A stretch of 42,365 bases of DNA, taken from the IMG/VR virus record IMGVR_UViG_3300027852_000019. The stretch is one strand, 5' to 3'. The DNA comes from a virus. Numbering within the stretch: the stretch's first letter is position 1; the number at the start of each line of letters is the position of its first letter. Shown here piece after piece: positions 1-42,365 of the stretch. The notes beneath the pieces are model-generated. The model ran no database searches and was not told the origin of the DNA. It worked only from the letters and a program-made list of their open reading frames with translations. The position numbers and the translations under genes were made by a program.

Positions 1-127
1 AACTCTGTGCGTAGGAATAATCTATCTGGGCGGAGACCATTACCATGAGAGTATTTAGACACTCGCTTCTGGAACTTAGGTTTAGGTATCTCAATTTGCA
101 AGGTATATACAGTCACTGGCTGAATAT
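1..127. repeat. Terminal direct repeat, left copy. Identical to 42239-42365, consistent with a circular-assembly overlap.
   Basis: Read directly: both copies start AACTCTGTGCGTAGGAATAATC and end CAGTCACTGGCTGAATAT, 127 nt each. Confidence 0.95.
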
Positions 128-314
128 CAAAGCCGAGCCAGTTCTTACCAGCGGCGAGATGGAATGCTAAGTCCATAGCTAACATTGACTTCCAGCTCTC
201 CCATCTTCCATATATAACCATCTTGGTCTGGGGTATGAGCAAGCCATCAGATATAATATATTCCTGCTTTGGTGGTTGCCATTCTAGGAAGTCATTCAAA
301 CTTTGTGCTTTCAT
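1..314 (-). CDS. N-terminal part of a wrap-around RecA/DnaB-C-terminal-like (AAA_25/RepA-like) ATPase. It continues in 41809..42365; the joined protein is 247 aa.
   Basis: The minus frame is open from ATG 314..312: MKAQSLNDFLEWQPPKQEYIISDGLLIPQTKMVIYGRWESWKSMLAMDLAFHLAAGKNWLGFDIQPVTVYTLQ... It runs off the left end and joins ORF 41809..42354 through the 127-bp overlap. The P-loop-like segment is GRWESWKS. Confidence 0.75.
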   Translation of the reverse strand, partial: MKAQSLNDFLEWQPPKQEYIISDGLLIPQTKMVIYGRWESWKSMLAMDLAFHLAAGKNWLGFDIQPVTVYTLQIEIPKPKFQKRVSKYSHGNGLRPDRLFLRTE

Positions 315-738
315 GTATTAGATTCCTGTCTTGCATTATAAATAATTCCTTCTGTTTTATATGTACTAAATCCCAGAGTTCTAGGTCATATAGTATATTG
401 CATATACCCAAATCACAAGCTTCTCGATGTTGGGGGCAGTTGTTACAACTAGGCAGATTGTCCTTAGTGTATGTAAGTTTGAGTCTTTTCTTCCACTTGC
501 TGGCAGTGGATGGGCTGATGTTTAGTTTCTTACCTACTACTGTCAAGCTGCCTTGCATTAACAAGGTTTGTATTGGCTTCTTGTGTTGTTGTTCTATCAA
601 CCTCATGTGAGTGGTTTTAGTAATCCCGTCTTGGTATGGAGTTACTTCAACTAGACGTCTGTGCTTACGAACTGCTGATTGGGATGGAGCTAGTCCGTGG
701 GATTTTAATATCTGTTCCCTGACAGATTTACTTTTCAT
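292..738 (-). CDS. Hypothetical DNA-binding protein with a helix-turn-helix-like segment.
   Basis: 148-aa ORF with SD ACAGGAGGATCT before the ATG. HTH-like segment SLTVVGKKLNISPSTASKWKKRL. C-terminal Cys cluster CNNCPQHREAC. Confidence 0.7.
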   Translation of the reverse strand: MKSKSVREQILKSHGLAPSQSAVRKHRRLVEVTPYQDGITKTTHMRLIEQQHKKPIQTLLMQGSLTVVGKKLNISPSTASKWKKRLKLTYTKDNLPSCNNCPQHREACDLGICNILYDLELWDLVHIKQKELFIMQDRNLIHESTKFE

Positions 739-1007
739 AGATCCTCCTGTATGTCTGATAATAGTTTCTGTGCTTCTGATTCTAGGTTTGCCAGGTACTC
801 TGCTACATTGTAATAGGGGACGCTTTCCTCCCTATCGTATATCAACCTGCAAAACATGCAAACCCAGCGATGGAAACTTGCGGAGAAATATGTTCTAACG
901 CTTCCACACAATGGGCAGGACATGATACCTCCAAATGCTCGGACGTGTCTAGGATGAAATATATGGTCTACTAGGTCTATGCCATCTTCGTTAACTATTT
1001 CCAACAT
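735..1007 (-). CDS. Small zinc-ribbon protein.
   Basis: 90-aa ORF overlapping its neighbours by a few nt. Two Cys pairs: CPLCGS...WVCMFC. Confidence 0.7.
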   Translation of the reverse strand: MLEIVNEDGIDLVDHIFHPRHVRAFGGIMSCPLCGSVRTYFSASFHRWVCMFCRLIYDREESVPYYNVAEYLANLESEAQKLLSDIQEDL

Positions 1008-1245
1008 TCACATCCTTTAACATACTAGCTAGTTTGGTATTCTCTCTTCCTTTAAGATAACCAGCCATGTATCCTGCCGTTATGCCAGTGAGTATTGGAG
1101 TTGTTGCCTTATTAGTCAGTTCTCCTACAAGGAACAATGGACTGTATTCACACACAAGAACTGCTATGTCTGATACCAGGTCTTCATCTACGTGTTTGGT
1201 TAGGTCTTCTGCTTCTATGATTTTAGCTAGGTCTTCTATGTTCAT
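991..1245 (-). CDS. Hypothetical protein.
   Basis: 84-aa ORF with SD TTGGAGGTAATAC before the ATG. Confidence 0.75.
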   Translation of the reverse strand: MNIEDLAKIIEAEDLTKHVDEDLVSDIAVLVCEYSPLFLVGELTNKATTPILTGITAGYMAGYLKGRENTKLASMLKDVNVGNS

Positions 1246-1265
1246 GTATTACCTCCAATTTAGTT

Positions 1266-1466
1266 TTATTTAACCTTTTTACTACCTATCATCTTAGTGT
1301 CCCATAAGGCTAGTAATATAAACCCTATACTTAATAAGATAGTTAGTATGATTATGGTAGTTTGTATCCACTCTGGTGCATTATTTATTTGTTCCTTGAA
1401 TATCTCTACTAAAAGGTAGAGTGTTATTATAATTATAGCTATTGCAGGACAAAGCCCTACTCGCAT
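1266..1466 (-). CDS. Small membrane protein with two hydrophobic helices.
   Basis: 66-aa ORF with SD TAGGAGGTATT before the ATG. Hydrophobic segments CPAIAIIIITLYLLV and TTIIILTILLSIGFILLAL. Confidence 0.75.
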   Translation of the reverse strand: MRVGLCPAIAIIIITLYLLVEIFKEQINNAPEWIQTTIIILTILLSIGFILLALWDTKMIGSKKVK

Positions 1467-1474
1467 AATACCTC

Positions 1475-1771
1475 CTATATATTGTAGATTCTTAAGTTTA
1501 ATTTTTCTATAGCATATTTGAGAGTGTTAAGTAAGTCCATTACAACATCAAATTCTTTACAACAATTCTGACTACTCACATCTTCTAAGGGACAGTTAGA
1601 GCACCTCATATATTCTAAGCAGAGTCCGCACCGTCGGTGTCCCTCTATTGATATAGTATCAATGGCTTTATATATTGACTGCCATTTCTTGAGTGAGCAG
1701 TCTTTACCAGGTATACCATTCTTAATGTCAACTTTTGCATCTTCTCCATCATAAATCTCTATTAACTTCAT
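1475..1771 (-). CDS. Cys-rich hypothetical protein.
   Basis: 98-aa ORF with SD TAGGAGGGAAAA before the ATG. Cys cluster HRRCGLCLEYMRCSNCPLEDVSSQNCC. Confidence 0.75.
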   Translation of the reverse strand: MKLIEIYDGEDAKVDIKNGIPGKDCSLKKWQSIYKAIDTISIEGHRRCGLCLEYMRCSNCPLEDVSSQNCCKEFDVVMDLLNTLKYAIEKLNLRIYNI

Positions 1772-1792
1772 TTTTCCCTCCTATGTATTGGC

Positions 1793-1854
1793 GGGAGTTC
1801 CTTGGCTGGGTCAGACAGCCAGTGAGGGAAAGGAGTAAAACCCTCGGAACTCCC
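1793..1854 (-). ncRNA. Candidate structured RNA element: a G+C-rich three-way junction in an intergenic gap.
   Basis: The outer 9-bp stem GGGAGTTCC (1793-1801) pairs with GGAACTCCC (1846-1854). Inner hairpin 1 is GGCTG/CAGCC (1804-1808/1816-1820) with a 7-nt loop. Inner hairpin 2 is GAGGG/CCCTC (1824-1828/1841-1845) with a 12-nt loop. No ORF covers it. Confidence 0.35.
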
Positions 1855-1871
1855 ATGATTTTATCTACTCC

Positions 1872-2126
1872 TTAACAGTTTTGTGGAGAAGGTTTGTGAG
1901 GTGCATCTTGTATTCCAGTTAGTGCTGGTAGTAACTCATTAGCATGGAAGCAACTGCTGGTAGCATCAATAATTTGAACAAGGTAGGGATGCCTCTTATC
2001 ACATCTACAACCTGGATTACCTGTAGTTTCAATGTCAATTACTATGCCTAACTTTCCAGCATGTATACCATTCTCATACTTACAATCTTTTCTAACCATT
2101 ACTGGGTCATCAATCTTATATTTCAT
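1872..2126 (-). CDS. Hypothetical protein with a possible SH3/KOW-like N-terminus.
   Basis: 84-aa ORF with SD ACGGAGGTATT before the ATG. N-terminal segment DPVMVRKD...GKLGIVIDIE. Confidence 0.7.
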   Translation of the reverse strand: MKYKIDDPVMVRKDCKYENGIHAGKLGIVIDIETTGNPGCRCDKRHPYLVQIIDATSSCFHANELLPALTGIQDAPHKPSPQNC

Positions 2127-2137
2127 AATACCTCCGT

Positions 2138-2314
2138 TTAATCAAGTATAAAGTATATTCCAAGAATGATAGGCACCATTATAACCATTACAATACCGAA
2201 AACTTTTGCAGCTGTAAGTATTTCTTCCCATCCAGTGGTAAAACCTATATAACTTAAGAATGTAATGACTGGAATAGCTATTAGTAAATAACCTAGTAGT
2301 TTTCTCTTATTCAT
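2138..2314 (-). CDS. Small membrane protein, 58 aa. Below the ORF-track length cutoff.
   Basis: My own translation: MNKRKLLGYLLIAIPVITFLSYIGFTTGWEEILTAAKVFGIVMVIMVPIILGIYFILD. SD GGAAGGAGGTATT before the ATG. Confidence 0.65.
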   Translation of the reverse strand: MNKRKLLGYLLIAIPVITFLSYIGFTTGWEEILTAAKVFGIVMVIMVPIILGIYFILD

Positions 2315-2327
2315 AATACCTCCTTCC

Positions 2328-2453
2328 TTAAGACATTACCAGTCCTACAAATACCAAGCTGCCAAAGAAGCTAAGCATAAAGGCAATCATCAATAGAATC
2401 CTATCTCGTTTACACATTGGTTCTCCTTCTCCTTTGAGTGTGTATCTATTCAT
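2328..2453 (-). CDS. Small membrane protein, 41 aa, or 29 aa if it starts at the internal ATG.
   Basis: My own translation: MNRYTLKGEGEPMCKRDRILLMIAFMLSFFGSLVFVGLVMS. SD GGAAGGAGAAACCA before the first ATG. A second SD, AAGGAGAAGGAGAACCA, precedes the internal ATG. Confidence 0.5.
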   Translation of the reverse strand: MNRYTLKGEGEPMCKRDRILLMIAFMLSFFGSLVFVGLVMS

Positions 2454-2497
2454 TGGTTTCTCCTTCCTCGATGTCTGCATCGAATAGCAAGAACATC

Positions 2498-2653
2498 CTA
2501 GATGTCCTTTCTAGGTAGGTATATTCCTGCTCCGTGTCCGCCTAACTCAATAAAACCATACCTAAAACCAAATCTTACACTCCTACTTTTTGTTCTTACA
2601 ATCCCACAGAATGTTCTTTTGGAATATAATCTACGTTTGATTATCTTTATCAA
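2498..2653 (-). CDS. Small basic protein, 51 aa, TTG start.
   Basis: My own translation: MIKIIKRRLYSKRTFCGIVRTKSRSVRFGFRYGFIELGGHGAGIYLPRKDI. GGAGGTAAG sits before the TTG at the same SD spacing as neighbouring genes. Confidence 0.45.
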   Translation of the reverse strand: MIKIIKRRLYSKRTFCGIVRTKSRSVRFGFRYGFIELGGHGAGIYLPRKDI

Positions 2654-2664
2654 CTTACCTCCTT

Positions 2665-2928
2665 CTATTGCCTATAAGGCAACTCTATCGCTGGAAAGAA
2701 ATGCTTTGCATCCTGTTCAGACAGCTTTACTCCATACGCTGCTACATACTCTTCTGTCCCAGCTTCGGTATAGCTTGTATCTCCGCCGATATAAGCTGCC
2801 CAGTCTATCTCTTTTGTAACTATTGCTACAATAGCTATTTGGACATAATTGCAAGCCCAAAATCGTGCCTCTAGACACAAGGTATGTTCATCTTCCTTGA
2901 ATATATGGTATGGATACACTGGTTTCAT
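2665..2928 (-). CDS. Hypothetical protein.
   Basis: 87-aa ORF with SD AGGAGGTAAT before the ATG. Confidence 0.75.
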   Translation of the reverse strand: MKPVYPYHIFKEDEHTLCLEARFWACNYVQIAIVAIVTKEIDWAAYIGGDTSYTEAGTEEYVAAYGVKLSEQDAKHFFPAIELPYRQ

Positions 2929-3230
2929 ATTACCTCCTTATTTTCTACATCTTTAAGGATGTCTAACAATTTACGAAGATGTTTAACCTCATTAATTGCA
3001 GCTTCCAATACATCCTTTTCAATAGTAGCTCTCTTGAAAAATTCCTCATCAGTCTCTATACGATATCCTTCCATTACTAGGCAGTCTCCTTTGATAATGA
3101 ACCTTGTGTCTGGAACATGGTTTCCGTTCAATAATATCTTAGCAATGCGGAAGCTATATTTACTTAGTTCAAGGACAGCTTCTCTATGTTCTGCTCCACT
3201 ACTTCCTGGTTTCTCAGTAATAAACTTCAC
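2925..3230 (-). CDS. Hypothetical protein, GTG start.
   Basis: 101-aa ORF with AGGAGGTAATACA before the GTG. It overlaps the next gene by 4 nt. Confidence 0.7.
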   Translation of the reverse strand: MKFITEKPGSSGAEHREAVLELSKYSFRIAKILLNGNHVPDTRFIIKGDCLVMEGYRIETDEEFFKRATIEKDVLEAAINEVKHLRKLLDILKDVENKEVI

Positions 3231-3556
3231 TGTATTACCTCCTTTCTATTATTCATACTTGCCAGGGACGGATGCTGCCATTTAAGGATTAAGTACTAAC
3301 CTCACAACTCATAAGAGTTTTGTTTGGTAGGCAGCCTTACCCTCTATACCAGTTTACTGGTCTATCTCCGCCTCCAGCAAGTTACCTGGCTAGTAGCTAT
3401 TTGGGACATCATTCGGGCTTAATTCCGCAGTGCATTCCAGTATTGCTACAATTTTATATCCTTCATCTATCTCAAGAGCAGACTCAATATCCCTTTCGTT
3501 ACCTCCAGGGTAGCCAGGTCATATTCAATTATTAATGTACCAACTGGACTGTCTAG

Positions 3557-3847
3557 CTAGACAAGTAATGCATCCGTTAGCTCAATTATGCAGTTGTCTC
3601 TATGTCCCTCTTCCAACGCATCCTGTGCAGTCTCAAGACTATCAACTATGTCCTGATATTTTTCTTCCAAATCCTCACGCTCGGTATCTGCTAGTTTGTC
3701 CTCATATAGTGCAATGAGATACTCTAGTTCTACTTTCCTTGCCCTTAGTTCTTCATCACTTGAATCTTTGATTCGTGTAATGAGTTTATTAATCTCTCCT
3801 TTGCTTGCCTTTACCAGACTTCGCACTCCAGCTTCATTTGCTCTCAT
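3557..3847 (-). CDS. Hypothetical acidic coiled-coil-like protein.
   Basis: 96-aa ORF with SD AAGGAGGTAAGGAC before the ATG. Rich in E/K/L heptad-like sequence. Confidence 0.75.
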   Translation of the reverse strand: MRANEAGVRSLVKASKGEINKLITRIKDSSDEELRARKVELEYLIALYEDKLADTEREDLEEKYQDIVDSLETAQDALEEGHRDNCIIELTDALLV

Positions 3848-3925
3848 GTCCTTACCTCCTTAATTTATTTAGCTACCTAGCCTACTCCTGCCTACCAATT
3901 GCTTGATAAGCAGAGTGTGGAATAG

Positions 3926-4177
3926 TTAACTACTAGCCTTGCTTCCAGAGAGTATATCGAACCCTTCTGCTATAACAGGAACAAGCTCAAAGACCTGCTC
4001 TCCTGGGATTTCTCCAGCTAGGGATGGTGATACCTCATAATAATCAGAGAATGCAACGTATGTTTTACCTTCCTTAAATAGAAAAGCAGGCTCTTCATAC
4101 GTTGAGAAAGCACCTATATCCTCCCCTATTTTAATCCGATGATTAAGATTGTGACTAAATTGATGCTGGTTTTCCAT
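3926..4177 (-). CDS. Hypothetical protein.
   Basis: 83-aa ORF with SD AAAGGAGGTAAT before the ATG. Confidence 0.75.
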   Translation of the reverse strand: MENQHQFSHNLNHRIKIGEDIGAFSTYEEPAFLFKEGKTYVAFSDYYEVSPSLAGEIPGEQVFELVPVIAEGFDILSGSKASS

Positions 4178-4198
4178 ATTACCTCCTTTATATTCTTA

Positions 4199-4633
4199 CT
4201 AATATTGTACTAACAATCTTTCTGGTATTACTCCAGCTATCATGTCTTTCCATTCTGCCTGAGTAATATGTGTAGGTACATTCAAGATTCTATATCCTCC
4301 ACTACCAACTGGTTCCCAATCCTCCGCTTCTGCTAGAATATCTCCTTCAATTAGTTTATAAGCAGCGGAGTGCACTACTCTATACCAAATACCAGAAATT
4401 TGCCCCCATCTTTCTACATATAGATCTTTTTCTACCTTATTAGTGAGTTCTCGTAATATGCGGAGTTCTCCTGTTTTCTTATAATAATCAACTCCTGTTA
4501 TTTGGTATTGGGGTATAGGCTCAGGTTCTGCTTCCTGTGCAGTACGTATCCCAGACTCAATAGTATTTAATCTTTCTATGAGCTGGTTGTACTCCAGGAT
4601 TAGTGGATGATTACCAGGTATTTTATTGCGCAT
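4199..4633 (-). CDS. Hypothetical protein.
   Basis: 144-aa ORF with SD AAGGAGGAACCAA before the ATG. Confidence 0.8.
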   Translation of the reverse strand: MRNKIPGNHPLILEYNQLIERLNTIESGIRTAQEAEPEPIPQYQITGVDYYKKTGELRILRELTNKVEKDLYVERWGQISGIWYRVVHSAAYKLIEGDILAEAEDWEPVGSGGYRILNVPTHITQAEWKDMIAGVIPERLLVQY

Positions 4634-4692
4634 TTGGTTCCTCCTTTATTATACATTCCGTACCTCTATCTCTCTCATCCTACCAATCAGCC

Positions 4693-4878
4693 TCACACTC
4701 CATGGATGATAAAGAAACTATCCCTTTGTTGTGGAGTGGTTTTTTGTTCAGTAGCATCTCGCAGTGCTTGCATTAAACGTACTATTTGTCTGTTACGGGA
4801 ATCTATTATTTCTTGTTTATGCTTCACTAGTTGCATTAGTTCCTCTTCTCTAGCAGACATCTTATATTCTTTTTCCAT
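4693..4878 (-). CDS. Hypothetical small helical protein.
   Basis: 61-aa ORF with SD GAAGGAGAATTGAA before the ATG. It is the first SD-led gene downstream of the leftward promoter at 5036..5008. Confidence 0.7.
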   Translation of the reverse strand: MEKEYKMSAREEELMQLVKHKQEIIDSRNRQIVRLMQALRDATEQKTTPQQRDSFFIIHGV

Positions 4879-5007
4879 TTCAATTCTCCTTCTTTCATAC
4901 CTTTATATCCTCTGTATTACCAGTCAGCACTCGACCTATGCTGTGAGCCATGATTATATACATCGTACCTTCTCATTGAATTTACCTGTGCTCATGGCCA
5001 TCGTCTC

Positions 5008-5036
5008 ATTATATCATACGCTATTGCCATTGTCAA
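5008..5036 (-). promoter_or_regulatory. Near-consensus sigma-A/sigma-70 promoter, leftward.
   Basis: The minus strand reads TTGACA (5036..5031), a 17-nt spacer, then TATAAT (5013..5008) preceded by TGA (extended -10). The inverted repeat GCTATTG-N7-CAATAGC (5020-5040) overlaps the -35. Confidence 0.7.
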
Positions 5037-5059
5037 TAGCCAGCCCTGGCAGCGTATGT

Positions 5060-5099
5060 CGAACGTATGATCCAAACATCCATTCTGAACGTATGTACC
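5060..5099. promoter_or_regulatory. Two degenerate Cheo/LexA-box-like sites.
   Basis: CGAACGTATGATCC (5060-5073) and TGAACGTATGTACC (5086-5099). Each GAAC-N4-GTTC core has one mismatch. Confidence 0.35.
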
Positions 5100-5183
5100 G
5101 AACATTTGTGCTACTTAACATAACGCTTGGTTCAAGGCTTATACATTTATTACGAAATTTCCTGGTATTATGTAAAGCAACCC

Positions 5184-5215
5184 GTTGACAATCCCTGGTA
5201 TATGTGCTATTATTG
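5184..5215 (+). repeat. Left copy of an imperfect direct repeat flanking the moron-like island.
   Basis: GTTGACAATCCCTGGTATATGTGCTATTATTG compared with 6155-6193 GTTGACATAACAATCCTGGGTACGGCTGCTAGTATTATG. Shared blocks: GTTGACA, ACAATCC, TGG(G)TA, TGCTA, TTAT. Confidence 0.45.
5185..5213 (+). promoter_or_regulatory. Sigma-A promoter, rightward, for ORF 5280..5882.
   Basis: TTGACA (5185-5190), a 17-nt spacer, then TATTAT (5208-5213) preceded by TGC (extended -10). Confidence 0.65.
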
Positions 5216-5279
5216 TTCTAGGCTGTAAAAGCGACAACGTTTTCAGCACATTAAAAATTGAATAAAGGACGGTGACAAC

Positions 5280-5882
5280 ATGGAAGCAAAAGCACTCGAG
5301 TCTCAAATTGTCGAGGCTCAAAAAGCACTCACCCAAGCTAGAACTGGACTCATGGCTGCATATCAAGCGAATGATACAACTCAAATCACCGAATTCGAGG
5401 GGTTTGTCGAACATGCAAAGAAGCTTGTAGCAATGGCTGAATTGGCAAGGGATAAAGCTATTGAGGAAGGCTTGGCAGGTGAGAGGGAAGCGTTAGGCAT
5501 TGCCATATTCGAGGCTATCAAGGACGTGAGCGTTAATGGCAAAAAGCTAAAGGTACAACTCGAAGCTGTCAAAGCTACAGGGTTCGCTTTCAAGCTTCCC
5601 GATGGCCAAAGCGACACAGCAAGGGTAGCATTGACGGTTCCAGGGATCCCAGGCACACACAAAGCATCAAGCGGCAATGGTGGCAATCGTGGCGAAATGC
5701 AAGCGAAATTCGGCGTAACATTGGATCAAGCGTATAATGCCTTTAAGGAACCAGAGGACGAAGCGTTATTCAATGCAGCCGAATTGCTCGAAACAAAGCC
5801 TCGCAATAGCAAGCAATGGACGATCAAAAATGCTGTAAGGAACCGTGCTATTGCTGATGGGCGATTAAGGCCAACAAGCTGA
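5280..5882 (+). CDS. Hypothetical protein: the cargo of a moron-like cassette on the opposite strand to its neighbours.
   Basis: 200-aa ORF with its own promoter and intrinsic terminator. G+C is higher than the flanks. The SD is weak and atypical (AAAGGACGG). I recognise no family. Confidence 0.8.
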   Translation: MEAKALESQIVEAQKALTQARTGLMAAYQANDTTQITEFEGFVEHAKKLVAMAELARDKAIEEGLAGEREALGIAIFEAIKDVSVNGKKLKVQLEAVKATGFAFKLPDGQSDTARVALTVPGIPGTHKASSGNGGNRGEMQAKFGVTLDQAYNAFKEPEDEALFNAAELLETKPRNSKQWTIKNAVRNRAIADGRLRPTS

Positions 5883-5896
5883 ACAATGTATAAACG

Positions 5897-5927
5897 AGGG
5901 AGCCTAGTTGTCGGGCTCCCTTTTTTA
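5897..5927 (+). terminator. Rho-independent terminator.
   Basis: AGGGAGCC (5897-5904) pairs with GGCTCCCT (5914-5921) across a 9-nt loop and is followed by a T run (5921-5926). It lies 15 nt after the stop of 5280..5882. Confidence 0.8.
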
Positions 5928-5940
5928 TTGCTCATTGAGT

Positions 5941-5954
5941 AGAACATATGTTCG
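5941..5954. promoter_or_regulatory. Near-perfect Gram-positive LexA (Cheo) box.
   Basis: AGAACATATGTTCG contains the perfect 12-bp palindrome GAACATATGTTC (5942-5953). The Cheo consensus is CGAACRNRYGTTYC. The box lies between TTGAGT (5935-5940) and TATATA (5957-5962) on the plus strand, and directly after a minus-strand TATAAT (5960..5955). Confidence 0.6.
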
Positions 5955-6154
5955 ATTATATATGCCGATTGCTGATAATGCCACGAGCTTTGAGCTATGA
6001 TAGCCAATCGTGCCTTGAAATACATTGCTTACATAGCCTTTGAACATTGCCATGTACAATCGCACACATCATTATTTACACACGCTTTAAATTGCCTTAC
6101 AATGCGAGCCGATGTATGAGCGATGTATAGGCATGGAACCAAATACATTGGTTG

Positions 6155-6193
6155 GTTGACATAACAATCCTGGGTACGGCTGCTAGTATTATG
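6155..6193 (+). repeat. Right copy of the imperfect direct repeat flanking the moron-like island.
   Basis: See 5184-5215. Its GTTGACATAAC 11-mer also recurs at 23039-23049. Confidence 0.45.
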
Positions 6194-6250
6194 AGATATA
6201 CGAACGAGTTAATTCCATTCACGCAAATTATTTATATATAAACTACTACC

Positions 6251-6481
6251 TTATACTTCCTCATAGGTTTTCTCAAATATATCTGGTTTGCATAAGTGGA
6301 TTCCTTCTACATCTTTTATAATCCAATCATTATATTTAACAAGGTCTAGCCCTTCTGCTGTAGGTATATATAAGCCTACTTCATCCACGTAATGTTCTCC
6401 CATAAACTTACACACTTCATCCCTATTATCCTGTTTTAACTGCATTGCCTCGATTACCATTGATTTATTCCTGAATTTCAT
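6251..6481 (-). CDS. Hypothetical protein.
   Basis: 76-aa ORF with SD ATGGAGGTAAT before the ATG. Confidence 0.8.
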   Translation of the reverse strand: MKFRNKSMVIEAMQLKQDNRDEVCKFMGEHYVDEVGLYIPTAEGLDLVKYNDWIIKDVEGIHLCKPDIFEKTYEEV

Positions 6482-6543
6482 ATTACCTCCATTATATAAA
6501 TTCTCTCACCGTCGCCGATTTATAGTAAAATACCCTGGCTTCC

Positions 6544-6624
6544 TTACACCATATACACACGAAAGTCATGTGGTTGCTGCAATCCTCCATCCAATGATGG
6601 GCACCACTCGGCGATTTTGGGCAT
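6544..6624 (-). CDS. Possible micro-ORF, 26 aa.
   Basis: My own translation: MPKIAEWCPSLDGGLQQPHDFRVYMV. GGGAG lies 6 nt before the ATG. Support is weak. Confidence 0.25.
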   Translation of the reverse strand: MPKIAEWCPSLDGGLQQPHDFRVYMV

Positions 6625-6649
6625 TTCCAACTCCCAGATTTTTTATAAC

Positions 6650-7066
6650 TTATATATCCTGGACTATCCATTTCTTAGGTACTCCTCCATATCTCCCAAT
6701 GCGTGTGGTTACATCCTCTATCTTGCTATCCAATTTAATAACTGACAGCAGATTGTCTGGAAACTTAGCCTTTAGGCGTTTCTTTTGTTGTACTAGCATG
6801 GCATGTTTGCGTAGCAGTTTCTTTCTTTCCAATGCATCCTTTGGTTCTAGTTTTAATACCTTCCTTCCTCTAGGGCTGGCATGGTATGGGTTTTGCCTCA
6901 ATGCGTCCATGCCATTATCTACCCAGCAGTTTGTATGAAACCTCATCTCATACATCCGCTTATGATGCCAGGTTCTACATACCACACAGGGAGTTGCTAC
7001 TTCTATAAACTGCTTACAATAGCGACAGGTAGATTGTCTTTTACACCAGCTAATCCAGACGTTCAA
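6650..7066 (-). CDS. Cys-rich basic protein, TTG start.
   Basis: 138-aa ORF. N-terminal Cys cluster CKRQSTCRYCKQFIEVATPCVVC and a Lys/Arg-rich C-terminal half. The start lies 6 nt after the upstream stop, suggesting translational coupling. Confidence 0.65.
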   Translation of the reverse strand: MNVWISWCKRQSTCRYCKQFIEVATPCVVCRTWHHKRMYEMRFHTNCWVDNGMDALRQNPYHASPRGRKVLKLEPKDALERKKLLRKHAMLVQQKKRLKAKFPDNLLSVIKLDSKIEDVTTRIGRYGGVPKKWIVQDI

Positions 7067-7072
7067 TGTATT

Positions 7073-7501
7073 TTAACCTGTTACAGTTGGATATATAGTT
7101 GGAGATACTGTTTGGATGTCTTTATCATCCATTTTTACCTTATGGCTTTGTTGCCACTGCTCAGACTCCAATACTGTTAGTTCTGGTATTATACCTTTAC
7201 CATCACATACAAGACAAGTCTGTGATATCTCTGCTGCTGTACCTAGAGATGGACGGATTACACGTCCAGCACCATTACATACTGGACATTTATGCCATAG
7301 TGCTATGCTCCTTGCTCTATCTAACTCATTCATAACTTTATCTAATTCATCTGCAATGAAGTTACATAAATCAAGAATAATCTCAAATGCTCCATCAGGG
7401 TTAAGAGTAACAAGTCCCATTGCTTGATATATCCTATGAGAAATGTGTTCTGGTAACCTCTCGTTTAATATTTTGGGGATAGTTTCTTTATCTTTATCCA
7501 T
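7073..7501 (-). CDS. Protein with a DnaJ-type CxxCxGxG zinc-finger pair. First gene of the leftward arm.
   Basis: 142-aa ORF with SD GTAGGAGGTAAAT before the ATG. Motifs CPVCNGAG and CLVCDGKG are 21 residues apart. Confidence 0.75.
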   Translation of the reverse strand: MDKDKETIPKILNERLPEHISHRIYQAMGLVTLNPDGAFEIILDLCNFIADELDKVMNELDRARSIALWHKCPVCNGAGRVIRPSLGTAAEISQTCLVCDGKGIIPELTVLESEQWQQSHKVKMDDKDIQTVSPTIYPTVTG

Positions 7502-7530
7502 ATTTACCTCCTACATCTTATGCTATATTT

Positions 7531-7559
7531 ATTATATCACGTTTTGCCAGCTTTGTCAA
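7531..7559 (-). promoter_or_regulatory. Consensus sigma-A promoter, leftward early.
   Basis: The minus strand reads TTGACA (7559..7554), 17 nt, then TATAAT (7536..7531) preceded by TGA. Confidence 0.75.
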
Positions 7560-7578
7560 ATTTACATTACATAATGCC

Positions 7579-7607
7579 TTGACAAATGTATAATCACATG
7601 TTATAAT
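7579..7607 (+). promoter_or_regulatory. Consensus sigma-A promoter, rightward. It drives a leaderless ORF.
   Basis: TTGACA (7579-7584), 17 nt, then TATAAT (7602-7607) preceded by TGT. The ATG of 7613..8101 begins 5 nt after the -10. Confidence 0.75.
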
Positions 7608-7612
7608 AGGGG

Positions 7613-8101
7613 ATGTCCGAGGCTGAACAAATAACTGAAGCCATGATACCATACTTCCCCGATGACACTCGGAAGTCAAAGTATCTATCCTATAGAGTTT
7701 CAGGCTTTACAATCCGAGAAGCAATTCACTTAACTGGTATAACTGAAGGTAGTGTACGGCGTTGGAGAAAAGATGATGCTATCTTTGCCGAGATGGATGC
7801 TTCTGGCGTCAGTGAACTAAAGAAGAAGTTTAGTTCAGAATACATTAACCTCCAATACACTCGCAATATGCACCTCGTACTTCAAAAGGATTACAAAGTC
7901 CTAGAGAAAAGCATTGCTGAGCCAGACAACCTTACAACCCAGGAACATCAGTATCTATTAAAGCTACGTACTTTTTACACTCCACAACAGATGGCGCTAA
8001 TCCAGCAAGTCATTAGTGAAACCAATGGAGAGAATTTCACCGATTTAGTTTTTCGTATTAGTCGAGAAAGGGAGGAACTAACTATTGAAAAAAGAGCCTA
8101 G
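7613..8101 (+). CDS. HTH protein: a small-terminase-like protein or a late regulator.
   Basis: 162-aa ORF and the first gene of the rightward arm. HTH-like segment GFTIREAIHLTGITEGSVRRWRKDD. It has no SD, so it appears leaderless. The function is inferred from position and the HTH only. Confidence 0.5.
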   Translation: MSEAEQITEAMIPYFPDDTRKSKYLSYRVSGFTIREAIHLTGITEGSVRRWRKDDAIFAEMDASGVSELKKKFSSEYINLQYTRNMHLVLQKDYKVLEKSIAEPDNLTTQEHQYLLKLRTFYTPQQMALIQQVISETNGENFTDLVFRISREREELTIEKRA

Positions 8102-8264
8102 TGTACTTAACAGCAGAACGCCACAATGGTTTAAGGACTGGCATAGAAGTGAATACTGGCATTTCAAGTATGATGTAACAACTAGGATTGGTAGGGTAGA
8201 AAAATGGATATGGCTTTTAATTGGTATAATGTTGGCAGCAACTGTAGCTGAGAGGTTATTTTGA
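8085..8264 (+). CDS. Small C-terminally membrane-anchored protein, 59 aa, TTG start.
   Basis: My own translation: MKKEPSVLNSRTPQWFKDWHRSEYWHFKYDVTTRIGRVEKWIWLLIGIMLAATVAERLF. GGGAGG lies upstream. The ORF fills the gap between 8101 and 8265. Confidence 0.4.
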   Translation: MKKEPSVLNSRTPQWFKDWHRSEYWHFKYDVTTRIGRVEKWIWLLIGIMLAATVAERLF

Positions 8265-8447
8265 ATGAACTGCCCGAGTTGTCAGGGTCAAATGAGAATA
8301 TCATATTCCAAAGGCTTTACAGCTTTATGGAAATGTCCATTCTGTGGTTATGCAACTCTAGGAGCAAGCATTGAGAAGAACAAGAATAATAACTCTAAAG
8401 CAGAAGATAGCGGGAAGAAAGAACTTGACAAAGGCTCAAGTGTATAG
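8265..8447 (+). CDS. Small zinc-ribbon protein.
   Basis: 60-aa ORF with Cys pairs CPSCQG...CPFCG. Confidence 0.6.
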   Translation: MNCPSCQGQMRISYSKGFTALWKCPFCGYATLGASIEKNKNNNSKAEDSGKKELDKGSSV

Positions 8448-8486
8448 GATAGGCAAAAGAGGACTGAGGTATAGGAGGAAATTACA

Positions 8487-8582
8487 ATGAAAAAGTGTCC
8501 TGGTGGGAAAATAAGAAGTAAAGGAAAAGGAAGAGGTTTAGGCATTGGAAAGGGTAAAGGTCCTATTGGCAGGAAAGCATGA
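8487..8582 (+). CDS. Gly/Lys/Arg-rich 31-aa peptide.
   Basis: My own translation: MKKCPGGKIRSKGKGRGLGIGKGKGPIGRKA. SD ATAGGAGGAAATTACA before the ATG. Confidence 0.5.
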   Translation: MKKCPGGKIRSKGKGRGLGIGKGKGPIGRKA

Positions 8583-8755
8583 GGTCAGTATTTAGACCTA
8601 TAATAGCGATAGGACTTGGTTATACTCTATGTATCATGGCTATCGTAGAAGCATTTGATTGTGGAGTTGCTCCTCAGTGGTTTCTAGGTCTTTCCATACC
8701 AATCATAGTTGCTCTATTTGGTGAAAGAGCTTATAGGAAAAATAAGGGTGAGTAA
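8579..8755 (+). CDS. Two-TM small membrane protein, 58 aa. Holin-like topology.
   Basis: My own translation: MRSVFRPIIAIGLGYTLCIMAIVEAFDCGVAPQWFLGLSIPIIVALFGERAYRKNKGE. ATGA overlap with the previous ORF. The C-terminus is charged. Confidence 0.5.
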   Translation: MRSVFRPIIAIGLGYTLCIMAIVEAFDCGVAPQWFLGLSIPIIVALFGERAYRKNKGE

Positions 8756-8758
8756 TAC

Positions 8759-9070
8759 ATGGAAGTAAAGCAACTAGCAGATGGTCAACTTGCAGATTCT
8801 ACTGGTGACTTATACACAGCAGTTTCTGCTACCATAATAAGTACCATGACATTTGTTAATACTCATACCTCTGCTATAACTATGAATGTATATATATTAC
8901 CATCTGGGGGCACTGCCAGGAGAATAATACCAAAAGACATGAACCTTGGAATAGGCTACCTAGCAACCCTTGATGAAGAGATAAACCTAGATACTGGGGA
9001 TAAAATCCAAGGTGATGCTAGTGTTGCGGATAAAGTAGATTACACCATCGGAGGCATAGACGGCTTGTGA
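8759..9070 (+). CDS. Hypothetical structural protein.
   Basis: 103-aa ORF, co-oriented and tightly packed. Confidence 0.7.
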   Translation: MEVKQLADGQLADSTGDLYTAVSATIISTMTFVNTHTSAITMNVYILPSGGTARRIIPKDMNLGIGYLATLDEEINLDTGDKIQGDASVADKVDYTIGGIDGL

Positions 9071-9294
9071 GAGTATATAATGCTAGTGGTGTACTTCAGG
9101 TATCTAGTGCTGGAGTTACAGACCATGGAGAGTTAACTGGTCTTAGTGATGATGACCACACCCAATATCTATTAGCTACTGGCACTAGGGCTGCATCAGA
9201 GATTAGATTAACTCCCAAGGCATCATCTAGCGGTCCAGAGGGAACTATGTTTTATGACTCGGACGATGACCATGTATATGTAGGAACAGAATAG
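9067..9294 (+). CDS. Fibre-associated small protein, GTG start.
   Basis: 75-aa ORF. The GELTGLSDDDHTQYLL segment resembles a motif common in phage fibre proteins. GTGA overlap with the upstream gene. Confidence 0.55.
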   Translation: MRVYNASGVLQVSSAGVTDHGELTGLSDDDHTQYLLATGTRAASEIRLTPKASSSGPEGTMFYDSDDDHVYVGTE

Positions 9295-9302
9295 GAGGTT
9301 AT

Positions 9303-9458
9303 ATGCAAATAAATGTATGGTTAAAGGCAAATGCAACACTCTATCTGGGTGGAGATCCTGCTAAAGGTACACAGCCAGCAGTAACAGTAACGCTGACAAA
9401 ACCTCAAGTGCTTGTTGACCCAGAGAAAAATACAATAGTGGTTTTAGAAACCAAATAG
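9303..9458 (+). CDS. Hypothetical protein, 51 aa.
   Basis: My own translation: MQINVWLKANATLYLGGDPAKGTQPAVTVTLTKPQVLVDPEKNTIVVLETK. SD AATAGGAGGTTAT before the ATG. Confidence 0.6.
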   Translation: MQINVWLKANATLYLGGDPAKGTQPAVTVTLTKPQVLVDPEKNTIVVLETK

Positions 9459-9467
9459 GAGGGTAAT

Positions 9468-10118
9468 ATGGCAATAACTTGGAAGAAACTCGCATACGAA
9501 GATGACGTAATAACTAAGGCATTCATGGCTGCTAAGGGAGATCTTATCTCAGCCTCAGCAGATGACACTCCGCTAATCTTAAGTAAAGGAACTGACACCC
9601 ATGTACTGACTGCGGATGCTGCCGAAGCTACAGGTCTTAAGTGGGCTGTTGCTCCTGGTGGTACTCCTGATGCTCACAAGGACAGCCATGACCCCGAAGA
9701 TGGTTCTGACCCACTGGATTGTGGGGCTGCTGGTGAGATAGCTGGTGTAGTTGCTGCTGCTGAAGGTTCGGCTCATTCATTTGCAAGAAGTGACCACACG
9801 CATCAGGTTCAAGAAAGCATGGCTGATAACCACGTCGTTACTATCAATCAGGCTGATGTAGCAGAAAATGATGTAGGTGTTTTTACAGCAACAGGTGGGA
9901 TTGGCGGGCAGACCTATGCTGAACTTGCAGCGAACATGGCGTTAGATGACATCGGTGTTCCTGATGCAGCAGTAGACTTTGACCTTCAAGAAGCTACTGA
10001 CCTTGTAGTTATGACTGTGGCTAATGAAGCTGGGTTGCCTGCTGCTAATGTTGCTGTTGGTCAACTTTGTTGGGCAACTAGTGAGTTAACCCTACACATT
10101 TGTACTGCATCAGTATAA
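9468..10118 (+). CDS. Tail-fibre-like protein with the MAITW N-terminus.
   Basis: 216-aa ORF with SD AGGAGGGTAAT before the ATG. The KGDLISASADDTPLILSKGTDTHVLTADAAEATGLKW segment resembles fibre N-terminal modules, and SDHTHQ is also present. Confidence 0.6.
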   Translation: MAITWKKLAYEDDVITKAFMAAKGDLISASADDTPLILSKGTDTHVLTADAAEATGLKWAVAPGGTPDAHKDSHDPEDGSDPLDCGAAGEIAGVVAAAEGSAHSFARSDHTHQVQESMADNHVVTINQADVAENDVGVFTATGGIGGQTYAELAANMALDDIGVPDAAVDFDLQEATDLVVMTVANEAGLPAANVAVGQLCWATSELTLHICTASV

Positions 10119-10130
10119 GATAGGTTGATA

Positions 10131-10298
10131 ATGAAAGCTGAAGACCTAAAGCGAAAAGATGCTATGGGAAGACTTCATAACAGGTTGACTGTCCTGATAG
10201 ATAAGTCCGAACTAACTACCTCTGAGGTATGTTTAGTACTGGATAATCTTAAGCAGTCTATTGTAAAAGCATTTATGAAGGAGATAGGACAAGACTAA
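10131..10298 (+). CDS. Hypothetical protein, 55 aa.
   Basis: My own translation: MKAEDLKRKDAMGRLHNRLTVLIDKSELTTSEVCLVLDNLKQSIVKAFMKEIGQD. Its TAATG overlaps the next start. Confidence 0.5.
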   Translation: MKAEDLKRKDAMGRLHNRLTVLIDKSELTTSEVCLVLDNLKQSIVKAFMKEIGQD

Positions 10299-10789
10299 TG
10301 GCAATAACGTGGGCAAGGTTATTAAAAGCTACAGATGTAGATGATACTCCAGTTAATGGAGCAACTGCAGACCCTGTATCTAGTAACTGGGCTTTTGACC
10401 ATAAGGCAGATAAGGATGCCCACCATAGTAATATTCTTACACTTACCTTTATTATAGATGGTGGAGGCTCAGCAATAACCACAGGAGAGAAAGGACACTT
10501 GGAGATTCCCTTTGCCTGTACTATTACGCAGGCTACACTACTTGCTGACCAGAGTGGAAGCATAGTCATAGATATTTGGAAAGATACTTATGCTAACTTT
10601 CCTCCTGCCGATGGTGATTCCATTACTGCCTCTGCACCGCCTACCTTATCCTCAGCACAGAAATCTCAAGATTCAACTCTAACAGGATGGACAACAGCCA
10701 TTACTGCTGGGGACATCCTAGCTTTTAATGTAGATAGTATCACAACTTGTGAGAGAGTAACTTTGAGTTTGAAGGTAACAAAGACATGA
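10298..10789 (+). CDS. Second MAITW-N-terminus protein: a fibre or adaptor paralogue.
   Basis: 163-aa ORF. The first five residues, and 14 of the first 15 nt, match 9468..10118. Confidence 0.6.
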   Translation: MAITWARLLKATDVDDTPVNGATADPVSSNWAFDHKADKDAHHSNILTLTFIIDGGGSAITTGEKGHLEIPFACTITQATLLADQSGSIVIDIWKDTYANFPPADGDSITASAPPTLSSAQKSQDSTLTGWTTAITAGDILAFNVDSITTCERVTLSLKVTKT

Positions 10790-12222
10790 ATGAGCTAATT
10801 GAGAAGAGGACTCGTAACAGTAAGACTCATTCCTTGGGTGGTGGGAAGCACTCTTGGGATGGGTCTATCGGTGCTATTCATTATCAAGATAGTGGTTGGC
10901 AAGATATAGATAGCTATTTTGAGACTGCCGTTGCTCCTTGGGATTGGGAAATGCTCAAGGCTGGCTATCATATCAGGGTTAAAGAGGATTTCACTGCTGG
11001 CCAGATTATTGAGTTTGAGAAGCAAGGCGAGACAGTCCAGTTCCAGCCTATGGCATTGGAGTGGACTAACGACCTTGACCAAGTACAACAAGTCTCAATG
11101 CCTCACGAGGTTATCCCTACTATAACTAATCCAGAAGTTGATTTGCTTCCTGCCGTTGGTATGCCTTCTCATCAGGGAACTATCAAGTGGAATAATGCCT
11201 ATGGAACAGGGCTAGATTTTGAATGGAAATGTACTTCAACTAGACTAGTTAAAATCCTAGAGATAGAGAACTTTAACAAGTTGCCTACTCCTGAGCAATA
11301 CATTATTGATGGTGGTAATCCAGTTCTGAGATTGAACCTAATATTTGACCCGTCAAGTGGCTGTGATATTTACATGGATGGGGAGAAGTGGGATAAGAAG
11401 GAAAAGAAGCAAACATTCAAAGCTATTGAGTTCAGGAAAGACGGAGAAGTTCTCTGGGGATTCATGCCACTGAGATATTGGGGAAGTGGTGAGGGTGAGG
11501 ATAATGAGGGACAATCGGTTGCTACTTTAGAGAAGAGAGGCAATAAGCTCTATATCTCAATAAGAGTTCCTTATGATTGGCTGCAAAGTGCTACCTATCC
11601 TGTGTTTATTGATACTGATGTTGATGAGCAGGTGGGAGCAAGTACTGATGATTGCTTGGAAATACTAAGTGATAGTTGGTGGTCTCTGGATGCGAGTGGT
11701 TTAGTAGCAGGCTATTATTCTGATGAATACAAAGAATATGGTGGAGGGATGCGGTTTACTACTATCAATATTGTTCAAGGGGCAACTATTACTACAGCAT
11801 ATCTTACTCTGCAATGTAAAACCTCCTATAGTGCCACATCTGTAAACACAAGAATAAGTGCTGAGGATATAGATGATGCTCCGACCTTTGCCGATGATAT
11901 TGATGCCTTTAATACTCGTTGGGCAAATAGAACAACAGCTAGAGTAGATTGGGATAATATACCCGCTTGGACAGCGGGTTATAATTACAATAGTGCTGAA
12001 ATAAAGACGGTTGTACAGGAAATTGTGAACAGAGGAGGATGGTCAAGTGGGAATGATATTGTCATCTTTTGGGAGGATTTTGAAGATAGAAGCAGCCATA
12101 CAACTAATTGTTTTAGATGGGCGAAGCCTTATGATTACTCAGCAGCCGATGCTCCCAAGCTCCACATTGAGTATTCGGTAGGAGCAGGTTGGAAAGGTTC
12201 AAGGGGATTTATAATAGGATAA
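10786..12222 (+). CDS. Tail or receptor-binding protein with a C-terminal DNRLRE-like beta-sandwich signature.
   Basis: 478-aa ORF. The segment GGMRFTTINIVQGATITTAYLTLQCK resembles the LRFDLS..GA.ItSA.L.LY signature. Confidence 0.5.
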   Translation: MNELIEKRTRNSKTHSLGGGKHSWDGSIGAIHYQDSGWQDIDSYFETAVAPWDWEMLKAGYHIRVKEDFTAGQIIEFEKQGETVQFQPMALEWTNDLDQVQQVSMPHEVIPTITNPEVDLLPAVGMPSHQGTIKWNNAYGTGLDFEWKCTSTRLVKILEIENFNKLPTPEQYIIDGGNPVLRLNLIFDPSSGCDIYMDGEKWDKKEKKQTFKAIEFRKDGEVLWGFMPLRYWGSGEGEDNEGQSVATLEKRGNKLYISIRVPYDWLQSATYPVFIDTDVDEQVGASTDDCLEILSDSWWSLDASGLVAGYYSDEYKEYGGGMRFTTINIVQGATITTAYLTLQCKTSYSATSVNTRISAEDIDDAPTFADDIDAFNTRWANRTTARVDWDNIPAWTAGYNYNSAEIKTVVQEIVNRGGWSSGNDIVIFWEDFEDRSSHTTNCFRWAKPYDYSAADAPKLHIEYSVGAGWKGSRGFIIG

Positions 12223-12253
12223 TAGCGAGATTAGAGCTTGAGACAGGAAATAA

Positions 12254-12982
12254 ATGACACGCTGGCTAGATAACTTAATTAGGTCAATAGGCTGGTTTAA
12301 GGCACATCATGGTAAGATAGTGCTGATAATCCTAGCTATAGTTCTAGCTGCCACAATTTTAATAGTTACACTGTTACTTACTCCAGCCAATGCTAAATCT
12401 CTTCGGAAAGACTTCTATGCTGTTGGGTTGAACTATCAAGTATATGAGAGCCAAATAATCTCAGGTACTCTTACAACAGTAAAAGCAGAGTCATCTCATG
12501 GTAACAGTGGAGGAATTGAGCAAGATGTGGTAGTACAATGCGATGATGACCGTGTGGTAGTTGAGTTCACTAATTGGTTCTATGGTGATACCACGAAAGT
12601 TGGCATTATCATCCAAGACAGTGATAAACAGATATTTGTTTGTAGAGTACTATCAGAGATAGGCAAACCATATCATTACTATGTTCTTACTAGCGGTGAT
12701 GGTATCATTACTGAAGTTTTTGACTCCAATGGGAATTCTCTGATATATAACAAATATCCAAGGCAGGGACATATTGTTGAAACCAATACATACCTAGAAT
12801 ATTGGAGGATAGTAGGACAACCTTGTTTTTATTATGGCTATGCTACTATAAATGAGACTGGTGTTCTACAAGTAAGGAATGACTTTTATAGAGTTTCTAA
12901 TGGATTACCATTTAATATGACTTTTATACACCACAAGTGGGGAACTAAGTATTATGATAAAGGAGAAATAGACGACCGTTAA
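12254..12982 (+). CDS. N-terminally membrane-anchored protein of unknown function.
   Basis: 242-aa ORF with TM segment KIVLIILAIVLAATILIVTLLL. Confidence 0.75.
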   Translation: MTRWLDNLIRSIGWFKAHHGKIVLIILAIVLAATILIVTLLLTPANAKSLRKDFYAVGLNYQVYESQIISGTLTTVKAESSHGNSGGIEQDVVVQCDDDRVVVEFTNWFYGDTTKVGIIIQDSDKQIFVCRVLSEIGKPYHYYVLTSGDGIITEVFDSNGNSLIYNKYPRQGHIVETNTYLEYWRIVGQPCFYYGYATINETGVLQVRNDFYRVSNGLPFNMTFIHHKWGTKYYDKGEIDDR

Positions 12983-12991
12983 GGAGGTATA

Positions 12992-13186
12992 ATGCCAAGC
13001 TACAAGAAAGCTGTGAAAAGTTACCTTAGACGCAAAGTTGCTGGTAAAGGGGTAGCTCTTAAACGCCCAATTAGAACTACCTTCAAAGTCAAGCGATACC
13101 ATGCCAGGTTGAAGAAGTATGGTACTGGCGTCTTGGGTCATAGAGCTAAAGGATACAGCGCATACAGAAAAATAACTGGAAGATAA
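12992..13186 (+). CDS. Very basic 64-aa protein.
   Basis: SD TAAGGAGGTATA before the ATG. Sequence: MPSYKKAVKSYLRRKVAGKGVALKRPIRTTFKVKRYHARLKKYGTGVLGHRAKGYSAYRKITGR. About one third of the residues are K/R and none are acidic. Confidence 0.7.
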   Translation: MPSYKKAVKSYLRRKVAGKGVALKRPIRTTFKVKRYHARLKKYGTGVLGHRAKGYSAYRKITGR

Positions 13187-13201
13187 GTATTAGAGCAAAT
13201 A

Positions 13202-14767
13202 ATGTCAGTATTAGATAGTCTCATCTCAGACCGCAAGAAGTTCATTGAAACCTTACTTGTGATAGAGGACAAGAGTCAGAAACGAGTACCATTTATACTA
13301 AATCCAATACAATGTAATGTGCAGGAAACTCAAACTGGCAGGGATATATATGTGAAACCTGCACAAGTTGGCTTTAGCTCCGAGCGGTTTGCCAATGCTT
13401 ATGTAGCTACTGTTACAACTCCGAGTACTAATACCGTTCTCATAGCTTATGAGGAGTTTATAACCCAGCGTCTATTAGACAAAATGCAATTCTACCACAA
13501 TAGTATGATGGCATTAAACATTCCAGGCTTTCCAAAGATGCACCACAGTTCCAGCTATGAAAAGACTTTCCCATCCATCCATAGTAGTATATACATTAGC
13601 TCTGCCAGGTCTTATGTAGCAGGCCGTGCTGAGACTATCCATCATCTTCTCGCAGATGAGTTTGCCTTCTGGGAGCCTGGTGCAACTGAACGCATATTTG
13701 CACCTGCATTAGATAGAGTTCCACCAACAGGAACAGTAGATATATTCAGCACTCCCAATGGTGAGGACAATGACTTTTGCGATATGTATAGAATAGCAAA
13801 AGCTGGAGAATCTGTCTTTACTGCACACTTCTATCCCTGGTTTGTACATCCAGAATACTCCATGCCACATGACCATCCAATACTAACCAAAGCTCCAAAC
13901 TGGGCTAGGGAGTTAACAATCCCTGAACTTAAACTAGATTCAAATGAGGAAAACCTAGCTACAAATTACAATCTCACCATGGACCAAATCCGCTGGCGTA
14001 GATATAAAATTCGTGAAAAAGAGAGCCTCAGACGCAGCGGGGATATGATTAAACTATTCCAGCAGGAATTTCCAGAAGATGATATATCCTGCTTCTTAGC
14101 TGCTGGAGATATGTACTATGATACGGATATAATGGGTGAACTGACTCGAGATTGCCATACTGCTCCGATGTCTAAGCAAGTACTACACAACTTTGCGGAT
14201 GTATGGTATCCACCAGAAGATAACAGGTGGTATATACTAGCCATAGACCCAGGTCAGGCTAAGATAACCAGAACTGCTATGGTAGTCCTAGCCTTTGATA
14301 AGGATGATAACCCAACCTACTGTGCCAGAGCAGCAGGTCTTTGGGAGCCAGAAACTACTGCACTAATGGCTATGGAACTTGGTAAATACTATAACAGTGC
14401 GGTTATAACCTGGGAAGCTAATTCTCACGGCCTTGCTCTTGCTCCATTACTTAAGAACTATCCAAATCTATACTACCGCCGAGATGTAGTCAGCGGCATT
14501 GAAAGCCATGAGTTAGGTTGGTATACTAGCGGAGGAGCTAGAGGCACTAAGGAATACATGTTAGCCACTATGAGAAGAATGTTACCAAGAATGAGAGTCC
14601 ATGATGTCCAATTTATTAGCGAATGTAGGAACATCCGAACAAATGATGGTAAGACAGTTTCAGTAGGCATGGATGACATACACGATGCGTGCTGTATAGG
14701 ACTAGTATGTAGAGATTCTCGGCCAATATACCGAGGGTTTGTAGGAACTTCTGGCTTTAAATGGTAA
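13202..14767 (+). CDS. terL: Terminase large subunit.
   Basis: 521 aa. KPAQVGFSS (terminase-type Walker A variant), LLADEFAFW (Walker B), STPNG coupling motif, and a C-terminal RNaseH-like nuclease region with ILAIDPG and MDDIHDA. Confidence 0.9.
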   Translation: MSVLDSLISDRKKFIETLLVIEDKSQKRVPFILNPIQCNVQETQTGRDIYVKPAQVGFSSERFANAYVATVTTPSTNTVLIAYEEFITQRLLDKMQFYHNSMMALNIPGFPKMHHSSSYEKTFPSIHSSIYISSARSYVAGRAETIHHLLADEFAFWEPGATERIFAPALDRVPPTGTVDIFSTPNGEDNDFCDMYRIAKAGESVFTAHFYPWFVHPEYSMPHDHPILTKAPNWARELTIPELKLDSNEENLATNYNLTMDQIRWRRYKIREKESLRRSGDMIKLFQQEFPEDDISCFLAAGDMYYDTDIMGELTRDCHTAPMSKQVLHNFADVWYPPEDNRWYILAIDPGQAKITRTAMVVLAFDKDDNPTYCARAAGLWEPETTALMAMELGKYYNSAVITWEANSHGLALAPLLKNYPNLYYRRDVVSGIESHELGWYTSGGARGTKEYMLATMRRMLPRMRVHDVQFISECRNIRTNDGKTVSVGMDDIHDACCIGLVCRDSRPIYRGFVGTSGFKW

Positions 14768-14787
14768 TGTATACATAGGAGGTAACT

Positions 14788-14988
14788 ATGAAATTAACTT
14801 GGGATGAATGGCATAGTTTTGTAATTGGTTGGTGTGAGGCTATATCTTTTGGCAGACGTATACATAAAATGCCAATGGAATATGACAACCCATTAACTAA
14901 CGAATACCATTACTATCTATTTGGCCTTGCTATTGGTGTATTTACCTGGCTAGTAATAATCATTGGAGGGATAAAATGCCTGATATAA
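14788..14988 (+). CDS. Small membrane protein.
   Basis: 66-aa ORF with SD ATAGGAGGTAACT before the ATG. C-terminal TM segment LFGLAIGVFTWLVIIIGGI. Confidence 0.6.
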   Translation: MKLTWDEWHSFVIGWCEAISFGRRIHKMPMEYDNPLTNEYHYYLFGLAIGVFTWLVIIIGGIKCLI

Positions 14989-16655
14989 AAACCAAGATAC
15001 TAAAAGAATGTATAGACCTAGAAAAATCCTGGTCTGAGAGGAATAAGCAAATCAGGTATTGGTATGATATACTATTACTAACTAACAACCTATACCAAGA
15101 AGGCATGGAGTCAGTTATAGCTAACGACCCAAGAGTTGCTTATAACCTCTCAGTATATCTCATAAAATCCGCCATAATAGCTCACAAAATGCCTACAGAA
15201 GGTCTAGAAATGCAAGAGATAGTAGATACCAGCAGCATCGAGCAATTCTTTGCCAGACAATGGGGAGAATTAGATGAAGGCCAGAGGAGAATAGGCAGGC
15301 AGTCCTGGCTAAGATATCAAACTGCCCTGACTGTAGCTACTGGCTGGTATTCTGTACTAGCTCTAGCTACTCCAGACAAACTAATTGCTGAAACTTGGAA
15401 CCCAATAGAAGTCTTTCCACACTTCTCCAGAGACCCAGAGATTGGTATGGATAAATGCGCCCATATATATTCTCTTACTTCCAGTGAGGCTAACCGCAAA
15501 GCTAAGTTAAATAACTGGGTACTTCCAAGGTCATTTGTTGGTGATGTTAAGGTATATAACTATTACTTCATAGACGAGGATGGTGACCCATCTAATACCG
15601 TACTGATGAATAATGTTATAGTAATCCCTCCATTCAAGCTGAACCCAACTATCCAGGCATCTAATAGACTTCCAATCTTTGTGTCCCCAGTTGGTGGACT
15701 TCCTGACGATGGTGCTATAGTAACCAAACAAACTAGCTGGCAGAAACACTTTGGTGAGAGTATAATAGCCACCGACGCAGAGGAATTCAACAACCAAAAC
15801 AAGATGCTAACCTACGTCCAGCAGACAGTAAGAGACACAGCAACTCCTCGCTGGTTTGAAAGATCCACAGGCGGTAATATATTAACTCCAGAAACATTGT
15901 TTAGGCGTGGAACTATATACCGAGGTGGTCCTAATGATAGTATAGACCCATTGCCAGTTCCTCCAATGCCACTTGAGCTTAGGACTATACTCTTTGACTA
16001 TAGTAATCGTATCCAGCGAGGCTTATTTCCATGGACGTTGTTAGGTAATATCCAAGGCCAGATGTCTGGTTATATGATGAGCCAGGTAGCTTCTTCCTCC
16101 ATGTCTTCTCTAGCTCCCTATGCAGATGGAATTAGAGACCTACTAACCGATATAAACAACTACTGGTTGTATGAGATGAGAGAAAGAAACATCTCCATAC
16201 GAGGATTTACCATACCTAAAGAAACTCCAAAAGATATTAAATTCAAAGTCAGTCTAAACGTCAACATACCAGGCAGTTTAGTCCAGCGAGCTACAATAGC
16301 TAAGATACTCAATCCACAACTGCGATTTGACTTTGCTACCACTTGTGACTTGATGTTCCCAGAGATAAACAATCCTATAGAAATCCAAGCAAGAGTTAAT
16401 AAAGATGAAGCTGTGATGGGTGAAGTAGCTCAAGCAGTTGCCCTAATAGAATCTTACAGAGAAGTAGCTAAAATGTCTAGGGAGTCTGGCGATACTACAA
16501 CCGCTGACCTTTATGAAAAAGCAGCAAACTCACTGGAAGCTCAAATGTCCACTCCACAAGTACCAACTACTGCTCAACCTACACGTCCAAAGGAAATGAG
16601 GTCAGCAATTCCACGGGAAGAAACAATGCCAGAAGAGTTTGAAGGAGGTGTCTAA
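14976..16655 (+). CDS. Portal protein, inferred from position and size.
   Basis: 559-aa ORF following TerL, with SD TGGAGGGATAAA before the ATG. No motif-level proof. Confidence 0.65.
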   Translation: MPDIKTKILKECIDLEKSWSERNKQIRYWYDILLLTNNLYQEGMESVIANDPRVAYNLSVYLIKSAIIAHKMPTEGLEMQEIVDTSSIEQFFARQWGELDEGQRRIGRQSWLRYQTALTVATGWYSVLALATPDKLIAETWNPIEVFPHFSRDPEIGMDKCAHIYSLTSSEANRKAKLNNWVLPRSFVGDVKVYNYYFIDEDGDPSNTVLMNNVIVIPPFKLNPTIQASNRLPIFVSPVGGLPDDGAIVTKQTSWQKHFGESIIATDAEEFNNQNKMLTYVQQTVRDTATPRWFERSTGGNILTPETLFRRGTIYRGGPNDSIDPLPVPPMPLELRTILFDYSNRIQRGLFPWTLLGNIQGQMSGYMMSQVASSSMSSLAPYADGIRDLLTDINNYWLYEMRERNISIRGFTIPKETPKDIKFKVSLNVNIPGSLVQRATIAKILNPQLRFDFATTCDLMFPEINNPIEIQARVNKDEAVMGEVAQAVALIESYREVAKMSRESGDTTTADLYEKAANSLEAQMSTPQVPTTAQPTRPKEMRSAIPREETMPEEFEGGV

Positions 16656-19600
16656 TGCCAGATGGATTTGGAGACCAACTAAAAAAGTGGCAGCAAGAAG
16701 CTGAATCCAGCTTCAGTCAATTACAGGAGATTGAGACTCAAGCTGGTAATCCGCCACCTGAAAAAGATAAGCCTTGGTGGAAAACCATGCTAGGTGGTTT
16801 TGGCCTTGCAATTCCACCACTAGGACTATACCAATATGCAAAGGCAGCTTTCAAACCAAAACCTGGAGCAGAAGTAGCTAAACTAACCAAGCAAAGAGAT
16901 GATGCACTAGCTAACTATTCCACAGCTACCTGGTTTGCGGATGCGTATTCTGCTACTCCAGCAGGATTAAAAGCGGCTGGTATCACCAGCTTCACCGATT
17001 ATATGAAGAAAGACCCACCAGGTCCAACTGTTGCTCCTGCTGAGTTAGCTAAAGCTAAGAAATACATAGACTCAATTCTCCTAGGCACTGAGGAAGAAGC
17101 TATAACCTACCCTAAAGAACTTGCGAAGGATTGGATTACTGAGCCACTAGAAACTAGACCCAAATTCCAAGGCATACATTTAACTACCGTTCAAGAAATG
17201 ATAAAATGGTTAAGTAAACAAGCTCCTCAGCCAATAGTTCCAGAAAACCTAGGCAATGAGGGTCTGATGGAATACCTTAAAGACCAAGGCTGGGATGAAG
17301 AGCAACTGGCAGAAATTGAAGCACAAGTTACAGAAACTTGGGGTTCTATGTTTGATGAACACCGTTCAGAAAGAGAACAAATTAGACGCTACCAAGCTGG
17401 CATAGATACTCCCCAAATGCCAGATGAGACTTGGAAAGAAAAACTAGCCCGTGCTGGTTCTCAACCTGCCCTTGCTGCTTTGGATGCACTTGGCCTTTAC
17501 TGGAAAGCAGTTGAAGAACCAATAGCTGCATTGACAACTTATTCAATAGCTAACCTACCACCAGCACTATTACCAATCAAACATATAGGAACAATATCTG
17601 AAACCCAAGAACTATTGCGTGATGAGTTAAAAACCTTACATAAATATCATATAGATGAAGGTACAAACTGGTGGACTGCATGGGGTAAAGCATGGCATGA
17701 CTTGGAAGCACCAGAGTGGGCTAAGATATCCATGGAAATAGTTGCAGACCCACTCAACCTTATAGGCTTTGGCTGGTTCACAAAACTAGCTCATGCTACT
17801 AAAGCTATTCCAGTAGTAGGTAGATTTACTGGCTTAATGGGAGCAGTAGAACGAGGCTGGATAGCTGCTGCTGAGTATCCACTAATTAAAGCAAGAGCGG
17901 CGTATAGAAGGATACCATTAACCAGAGGCCAGAAAACTGCATTTGCTGAGTTTAATAGCGATAATATTATAACATCTGCAACTGGCCAACATTTCAGTTC
18001 CAAAGGCGGAATGAAACATATTCCGCAAGAAGATTTTACCAAGCATAACCTAAGTGCTATAGATGAAGTCTTAGATAATCCAGAAACTCTAGGCTATACT
18101 GGTGACTTGGGTAGGAACTTCCTTGATAGACCTCCAATGACACAGGATGACTTTACAGACTGGGCTGGAAAACTCAGTTCATCCTTAACTCCAGCTGATA
18201 TTACTCCACAAACCCTCTTTATGTTTGAGGAGTTAATAGAATCAGCAGCAGTTAGAGGTAGTCTGCGACCTGCCAAGAGCCTTGAAAAAACTGCTCAGGA
18301 ACTTCTCAGGCTAGTATTTAATGTAGCAGACTCACCAGAAAATATGAAGATAGCTGAGAACTTAATAGAAGGTATATATACCAGAACCATAAGGATAGCC
18401 AAAGGTATAGCTTCCATGCCAAAAGCGCAATGTCTAAGACAAGCAGCAAAGAAAGCAGGGAAGATAGTCCTAACTACCAGCTACGCAGATGACTTTAACT
18501 TTAAGTTCCATCATGGTGTATGGAGTGGCATCTTGGGTGAATACAGGCGCACTGCCAACATCTGGGCTAATACCATGGATAAACACCTAATAATGCCATT
18601 TGCCAGAGCCTATCTAGTAACTGCCTCCTACATGCCATGGAACTGGGGAGAAGAGGTAATGCGAACCTGGTTCGGTAGAGGTGGACTTATATATGGTAAA
18701 AACGCTCCAGTTAGGCTAGAATACCTATCCACTGGTTTAACACTTGACCGTAAAATATTTCAAGATGGAGTACCACTAGCCAAGGAAAGATATAGGGATA
18801 TGCCAAAGATACTAGCTAAGGAAGGTAAGCCAGGTATCGGCGAGATGTCTGAGGCAGTAGAAAGAGAATATGGTAAAGGTCCACTAGAAAAGCTCTTGTT
18901 ATATGGCTGGCATCCTAAGATGAATAAGTTCCATGAAGCTCTTTACTTTCCAATCAGAGGTTCTCAATGGGCTGGAGGAATAGAACGTTCTGGCTTTACA
19001 ACTTCTCGCTGGCTACAGCACTTAGATGAGATGGCTCCAGATGCTGTGAAAGGAATCAAAGCAGCAGTTGGTACAGTAGATGACATACCACAAGTAATTG
19101 GAACTACAAAATCACTTAGGAATGGTTTCTACAAACAAGTTAATGATGCTGCACATCTTGGTCCAAATGCAGTTAGGAGCATACCAGACAAGTTTACCTT
19201 CAAGGAAATAAGACTAGCTGAGGTTGCAGAAGCTAGAACTAAGTATGCAGATATTGGCACCGCTGGTGACTATATAATGTCCAGGGCTGAGATTGGTGAC
19301 TTGTGGAGTGATATTCCTGGTCATTTTACAAAAGCTAAGGATAAACTAGCTGATAACTTCCTCCATGCGCCAGAAACTAAGATGGCTAACTATAAAACAC
19401 TAATAGATGACTTGTTAGAAAAAGCAGAAGCTACTCCAAACAAAGAGCATCTATTAGCATTAGTACAAACACTCCGAGAACTATCCGATGATGCACCTGA
19501 AACCATCCATGCAGTCTTTATGGCATTTGGTGAAAGGTCAGCTGGTATAACTTCCGAAGCAGGTAGAAACGCACTTTGGAATGATGCTTATCCTAGGATA

Positions 19601-22600
19601 GCTCCATTCTTAGATGAAGTAGAAAAGCAAGCTAATAGACTAGCCACTCATATTCGTGACCAGTCTGGCAGTGATATACTTACCAAGCTGCAATGGGATG
19701 AAGTAGATAACACCATAACTCAATATATGAATAGAGTGAGTAAGATAGTAGATACCAGACACAAAGCAGATTTAGAGAGAACTATTCTCCTAGAACGTGG
19801 AGTTGGCCCAGGTACTCCAGAATGGCAAGACGAACTTGGTAAAATTTGGTTTGAACATCATACAGTAGACTCCGAGTTAGCAGCTAATATGGACGTACAG
19901 CAAAAAATACTTAGCAACAAGATAACTCCACAAGACATACCTACTCCACGTATAGATGCTTCTGGTAGAGGTTTAACTCCAGCCGATGTAGCTCCGCTGT
20001 TTCTAAGTACTGGTGACCAATTATCCTATGCTATGATGCAATCCAGTGCTATGAGACCAAAGATGTACTTCACTGCCCATGTTAAGAAGAAAGCTACCGA
20101 GATGGCCAATGTATATAATACTACCAGACAAGCACTAGGATTTACAGACCAAGGTATAAGTGATGTTTATGACCAGCTAATTTATGGTCTAAGGTCTAGC
20201 CCAGAGTTTCATAATATACTTACTCCAAAATTTGCTGAGTTAGATAACCTTGCTATGGATATAGAAGCAATTAGAATAAACAAAGCTCTGGATCCAAGGC
20301 TAACTAAAGTGTATAAAGAATACGCAGAAGGGGTAGCTACTAAGTTAGAAAAGCTGGATATATATAAGAAACCAGAGCCTATAGTTGAGCCACCAACAAA
20401 GGGTGACTTGGAAGACATTAAAGGTTTTCTTGCTGAGCCTATTATACCTAAAGCTACAGAGGGTATGCCAGAACCTTGGGAGATGACTAAGGCAGAGTGG
20501 AGGAATACTCAGTTACTTCCTGTTACTAGACCTTTTTCTACCATACTAAGGGAAGGGGAAATAAATTATACCAAAGGTTCTGTATTTCATGGAACTGGTG
20601 TAGAGGCAATGCAGAACATAATAGAAAAGGAATCTATACAACCTTTGGTATCTAGAGGTGATAAGTTAGGAGAGGCAGTAGTATCAATGTCCCAGATTGA
20701 GAAAGTTGCTGACGATTTTGGGGTGGTTACTATTGAACTTCGAGATAGAGGATATGTAGAAAGAAGATTAGCTTGGGAGGGTGATTGGGTTAAGGGTATG
20801 GAAGTAGTATCAAAAGATGCTATACCCTTGTCAGATATAAAGGGAGTTACATTCACTTTGGGTGCTAAGGAGGACTTATTATGGAAAGACCCGATTAGTG
20901 GAATAACATTAGACTCCTTAAAGAAGCAAATAGAAAACAAGGGAATTAAAGTAACTGTCAAGAAAGTTCAAACACATAAGGATTTGATAGTGCAAGCACT
21001 TAAGGAAGGCAAGCCAGTTCCAGCACATGTATTAAAAGACTACCCTGAGTTGGGTAAGGCTGTACCACTGGATATACGCAAAGAACCAACAACACTCCGA
21101 GAAGGTACAGATGATTGGTGGAAAACCAAGCAAGATGCAATGGATGCAACTATGAAAGAATACTATCACGAATTTACCGACTATACCAATGCCAACTCTG
21201 CTGACTTGTTTATGAGGAATGTATTTCCCTACTGGCAATATGAGTCCCAGCGTTGGTTCTGGCTACCTAGAAACTTCCTAACTCATCCAGGTGTATTTAA
21301 TATCTGGGGTAAACATATGGATAACTCTGACTATGGCTACCTTCATGTACCTGGCACCAACCTTGAATTTAATTTAACCAGAGGTTCTATATACAAAGGT
21401 GGGATGTCTACCCTAGTCCGTAGAGATTACCCAGAATATTATGACCAATACTTCCCAGAGTTCTTTGAGACTGTAGACTATGCTGAACGCTTTGGCTTCT
21501 TTCCCAATGTATTTTGGGGTACTCTAATAAATACATTTGGAGGCAGAGAACCACAACTAGGACAGCAAATGCCAGCGATAGTTAGAACTCCATTGGATAT
21601 ATACGTGGCTGCAAATCCAGACTCTAAAATAGGTAAAGCACTTCAAGAAACTCTATTCTCAGATAGGTTCAGAGACTACCTAATAATGTGTAATGTAGAA
21701 CATATAGCTTCTGCTGACCAAATCCAACGTAATATCAATGGTGAAACTATCTGGAATAAGATGGAAACCCACCAAACATTAACAGATGAAGAGCAAGCAC
21801 TATGGGATAGAGCTAGGCAAAAAGTAGCAATGGTGTCACCACTCTTAGAACATGGTGGCATCTTCCGCATGAGGCATCAAGATAGAATAGAAGCATACAA
21901 TATGATGGGAGAATTCGTTGAAGAAATAACTGGCGTGTCTGTAGAAATGCAGGACAATCTAAGGCGTCATGGGTATTCAGTAGGTGATGTGTGCAGCGGG
22001 TTATCCCAGCAAGATATGCTACTCTTAGAAGAAGCTCTAGAATACAAACGCTGGTTAAGTCCTCGTCTTACAGCATCTTTACGTCCGTCTAATGAGATAG
22101 AAGTAAATCTAATACTCAGTGAGTTCTGGAATGAGGTTAAATTACATTCCGAAACTAATAGAGAAGAACTAAAAAGAGTTGAATCTCAAGCATTTAGAGG
22201 TGAAGGTGGCTGGATATCCAAGTCTGACTATATAGACAAGGCTAGAGGTATCATGTCTGACAATGCTAGGTTCATCCACAGCCTTCATGGAGATAAATAC
22301 AACCAAGCTACTGGCCAGTGGGAATCAAACCCAAATGCTAACACTAAATTTTCTATGGTTCCTGTAACCATGGGAGAACGTGCTGAGTTTTACACTGAGC
22401 GTGGAGTTAACCTATCCATGTCTACCTTCGACGAAATGCTGGCTGAGTGGTACCAGCTATCTCCAAAGCAAAAAGTAGACCCAGTAACCAATACAGTAGA
22501 AACAGACTGGGGTACATACTTCGCAACCATGGATGTGATAAGAACTATGATGCCAGATGACTTGCGGCGAGAATGGGATTCCTATCTCCAACGCAATTTT

Positions 22601-22969
22601 ACTCCAGGTTGGGCATTCTTCAAAGACTCCACTCAAAACTACCTAGTCCCATACTGGAATGTCTCGGATATAATTAAACAGGAACTATTCTCAACAGAGG
22701 AGCAAGCACTAATAGATGAATACTATAAAATTCACAAAATAGACCCAGATAGAACTCAAGAGATAATGGACATAACTCGGCCAGATGGTACCAAACTAAT
22801 AGCTCAATACAAATCTAAATCCTCAGATGCTAGACATAAACTCCGCCTAGTAAATCCTATGCTAGATGCTCAACTTCTATTCTGGAATAAAACTACAACT
22901 CTCTTAACTCCAGAAGCAGAACAGATGTATAACCAATTGGTTGAAACTAGCAGGAAACTAGGCCTGTAA
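16655..22969 (+). CDS. Giant 2104-aa virion-associated protein. Candidate internal/ejection or polyvalent protein.
   Basis: A single uninterrupted 6.3-kb ORF with SD GAAGGAGGTGTCTA before the ATG. It lies between the portal and scaffold genes and its start overlaps the portal stop (TAATG). Confidence 0.9.
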   Translation: MPDGFGDQLKKWQQEAESSFSQLQEIETQAGNPPPEKDKPWWKTMLGGFGLAIPPLGLYQYAKAAFKPKPGAEVAKLTKQRDDALANYSTATWFADAYSATPAGLKAAGITSFTDYMKKDPPGPTVAPAELAKAKKYIDSILLGTEEEAITYPKELAKDWITEPLETRPKFQGIHLTTVQEMIKWLSKQAPQPIVPENLGNEGLMEYLKDQGWDEEQLAEIEAQVTETWGSMFDEHRSEREQIRRYQAGIDTPQMPDETWKEKLARAGSQPALAALDALGLYWKAVEEPIAALTTYSIANLPPALLPIKHIGTISETQELLRDELKTLHKYHIDEGTNWWTAWGKAWHDLEAPEWAKISMEIVADPLNLIGFGWFTKLAHATKAIPVVGRFTGLMGAVERGWIAAAEYPLIKARAAYRRIPLTRGQKTAFAEFNSDNIITSATGQHFSSKGGMKHIPQEDFTKHNLSAIDEVLDNPETLGYTGDLGRNFLDRPPMTQDDFTDWAGKLSSSLTPADITPQTLFMFEELIESAAVRGSLRPAKSLEKTAQELLRLVFNVADSPENMKIAENLIEGIYTRTIRIAKGIASMPKAQCLRQAAKKAGKIVLTTSYADDFNFKFHHGVWSGILGEYRRTANIWANTMDKHLIMPFARAYLVTASYMPWNWGEEVMRTWFGRGGLIYGKNAPVRLEYLSTGLTLDRKIFQDGVPLAKERYRDMPKILAKEGKPGIGEMSEAVEREYGKGPLEKLLLYGWHPKMNKFHEALYFPIRGSQWAGGIERSGFTTSRWLQHLDEMAPDAVKGIKAAVGTVDDIPQVIGTTKSLRNGFYKQVNDAAHLGPNAVRSIPDKFTFKEIRLAEVAEARTKYADIGTAGDYIMSRAEIGDLWSDIPGHFTKAKDKLADNFLHAPETKMANYKTLIDDLLEKAEATPNKEHLLALVQTLRELSDDAPETIHAVFMAFGERSAGITSEAGRNALWNDAYPRIAPFLDEVEKQANRLATHIRDQSGSDILTKLQWDEVDNTITQYMNRVSKIVDTRHKADLERTILLERGVGPGTPEWQDELGKIWFEHHTVDSELAANMDVQQKILSNKITPQDIPTPRIDASGRGLTPADVAPLFLSTGDQLSYAMMQSSAMRPKMYFTAHVKKKATEMANVYNTTRQALGFTDQGISDVYDQLIYGLRSSPEFHNILTPKFAELDNLAMDIEAIRINKALDPRLTKVYKEYAEGVATKLEKLDIYKKPEPIVEPPTKGDLEDIKGFLAEPIIPKATEGMPEPWEMTKAEWRNTQLLPVTRPFSTILREGEINYTKGSVFHGTGVEAMQNIIEKESIQPLVSRGDKLGEAVVSMSQIEKVADDFGVVTIELRDRGYVERRLAWEGDWVKGMEVVSKDAIPLSDIKGVTFTLGAKEDLLWKDPISGITLDSLKKQIENKGIKVTVKKVQTHKDLIVQALKEGKPVPAHVLKDYPELGKAVPLDIRKEPTTLREGTDDWWKTKQDAMDATMKEYYHEFTDYTNANSADLFMRNVFPYWQYESQRWFWLPRNFLTHPGVFNIWGKHMDNSDYGYLHVPGTNLEFNLTRGSIYKGGMSTLVRRDYPEYYDQYFPEFFETVDYAERFGFFPNVFWGTLINTFGGREPQLGQQMPAIVRTPLDIYVAANPDSKIGKALQETLFSDRFRDYLIMCNVEHIASADQIQRNINGETIWNKMETHQTLTDEEQALWDRARQKVAMVSPLLEHGGIFRMRHQDRIEAYNMMGEFVEEITGVSVEMQDNLRRHGYSVGDVCSGLSQQDMLLLEEALEYKRWLSPRLTASLRPSNEIEVNLILSEFWNEVKLHSETNREELKRVESQAFRGEGGWISKSDYIDKARGIMSDNARFIHSLHGDKYNQATGQWESNPNANTKFSMVPVTMGERAEFYTERGVNLSMSTFDEMLAEWYQLSPKQKVDPVTNTVETDWGTYFATMDVIRTMMPDDLRREWDSYLQRNFTPGWAFFKDSTQNYLVPYWNVSDIIKQELFSTEEQALIDEYYKIHKIDPDRTQEIMDITRPDGTKLIAQYKSKSSDARHKLRLVNPMLDAQLLFWNKTTTLLTPEAEQMYNQLVETSRKLGL

Positions 22970-23060
22970 ACATGCTATATTTAATCATAACTAACAATTA
23001 AATATATACGATGTATAATAAATTATAGCATACATTTAGTTGACATAACGACGATAGCTC

Positions 23061-23089
23061 TTGACAAACGCATTATGTAATGTTATAAT
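23061..23089 (+). promoter_or_regulatory. Consensus sigma-A promoter upstream of the scaffold and capsid genes.
   Basis: TTGACA (23061-23066), 17 nt, then TATAAT (23084-23089) preceded by TGT. A second TTGACA lies at 23040-23045. Confidence 0.7.
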
Positions 23090-23112
23090 AGGTAATACAA
23101 TGGAGGTGAATT

Positions 23113-32643: not shown

Positions 32644-32960
32644 TATACCTCCAAACTCTTTTCCGACCACTTCTTAAATAGATTAACATTTTCTTCTGTT
32701 TGCCATTCTATATAGCCACAAGCTATGCACTCCATATAGTGTCCATTGGTGTAATAATCTCCTTTCTTACCACACTTCGGACATACTACCTTCTCCCTCA
32801 GTTCCTTCATCATCTTCCCAAATTTATCTTCTTTCAGTTCCTTGCTCCAAGCCTCTAGTTTGGCTGTTATTTTCTCTTGGCACTCATGACAAAGAATTTT
32901 GGATGGTGGGCAAACAGGATTTCCATCTCCATTGACGCAATACAATAGTTTCGCTTCCAT
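32643..32960 (-). CDS. Zinc-ribbon protein with multiple CxxC pairs.
   Basis: 105-aa ORF with SD AAGGAGGTATA before the ATG. Cys motifs CPPSKILCHEC and CPKCGK...CIACG. Confidence 0.75.
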   Translation of the reverse strand: MEAKLLYCVNGDGNPVCPPSKILCHECQEKITAKLEAWSKELKEDKFGKMMKELREKVVCPKCGKKGDYYTNGHYMECIACGYIEWQTEENVNLFKKWSEKSLEV

Positions 32961-32972
32961 TATACCTCCTTA

Positions 32973-34634
32973 TTATTCCCATCTCTGTAAATACTTAATC
33001 CCTACTGGCGTCCAGAACGGCGCAATATAAGATAAATCAGGCACTTCAACCTTTCCATTAACAAGGTACTCATCATGCACTCCAAGCACTAAATCCAAAT
33101 CCCTACACTTAACTAACCCTCGCTTGTATATCTCCGCAGCGGAACCTTGTATTGGGTAATTAACAGCTTTTCTTTTAATACCATCCTCTCTATCTTCTTC
33201 TATAGTAGGCAGCTTAATCTTCCTGTCAAATAATGTAGTAGCATATGGATTTCTCAATGCTTCCTCTTGTATTGTATGTATAAAATACCCAGCATCTGGA
33301 TACTTATCAAACCAATTCTCCCGTAACTCAATAGCTCTGCCAATGTTAACTATCTTAGCAGTCTCAGCAATAGTTTCAGCAGTACCACCATATATCATAG
33401 CAAATCCTACGTTCTTAGCAATTCGCCTAGGTATACCCATAAAGTCAGCGGTTTCCTGGTGTATATCACCACTCGGGTCGTTGAGTATTCTCATCATTTC
33501 TTTATCCTGAGACATATAAGCTAATACTCTAAGTTCCAACTGGCTAAAATCAAAGTCAGTAAACATCTCATCATCAGGGATGAATATATTCCTAACCTCA
33601 CCTTTTGGTATGTTTTGCATATTTCTATCAGTAGAACTTGGTCTTCCAGTCACAGCATCCATATGATACCGACAGTAGGCTCTAACATCCTTAGCCCATG
33701 GTTTAATATAATGGCTAAGAAGATAAGATGAAGACCTGTAGTTCAATACTATGGTAGCCAGCGGGTCAGTCATCTTACTTAATACTTCCTCGGTAGCACT
33801 TAACTGTTTCTTCTTATTTTTCCCACCTTTAGTAAATGGCAATCTATTAAATACACTATATGCTCCTCGTTTAGCTAGTGTATAACTGACCTGTTGTGGA
33901 GATCCTGGACTAAAACCTTCCCCATCACATAAAGCTGTGAAGTACTCAACCTCTTTAACTAGCTTGGTTTCAATCTTAGCCCTAACTTCCTGGTCTATTA
34001 ATATCCCACTAAATGACATTGGGTCTACTAATATAGACGTAGCTTCCATTTCTATATTATAATACTCTATGTCTACCCGTGGAATTAGATTATTATATAC
34101 CTCAAAAGTAGCTATGCAATCTTGACAGCACTTTCTAGCAGTCTCATCTGTTGGAATTTCTAGCATATTCTTCTTACCATGATATGTAAGCAAGTCCTTA
34201 ATATCACCAACTTCTACCAATCTTCCGCCATGTGCTGCTACATACGATACTATATCACATAACCTAGACGGTGATATATTTAACAAGTGTGCTAGGACGT
34301 TAGTATCAGCTATGTTACCATTATATATCTCATGCTCTCTCATAGCTAGTAAATCAAATGGAGCATTTTGAAATACTTTGAGGATGTTTGGGTCTTTAAG
34401 TAAATGCCAGGGAACTACTGGTGACACGGTAGGAAATAATGGGAAATAAAATGCGATGTATGGACTAACTGCTACTCCAATACCAATAGCTACTTTCTCT
34501 TTGAGGGATATGGTTTCAGTATCCACTGCAATGGTGTGTATACTACCAGTAAGATAATCAGAATACATACCACTTCTCGGAGATTCCTCTCCATAGTAGT
34601 AAAAGTTCTTCTCAGCATCATGAGCGAAGTACAT
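32973..34634 (-). CDS. Family A DNA polymerase with a 3'-5' exonuclease domain.
   Basis: 553 aa. Exo motifs IAVDTETISL and NAPFDLLAM. Pol motif A DFSQLELRVLAY, motif B RRIAKNVGFAMIYG, motif C LGVHDEYLV. Confidence 0.95.
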   Translation of the reverse strand: MYFAHDAEKNFYYYGEESPRSGMYSDYLTGSIHTIAVDTETISLKEKVAIGIGVAVSPYIAFYFPLFPTVSPVVPWHLLKDPNILKVFQNAPFDLLAMREHEIYNGNIADTNVLAHLLNISPSRLCDIVSYVAAHGGRLVEVGDIKDLLTYHGKKNMLEIPTDETARKCCQDCIATFEVYNNLIPRVDIEYYNIEMEATSILVDPMSFSGILIDQEVRAKIETKLVKEVEYFTALCDGEGFSPGSPQQVSYTLAKRGAYSVFNRLPFTKGGKNKKKQLSATEEVLSKMTDPLATIVLNYRSSSYLLSHYIKPWAKDVRAYCRYHMDAVTGRPSSTDRNMQNIPKGEVRNIFIPDDEMFTDFDFSQLELRVLAYMSQDKEMMRILNDPSGDIHQETADFMGIPRRIAKNVGFAMIYGGTAETIAETAKIVNIGRAIELRENWFDKYPDAGYFIHTIQEEALRNPYATTLFDRKIKLPTIEEDREDGIKRKAVNYPIQGSAAEIYKRGLVKCRDLDLVLGVHDEYLVNGKVEVPDLSYIAPFWTPVGIKYLQRWE

Positions 34635-34636
34635 TA

Positions 34637-34858
34637 TTATTTATCCTCTTTCTTTATAGCATTTAGGTTATTATGAAATTCCTCTGCACTATTTACAATC
34701 TGTTCTATTGCTGCTGGTATGTGGTCTTGCAACCCATACATACGAAATGCTGCCATGATACCATTAAGTTGAAGTTTGAGTAATCCTACTGCTTTGATTT
34801 TATCCAATGTATTTATTCTCCTATGGTATATCGGTGTGGAAAGTTTGTTACTAACCAT
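34637..34858 (-). CDS. Hypothetical small protein; start uncertain.
   Basis: 73-aa ORF that overlaps the upstream gene by 46 nt. A TTG near 34800, shortly after the upstream TAA stop (34813-34815), is an alternative start that would give MDKIKAVGLL... Confidence 0.55.
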   Translation of the reverse strand: MVSNKLSTPIYHRRINTLDKIKAVGLLKLQLNGIMAAFRMYGLQDHIPAAIEQIVNSAEEFHNNLNAIKKEDK

Positions 34859-35022
34859 TCCACTACTCGGTTTATGTCCTTTGCCTTAATTGGTTCATGC
34901 CGAAAGTCTGGGAGTGTACTGACATCATATCCACAATGTATTGCTCCAAATAAAACCTTACCTATGTAGCTAAAATCCGCTCTATCACCACTATTAACAT
35001 AATGTAGTTTAATTTTAATCAT
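34813..35022 (-). CDS. Hypothetical protein.
   Basis: 69-aa ORF with SD GGAGGTTAAG before the ATG and an ATGA overlap with the methyltransferase stop. Confidence 0.7.
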   Translation of the reverse strand: MIKIKLHYVNSGDRADFSYIGKVLFGAIHCGYDVSTLPDFRHEPIKAKDINRVVEWLVTNFPHRYTIGE

Positions 35023-35816
35023 CTTAACCTCCTAAATATAACTATATCCTCATCTTCAACAGTTTCATAACCTCTGCTTCTCCATAACTTCAAGAACCCA
35101 GTACCTGGTGCATACCTCTTGAACCAATCCATCACTTCAAATCCTGTTTTAATACAGGTTCTAATCAACCAATCGGATAGATACACTCTACTTCCCTGTT
35201 TCATATAATCCTTGAGTATCACAGTCAAGGTCCCAGGTGGTATTATACTCTCATAACAGAGTTTGTATATACTCTCCATAGCTTGGTTATACATAAACTT
35301 GCTAAGATTACCCACATTATTAGGACTCTCAGAGTAATTTCCAATGCTATCTTTGTACGTCCCAGCTAGTTGTCTAGTGCTATCCTGCTTAGCTACCTTC
35401 ATCTTCATAATCTGAGCATATGGTGGTGAGAATATAATATGGTTAACTGGGATTGGTAGCACCTTTCTACAATCTCCAGTAATGATGGTTATGTTACTAT
35501 TAGTCCTGGGTTGTATGGCATCCCTTGACTCAAATAGTGAGTTGTAGTAACTAGCTTCTAATTCTAAGCATATTATATTCCTATCCATCAATGCACCTAC
35601 CATGATAGTTCCACTCCCAGACATTATATCCATGAGCGTCTCATTCTTCTTAGATACATAACTTATAATAGACTCATACAATCCAATCGGAGCTTTAGCT
35701 GGATGTTCCATACACTGTGGAGGAAATAAGTCCTTCCTTATCTTAGCATCATGCAGTTCTGGAAATATAATCCAGCCATTTTCTTTTCTTTGATAATCTG
35801 GTGCGAACTCTTTCAT
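35019..35816 (-). CDS. DNA methyltransferase, N4-C/N6-A amino-methyltransferase type.
   Basis: 265 aa. AdoMet motif I LMDIMSGSGTIMVGA is followed about 60 residues later by catalytic motif IV IIFSPPYA (SPPY). Confidence 0.85.
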   Translation of the reverse strand: MKEFAPDYQRKENGWIIFPELHDAKIRKDLFPPQCMEHPAKAPIGLYESIISYVSKKNETLMDIMSGSGTIMVGALMDRNIICLELEASYYNSLFESRDAIQPRTNSNITIITGDCRKVLPIPVNHIIFSPPYAQIMKMKVAKQDSTRQLAGTYKDSIGNYSESPNNVGNLSKFMYNQAMESIYKLCYESIIPPGTLTVILKDYMKQGSRVYLSDWLIRTCIKTGFEVMDWFKRYAPGTGFLKLWRSRGYETVEDEDIVIFRRLR

Positions 35817-36136
35817 TTAACTTTCTTGTCCTTATCTTTATTATGTTGCTTAGACATTTCTGCATTCCATGTCTCTGACTTTCTCCATATACCAAGACAC
35901 TCTGGACACTGGAATAATGTATCACTACCTCTAACCCAATCAAGAGGAACCTTACACTCCATACAATATGGTATAATAGCTATGAACTTGGAGTTGATTG
36001 CTGTCTGTGCTTCCTGTATTAAAGTTGCCGTCTTATATGTTATGTGTACATCCATATCTGGGAGTTTAACTCCATTTTTTATTGTGTCTAACCCTTGAAT
36101 TATATCCACAAATGGACTGTCTTTACTATACGACAT
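35813..36136 (-). CDS. Zinc-ribbon protein.
   Basis: 107-aa ORF with Cys motifs CMECKVPLDW...FQCPEC and a Lys-rich tail. Confidence 0.75.
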   Translation of the reverse strand: MSYSKDSPFVDIIQGLDTIKNGVKLPDMDVHITYKTATLIQEAQTAINSKFIAIIPYCMECKVPLDWVRGSDTLFQCPECLGIWRKSETWNAEMSKQHNKDKDKKVK

Positions 36137-36852
36137 TATAACCTCCTTCCTAATGCTTCTAATAACTTTCTAGCTATAACAATTCCAACCCCTTCAGTCA
36201 TAGCTAACTCTTCTGGCTCTTGCTGAGCAATTTGCCAAACTGTTAAATACCTATCCACCAATGCTCTAGCTTTCTTTTCACCGAGTTCCACACCACTAAT
36301 TCCCATCAGGGTTAATACATGCTGGTTCCAAGGTTCAATCCTAATCTTTGGCTTGATGTATCTTTGAAGTGTGTTATGCTCTAGCTTCTGTGAGTTATTA
36401 TACATAGCTACTAGTGTAGTAGCTGTATCTGCTAAATTAAATGTAGGTATGCAAGTAATTCCAGATTTATCTAGTTGATATAACCAAGCATGTACTGACA
36501 TGGAACTAACTCTATACTTATGTCCTGGTCGGAGAAACTTATTATCCTTAGTAGGCAGCCACTCTTGCATTCCAGGCTTGCCACTGACTATTGTTGGACC
36601 ATATACACCCTCAGTGAGTAGATACATCTCATCCATCTTTATTATATCTCTTCTTAACTGTTCCTCAGTAGCATCTAGACTACCTAGCAATTCACCAGCT
36701 TGTTTTCTACTAACTCCAATCCTATGTCCGTCAATGGCTATCCAGTTATAATCTGGCAATCCTTTTGAGTTAAAACTAGCTCTGATGGTTGGAACAGATG
36801 AGGTAATTAATAGCTCTAACTCAACTGGTTCAAATGTATCTATGCCTATCAT
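36136..36852 (-). CDS. ERCC4/Mus81/XPF-like nuclease with a C-terminal (HhH)2 domain. Candidate junction resolvase.
   Basis: 238 aa. The N-terminal pattern IGIDTFEP...LPDYNWI...IGVSRKQAGELLGSL parallels D.RE...GDY...ERKxxxDL. The C-terminal GISGVELGEKKARALVDRY...EGVGIVIARKLLEAL forms two helix-hairpin-helix motifs. Confidence 0.6.
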   Translation of the reverse strand: MIGIDTFEPVELELLITSSVPTIRASFNSKGLPDYNWIAIDGHRIGVSRKQAGELLGSLDATEEQLRRDIIKMDEMYLLTEGVYGPTIVSGKPGMQEWLPTKDNKFLRPGHKYRVSSMSVHAWLYQLDKSGITCIPTFNLADTATTLVAMYNNSQKLEHNTLQRYIKPKIRIEPWNQHVLTLMGISGVELGEKKARALVDRYLTVWQIAQQEPEELAMTEGVGIVIARKLLEALGRRL

Positions 36853-36867
36853 ATTTCTATTATGAAC

Positions 36868-37089
36868 TTAGTCTCCAGCATTCCCTGTTGCTGTACTTGG
36901 AACTATTCTTAAAGGGCTGGGCTGTTCCAACGTTTCTATGGATGGTTGTGTCTCAGAGCTATCCCATTCTAAAGTATAAGGGATTCCATCACAACTTCCT
37001 GTTACTCTATGTTCACAATTATGACCTTCAAGTAACTCACAACAAAACCATTTCCCTGAAAAATCCAATATTTCTTTACAGTTATTCAT
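36868..37089 (-). CDS. Cys-rich hypothetical protein.
   Basis: 73-aa ORF with SD AAGGGGGATAA before the ATG. Confidence 0.65.
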   Translation of the reverse strand: MNNCKEILDFSGKWFCCELLEGHNCEHRVTGSCDGIPYTLEWDSSETQPSIETLEQPSPLRIVPSTATGNAGD

Positions 37090-37144
37090 TTATCCCCCTT
37101 ATTGCTTCCATTCAGGTAAGCAACTCTTGTTGCTGCTTCCTTTT

Positions 37145-37927
37145 TCATATAATACTAGCTCCAGTGATTATACCTTCCTGCTCCATTATCTTACTATAAC
37201 TCGGGTCTTCAAATGGCAGTCCTACTAATGGAGCAGGTACAGACTCAGCTTCTACCTTACACCAAAATGACCCATTGTTTTTATAGGTATGTAGCATCCA
37301 ATCCGTACTATCCCCAAGTGAATTAAACCCAGACCTTTCCCTCTTTCCTGTCTTTGACTCTTCAACTCTGCCTGTCTTAGGGTTAGGCATTGGTTTATAT
37401 TCATCCCTGGAATGGTGTATAATTACCAGGTTTTTATCCCTAGCTCTTGCTTGGTATATTATACCTCTCATCCTGATGTTAGGTTCCCTGTATTCAATAG
37501 GTAATAAGCTGACTCTTAAATTCTCATTAGGTTTAGCATTACCAGCAGCATCTAATTGTAACTCTTGTTTCTCTTGCAAGTAGCTAGTACATATCAACTC
37601 CCAAAGCAGAGTACCTGTGTCTATTACTCCAGTTACCATCTCAGGCTTACTTAACAAGTTCTTAACATAGTCCTCTAGGAATTGATACCATAGTTCCTTC
37701 ATTCCAGTAACTATCTTAGATGGCCTAAAGCTAGGCTCTGCTTGGATTGGAGCTATAAATCCATGGTAGTCCACCAAGCCATCATTTATTTCCTGCTGAA
37801 ACTTCCACTTAGCTCGGTTGTATCCGCCAAGGTCAAGCTCGGCATAATACATTGGCTTAGGGAATGTAAGAGCTAGAGTGCTCTTCCCTGTCTTATCATC
37901 TCCCCATATTCCACAAACTATTGACAT
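37145..37927 (-). CDS. Sak4-like (AAA_24) RecA-family ATPase.
   Basis: 260 aa. N-terminal Walker A IWGDDKTGKSTLALTFPKP and Walker B-like GVIDTGT. SD GGGAGGTAAATA before the ATG. Confidence 0.7.
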   Translation of the reverse strand: MSIVCGIWGDDKTGKSTLALTFPKPMYYAELDLGGYNRAKWKFQQEINDGLVDYHGFIAPIQAEPSFRPSKIVTGMKELWYQFLEDYVKNLLSKPEMVTGVIDTGTLLWELICTSYLQEKQELQLDAAGNAKPNENLRVSLLPIEYREPNIRMRGIIYQARARDKNLVIIHHSRDEYKPMPNPKTGRVEESKTGKRERSGFNSLGDSTDWMLHTYKNNGSFWCKVEAESVPAPLVGLPFEDPSYSKIMEQEGIITGASII

Positions 37928-38826
37928 TATTTACCTCCCTGGTATAACATACCTTTCGGGCAATACATTGCAACCTCACAGTATCCTTGGCATCTCCTAC
38001 CATCCCAGCACTCCCTATTATCACATGGTTGTGGAAGAAATGTCTTATCTTCCTGGTATATTTCCAATGCTAATAGTAAAGCTCTGGCTTTCCTATCAAA
38101 GTATTGTTTAACATAGTCATCCTCTAACCTTTTTATTGGTATTAGTCTTATATTAAAATCAATACCTCTGCTAGTAGCTATTTGTGTATTACCATCTCTG
38201 ACTGTAACCTGTAATTGCATAGCTTTGATGTTTAATCCTCTGTCTTCTAGCTTAACTCTATAATTATTAAGCTGCATTTCCTCATTCCAAAGGTCTACAT
38301 TGTTAGGATTTACAGAGAATATACTTATCATCTTAGAAGTTCCAGCTTTACCCCACTTTCCAGATATCTTATACTTTGCTCCAGTTGGGTCAGGAGCCTT
38401 ATGTTCTACTAGACCAAGTGCTCTTGATACTCTATAACTACCCCAAGTTTTATAGTCAGTTAACAACCATGTACCATCAGACTCTGGTTCTAGTAAATCA
38501 AATATGTCTCTACCATCTGGAGACAGGGCTACCTCTGAGAGTAGCCCCATCTCCTTAGCTTCTGTACTTAGCATATCATGGTGTCCAGTTCCCAATAAAG
38601 CAAATGCTCTACTTTGTGGCTCTATGAAAAAGTCACGGGTTAACTTAAGGAACTCCTGCATTGTACCATTAAGTAACTGTGTGGTACTAGGTTGTCCATT
38701 CCATACACGCTCCTCACTGATAAGTTTGAGTGTTGGCAATGTAAGACACCTATGGTCACAATGGGATAGGCATTGTTCTACTGATACAATGTCTCCATCT
38801 GGGCATTGAAAAGCTACTAATGGCAT
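37927..38826 (-). CDS. PD-(D/E)xK nuclease of the Cas4/RecB-like type with Cys clusters.
   Basis: 299 aa. DLLEPESDGTWLLTDYKT (D...D-Y-K core), an N-terminal CLSHCDHRC cluster, and C-terminal CDNRECWDGRRCQGYCEVAMYC. Confidence 0.7.
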   Translation of the reverse strand: MPLVAFQCPDGDIVSVEQCLSHCDHRCLTLPTLKLISEERVWNGQPSTTQLLNGTMQEFLKLTRDFFIEPQSRAFALLGTGHHDMLSTEAKEMGLLSEVALSPDGRDIFDLLEPESDGTWLLTDYKTWGSYRVSRALGLVEHKAPDPTGAKYKISGKWGKAGTSKMISIFSVNPNNVDLWNEEMQLNNYRVKLEDRGLNIKAMQLQVTVRDGNTQIATSRGIDFNIRLIPIKRLEDDYVKQYFDRKARALLLALEIYQEDKTFLPQPCDNRECWDGRRCQGYCEVAMYCPKGMLYQGGK

Positions 38827-38831
38827 AATTA

Positions 38832-38972
38832 CTACTCCTTGTGTTTTATTTTTAATGTTTCTGCAATTTCTCTTGCTTTCAATGTGATATATTTCTCTCT
38901 TTCCTCTTCACTCATGTCATTTATTGGTTTGATTATCCTAGCATATAAGTCATCCCATGAACTTACCTCCAT
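38832..38972 (-). CDS. Hypothetical protein, 46 aa.
   Basis: My own translation: MEVSSWDDLYARIIKPINDMSEEEREKYITLKAREIAETLKIKHKE. AAGAGG lies upstream. Confidence 0.5.
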   Translation of the reverse strand: MEVSSWDDLYARIIKPINDMSEEEREKYITLKAREIAETLKIKHKE

Positions 38973-38989
38973 TGTCTACCTCTTATTAT

Positions 38990-39631
38990 CTACCCTTTAT
39001 TGGTATGCCAGCCATTCTCATCCTTCCAAGCCTTGTTAGCAGCTTCCATTGCAGGTAGGAAGGTCTTACCCATAATGCTGGTTAGCAACTGCATGTCACT
39101 CTTTACCAGGTTATCTTGGAATACCTTTTGATTCCACTCCTGCTCTGTTGCACAGCTATCTAGTAATTCCAATGCTCTATCTGTGGGACTGACTCCTCCA
39201 GCTTGGGATGTAATTGCAGCCCTAACTATCTCATGCACTTCCCAGCAGTCACGGCTGGTACTTTTTCCTTCCTTGGCATTCCATAGGTCATGTGGGACTA
39301 TCTCCATAAGCAAGCGACTGCTTACCAAATCTCCAATGTCCTCAGTGTCTTTTATATGCTTAGCTGCTGAGTCTGCTAGGATTGTCCATAGGCTGGTCCT
39401 TCTTTTGTTGAGTGGTATAGATATCTGAGCAACTGGGAATTGGTATGGCTCTGTAGTTTCTATAATGTCGGTGCTAGGGTCAAGAGAGAAGTTGAGATTT
39501 ACATATGTTACTAGCCTTCCCTCTATTGCTCTTGAGTCTGCTAGGTAACTATCCAACTTACCCCAAAATTTCCTGAGTGGAATTCTAGCTCCACCATCTA
39601 CTATTCCTCTAAAACTAACTGATTCATCCAT
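38990..39631 (-). CDS. Hypothetical protein. It could be an ssDNA-binding or annealing partner of the recombination module, but that is unsupported.
   Basis: 213-aa ORF, second gene after the RHH promoter. The suggested role rests on position only. Confidence 0.8.
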   Translation of the reverse strand: MDESVSFRGIVDGGARIPLRKFWGKLDSYLADSRAIEGRLVTYVNLNFSLDPSTDIIETTEPYQFPVAQISIPLNKRRTSLWTILADSAAKHIKDTEDIGDLVSSRLLMEIVPHDLWNAKEGKSTSRDCWEVHEIVRAAITSQAGGVSPTDRALELLDSCATEQEWNQKVFQDNLVKSDMQLLTSIMGKTFLPAMEAANKAWKDENGWHTNKG

Positions 39632-39657
39632 TGTATTGTAATCCTCCTATTTTATAT

Positions 39658-39855
39658 TTACCATTCTCTTACTATTGGACTCACTGATTGTATATCTACT
39701 ATTTCTTTCTTAATTGTATCTAATAATGCCTCCTTGACAACCATACTTATTGTCTTACCATGCTGTGCAGCTAGTACATGAACTTGCCTCCTTTCTTCCA
39801 TGGTCATATCTAGTACGACATGCCATTTTGCATTGTTCTCACTATTGGCTATCAT
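39658..39855 (-). CDS. Ribbon-helix-helix (CopG/Arc-like) transcriptional regulator, 65 aa from the promoter-proximal ATG.
   Basis: KWHVVLDMTMEERRQVHVLAAQHGKTISMVVKEALLD fits the strand-helix-helix pattern. The longer track ORF (to 39894) would begin inside the -35 hexamer. Confidence 0.65.
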   Translation of the reverse strand: MIANSENNAKWHVVLDMTMEERRQVHVLAAQHGKTISMVVKEALLDTIKKEIVDIQSVSPIVREW

Positions 39856-39865
39856 CTCAATATAC

Positions 39866-39894
39866 ATTATATCATGCCAGGCCAGGCTTGTCAA
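39866..39894 (-). promoter_or_regulatory. Consensus sigma-A promoter, leftward, for the RHH gene.
   Basis: The minus strand reads TTGACA (39894..39889), 17 nt, then TATAAT (39871..39866) preceded by TGA. The palindrome GCTTGTCAAGC (39886-39896) overlaps the -35. Confidence 0.7.
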
Positions 39895-39929
39895 GCTGAC
39901 ATAATGCCTAAAGCTTTATGACAAGCGTG

Positions 39930-39947
39930 AGCTTGACATTATGTATT
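39930..39947 (+). repeat. Left copy of the 18-bp direct repeat AGCTTGACATWATGTATT.
   Basis: AGCTTGACATTATGTATT here and AGCTTGACATAATGTATT at 40491-40508, a 17/18 match. Confidence 0.8.
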
Positions 39948-39961
39948 CGATATGATACAAT
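39933..39961 (+). promoter_or_regulatory. Sigma-A promoter, rightward. It drives the leaderless nuclease ORF.
   Basis: TTGACA (39933-39938), 17 nt, then TACAAT (39956-39961) preceded by TGA. The ATG at 39968 begins 6 nt after the -10. Confidence 0.7.
39937..39950. repeat. Left arm of a perfect 14-bp inverted repeat.
   Basis: CATTATGTATTCGA is the exact reverse complement of TCGAATACATAATG at 40421-40434. Confidence 0.9.
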
Positions 39962-39967
39962 GCTAAT

Positions 39968-40432
39968 ATGACAGTTAATACAACTGGTGGGATTAGGTTT
40001 GATGATAGCTACCACAAGGCTCATAGGGAAGCAAGTGCTAGGTATTGCAGGAATAATCCTGACAAAGTTAAGATGAATACACTTAGACAAAGAAAGCATA
40101 GAAGTGAGCATCTTGAGGAGCATAGAGAATACCATAAAAATTATCATAGAAACCAGCTTATTTTACTTAAGACTGGTCAATGGGTTAAAGCTGATTGTAA
40201 GCCTCCAAGACCAAAAGATGTATGTGATGTATGTGGTAAAGAAGCTAAGAAGTTGTACTATCACCACTGGGATGATAGCTTGCCAGAAGCTGGTATGTGG
40301 GTATGTCATACATGCCATGCTGGATGTGAGTTTGTTGATAAAGATTATCATACCAAATACCTTAGAACCAAGTCCATCATTATGACCCAGCATGACATAA
40401 AACAATCATCATGTATTGTATCGAATACATAA
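39968..40432 (+). CDS. HNH/Endonuclease-VII-like zinc-finger nuclease (putative). Opposite strand to its neighbours.
   Basis: 154 aa. CDVCGKEAKKLYYHHWDD...MWVCHTCHAGCE fits CxxC...HH...CxxC. The basic N-terminal region (YHKAHREASARYCRNNPDKVKMNTLRQRKHR) resembles the N-termini of EndoVII-family phage proteins. No SD is present. Confidence 0.55.
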   Translation: MTVNTTGGIRFDDSYHKAHREASARYCRNNPDKVKMNTLRQRKHRSEHLEEHREYHKNYHRNQLILLKTGQWVKADCKPPRPKDVCDVCGKEAKKLYYHHWDDSLPEAGMWVCHTCHAGCEFVDKDYHTKYLRTKSIIMTQHDIKQSSCIVSNT

Positions 40433-40434
40433 TG
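40421..40434. repeat. Right arm of the perfect 14-bp inverted repeat.
   Basis: TCGAATACATAATG overlaps the TAA stop (40430-40432). It also forms a local hairpin, ATGTATT (40411-40417) with AATACAT (40424-40430). Confidence 0.9.
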
Positions 40435-40490
40435 AGCTATATTGTTTGATACATATATATTATAACTACTCTATATGTATAATTTTTTAT

Positions 40491-40508
40491 AGCTTGACAT
40501 AATGTATT
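40491..40508 (+). repeat. Right copy of the 18-bp direct repeat.
   Basis: AGCTTGACATAATGTATT. No -10 hexamer follows at a 17-nt spacing. Confidence 0.8.
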
Positions 40509-40513
40509 AGGCA

Positions 40514-40720
40514 CTAGTCCAGTATATCTATTGTTAACCTTGCTTTCCATTCTTTACGAGATGTTACTATTGGCTTATGTGGGAGTGCATCTATAGCTAT
40601 ACGTTCTCCAGTGTCAGTTTCAAATACTAGCTCCCAATCATCATAAGATACATCTCCATCTGGTGTCATTTCTGGGTAGGTTACTATTTTAACTTTGCCT
40701 TGATAGGTACGGCTTTTCAT
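40514..40720 (-). CDS. Hypothetical protein.
   Basis: 68-aa ORF with SD AATAGGAGGATGAT before the ATG. Confidence 0.75.
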   Translation of the reverse strand: MKSRTYQGKVKIVTYPEMTPDGDVSYDDWELVFETDTGERIAIDALPHKPIVTSRKEWKARLTIDILD

Positions 40721-40722
40721 AT

Positions 40723-40744
40723 CATCCTCCTATTTGGTTATTTT
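40723..40744. repeat. 22-bp perfect direct repeat, copy 1 (gene-junction/SD region).
   Basis: CATCCTCCTATTTGGTTATTTT is identical at 40968-40989. Confidence 0.9.
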
Positions 40745-40746
40745 TA

Positions 40747-40965
40747 TTATTCCATTCCTTCAATTTTATTTATAATTCTCTTCATTTTGTCCTGGCATGG
40801 TTTGAGATTTTCATATAGATATTGTACATGGACTTCTGGACTATCTATTTCAGGATTACAGGAGAATCCCGCAGCGATTATATCTGCTGTTTCCCTGCAA
40901 ACATCAAGCAGTTCGTAGTGGTTATCACTAAGGCTTTGTTCTAGTTTGTACCCCATTTTACTCAT
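40747..40965 (-). CDS. Hypothetical protein.
   Basis: 72-aa ORF with SD AATAGGAGGATGAA before the ATG. Confidence 0.75.
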   Translation of the reverse strand: MSKMGYKLEQSLSDNHYELLDVCRETADIIAAGFSCNPEIDSPEVHVQYLYENLKPCQDKMKRIINKIEGME

Positions 40966-40967
40966 TT

Positions 40968-40989
40968 CATCCTCCTATTTGGTTATTTT
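40968..40989. repeat. 22-bp perfect direct repeat, copy 2.
   Basis: Identical to 40723-40744. Confidence 0.9.
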
Positions 40990-41523
40990 AGTTGCTACAA
41001 TACCAAAGGAACAGCCGTCTAAGAATGGACGAAAAGTGTATTTATGGGTTCCATTCATTCTATATAATAGTTTTGCAATATTTGGCATGTAGCTCATTGG
41101 TTTATCATAGTACCCTTCATGACATTGTTTGTTGTTACTAAAGTACATTGATATACATGGACCTATTCCTGGCTTTTCATTTAACCATATCTTTAATTCC
41201 CTATTCATATTATCTACCTCCTTAACTTTGTATTTTTTCTCATTCATCTGTTCTATCTTACAGTATACAGTAAATCCTTCACATCCACCATAAAAGATAC
41301 ATTTACTACAATCATCGAAGTTACTGAAACCACGGATAGGACATTGCTCAGTCAGACCATCTCTATCAAATTGGATTTCTATCATTTTATCTCCTATGTC
41401 TCTTATTCTTTTTACCTCTTCTGCTCTTCCTATGAAGATGAGGAATAGATTTATAGCTCTTGCTAGAATTAGAACTCCTATAAAAGTTACTAACAAATGA
41501 GAAAATGCTGTTACAGGATGCAA
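40975..41523 (-). CDS. Cys-rich protein; the N-terminal extent is unresolved.
   Basis: The 182-aa track ORF starts at a TTG with no SD and begins with a TM-like segment. An internal ATG at 41385 has SD AGGAGATAAA and gives 136 aa (MIEIQFDRDGLTEQCP...). See the finding on 41387-41557. Confidence 0.7.
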   Translation of the reverse strand: MHPVTAFSHLLVTFIGVLILARAINLFLIFIGRAEEVKRIRDIGDKMIEIQFDRDGLTEQCPIRGFSNFDDCSKCIFYGGCEGFTVYCKIEQMNEKKYKVKEVDNMNRELKIWLNEKPGIGPCISMYFSNNKQCHEGYYDKPMSYMPNIAKLLYRMNGTHKYTFRPFLDGCSFGIVATKITK

Positions 41524-41557
41524 GCCCTGCGTATAAGAATGGAATGTATCTGTTCAT
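41387..41557 (-). CDS. Alternative-frame 56-aa ORF led by the only strong SD-ATG in this interval.
   Basis: GGAGGTAATA precedes the ATG at 41557..41555, giving MNRYIPFLYAGLASCNSIFSFVSNFYRSSNSSKSYKSIPHLHRKSRRGKKNKRHRR. It overlaps the TM-encoding part of 40975..41523 in another frame. Confidence 0.35.
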   Translation of the reverse strand: MNRYIPFLYAGLASCNSIFSFVSNFYRSSNSSKSYKSIPHLHRKSRRGKKNKRHRR

Positions 41558-41576
41558 TATTACCTCCTATAACAAA

Positions 41577-41795
41577 TTATTCTATTACTTTATAAGCTAC
41601 CAGATATAAACTACATGGTAGTCTACACCACTCAACTACTTCAGTTTGAGGAAGAGCAATACATATTCCAAACCCACTATTAATAGGTTTATACCACCCA
41701 CACTTACTACACTCCCTTCCTGTAAGATTTGGACATGTACACCAATCCTCATTTACACACGTATTGGACTTGTTCTTCTTTAACCAACTAAACAT
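41577..41795 (-). CDS. Cys-rich small protein.
   Basis: 72-aa ORF with SD ATAGGAGGTTAGTAATC before the ATG. Cys motif CTCPNLTGRECSKCGWYKP. Confidence 0.75.
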   Translation of the reverse strand: MFSWLKKNKSNTCVNEDWCTCPNLTGRECSKCGWYKPINSGFGICIALPQTEVVEWCRLPCSLYLVAYKVIE

Positions 41796-41808
41796 GATTA
41801 CTAACCTC

Positions 41809-42365
41809 CTATAATAATTTATTAAACTGTAGTGTCTTTCTATCTATTCCTATCTTTATATTTTTCACCTCCTCTTCAGCGTGCCGAGTCTTCTCAAAGG
41901 AGAGTATAACCTCGGCGTCTTTGCTGGTTTTTATTGTCCGAATTTGGGTGTCAAACCAATTTGACCACATACTACTGCCAAACATATCATCCTCGGATGT
42001 GTATGGCTGGCCATCTACTATCTGGGTCTTGCGGTCATGATGTATTAGGATTACAGCTACCTTGTATAGGTCTATTAGTCTATCTATCTCATTCTGGAAT
42101 ATGCGGACACCATCATCCTCGGTTAGCTTGCCTGATACTACCTTATACAATGGGTCTATGATTAGTACTTGAGGCAGGACGGATTGTAATTCTGTTTCCA
42201 TGTCACGGATGTATATGTTCTTGTCTAGTTTCATGTTAAACTCTGTGCGTAGGAATAATCTATCTGGGCGGAGACCATTACCATGAGAGTATTTAGACAC
42301 TCGCTTCTGGAACTTAGGTTTAGGTATCTCAATTTGCAAGGTATATACAGTCACTGGCTGAATAT
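41809..42365 (-). CDS. C-terminal part of the wrap-around RecA/DnaB-C-terminal-like ATPase (see 1..314).
   Basis: Walker B-like VLIIDPLYK, then AVILIHHDRK, which resembles the helicase-family H..K motif. The ORF is open to the right end of the window. Confidence 0.75.
   Translation of the reverse strand, partial: IQPVTVYTLQIEIPKPKFQKRVSKYSHGNGLRPDRLFLRTEFNMKLDKNIYIRDMETELQSVLPQVLIIDPLYKVVSGKLTEDDGVRIFQNEIDRLIDLYKVAVILIHHDRKTQIVDGQPYTSEDDMFGSSMWSNWFDTQIRTIKTSKDAEVILSFEKTRHAEEEVKNIKIGIDRKTLQFNKLL
42239..42365. repeat. Terminal direct repeat, right copy of 1-127.
   Basis: Exact identity to bases 1-127. Confidence 0.95.

Follow-up and report, generated by a model that had tools for sequence, protein, structure and literature searches.

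The window analysed here, that is, the whole stretch of 42,365 bases of viral DNA, carries identical sequences in its first and last 127 nt and is therefore regarded as the circular assembly of a 42,238-bp phage. Its genes include those for a major head protein, a family A DNA polymerase, a Sak4-like protein, a methyltransferase and a protein of 2,104 aa, and no close DNA relative was found among GenBank phages or in INPHARED. The initial annotation had remarked that this genome shows no integrase or CI-like repressor. In agreement with this, searches of ~60 ORFs against Pfam and of 20 ORFs against PHROGs found no integrase, CI/Cro-type HTH or LexA-like domain in what is a very orphan proteome, the only matches to an HTH (292-738) and an RHH domain (39658-39894) being sub-threshold. 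With a family A DNA polymerase, and with integrase and partition genes not found, the gene content looks virulent. Seven strong promoters were identified, matching TTGACA-17-TATAAT at 11-12 of 12 positions, and a TG extension was seen in four of them.

The locus considered here centres on a lone plus-strand gene (5280-5882), hereafter the cassette gene, which encodes a 200-aa protein of unassigned function. A sigma-70/sigmaA-type promoter precedes it on the plus strand (5185-5213; TTGACA-17-TGcTATTAT, 11/12 plus the TG extension), and a divergent leftward early promoter lies on the minus strand (5008-5036; TTGACA-17-TATAAT, 12/12). The AF2 model of the protein (pLDDT 85) comprises a long helical hairpin, a beta-hairpin, a Gly-rich linker and a four-helix C-terminal domain. 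Foldseek searches at E<=0.001 returned no match in PDB (full-length and C-terminal models) or BFVD (full-length model only), and neither a fold nor a family match was obtained; a weak pilin match in a PDB profile search was taken as spurious. Exhaustive searching collected 167 representatives of the protein family, ~170-210 aa in length and without known domains, while the identical protein is found only in two assemblies of the same phage. A neighbouring gene of 76 aa encodes a promiscuous small phage protein with 591 matches, which makes it useless for synteny.

Directly after the stop codon of the cassette gene, a terminator scan located a hairpin (5896-5922) followed by TTTTTT. This predicted intrinsic terminator (5896-5927, plus strand) has a stem at 5898-5904/5914-5920, the loop TAGTTGTCG and a T-run at 5921-5926. 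The terminator stems covary in 20 lineages, to an extent reached by none of 500 shuffles, and the loop nAGTTGCCa is conserved across 20 lineages. The terminator lies within a gap of 368 nt (5883-6250) between convergent genes, bordered by the cassette gene on one side and by minus-strand genes ending at 6251 on the other. The gap contains mechanical ORFs of at most 46 aa only, which bears out the earlier statement that no ORF lies downstream of the box described below. Towards its far end are an iteron on the minus strand (6156-6164; the plus strand reads TTGACATAA) and a conserved non-coding element, 'E' (6171-6240, plus strand; GGTACGGsTG..TTAtGAGATAg..CTCnCGCAAATTAT), which could be aligned in 10 lineages and adjoins the stop codon of the convergent gene; by eye, its conserved segments contain no complementary blocks. 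The gap also holds repeats (CRATGTAT/ATACATTG) that form short two- or three-copy families and were not seen in relatives.

Within this gap lies the palindrome that is our subject. The sequence AGAACATATGTTCG occupies 5941-5954 and includes a perfect 12-bp palindrome (5942-5953), flanked by TTGAGT at 5935-5940 and TATATA at 5957-5962, with TATAAT on the minus strand at 5960..5955; strings, coordinates and palindrome are all as the initial annotation had given them. We refer to the strandless 16-mer TAGAACATATGTTCGA (5940-5955), which stands in the context ...cattgagTAGAACATATGTTCGattatatatgcc..., as the A box. Its core, GAACATATGTTC (5942-5953), is an inverted repeat of the form GAAC-N4-GTTC, and its first base lies 19 nt past the base of the terminator stem. 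The core GAACNNNNGTTC occurs once in the 42,365 bases against 0.28 copies expected by chance, and since 25 of 100 shuffles contain at least one copy it is not significant taken alone. The description of the site as a near-perfect Cheo box nevertheless held: it is the only match in the window to the 14-mer consensus CGAACATATGTTCG with no more than one mismatch, against none in 100 shuffles. A whole-genome scan with a weight matrix, as had been proposed, likewise placed 5940-5955 first in the window; the matrix was built from sites of relatives only, and the score of 20.6 bits compares with 16.3 bits at the 95th percentile of the best scores in shuffles. Read on the minus strand, the sequence CGAACATATGTTCT is identical to a reported Staphylococcus aureus SOS box (PMC11442139), and boxes of the form aGAAC..GTTCt in SPbeta are bound by Bacillus subtilis LexA with a Kd of 3.9-12 nM (PMC8270828).

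The site ranked second by the matrix, CCGAACATTTGTGCTA (5098-5113, strandless), is a GAAC/GTGC variant scoring 16.8 bits (shuffle 95th percentile 16.3). It lies upstream of the cassette gene and between the divergent promoters, so that two significant boxes bracket the cassette gene. Two weak A-box-like sequences of uncertain status, CGAACGTATGATCC (5060-5073) and TGAACGTATGTACC (5086-5099), have centres 26 and 13 bp from the next site, and their matrix scores are at background. The same region contains further iterons of the type TTATGT[ACT]AA, here called B iterons, at 5115-5123 (minus strand) and 5168-5176 (plus strand), the latter immediately preceding the -35 from which the cassette gene is read; in relatives, B iterons form arrays with a 13-bp period. 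At the -35 of the leftward promoter (5036), where an A box abuts in relatives, the corresponding position is degenerate in the window. A GCCAG-N2-CTGGC at this degenerate position was considered as a 'switched' operator and set aside, as it is not repeated elsewhere in the window. None of the seven strong promoters of the window is abutted by a box.

Profile searches with the 200-aa protein retrieved ~20 homologues at 25-45% identity. In nine other lineages (L101, L110, L100, L105, L119, L124, L126, L135 and L140) the terminator of the homologous gene is followed by TTAGAACATATGT[T/G]CT, so that the A-box family, with the consensus TAGAACATATGTTCTA, is found adjacent to the terminator in 10 phage lineages including that of the window. 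The site is thus kept at the homologous position in related phages, a point on which the initial annotation had staked its interpretation. The 16-mer begins 18-20 nt from the hairpin base, the distance from the start of the U-tract likewise being 18-20 nt in nine lineages, and the intervening bases differ; spacings of 13 (L110) and 14 (L135) given by the automatic procedure were regex artefacts, L110 having 18 nt from the stem base when measured by hand. In an alignment of seven lineages the box and the hairpin are conserved and the flanking hexamers are not, and the same was seen in additional lineages. The constant feature is the spacing to the upstream terminator hairpin rather than any promoter hexamer. 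In the mechanical ORF list, minus-strand ORFs pointing at the cassette predominate downstream of the box in these lineages. In L104, L103 and L108, three lineages in which a plus-strand promoter follows, the terminator-adjacent position has no box; in L104 and L103 a box stands before the next promoter instead. In the clade of L085 and L113 an iteron occupies the equivalent position. The cassette protein is also present in lineages that lack the A box (L085 and L116), and the subtype of its C-terminal domain is uncorrelated with box presence.

Counting these relatives confirms that the site is far beyond chance. For enrichment we used a motif fixed beforehand, GAACN4GTTC with at most one mismatch. 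The non-coding flanks of the cassette gene in 13 relatives contained 23 boxes against 2.8 expected (~8-fold), and the remainder of the same loci had boxes at background density (0.22 per kb). The symmetrised logo of 27 sites reads nAnTAG[A/c]ACATATGT[T/g]CTAnTn. Among the 54 half-sites, TAGCAC accounted for 13 and TAGAAC for 21, about half of the sites having one GCAC half-site; TA is favoured over CG at the outer positions. Spacers are mostly A/T-rich (ATAT, AAAT, GTAT), like those of known boxes. No paper with an exact match to the consensus 14- to 16-mers of this family turned up in a literature search.

Most A-box copies in the relatives abut the -35 of consensus early promoters, as the 16-mer does in L100, L101, L110, L105, L113, L104, L103 and others. 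A scan of IMG/VR for AGAACNNNTGTTCTATTGACA returned 22 contigs, mostly relatives of ~40-42 kb, in most of which a TTATGTAAAG iteron, the box and TTGACA-17-TATAAT follow one another in this order. Of 25 strong promoters preceded by a box, 23 have exactly 2 nt between the end of the core and TTGACA; this placement was itself the search pattern for about half of the loci, and eight of the cases come from loci found independently. With a promoter spacer of 17 nt and an abutting box, the box centre therefore falls at about -43.5. Boxes also occur in tandem, 16 bp apart. A dense array was seen in L125, a contig piece of 57% GC with 12 boxes (six of them perfect 16-mers) in 1.7 kb, all near-identical and with identical extended flanks (TTTAGAAC..GTTCTAAT), and a 112-kb contig has ~15 boxes together with the second iteron type. 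A box abutting the -35 was found even in contigs without detectable protein similarity to the window phage (L134, L123, L121 and L133). The perfect 16-mer occurs in 113 viral stretches, about the number given by a rough chance estimate, and shows no general enrichment in viral contigs. The terminator-adjacent copy in the window, an orphan operator, is of a different class from the promoter boxes and is equally conserved.

As a sequence class, the palindrome is supported as a genuine, selected LexA-type (Cheo-like) operator, and the best reading of the A box is that it forms part of a regulatory code common to a clade of ~42-kb uncultivated phages. The account we favour, at a probability of roughly 0.45, is that the A box is the operator of a dimeric GAAC-N4-GTTC-specific protein, with host LexA as the leading candidate, and that the copy in the gap has a roadblock or auxiliary role. 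As to the binder, a LexA-type operator is plausible, and we give host LexA something close to an even chance of being the protein that occupies it. In favour of host LexA are the match to the idealised Gram-positive box, the S. aureus and SPbeta parallels given above and the occurrence of boxes abutting the -35 in contigs without protein similarity to this phage. The motif has stayed constant while the phage proteins diverged to 25-45% identity, and its constancy across differing proteins, genome sizes and GC content speaks for a binder that is itself conserved. Against host LexA, the family departs from the consensus of Bacillus and Staphylococcus in the TA preference at the outer positions and in the GCAC half-site; the virulent look of the gene content and the lack of an abutting box at all seven strong promoters of the window count against it as well. 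Queries of GTDB genomes with the cassette family and a conserved 478-aa protein gave nothing informative, the sole match (38% identity) being to an Anaerolineae MAG of 60% GC without boxes.

The consistent TA flanks and the recurring GCAC half-site may instead reflect a regulator encoded by the phage, with a specificity matching or derived from that of LexA, a serious possibility that we nevertheless place well short of even. Candidates would be a truncated LexA-like winged-helix protein resembling gp6 of GIL01, a KorB/ParB-like protein or a repressor of the stoperator type; such a protein would control early promoters from -43.5, with the terminator copy serving around the cassette gene as an auxiliary operator or for looping. 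Dense arrays, a second iteron type and the fixed order of B iteron, A box and -35 are more typical of phage- or plasmid-encoded regulators, and the fixed composite of B iteron, A box and TTGACA, the tandem boxes at 16-bp spacing and the twelve near-identical boxes of L125 with their identical extended flanks all point in this direction. For that 57% GC piece, a preference for TCGAAC would be expected of an actinobacterial LexA. The lack of general enrichment of the perfect 16-mer in viral contigs is also in favour of a phage protein, as is the flanking of the cassette gene by boxes on both sides, reminiscent of the operators that flank phage repressor genes. Finally, GIL01 offers a precedent for a LexA homologue of phage origin, gp6, that recognizes a palindrome with its centre at -43.5 (PMC6182141). 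Against this, no LexA-like, HTH_XRE, ParB or other clear DNA-binding domain was found in the ~60 ORFs of the window. The cassette protein has no detectable DNA-binding fold and is present in lineages devoid of the A box. Moreover, repressor specificities usually diverge fast, whereas the box is constant at 25-45% protein identity, and a chance match to the optimal LexA core, down to its ATAT spacer, is a priori improbable.

Returning to the operator reading, the geometry of the locus suggests what the terminator-proximal copy may do. A bound protein would mark the border between two convergent transcription units. The operator edge lies 13 nt beyond the T-run, close to the distance at which RNA polymerase usually stalls before a roadblock, judging from RNA polymerase footprints. 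Given this geometry, the bound protein could arrest rightward polymerases in the U-tract behind the cassette hairpin and so make termination tight. It could also block leftward polymerases coming from the promoter at 7559 before they enter the cassette gene in antisense: for this leftward operon there is no minus-strand terminator-like site between 6250 and the box, and only on the plus strand is the cassette hairpin followed by a T-run. With LexA as the binder, DNA damage would lift the barrier. Alternatively, within the same model, the site could be an auxiliary or looping operator paired with that at 5098-5113, ~840 bp away. One or the other of these roles, roadblock or auxiliary operator, is probably what the terminator-proximal copy serves. 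To our knowledge, LexA has not been described as a terminator-proximal roadblock. The combined proposal, in which host LexA is wired into the early transcription of a clade of tailed phages, themselves without repressor or integrase, through both the -43.5 operator and a terminator-coupled roadblock insulating the convergent cassette, is one that we regard as doubtful.

The initial annotation had placed the box at a repressing position within a promoter, making it the operator of a LexA-repressed promoter for an unannotated transcript; while the assignment to the LexA-type sequence class stood, this location was not supported. On the plus strand, TTGAGT-16-TATATA would drive a non-coding RNA across 5965-6250; on the minus strand, GTGGCA-18-TATAAT would give a short RNA or an antisense transcript to the 200-aa gene. 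The latter has some appeal, with a perfect TATAAT directly 5' of the box and a -35 hexamer matching at 4/6 positions at a distance of 18 nt, and convergent antisense RNAs with a common terminator have precedents among type I toxin-antitoxin loci. The hexamers are, however, weak. The plus-strand -10 lacks the invariant final T, and the pair is absent from the promoter-scan output; the minus-strand candidate reaches 10/12 without a TG extension, whereas the true promoters of this genome match at 11-12 of 12 positions. Matches of the 10/12 class in the scanned region numbered 13, near the expectation from shuffles (9.0 +/- 3.1). None of the nine other box-bearing lineages preserves the TTGAGT/TATATA pair or the minus-strand TATAAT. 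No product of such a promoter was recognized either. A hidden gene downstream of the box was rejected, with ORFs of at most 46 aa and no SD at the two ORFs inspected, as was a non-coding RNA: the sequence downstream of the box contained no tRNA and no Rfam family, at gathering thresholds or at E<=1, beyond sub-threshold noise, and no stable fold (z-scores -0.74 and +0.41). We consider a repressed promoter at this site very improbable.

A site acting at the DNA level and unrelated to transcription, such as a replication origin or a packaging or recombination site, we hold to be very improbable. The gap does hold iterons, a conserved 65-nt element and AT-rich repeats, and in the window phage the box has no link to a promoter; the A boxes and TTATGTAAA iterons of the hub loosely resemble the two arms of a Firmicute dif. 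Yet in relatives the box is tied to promoters with single-base precision, the full dif-like arrangement is absent, and no adjacent recombinase or initiator gene was identified. A functionless chance palindrome, for which one could cite the bare core in 25% of shuffled genomes, is already refuted by the comparative data, namely the same-position box in nine other lineages and the 8-fold enrichment in the flanks of the cassette gene, and by a matrix score that exceeds the best shuffle score in 95% of trials.

The closest known system is the Bacillus thuringiensis tectivirus GIL01, in which host LexA together with gp7 acts as the lysogeny repressor and gp6 is a truncated LexA homologue (PMC6182141, PMC4551915). 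As in GIL01, no dedicated CI-type repressor or integrase was found in the window phage, and the boxes are of the GAAC-N4-GTTC type and often in tandem, those of GIL01 being located at early and late promoters. The centre of the gp6 palindrome, at -43.5, equals the position of the promoter A boxes of the clade, given TTGACA-17-TATAAT. The LexA boxes of GIL01, however, lie within or downstream of the core promoter, unlike the upstream boxes abutting the -35 in the clade, and an orphan box next to a terminator is absent from GIL01. Neither a gp7- nor a gp6-like protein was detected in the window phage, gp7-like proteins being without a family model. GIL01 is also a 15-kb tectivirus, whereas the window phage is tailed, ~42 kb in size and equipped with its own family A polymerase. 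The strong promoters of the latter are all without an abutting box, in contrast to GIL01 and to many relatives of the window phage.

The A box belongs to an identical sequence class to the boxes of SPbeta and of the B. subtilis and S. aureus LexA regulons (aGAAC-N4-GTTCt; CGAACATATGTTCT). Those boxes have been shown to bind LexA (Au et al. 2005 in PMC8270828; PMC11442139), and the site of the window is a candidate for such binding. Boxes of these regulons are likewise found between divergent promoters (yolC/yolD), and some are far from obvious targets. On the other hand, the GCAC half-site and strict TA outer flanks are not features of their lists, and they have no fixed spacing to a terminator.

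The KorB operators of plasmid RK2 and the stoperators of cluster A mycobacteriophages are examples of one short or palindromic site reused many times, some copies lying directly upstream of a -35 and others far from promoters or between convergent genes, where they serve as distal operators or obstruct polymerase during elongation. They differ from the A box in sequence and in the proteins that bind them, significant copies in the window number only two, and no ParB/KorB-like or L5 gp71-like gene was found in the window phage. In protein roadblocks such as those formed by CodY, CcpA and LacI, a repressor that sits on the DNA past a transcription unit, or between two of them, stops elongating polymerase, and the operator edge at ~13 nt past the T-run would similarly fit a polymerase stalled in the U-tract. 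We know of no conserved module of terminator plus operator among such roadblocks.

LexA boxes known from phages are almost always promoter operators of temperate phages. Here, in phages without apparent lysogeny genes, a LexA-type operator is conserved in its spacing from a terminator, at the border of convergent units. Were LexA the binder, these environmental phages would sense the DNA-damage state of their host without a repressor of their own, and LexA would have a roadblock use. If a phage protein binds, it would be an undescribed regulator with the specificity of LexA, and could compete with LexA. Should the reading that combines both geometries under LexA be true, DNA damage would at once fire the early promoters and dissolve the boundary between the convergent units. 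A LexA-dependent terminator/roadblock module would then be a new mode of SOS control, and the GIL01-style use of host LexA as sole phage repressor would extend from tectiviruses to tailed phages. The site also offers a way into a compact regulatory hub that brings together A boxes, iterons of 13-bp period, a terminator with a conserved loop and a protein family of 167 representatives.

The intrinsic terminator of the cassette gene (the lone plus-strand gene at 5280-5882, encoding a 200-aa protein) was compared across 20 lineages, comprising the window and the related phage contigs L085, L094, L098, L100, L101, L103-L105, L108, L110, L116, L119, L124, L127, L128, L131, L135, L140 and L178. The stems of this hairpin, at 5896-5927 in the window, are fully covarying, and its 9-nt loop carries the conserved sequence nAGTTGCCa in all 20 lineages (TAGTTGTCG in the window). 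Because the loop sequence itself is conserved, the comparison suggests a second function for the terminator, for instance in contacting a protein or an RNA, or as a hairpin formed in DNA.

In nearly all lineages the cassette gene is also flanked by a short repeat, the B iteron (TTATGT[ACT]AA; TTGACATAA in the reverse reading), which often lies directly 5' of the A box, the LexA-type palindromic operator GAAC-N4-GTTC. The window holds B iterons at 5115-5123 (minus strand), 5168-5176 (plus), 6156-6164 (minus) and about 7566-7576; those of the relatives form arrays with a period of 13 bp (L085 2778-2825, L083 130-300 and L116 5700-5990). The repeat loosely resembles the arm of dif that XerD binds, which in B. 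subtilis reads TTATGTAAACT.

Both motifs recur in a much larger, 112-kb phage contig of 35% GC (L132, IMGVR_UViG_3300015171_000002), in which 6300-14489 holds 9 B iterons and about 15 A boxes, several of the latter paired in tandem at a distance of 16 nt. Many of its -35 hexamers have a different conserved element upstream, TCTAACCAGAyTCTAAC, and protein similarity was absent within the captured 14 kb. The greatest density of the GAAC-N4-GTTC motif was found in L125 (IMGVR_UViG_3300018465_000007), where a non-coding stretch of 1.7 kb (114-1735; 57% GC in the box region) contains 12 boxes, six of them perfect 16-mers and the majority reading TTAGAACATATGTTCTAAT. These boxes stand on both sides of a minus-strand gene whose putative product looked kinase-like.

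A further conserved non-coding stretch of about 65 nt, element E, adjoins the stop of a convergent gene at 6171-6240 in the window and has the layout GGTACGGGTG-N7-TTAGAGATAG-(AT-rich)-CTCTCAGAAATT. It was also found in L100 (4787), L096 (1129), L099 (771), L105 (1587) and L113 (6655), and on the minus strand in L108 (3377), L097 (348), L083 (54) and L102 (880); in some relatives it is followed by AT-rich tandem repeats. No complementary blocks were seen among its conserved segments. Element E may be an origin or other DNA-level site. Adjoining it in L097 are tandem repeats of GGAAATTTTAATTTTCT (254-330), which we take to resemble the CodY box AATTTTCWGAAAATT, possibly through a coincidence of AT-rich sequence.

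Positions 1-127 of the window are identical to 42239-42365, an overlap left by the assembly of a genome that is circular or has terminal redundancy. Its actual length is 42,238 bp, and an AAA_25 helicase-like gene is divided between the two ends. Within this 42-kb genome, an ORF of 2,104 aa (16655-22969) had no Pfam match and is kept in relatives at 24-44% identity.

Seven window promoters match TTGACA-17-TATAAT at 11-12 of 12 positions, four with a TG extension. They are arranged as three divergent back-to-back pairs and one promoter ahead of the head genes, at 5008-5036 (minus), 5185-5213 (plus), 7531-7559 (minus), 7579-7607 (plus), about 23061 (plus), about 39894 (minus) and about 39933 (plus). 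Cassette genes are preceded by strong Shine-Dalgarno sequences, and these, taken with the consensus promoters, hint at a Firmicute-like or similar host.

Follow-up and report, generated by a model that had tools for sequence, protein, structure and literature searches.

The 2104-residue product of the largest gene in this phage genome is, as judged by homology, a member of a large unannotated phage family that is known from metagenomes and has no prior description. Alignment of its relatives showed the fixed junction between a conserved N module and a conserved C module to be a slot for swappable inserts. It is most likely (with a rough probability of 0.55) that the giant protein is a low-copy ejection protein packaged in the capsid, doubling as a chassis that carries a single effector for injection. 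The original prediction, which named a packaged protein of internal, ejection or polyvalent type, is retained as the best-supported reading, at the level of a probable assignment, from the slot cassettes of relatives, their N-terminal SLT and glucosaminidase domains, and the post-portal position of the gene.

The window, i.e., the whole stretch of DNA analysed (IMG/VR virus record IMGVR_UViG_3300027852_000019), is 42,365 nucleotides long. Positions 1–127 are identical to positions 42239–42365, and this terminal identity indicates a circular genome unit of 42,238 bp, of which the giant gene constitutes 14.95%. The gene and its start region are as follows:

16655..22969, + strand: giant ORF, 2104 aa, ATG start, stop codon within the coordinates, no internal stop
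16643..16657, + strand: Shine–Dalgarno AGGAGGT and TAATG stop/start overlap, by direct sequence reading

The claim of a single uninterrupted ORF occupying about 15% of the genome thus holds, as does that of a start on the upstream stop codon, A16655 serving both the ATG of the giant gene and the TAA that closes ORF 14976..16655 upstream of it, with AGGAGGT located at 16643–16649 ahead of the ATG. The overlap suggests translational coupling of the giant gene to the upstream portal-like gene. The ORF is regarded as real because 503 homologues exist.

These homologues were found among 1.84e9 representative proteins in an exhaustive search, match the query via their C-terminal ~620 aa, and are nearly all 1.8–3.3 kaa in length; counted as clusters at 50% identity, the family size is at least 503. 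Each of the relatives' giant genes makes up ~15% of a ~40–47 kb genome. No family member was found in any cultured phage, and the giant protein itself has no match in Pfam (0 families at E ≤ 1), in PHROGs, NCBIfam, or PDB, or among 50,697 records of cultured phages. The earlier impression that most of the sequence matches nothing is therefore correct for curated libraries and incorrect for metagenomes, and the possibility, raised at the same time, that a single known structural family extends along the whole length has turned into a single family that is undescribed. Naming it would annotate the largest gene across a lineage of uncultured phages.

Comparison of the relatives, proposed originally as a way to find domain boundaries and cassette swapping, delineated three parts:

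16655..20374, + strand: conserved N module, residues 1–1240
20375..21094, + strand: variable cassette slot, residues 1241–1480, an orphan insert of mixed composition with 'SVFHGTG'
21095..22966, + strand: conserved C module and family signature, residues 1481–2104

The N module (~60–1240) and the C module are common across the family, and the middle is specific to the query. The C module, to which 147–150 of the 151 relatives align, has the highest information content of the whole protein. Residues ~150–1240 are aligned by ~70–135 of the 151 and the first ~150 residues by fewer, with conserved islands at 361–373 (E..DP....G.G), 650–666 (A...L........N..E), and 1162–1173 (G.........YD), whereas just 2–4 relatives align over the slot. 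Close relatives that are 53–66% identical in both flanks have wholly different middles, and in one relative (P0009) the slot is devoid of any insert. The N module has no Pfam or PDB match, the C module no PDB sequence match, and the scaffold formed by the two no match to the LPD, MuF, or MPTase Pfam families. This scaffold, conserved and almost purely helical, accounts for ~89% of the protein (~1,850 residues); together with a single predicted cassette of 240 aa, it lends no support to the proposal that several enzymatic anti-host domains are fused in this protein.

The 69 family inserts fall into 43 unrelated clusters. Pfam detected ART-PolyVal in four cassettes, in addition to DUF3990, ParB_N, and WLM; HExxH is present in 13 of 70, and an iterated ART profile raised the number of ART domains in the family to 11–13. 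A Dam methylase (P0152) and a ParBc domain (P0026) are both located just upstream of the C module, and P0075 combines SLT, glucosaminidase, HExxH, and ART. Additionally, N-terminal extensions are present in 24 of the 103 full-length relatives, and at least 17 of the 103 (~1 in 6) belong to extension clusters in which the members scanned have SLT, SLT_3, or glucosaminidase domains. In the query, Pfam recognised neither a cell-wall hydrolase nor any enzyme, no family being matched by its cassette at E ≤ 0.01, and the cassette does not resemble the other family cassettes. Assignment of this cassette to ART-PolyVal (PF18760), a family with an H-Y-D active-site triad, was rejected, with no Pfam match, a score of −1.5 bits against a family-derived ART HMM, and an hhalign probability of 1%, equal to that of shuffled controls; its likeness to ART is confined to 'FHGT', resembling the strand-1 motif.

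The giant gene lies in a head-gene block with the following features:

7579..7607, + strand: perfect sigma-70-type promoter, beginning the rightward operon with the terminase-like, portal-like, and giant genes
13202..14767, + strand: terminase large subunit-like gene, 521 aa, in the same operon as the giant gene
14976..16655, + strand: portal-like gene, 559 aa, so called from position, size, and conserved synteny
23061..23089, + strand: perfect sigma-70-type promoter TTGACA-17-TATAAT with TG-extended −10, ahead of the scaffold-like and capsid genes
23113..23652, + strand: putative scaffold-like gene, 179 aa
23662..24672, + strand: major capsid protein gene of the epsilon15 gp7 type, from phrog_212, NCBIfam MCP_gp7_epsi_15, and tblastn

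The terminase-like product, with no direct Pfam or PDB match, is 43% identical (E = 9e-147) to an L006 protein having a weak Terminase_6N match. The portal-like product matches no library or PDB profile and is 38% identical to its L006 orthologue; its gene is situated after the TerL-like gene in L001, L002, L006, and L007, and we infer from this conserved synteny, its position, and its size that it encodes the portal. The scaffold-like product gave just a weak coiled-coil-type match, and a gene of 180–218 aa follows the giant gene in every context examined. The capsid gene is confirmed by profile matches (phrog_212, 1.8e-19; NCBIfam MCP_gp7_epsi_15, 6.2e-10) and by tblastn, which retrieved annotated major capsid proteins. 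The order of terminase, portal-like, giant, small, and capsid genes is kept in L001, L002, L006, and L007/L008 (all contexts examined), and the post-portal position of the giant gene is strictly kept across two genome organisations. Synteny therefore agrees with the location between portal and scaffold genes given in the original prediction, in which the portal and scaffold identities are still putative and that of the capsid gene is firm. The strong promoter predicted downstream was also found: that at 23061–23089 is a near-copy of the one at 7579–7607 (family D6), and is among only three 12/12 promoter matches in 7400–25000. One transcription unit contains the giant gene together with the terminase-like and portal-like genes; an additional strong promoter serves the scaffold-like and capsid genes.

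The AlphaFold model of residues 761–1245 and 1481–2104 is almost all helix (pLDDT, 83.5). This confident structural model covers 53% of the giant protein, with residues 1–760 and the cassette lying outside it. Residues 761–1245 form long helices (pLDDT, about 85–95), and the C module is helical with a few hairpins (pLDDT, mostly 70–95). Neither a palm, a double-psi barrel, a beta-barrel, nor a Rossmann-like sheet is contained in the modelled half, where short hairpins only were seen, and the Foldseek search with the same residues, hence including the C module, found no PDB or BFVD match at E ≤ 1e-3. In BFVD, tape-measure and minor tail proteins were matched weakly (E, 0.1–0.8; probability ≤0.12; TM, 0.05–0.1). 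Scanning of the whole giant protein detected no DxDxD, D.D.D, DxD[GA]D/DxDGD, Walker A, or HExxH motif. The earlier statement that tape-measure and RNA polymerase features are lacking is thus in accord with motif scan, Foldseek, and hhalign alike.

Within the C module, a short region is exceptionally well conserved:

21167..21604, + strand: hyper-conserved C-module core, residues ~1505–1650

Conserved residues in this core are Y1510, P1525, W1527, Y1529, E1530, R1533, R1539, P1545, G1561, and Y1562, followed by R1576, G1577, D1591, D1597, D1608, R1612, and G1614. Twelve relatives carry ~300-aa insertions at query positions 1528 or 1556, giving two insertion points, after W1527 and near N1557, both within the core. 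By their sequences, these insertions are inteins, with a Hint splicing domain in-frame and nucleophile residues at the junctions: Pfam Intein_splicing matches two of three scanned relatives' insertions, and the P0024 junctions read PYW/C...TGN/TYESQR, with LAGLIDADG-like blocks. The giant protein of the query has no intein. The two sites point to a functionally critical motif, which would be a target for mutagenesis.

Inteins favour essential catalytic sites, and they occur in structural phage proteins too. The two independent intein points, ≤30 residues apart in 1505–1650, and the invariant D, E, R, K, and Y residues of this core would be compatible with an unrecognised enzyme (polymerase, translocase, or nuclease), packaged or not, that is formed by the C module, perhaps with the N islands, and to which the helical bulk is accessory. 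The dense invariant charged residues of the C module and the two intein sites fit such an enzyme no worse than they fit a structural role, and in this respect count against the ejection reading. No RNA polymerase was recognised among the scanned ORFs of the genome, and N4-like virion RNA polymerases (vRNAPs) belong to the polyvalent proteins in their own right, MPTase or ART domains being added to them (PMC5512222). We nevertheless consider an enzyme unlikely, since the nearly all-helical model with neither palm, double-psi barrel, nor Rossmann-like sheet and the Foldseek result described above oppose it, DxDGD/DxDxD is absent and 'MDNSD' is not kept family-wide, and hhalign against N4 vRNAP gave ~1% probability. 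Moreover, the operons are driven by perfect host-type promoters, so that a phage polymerase is not required. Candidate polymerase types were likewise rejected individually: an N4-like virion RNAP for the absence of motifs, the hhalign value, the all-helical model, and the lack of a PDB RNAP match in the 53% modelled, and a crAss-like/YonO two-barrel RNA polymerase for the absence of a DxDGD-type motif in the whole protein and of a beta-barrel in the modelled half.

The gene neighbourhood bears on a further reading, in which the giant protein acts in head assembly without being ejected, i.e., as an internal scaffold, size determinant, or portal chaperone, removed from or inert in the capsid. 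The gene adjoins the scaffold-like gene in the head module and is co-expressed with the portal-like gene, and its product is all-helical like scaffolding proteins; nonetheless, the cell-wall hydrolases, ARTs, Dam methylase, and ParB of the relatives have no procapsid role, and a separate small scaffold-like gene comes next in all genomes examined, making such a factor quite improbable. A tail component (tape measure, needle, central hub, or fibre) is more doubtful still: great length, helicity, and the weak BFVD matches speak for it, but their TM values are typical of generic long helices, the gene is placed between the portal-like and scaffold-like/capsid genes outside the tail block, and one syntenic genome (that of P0107) also has a separate 876-aa tape-measure-sized gene at the expected tail position. 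A tape measure in particular was rejected with the giant gene in the head block, not in the tail block between chaperone and distal-tail genes. Finally, ART, methylase, ParB, and peptidase cassettes could also work if made intracellularly in a non-virion, cytoplasmic anti-defence or host-takeover protein with an incidental late-operon location, which is very hard to reconcile with expression at a stage when counter-defence would come too late, unless the protein is packaged for the following round, with N-terminal muralytic domains arguing for action from outside, and with the strictly kept post-portal position.

The packaged ejection protein that we favour shares features with several described systems. 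The T7 proteins gp14, gp15, and gp16 sit on the portal and are ejected, and these internal core proteins help to build or escort a DNA conduit across the envelope. Their records list them as internal virion proteins that form the internal core and give gp16 an endolysin domain. Their summed size (196+747+1318 aa) is comparable to that of the query, and the endolysin domain is paralleled by SLT/glucosaminidase in at least 17 relatives, whereas the query itself has no muralytic domain, is one polypeptide versus three, and is encoded after a portal-like gene, the T7 genes being located after the tail genes. Kinship with gp14/15/16 was rejected (hmmsearch, ≤4 bits; hhalign, ≤1.3%; no PDB Foldseek match at E ≤ 1e-3 for residues 761–1245 and 1481–2104).

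In SPP1, the same gene slot is taken by the minor head protein gp7, whose gene overlaps the portal gene end upstream of the scaffold and capsid genes, and the query gene is similarly placed right after the putative portal gene and before the scaffold-like and capsid genes. MuF proteins are described as components of the head to which variable effector domains are fused (PMC5512222). The query is 7-fold larger than SPP1 gp7, and the effector slot of its family is mid-protein, in contrast to the C-terminal effector of MuF. Both affiliations were rejected, since neither the query nor 24 relatives gave a Phage_Mu_F match at E ≤ 1, and hhalign with SPP1 gp7 gave ≤0.5% probability. N4 gp50, the virion RNA polymerase, is described in PMC13434306 as a giant protein that is carried in a podovirus capsid and leaves it by ejection, and some of its relatives are decorated with MPTase or ART domains (PMC5512222).

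Polyvalent proteins (Iyer, Burroughs, Anand, de Souza, Aravind 2017, PMC5512222), for which packaging and injection have been predicted, are, like the present family, giant and phage-encoded, in genomes with portal–terminase packaging. The giant gene is found in such a virion-gene context (terminase-like, portal-like, giant, scaffold-like, and capsid), and the hub domains ART-PolyVal, HExxH metallopeptidase, ParB, N6-adenine methylase, lysozyme/SLT, and Hint/intein are also seen in relatives. Instead of a string of effector domains, however, the query has one helical scaffold of ~1,850 residues with a single fixed slot; two or more effector domains from the hub set (MPTase, ART, ParB, N6A-MTase, SNF2, lysozyme, and others) in one polypeptide are absent from it and present in relatives such as P0075. 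Mass spectrometry showed the 2.8-kaa polyvalent protein of phi24B to be abundant in the virion, yet the cryo-EM map does not show it; the authors of that study propose an encapsidated ejection protein (bioRxiv 10.64898/2026.04.10.717836). This protein, gp47 (vb_24B_48), is a giant of similar size to the query. It has no sequence relation to the query family (hmmsearch, <0 bits; hhalign probability, <1%), contains LPD and MuF-C domains that the query lacks, and is encoded at the late-operon end after the tail genes, unlike the query gene following the portal-like gene. With regard to the ejection reading, several observations count against it: the giant protein has no TM-grade hydrophobic segment able to span a membrane (sequence scan), has neither a cell-wall hydrolase nor a recognisable enzyme, comes from a family not seen in cultured phages, and bears no likeness in sequence or fold to T7 gp13–16, N4 gp50–52, SPP1 gp7/8, or the phi24B giant.

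As a possible mechanism, the start overlap would couple translation of the giant protein to the portal-like gene, and the helical N and C modules would place it in the procapsid at or near the portal, in the slot of SPP1 gp7. At infection, the modules may exit via the portal and the channel of the tail, either preceding the DNA or together with it, in an extended or refolding state, and may help to build or escort a DNA conduit across the envelope as in T7 gp14–16. The N/C junction would function as a plug-in slot, by which one effector domain, or several, would reach the cell at time zero; effectors proposed for the relatives are ADP-ribosyltransferases, zinc peptidases, ParB-type domains, and a Dam methylase, with N-terminal cell-wall hydrolases added. 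If the chassis reading is true, the family would represent a catalogue of effectors comprising dozens of unrelated, mostly unknown domains at fixed boundaries, and the slot domains would be candidate anti-defence and host-takeover enzymes injected at time zero. The giant protein may also be a one-protein counterpart of the multi-protein T7 and N4 ejectosomes. More tentatively, and with the odds somewhat against it, the N and C scaffold could be an undescribed but widespread single-polypeptide DNA-ejection machine that replaces a T7-like multi-protein core and is a chassis with one anti-host-enzyme slot, exchanged among phages and conjugative plasmids, with the intein-targeted C motif as its functional heart (portal docking/channel or new catalysis).

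Two short motifs in the slot are shared with plasmids:

20474..20500, + strand: motif PWEMTKAEW, residues 1274–1282, shared with a plasmid polyvalent protein
20972..21058, + strand: motif THKDLIVQALKEGKPVPAHVLKDYPELGK, residues 1440–1468, shared with plasmid polyvalent proteins

The PWEMTKAEW region is 48% identical over 23 aa to a Stutzerimonas plasmid N6-MTase/SNF2 protein (BLASTP), and the second motif matched plasmids with 65% identity (E = 6e-4 in tblastn; pairwise E, 8e-10). The conjugative-plasmid protein sharing the motifs has N6_Mtase, SNF2, and Helicase_C domains, and its gene adjoins a DotD/TraH gene. The motifs are colinear and, at 23 and 29 aa and with no PDB match, too short for domain definition; they bracket the orphan ~240-aa insert of the query. 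A WxMT..EW-type match occurs also in P0025, outside its cassette, and both motifs occur together in the query only, among 152 family members. The GC3 of the cassette region (residues 1241–1480) is equal to that of the remaining giant gene.

The reality of the giant gene, its position and the layout of its expression are clear. The 6.3-kb ORF beginning on the stop codon of the portal-like gene, as described in the original prediction, was correct in translation (16655–22969, + strand, ATG start, 2104 codons, no internal stop). Its ATG overlaps by one base the TAA that ends the preceding 559-aa ORF (TAATG), and 6 nt 5′ of this start codon is an AGGAGGT ribosome-binding site; most genes of the genome are preceded by strong Shine–Dalgarno sites. 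The window ends carry an exact 127-nt direct repeat (1–127 = 42239–42365), which is an assembly overlap, so the window represents a whole genome, circular or permuted, of 42,238 bp, of which the giant gene makes up 15%. Three perfect TG-extended sigma-70 promoters are found at 7531–7607 and 23061–23089, the only 12/12 matches in 7400–25000. Two of the three stand back to back near 7550 as a divergent pair, which divides the leftward from the rightward arm and from which the rightward operon begins. The remaining one (TTGACA-17-TATAAT, with a TG-extended −10; 23061–23089) begins 92 bases 3′ of the giant gene, and the copies at +7579 and +23061 are near-identical over 33 nt (CTTGACAAA...TGTTATAATAGG). 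From this layout, the terminase-like, portal-like, and giant genes are therefore placed in one transcription unit, and the scaffold-like and capsid genes are served by an additional strong promoter predicted at 23061–23089. The capsid gene was confirmed as encoding an epsilon15 gp7-type major capsid protein by profile and tblastn matches. The putative portal and scaffold were so labelled from position, size, and conserved synteny, a 5-sequence profile of the portal-like protein against the PDB not confirming its identity, and the candidate terminase from its 43% identity with a protein that matches Terminase_6N weakly. The leftward arm encodes a family A DNA polymerase, an N6/N4 methylase, an HhH protein, and AAA_24/AAA_25 primase-helicase-like proteins; no RNA polymerase was recognised among the scanned ORFs of the genome.

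The giant gene belongs to a widespread family that has not been described, a finding that is real and not ordinary, and by the membership tests applied it falls outside every named family. The full-length protein had no match in direct scans of Pfam, PHROGs, NCBIfam, and PDB sequences, and in 50,697 cultured-phage records tblastn matched neither the query nor the C-module consensus, the relative P0107, or the cassette. An exhaustive HMMER scan with residues 905–2104 detected 503 proteins at E ≤ 1e-3, of which 245 reach E ≤ 1e-30; almost all are of 1.8–3.3 kaa, and the matching region is always their C-terminal ~620 residues. The word-index protein search had badly under-reported the family, with two relatives at first and 3–6 matches over runs versus 503 by the exhaustive scan; an indexed search that returns nothing for a long, fast-evolving phage protein does not show that the protein is rare. 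When the full query was compared with the best 150 of the 503 relatives, the N region (~60–1240) was common to about 70–135 and the C region (1481–2100) to 147–150, whereas residues 1250–1480 were common to only 2–4. Conservation is moderate in the N module, with three islands (361–373, 650–666, and 1162–1173), and very high in the C module, where it peaks at 1505–1650 with near-invariant Y1510, P1525, W1527, Y1529, R1533, P1545, G1561, Y1562, D1591, D1608, and G1614.

The alignments clearly indicate a two-module scaffold with a variable slot at a fixed place. Cassette swapping, for which a comparison with related genomes had been proposed, was borne out: the N and C boundaries are fixed, and the three closest relatives are 53–66% identical on both flanks with unrelated middles of 241, 305, and 155 aa; the relative P0009 has no insert in the slot. 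Among the best 150 of the 503 relatives, the slot holds at least 96 aa in 69 members, falling into 43 clusters without mutual similarity. Pfam searches with 41 representative inserts found ART-PolyVal (ART, ADP-ribosyltransferase) in four (best E 1e-10), together with DUF3990, ParB_N, and WLM zincin, and an iterated profile detected 11–13 ART domains. HExxH is present in 13 of 70 cassettes, which hold 13 of the 40 family-wide occurrences in 7% of the residues. Directly 5′ of the C module, two truncated members have a Dam methylase or ParBc domain. These cassette domain types are the hub domains of "polyvalent proteins", inferred by Iyer et al. to be packaged and injected (PMC5512222).

The cassette of the query has no Pfam match. 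The stretch "SVFHGTG" in it is similar to the strand-1 motif of H-Y-D ARTs; an ART assignment from this "FHGT" lead was nevertheless unsupported (family ART HMM, −1.5 bits; hhalign, 1%, equal to shuffles), and pairwise comparison with 69 cassettes gave a best z-score of 3.2; the cassette is therefore an orphan. The motifs at its two ends, PWEMTKAEW and THKDLIVQALKEGKPVPAHVLKDYPELGK, match in the same order a 2531-aa protein (WP_326430262.1, residues 485–603) of the Stutzerimonas plasmid NZ_CP142123.1 (locus L045; tblastn E 6e-4; pairwise E 8e-10), which contains N6_Mtase, SNF2, and Helicase_C domains and adjoins a DotD/TraH gene. The plasmid counterpart is an unannotated module of ~120 aa (PWQMTQAEW ... 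THRDVIEKALAEGKPVPGHVMADYPGLG) within this N6-MTase/SNF2 polyvalent protein, also found in "strawberry notch" proteins of Xanthomonas, Aeromonas, and Bordetella plasmids, and the insert between these two ends is larger in the query than in the Stutzerimonas protein. A PDB search with the shared module identified nothing. Among 152 family members, both motifs occur together in the query only. The GC3 of the cassette equals that of the rest of the gene, so that the cassette is not a recent import; the GC-skew difference tracks its amino-acid composition and was dismissed as a sign of recent transfer.

Outside the slot, 24 of 103 full-length members are extended at the N-terminus by 100 aa or more, at least 17 of them belonging to clusters whose scanned members have SLT, SLT_3, or glucosaminidase domains (cell-wall hydrolases). 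Relatives thus clearly bear both effector and muralytic domains, as assigned by profile matches. Twelve members contain in-frame insertions of ~300 aa at two points of the most conserved motif, after W1527 and near residue 1556.

Insertion sites and the relatives carrying them
Site ~1528 (PYW / TYESQRW): P0024, P0045, P0127, P0022, P0027, P0035, P0049, P0126, P0032, P0137
Site ~1556 (YMDY / SD.GY): P0092, P0146

Two of three scanned insertions match Pfam Intein_splicing, and the junctions of P0024 read PYW, then C...GN, then TYESQR, with LAGLIDADG-like blocks present. By these motifs, the insertions are inteins with LAGLIDADG-like blocks, at two points 30 residues apart; the query has none at either site (~1528 or ~1556).

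AlphaFold with a 3-sequence alignment gave a pLDDT of 43 and was discarded. With 51 family sequences, and residues 761–1245 joined to 1481–2104 (the junction 1245/1481 being the natural one of P0009), the pLDDT rose to 83.5, with values of at least 70 in 999 of 1109 residues, and the model consists almost wholly of long helices with a few short hairpins. Foldseek searches of this model against the PDB and BFVD gave no match at E ≤ 1e-3. The best matches were designed helical repeats, alpha-pore-forming toxins, tape-measure-like helices, and an uncharacterised uncultured-phage protein, all with TM of 0.05–0.3; the toxin and tape-measure matches were dismissed as evidence (TM ≤ 0.3, low probability). 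No Pfam family recurred at E ≤ 1 in 24 full-length members. PDB profile searches matched only low-complexity, designed-helix, or apolipoprotein A-I entries, and the 24-sequence full-length profile touched apolipoprotein A-I only (E about 1.5e-3), which is read as amphipathic-helix composition and not homology. Explicit comparisons with T7 gp13–16, SPP1 gp7/8, N4 gp50–52, and the phi24B giant protein were all negative. A single known structural family along the giant protein, the alternative considered beside the original prediction, was found neither by profiles nor, over the modelled half, by Foldseek. The absence of RNAP and tape-measure signs, as originally noted, was upheld, with no RNAP, tape-measure, or MuF signatures detected in the giant protein; "MDNSD", a candidate RNAP-like Asp motif, is not conserved in the family and was dismissed.

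It was originally proposed that the giant protein is a packaged ejection or polyvalent protein, and by analogy the family may well work in this way; we put the probability that the giant protein is a packaged ejection chassis at roughly 0.55. It would join the particle at or close to the portal, stay within the capsid, and then be expelled with the DNA, and its cassette would act on the host at time zero. Its scaffold would help the DNA across the envelope, as is described for the T7 core proteins, which the database record annotates as internal virion proteins; SPP1 gp7 occupies the same gene slot as the giant gene. The nearest experimental precedent is the 2.8-kaa polyvalent protein of phi24B, which is abundant in virions by mass spectrometry and absent from the cryo-EM map (bioRxiv 10.64898/2026.04.10.717836), although its gene is located after the tail genes and is unrelated in sequence to the query. 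The main rival to the ejection chassis is an unrecognised enzyme in the C module, since a purely structural role does not account for its densely placed invariant charged residues or for the two intein sites; in the model, the half of the giant protein that includes the C module clearly has a helical, non-enzyme-like predicted fold.

A strict two-motif DNA pattern was found in 31 IMG/VR contigs, the complete-looking ones being 38–47 kb, versus one contig only in a prophage search of 185,579 species genomes, so that the family marks virulent-looking phages of ~40–47 kb. The sole species-genome match (L009; CAZNXD010000001.1, 40,616 bp) was binned into an uncultured Pirellulales MAG; being as large as a whole phage genome, it is probably a mis-binned phage contig, or else hints at a planctomycete host. 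The gene order of terminase, ~540–570 aa gene, giant gene, ~180–220 aa gene, and ~320–340 aa gene is kept in every context examined. The loci of P0107 (L007 and L008) have the same terminase, portal-like, giant, scaffold-like, and capsid block and, further downstream, an 876-aa gene of tape-measure size, so that more than one tail type may be represented in the family. The NCBI copy of the P0107 locus (GCA_004196315.1) is a 25-kb contig within a genome assembly.

Other genes and motifs of the window
7073–7501, −: small protein at the start of the leftward early arm, with a DnaJ-type CXXCXGXG zinc-finger/anti-TRAP-like motif
9468–10118, +: 216-aa protein with a tail-fibre-like N-terminal motif
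10298–10789, +: 163-aa protein matching phrog_35197 (1.5e-40) and a "virion structural protein" PHROG
27375–28748, +: 457-aa protein with a DNRLRE domain match
30486–32417, +: 643-aa protein, last gene of the rightward operon, with weak tail-tube (6XGR-type) and SMC-like coiled-coil matches
within 39968–40432, +: Zn-ribbon primase-like motif
41809–42354, continuing across the end, −: AAA_25 (primase-helicase-type) ORF, entering the terminal overlap and cut by the window boundary

The genes at 9468–10118 and 10298–10789 precede the terminase-like gene, where structural genes are not usually located.

Follow-up and report, generated by a model that had tools for sequence, protein, structure and literature searches.

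Positions 39930-40508 of a 42,365-nucleotide viral DNA (IMG/VR record IMGVR_UViG_3300027852_000019; this whole stretch is hereinafter the window) carry a small rightward gene, g154, which lies within a block of leftward genes and is surrounded by inverted and direct repeats. We lean towards reading this segment as an autonomous, moron-like unit with a free-standing HNH/EndoVII-like gene, in which the repeats are operator-like motifs and not the ends of a transposon. Such a unit would comprise a near-consensus sigma-70 promoter with an extended -10, a leaderless ORF, two AT-rich 3' hairpins and a T-run, and would have been placed in reversed orientation in a hypervariable interval of the early/replication block of an uncultivated tailed phage. 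Its product would be a zinc-ribbon His-Me-finger protein with an HH...H catalytic pattern, presumably a DNA endonuclease, and the family to which it belongs would be one of selfish, homing-type, free-standing genes.

Transcription signals of the g154 unit

The gene calls agree with the preliminary description of this DNA in that g154 (39968..40432, plus strand, 154 aa) is the sole plus-strand gene called in the leftward block. Its promoter, P_right (39933..39961, plus strand), agrees with the sigma-70 consensus at 11 of 12 positions: TTGACA (39933-38) and TACAAT (39956-61) are separated by 17 nt, and the -10 is extended (TGaTACAAT). The -35 box falls inside the left copy of the 18-bp direct repeat, and a promoter scan recovered both this arrangement and the absence of a -10 from the right copy, as had been proposed from the sequence. 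The possession of a strong promoter of its own (11/12, with the TG extension) is in keeping with g154 being an autonomous unit. Since its ATG is positioned 6 nt past the -10, the g154 mRNA is predicted to be leaderless; the same spacing is seen in the family copies of the relative loci L032, L045 and L046, and the g154 and L032 promoters further have GCTTGACATWAT and a similar -10/start region in common.

P_right points head-on against the leftward operon and is arranged back-to-back with a second promoter, P_left (39866..39894, minus strand; TTGACA, 17 nt, TGaTATAAT; 12 of 12 positions), which is predicted to drive an RHH gene and the replication operon. In the stretch that separates the -35 boxes of these promoters, repeat searches and direct reading revealed an imperfect palindrome (39889..39938), which includes TGACATAATG (39897-39906) and the 10-bp palindrome TAAAGCTTTA (39909-39918). 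At the other end of the unit, hairpin A (40407..40434, plus strand; CATCATGTATT, 6 nt, AATACATAATG; fold z = -3.0) spans the g154 stop codon, its right half being identical to the right arm of the inverted repeat. It is followed by hairpin B (40435..40494, plus strand), which combines an outer stem, AGCTATA/TATAGCT, with an inner 9-bp stem (40449-57 / 40472-80), and after its stems there is a T-run at 40483-88. These 3' hairpins are AT-rich with a fold z of about -3, and a scan for consensus terminators found nothing GC-rich at hairpin B; together with the T-run it is likely to constitute a weak intrinsic terminator of g154. The minus strand has no T-run at this hairpin, and read-through of leftward transcription is therefore expected.

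The RHH (Arc/antitoxin-like) gene called at 39658..39855 (minus strand, 65 aa, probable start ATG 39855) is the first of the leftward replication operon. Its assignment is sub-threshold (DUF6290/Antitox_RHH/ParD, E ~5e-3; PHROG Arc-like repressor, 6e-3), and no relatives of the protein were found in the JGI metagenomes. It had been suggested that this gene has its own promoter due to the cassette splitting the operon. This is refuted by the cassette-free relatives, since 10 of the 10 that were checked retain a strong promoter (11-12/12) in the same interval, and the RHH promoter is thus ancestral. The interval itself is hypervariable, its length in relatives varying between 287 bp and 2.8 kb, and the g154 unit is absent from the corresponding locus in them.

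The g154 protein and its family

The g154 protein, which belongs to an unnamed HNH/EndoVII-like family, displays three N-terminal helices, a beta-hairpin, a zinc-ribbon beta-beta-alpha core (~86-124) with the signature CxxC...YHHW...CxxCH, and a C-terminal helix. The family comprises 787 cluster representatives at E <= 1e-3, many of which carry an N-terminal HTH domain, and in 40 diverse members the residues C86, C89, Y98, H99, H100, W101, G109, W111, C113, C116, H117 and Y131 are invariant. An AF2 model of g154 reached a pLDDT of 93, with strands at 97-100 and 109-112 and a helix at 114-124; AF2 with a single sequence gave a pLDDT of 42 and a model that was not usable. The best BFVD matches are proteins labeled 'Recombination endonuclease VII' and 'HNHc' (prob 0.96-1.0, local rmsd 1.1-2.7 A), matches that span 40-56 residues and have weak Foldseek E-values (>= ~8e-3). 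When the whole model was compared with PDB entries by Foldseek, no match had an E below 0.4, probably on account of the long helices that dominate the small core, and HMM searches of the PDB with full-length and core-only profiles yielded zinc-ribbon noise alone.

Profile-profile comparison with hhalign linked the g154 family to a protein of P-RSP2 (95% probability, E 3.4e-8), which in turn scores 7.5e-15 on PF02945. In this alignment H100 corresponds to the second residue of the DH pair in the PF02945 protein and H117 to the N of its CxxCN. With the invariance of H99, H100 and H117 this fits the HH...H/N pattern of His-Me finger nucleases, whose catalytic His ends beta1, and the three residues have putative catalytic or metal-ligand roles. 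Moreover, phrog_2340 'endonuclease' is matched by 18 of the 40 family members, and others match EndoVII/HNH PHROGs down to 8e-10. Neither HNH nor Endonuclease_7 of Pfam matched g154 at E <= 1, an HNH model of Pfam was touched by one of the 40 family members (8e-3), and no Pfam or NCBIfam model reaches its threshold for the family. Given that no curated model matches and that the link is through profile-profile comparison and PHROGs, g154 is to be viewed as a superfamily relative and not as a member of PF02945. The initial proposal of an HNH/EndoVII-like protein is upheld by profile, PHROG and fold evidence. We infer that g154 is a DNA endonuclease.

The small CxxC...H-H...CxxC-H beta-beta-alpha-metal core of g154 is like that of the free-standing HNH/EndoVII genes of phages (PF02945 Endonuclease_7, PHROG 2340/2633/1035), which also resemble the g154 family in being sporadic, multi-site, variable in copy number and intergenic. 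The EndoVII signature is DHDH...CxxCN, whereas that of the g154 family is YHHWDD...GxWxCxxCH. Unlike these free-standing HNH genes, g154 is reversed and has, besides a leaderless start, a promoter of consensus type and an inverted repeat that brackets it.

Distribution in related phages

In related phages, family copies occupy at least five intergenic sites besides that of g154, in both orientations. The junction between the giant gene and w23113 holds copies in L032 and L044 (co-oriented) and in L045 (reversed, with divergent promoters), and the divergent-promoter region between w6650 and w7613 holds one in L046 and another, in the opposite orientation, in L050. Further copies precede the w13202 homologue in L057, lie between the HHH and g107 homologues in L039 and follow AAA_25 in L038. 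The number per genome ranges from 0 to 2, with two copies each in one relative contig and in L037; among 12 near-complete relative contigs of >= 40 kb, drawn from 29 relative loci, one was among the signature-scan hits, with two copies. Within +-8 kb of g299, none of the 29 relatives has a family copy. All these copies are paralogues that have diverged from g154 (identity <= 43%) and often adjoin conserved strong promoters; in four cases, g154 itself and the copies of L032, L045 and L046, the gene combines its own promoter with a leaderless start. The sporadic, multi-site distribution in both orientations bears out the earlier impression of a mobile gene, and the family behaves as would free-standing, moron-like or homing-type nuclease genes.

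Closer relatives of g154 itself were sought widely. The only similar phage protein in GenBank is the weak match from P-RSP2, and no DNA match for the locus was seen there; a k-mer protein search with g154 recovered g154 itself only, an IMG/VR scan with g154 peptides and g213 recovered nothing, and about 15 billion proteins include no second copy of g154 above 43% identity. Its protein cluster consists of one sequence from two 20-50-kb contigs, the contig shown being the one that matches the window, and the best g213 homologue (59% identical) resides on a 1.4-kb contig; no close relative of the phage, and hence no empty site to compare, turned up in the collections searched. A recent foreign arrival of g154 was considered and rejected, as its GC (0.374 versus 0.39 +- 0.035 for the genome) and GC3 are typical of the genome.

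A moron is an ORF that has been inserted between the genes of a phage operon together with a promoter and a terminator dedicated to it (PMC3029335). The g154 unit is similar in that a promoter, one ORF and a terminator are found between two genes of the leftward block. Classic morons are described from temperate phages and often code for host-fitness factors, whereas the cargo here is a nuclease-like selfish gene.

The repeats and their common motif

All four repeat sequences listed in the preliminary description were found at their positions, and the inverted ends, which it gave as 14 bp, proved to be longer. The inverted repeat pairs CATTATGTATTCGA (39937-39950) with its exact reverse complement (40421-40434), the latter overlapping the TAA stop of g154 (40430-40432); it is perfect over 16 bp (39937-39952 / 40419-40434) and matches at 21 of 23 positions over 39937-39959 / 40412-40434. 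The left arm, thus extended (39937..39959, plus strand), represents the first motif copy (CATTATGTATT...) and is embedded in the spacer and -10 of P_right. The direct repeat matches at 17 of 18 positions between AGCTTGACATTATGTATT (39930-39947, plus strand) and AGCTTGACATAATGTATT (40491-40508, plus strand). Its left copy consists of the -35 box and the first 9 nt of the spacer, and 11 bp of it also belong to the left inverted-repeat arm. The right copy combines a -35-like TTGACA with the motif CATAATGTATT but has no -10, and it is found beyond the right arm at a distance of 56 bp, with a hairpin in between; it forms an inverted pair with 40424-34 around hairpin B and ends 5 nt short of the stop codon of a leftward 68-aa gene. 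None of the remaining five strong promoters in the window contains the 18-mer.

To gauge chance, we compared the 5' flank with the 3' flank for each of 893 ORF-defined genes from the window and all fetched loci and recorded the longest perfect inverted repeat; the 16 bp of g154 was the maximum. For the 19 other family members this length is 5-9 bp, which is the background, and flanking repeats that exceed background, whether inverted or direct, are seen in none of them. A second reverse-oriented gene is present further along the block (5280-5882). It has an ordinary GC-rich terminator alone, and bracketing inverted repeats were accordingly dismissed as a general trait of the reversed genes of this genome.

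An 11-mer, CATNATGTATT, with the palindromic core ACATWATGT, is contained in both the inverted and the direct repeats, and the two repeat types are thus not independent of each other. The window has five exact copies of it, whereas simulation under a first-order Markov model gave an expectation of 0.27 and no more than 2 copies in any of 200 runs. Four of the five are clustered within 39937-40508, one in the promoter spacer, two forming the stop-codon dyad and one past the terminator. Two further strong promoters of this genome have one-mismatch variants, with CATTATGTAAT found in the P23061 spacer and also between P7559 and P7579. We read the CATNATGTATT copies as candidate operator-like or promoter-terminator sequences. 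The preliminary description had named regulator binding sites as the explanation that would undo its mobile cassette, and the recurrence of the motif at other strong promoters comes close to such an explanation. A conserved target site of the family was also considered for ACATWATG and dropped, because this sequence is not enriched around the family copies in other phages, a result that also counts against the operator reading.

Under the moron-like reading, a phage regulator would shut off the nuclease promoter through the CATNATGTATT copies. The most plausible candidate is the divergently transcribed RHH protein, which might bind ACATWATGT-type motifs. The same copies may also provide short homology for recombining in or inverting the unit in the manner of PeSLs. 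The anatomy of the unit, its family membership, the link at fold level, the variability of position and the motif statistics are observed, whereas the nuclease activity, the regulator and the history of recombination are inferred.

Alternative explanations

The precise bracketing of the only reversed gene by the inverted repeat (16 bp, top of 893) is left unexplained by an operator reading alone. The PeSLs of T4-type phages, in which strong sigma-70 promoters and stem-loops flank ORFans, mediate indels and mini-circles (PMC2839356, PMC4122927), and the g154 locus likewise has a sigma-70 promoter sequence and stem-loops around a non-core ORF in a hyperplastic region, with direct repeats of promoter sequence that could mediate excision or insertion. 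It is a tentative possibility, well short of an even chance, that the locus is a scar or substrate of such events: the unit would enter, or leave as a mini-circle, by homologous or microhomology recombination between promoter-terminator modules, and the bracketing repeat would be the footprint of an inversion between inverted motif copies that reversed the gene. Such a scenario agrees with the moron-like reading and lays the stress on history and not on regulation. Consistent with it, the direct repeats are made up of -35 and spacer, each after a palindrome or stem-loop; the unit sits in the above hypervariable interval; family copies recur at the conserved strong-promoter sites of relatives; GCTTGACATWAT is common to the promoters of g154 and L032, which are also alike around the -10 and the start; and the phage has candidate recombination proteins, AAA_24 g260 and g299. 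However, a PeSL family has about 50 members per genome, whereas here there are two direct copies of 18 bp only, the other five strong promoters being devoid of the 18-mer, and near-identical cassettes do not recur across the genome. Moreover, there is no -10 in the right copy, and AT-rich stems stand in place of polyG/polyC ones. No donor or empty allele turned up in the collections searched, and the genome-typical composition of g154 means that no recent arrival is visible.

An RNA-level role appears improbable to us. Both arms would be present in a leftward read-through transcript and could pair as a 16-23-bp duplex looping out 452 nt of antisense-g154, thereby acting as an RNase III-type processing or insulation element that couples convergent transcription to silencing of the nuclease. 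The minus strand, with no T-run after the hairpins, is indeed expected to be read through, P_right is head-on to the leftward operon, and both MFE and centroid folds of the minus-strand RNA (40470->39900) close the long-range helix (z = -3.8). Yet every perfect 16-bp inverted repeat pairs in fold predictions, the lack of homologous loci leaves the helix without covariation, and the left arm is outside the g154 mRNA.

We hold it very improbable that the segment is a transposon- or MPME-like cassette, in which terminal repeats of 14-23 bp would serve an element-encoded enzyme and the 18-mer would be a duplicated target. In its favor speak an inverted repeat that is the longest found among 893 genes and that exactly brackets the ORF, the mobility of the family among related phages, and a size of ~500-580 bp with one small ORF, which recalls the 439-bp MPME1 with its IR-L and IR-R (PMC3029335). 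Indeed, the mycobacteriophage elements MPME1 and MPME2 (PMC3029335) share with the locus a length of ~440-580 bp, short inverted repeats and one small ORF, a likeness of layout. The terminal inverted repeats and duplicated target envisaged earlier nevertheless have the wrong geometry: a target-site duplication would abut both ends, whereas the direct repeats overlap the inverted repeat by 11 bp on the left and leave a 56-bp gap on the right, such that a transposon architecture is unsupported. In addition, 18 bp is unusually long for a target duplication, the left arm is situated in the promoter spacer, which puts the -35 box outside the element, and 0 of 19 other members have flanking repeats. 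MPMEs are found in identical form at different positions of phages that are themselves near-identical, and their pre-integration sites are defined, whereas g154 is a single copy with nothing above 43% identity in about 15 billion proteins and one of its inverted-repeat arms is placed within a promoter. The 17-mer end sequence is found just three times in IMG/VR, all in unrelated phages, and two of the three occurrences are intergenic and promoter-like. HNH/EndoVII-fold proteins are not known to act as transposases.

Equally doubtful, in our assessment, is the proposal that the inverted repeats of 16-23 bp are the crossover sites of an invertible switch, or that the locus represents a new type of ultra-small mobile phage element with an HNH gene. 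With the left arm in the promoter spacer, the bracketed segment takes in the -10, the leaderless ATG and the ORF but leaves out the -35 box. Were there such a switch, the present orientation would assemble the promoter, and a flip would dismantle this consensus promoter and align the nuclease with the leftward operon, amounting to recombination-controlled on/off (or early/late) control of a selfish nuclease. No serine or tyrosine recombinase domain was detected in the ~30 window proteins, of ~69 ORFs, that were scanned against Pfam or PHROGs.

Implications

The above analysis defines a sizeable HNH/EndoVII-like family of phages (787 representatives, YHHWDD) that is not covered by Pfam or NCBIfam models and that, in one phage group, behaves as self-promoted, leaderless and site-hopping. 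It should be of use in the annotation of phage dark matter, and it is a candidate new family of homing nucleases. The locus also carries a caution, namely that a small gene can be surrounded by repeats which are a cluster of copies of one regulatory motif and not transposon ends. If the motif is indeed an operator, the seven near-consensus promoters together with the ACATWATGT-type sites would outline the regulatory circuit of this otherwise unannotatable phage.

A divergent family of HNH/EndoVII-type proteins

The 154-aa protein g154, encoded by 39968-40432 (+), lacks any sequence match in Pfam, NCBIfam or PDB, and a k-mer protein search recovered only g154 itself. An exhaustive HMMER search, on the other hand, recovered 787 cluster representatives at E <= 1e-3, 152 of them at E <= 1e-10. 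An alignment of 40 members revealed the invariant residues C86, C89, Y98, H99, H100, W101, G109, W111, C113, C116, H117 and Y131, and the consensus KRPRPDxxCExCG...LxYHHWDDxxPExGxWVCxxCHxxxE. Its N-terminal region matches helix-turn-helix models in some members (Sigma70_r4 of Pfam in 7 of the 40, other HTH models in fewer).

An AlphaFold2 model of g154 computed from this alignment (pLDDT 93) displays three N-terminal helices, a beta-hairpin, a beta-beta-alpha core (residues 97-124) and a C-terminal helix. A Foldseek search of PDB with the whole model gave no match. In BFVD the best matches carry the annotations 'Recombination endonuclease VII' and 'HNHc domain' (probability 0.96-1.0, local rmsd 1.1-2.7 A). 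The sole GenBank phage match is a P-RSP2 protein, which scores 7.5e-15 on PF02945. Its alignment to the family profile has a probability of 95% and sets H100 opposite the histidine of the EndoVII DH motif and H117 opposite the asparagine of CxxCN. Moreover, 18 of the 40 members match phrog_2340 ('endonuclease') and others match EndoVII/HNH PHROGs. Together, the structural matches, the P-RSP2 link and the PHROG matches tie the family to the HNH/EndoVII fold, supporting the identity proposed in the preliminary description. Accordingly, we conclude that g154 is a divergent His-Me-finger (HNH/EndoVII-fold) protein with its HH...H residues intact, and infer that it has nuclease activity.

Genomic context of g154

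In permuted form, the window reproduces an ENA metagenome contig of 42,379 bp. The AAA_25 gene crosses the window ends (41809-42365, on into 1-~200), encoding 181 aa in the window against 247 aa in the contig, which indicates that the underlying assembly of ~42.4 kb, circular or terminally redundant, has been permuted. The window has no DNA match among GenBank phages and no close relative in any collection searched, and almost none of its proteins match PHROGs, the major head protein being the exception. A 2104-aa ORF (16655-22969, +) upstream of the head genes is partly conserved in locus L032 (39% identity).

The replication module is shared with 29 IMG/VR loci at about 33-58% amino-acid identity. 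One of its genes, g299 (37927-38826, -), encodes 299 aa with a C-terminal Cys cluster, CDNRECWDGRRCQGYCEVAMYC; it matches neither Pfam nor PHROG, and could be a Cas4/RecB-like exonuclease. The interval between AAA_25 and g213 is hypervariable across the 29 loci (287 bp to 2.8 kb). Six accessory ORFs occupy this interval in the window (g72b, g182, g72, g68, g154 and the RHH gene) and are devoid of significant homologues in these relatives: none was found for g154, the RHH protein, g68 or g72, and g182 has one weak partial match in L005.

Promoters, repeats and hairpins around g154

The g154 promoter, P_right (+, 11/12), combines TTGACA (39933-38), a 17-nt spacer and TGaTACAAT (39956-61); the ATG at 39968 lies 6 nt past the -10 box, and the mRNA is therefore predicted to be leaderless. 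Back-to-back with it on the opposite strand is P_left (39894-39866, -, 12/12), the predicted driver of a 65-aa ribbon-helix-helix protein and of the replication operon (g213, g46, g299, AAA_24 protein, HhH protein, methylase and family A DNA polymerase). An imperfect palindrome, holding a further TGACATAATG, fills the space between the two -35 boxes. The existence of the RHH promoter had been tentatively ascribed to a cassette splitting the leftward operon. This is contradicted by the relatives: all 10 checked keep an 11-12/12 promoter facing g213 in the AAA_25-g213 interval, even at 287 bp.

The window has seven near-consensus sigma-70 promoters (11-12/12), all with a TG extended -10: 5008-5036(-), 5185-5213(+), 7531-7559(-), 7579-7607(+), 23061-23089(+), 39866-39894(-) and 39933-39961(+). 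They include three back-to-back divergent pairs. Several lie 5-10 nt from an ATG (g154, w7613, RHH), implying leaderless or near-leaderless mRNAs. A second reversed gene in the leftward block (5280-5882, +; 200 aa, kept in L046) is served by an 11/12 promoter of its own, a leader of 66 nt and a terminator (5890-5928, GC-rich hairpin and T-run), and is without a bracketing inverted repeat.

The repeats previously described around g154 are present where they had been placed. The inverted ends, reported as 14 bp perfect, are real, with their length understated: 16 bp are perfect (39937-39952 / 40419-40434), extending to 21/23 (39937-39959 / 40412-40434). When the longest perfect inverted repeat between 5' and 3' flanks was computed for 893 ORF-defined genes of the window and all fetched loci, the 16 bp of g154 stood at the top of the distribution. 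The 18-mers at 39930-39947 and 40491-40508 are identical at 17 of 18 positions. Both repeat types contain the 11-mer CATNATGTATT, with the palindromic core ACATWATGT, and are thus not independent. CATNATGTATT occurs in five exact copies in the window, including 39937(+), 40407(+), 40424(-) and 40498(+), against 0.27 expected from first-order Markov simulations of the window (at most 2 in any of 200).

Nor is the motif confined to this locus: related motifs sit at other promoters. A one-mismatch variant, CATTATGTAAT, is found both within the 12/12 promoter at 23061, as part of its spacer (23071-23081, +), and in the gap separating the 12/12 promoters of the divergent pair at 7559 and 7579 (7566-7576, -); relatives hold g154-family genes at these same two sites. 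The 10-mer ACATAATGCC is common to two divergent-promoter regions (7569-7578 and 39899-39908). Motifs of this type may represent a phage-wide operator.

At its 3' end, g154 has two motif copies that straddle the stop codon as a dyad, hairpin A (40407-40434). Next comes hairpin B (40435-40494), whose 9-bp inner stem precedes a T-run; it resembles a weak terminator, and for the + strand alone. The right 18-mer, which has a -35 box without a -10, begins within the final 4 nt of hairpin B and forms with 40424-34 an inverted pair enclosing it. Taken as a whole, 40424-40508 is a single large palindrome, though imperfect, in the order motif(-), hairpin B, TGA, motif(+). As this palindrome and hairpin A compete for 40424-34, alternative RNA or DNA structures are possible.

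Interpretation of the locus

The preliminary description likened these repeats to the terminal inverted repeats and duplicated target of a small mobile or homing nuclease cassette. A target duplication must abut both element ends. Here the left direct repeat overlaps its inverted-repeat arm by 11 bp and its right counterpart is placed 56 bp beyond the other arm, with hairpin B in between, so the geometry argues against such a duplication; moreover, as the left arm is inside the P_right spacer, the -35 box would fall outside the element. In the 19 other family members flanking inverted repeats reach at most 9 bp, and the longest direct repeats there measure 6-14 bp, unremarkable against the 893-gene background. 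No second copy of the unit was found, the next best protein in the HMMER search being 43% identical, and matches to the 17-mer end in IMG/VR number just three, all from unrelated phages. Together with the motif's presence elsewhere, these observations speak against such a transposon-like cassette architecture. Alternatively, the inverted-repeat arms might form a long-range stem in RNA: the predicted fold of the - strand transcript closes the 16-bp helix, a result to be expected of any perfect inverted repeat. The g154 segment might also constitute an invertible switch. The bracketing repeat is unusual and is only partly explained.

For the locus itself we infer the following steps. P_right, g154's own strong promoter, would yield a leaderless mRNA terminating at hairpin B. 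It would fire head-on into the leftward operon, whose transcription probably continues through the AT-rich hairpins. The CATNATGTATT sites clustered in the P_right spacer, in the 3' dyad and beyond the terminator appear operator-like; a phage regulator, for which the divergent RHH protein is the obvious candidate, would act through them to repress P_right, perhaps via a loop of about 470 bp. These short sequences may also have been substrates for recombination, in the manner of PeSL elements (PMC2839356, PMC4122927), and inversion between inverted motif copies would explain the exact bracketing of the one reversed gene.

Family copies at other sites

Phages of the same group carry the family at sites other than that in the window. 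Copies occur at the junction of the w23113 homologue with the giant structural gene (co-oriented in L032 and L044; reversed in L045, which has a divergent promoter pair of its own), among the divergent promoters that separate the w6650 and w7613 homologues (one orientation in L046, the other in L050), upstream of the w13202 homologue (L057), between HhH and g107 homologues (L039) and after an AAA_25 gene (L038). A family-signature scan placed only one of the 12 contigs of at least 40 kb, a subset of the 29 replication-module loci, among its matches. In the window, L032, L045 and L046, the copy is preceded by an extended -10 promoter of its own, whose -10 box ends 6 nt ahead of the ATG. Two contigs, L037 (5001-5570, 7102-7458) and IMGVR_UViG_3300031949_000079 (L045, L050), each carry two divergent YHHW-family copies, consistent with a proliferating selfish gene family. 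These varied sites, both orientations and occasional self-promotion support the earlier idea of a mobile, putative nuclease gene. Thus, the family behaves as a free-standing, selfish (homing-type) or moron-like gene. g154 adds a new, so far unannotated gene to the free-standing phage nuclease genes of the HNH/EndoVII type, and it resides in a moron-like unit.
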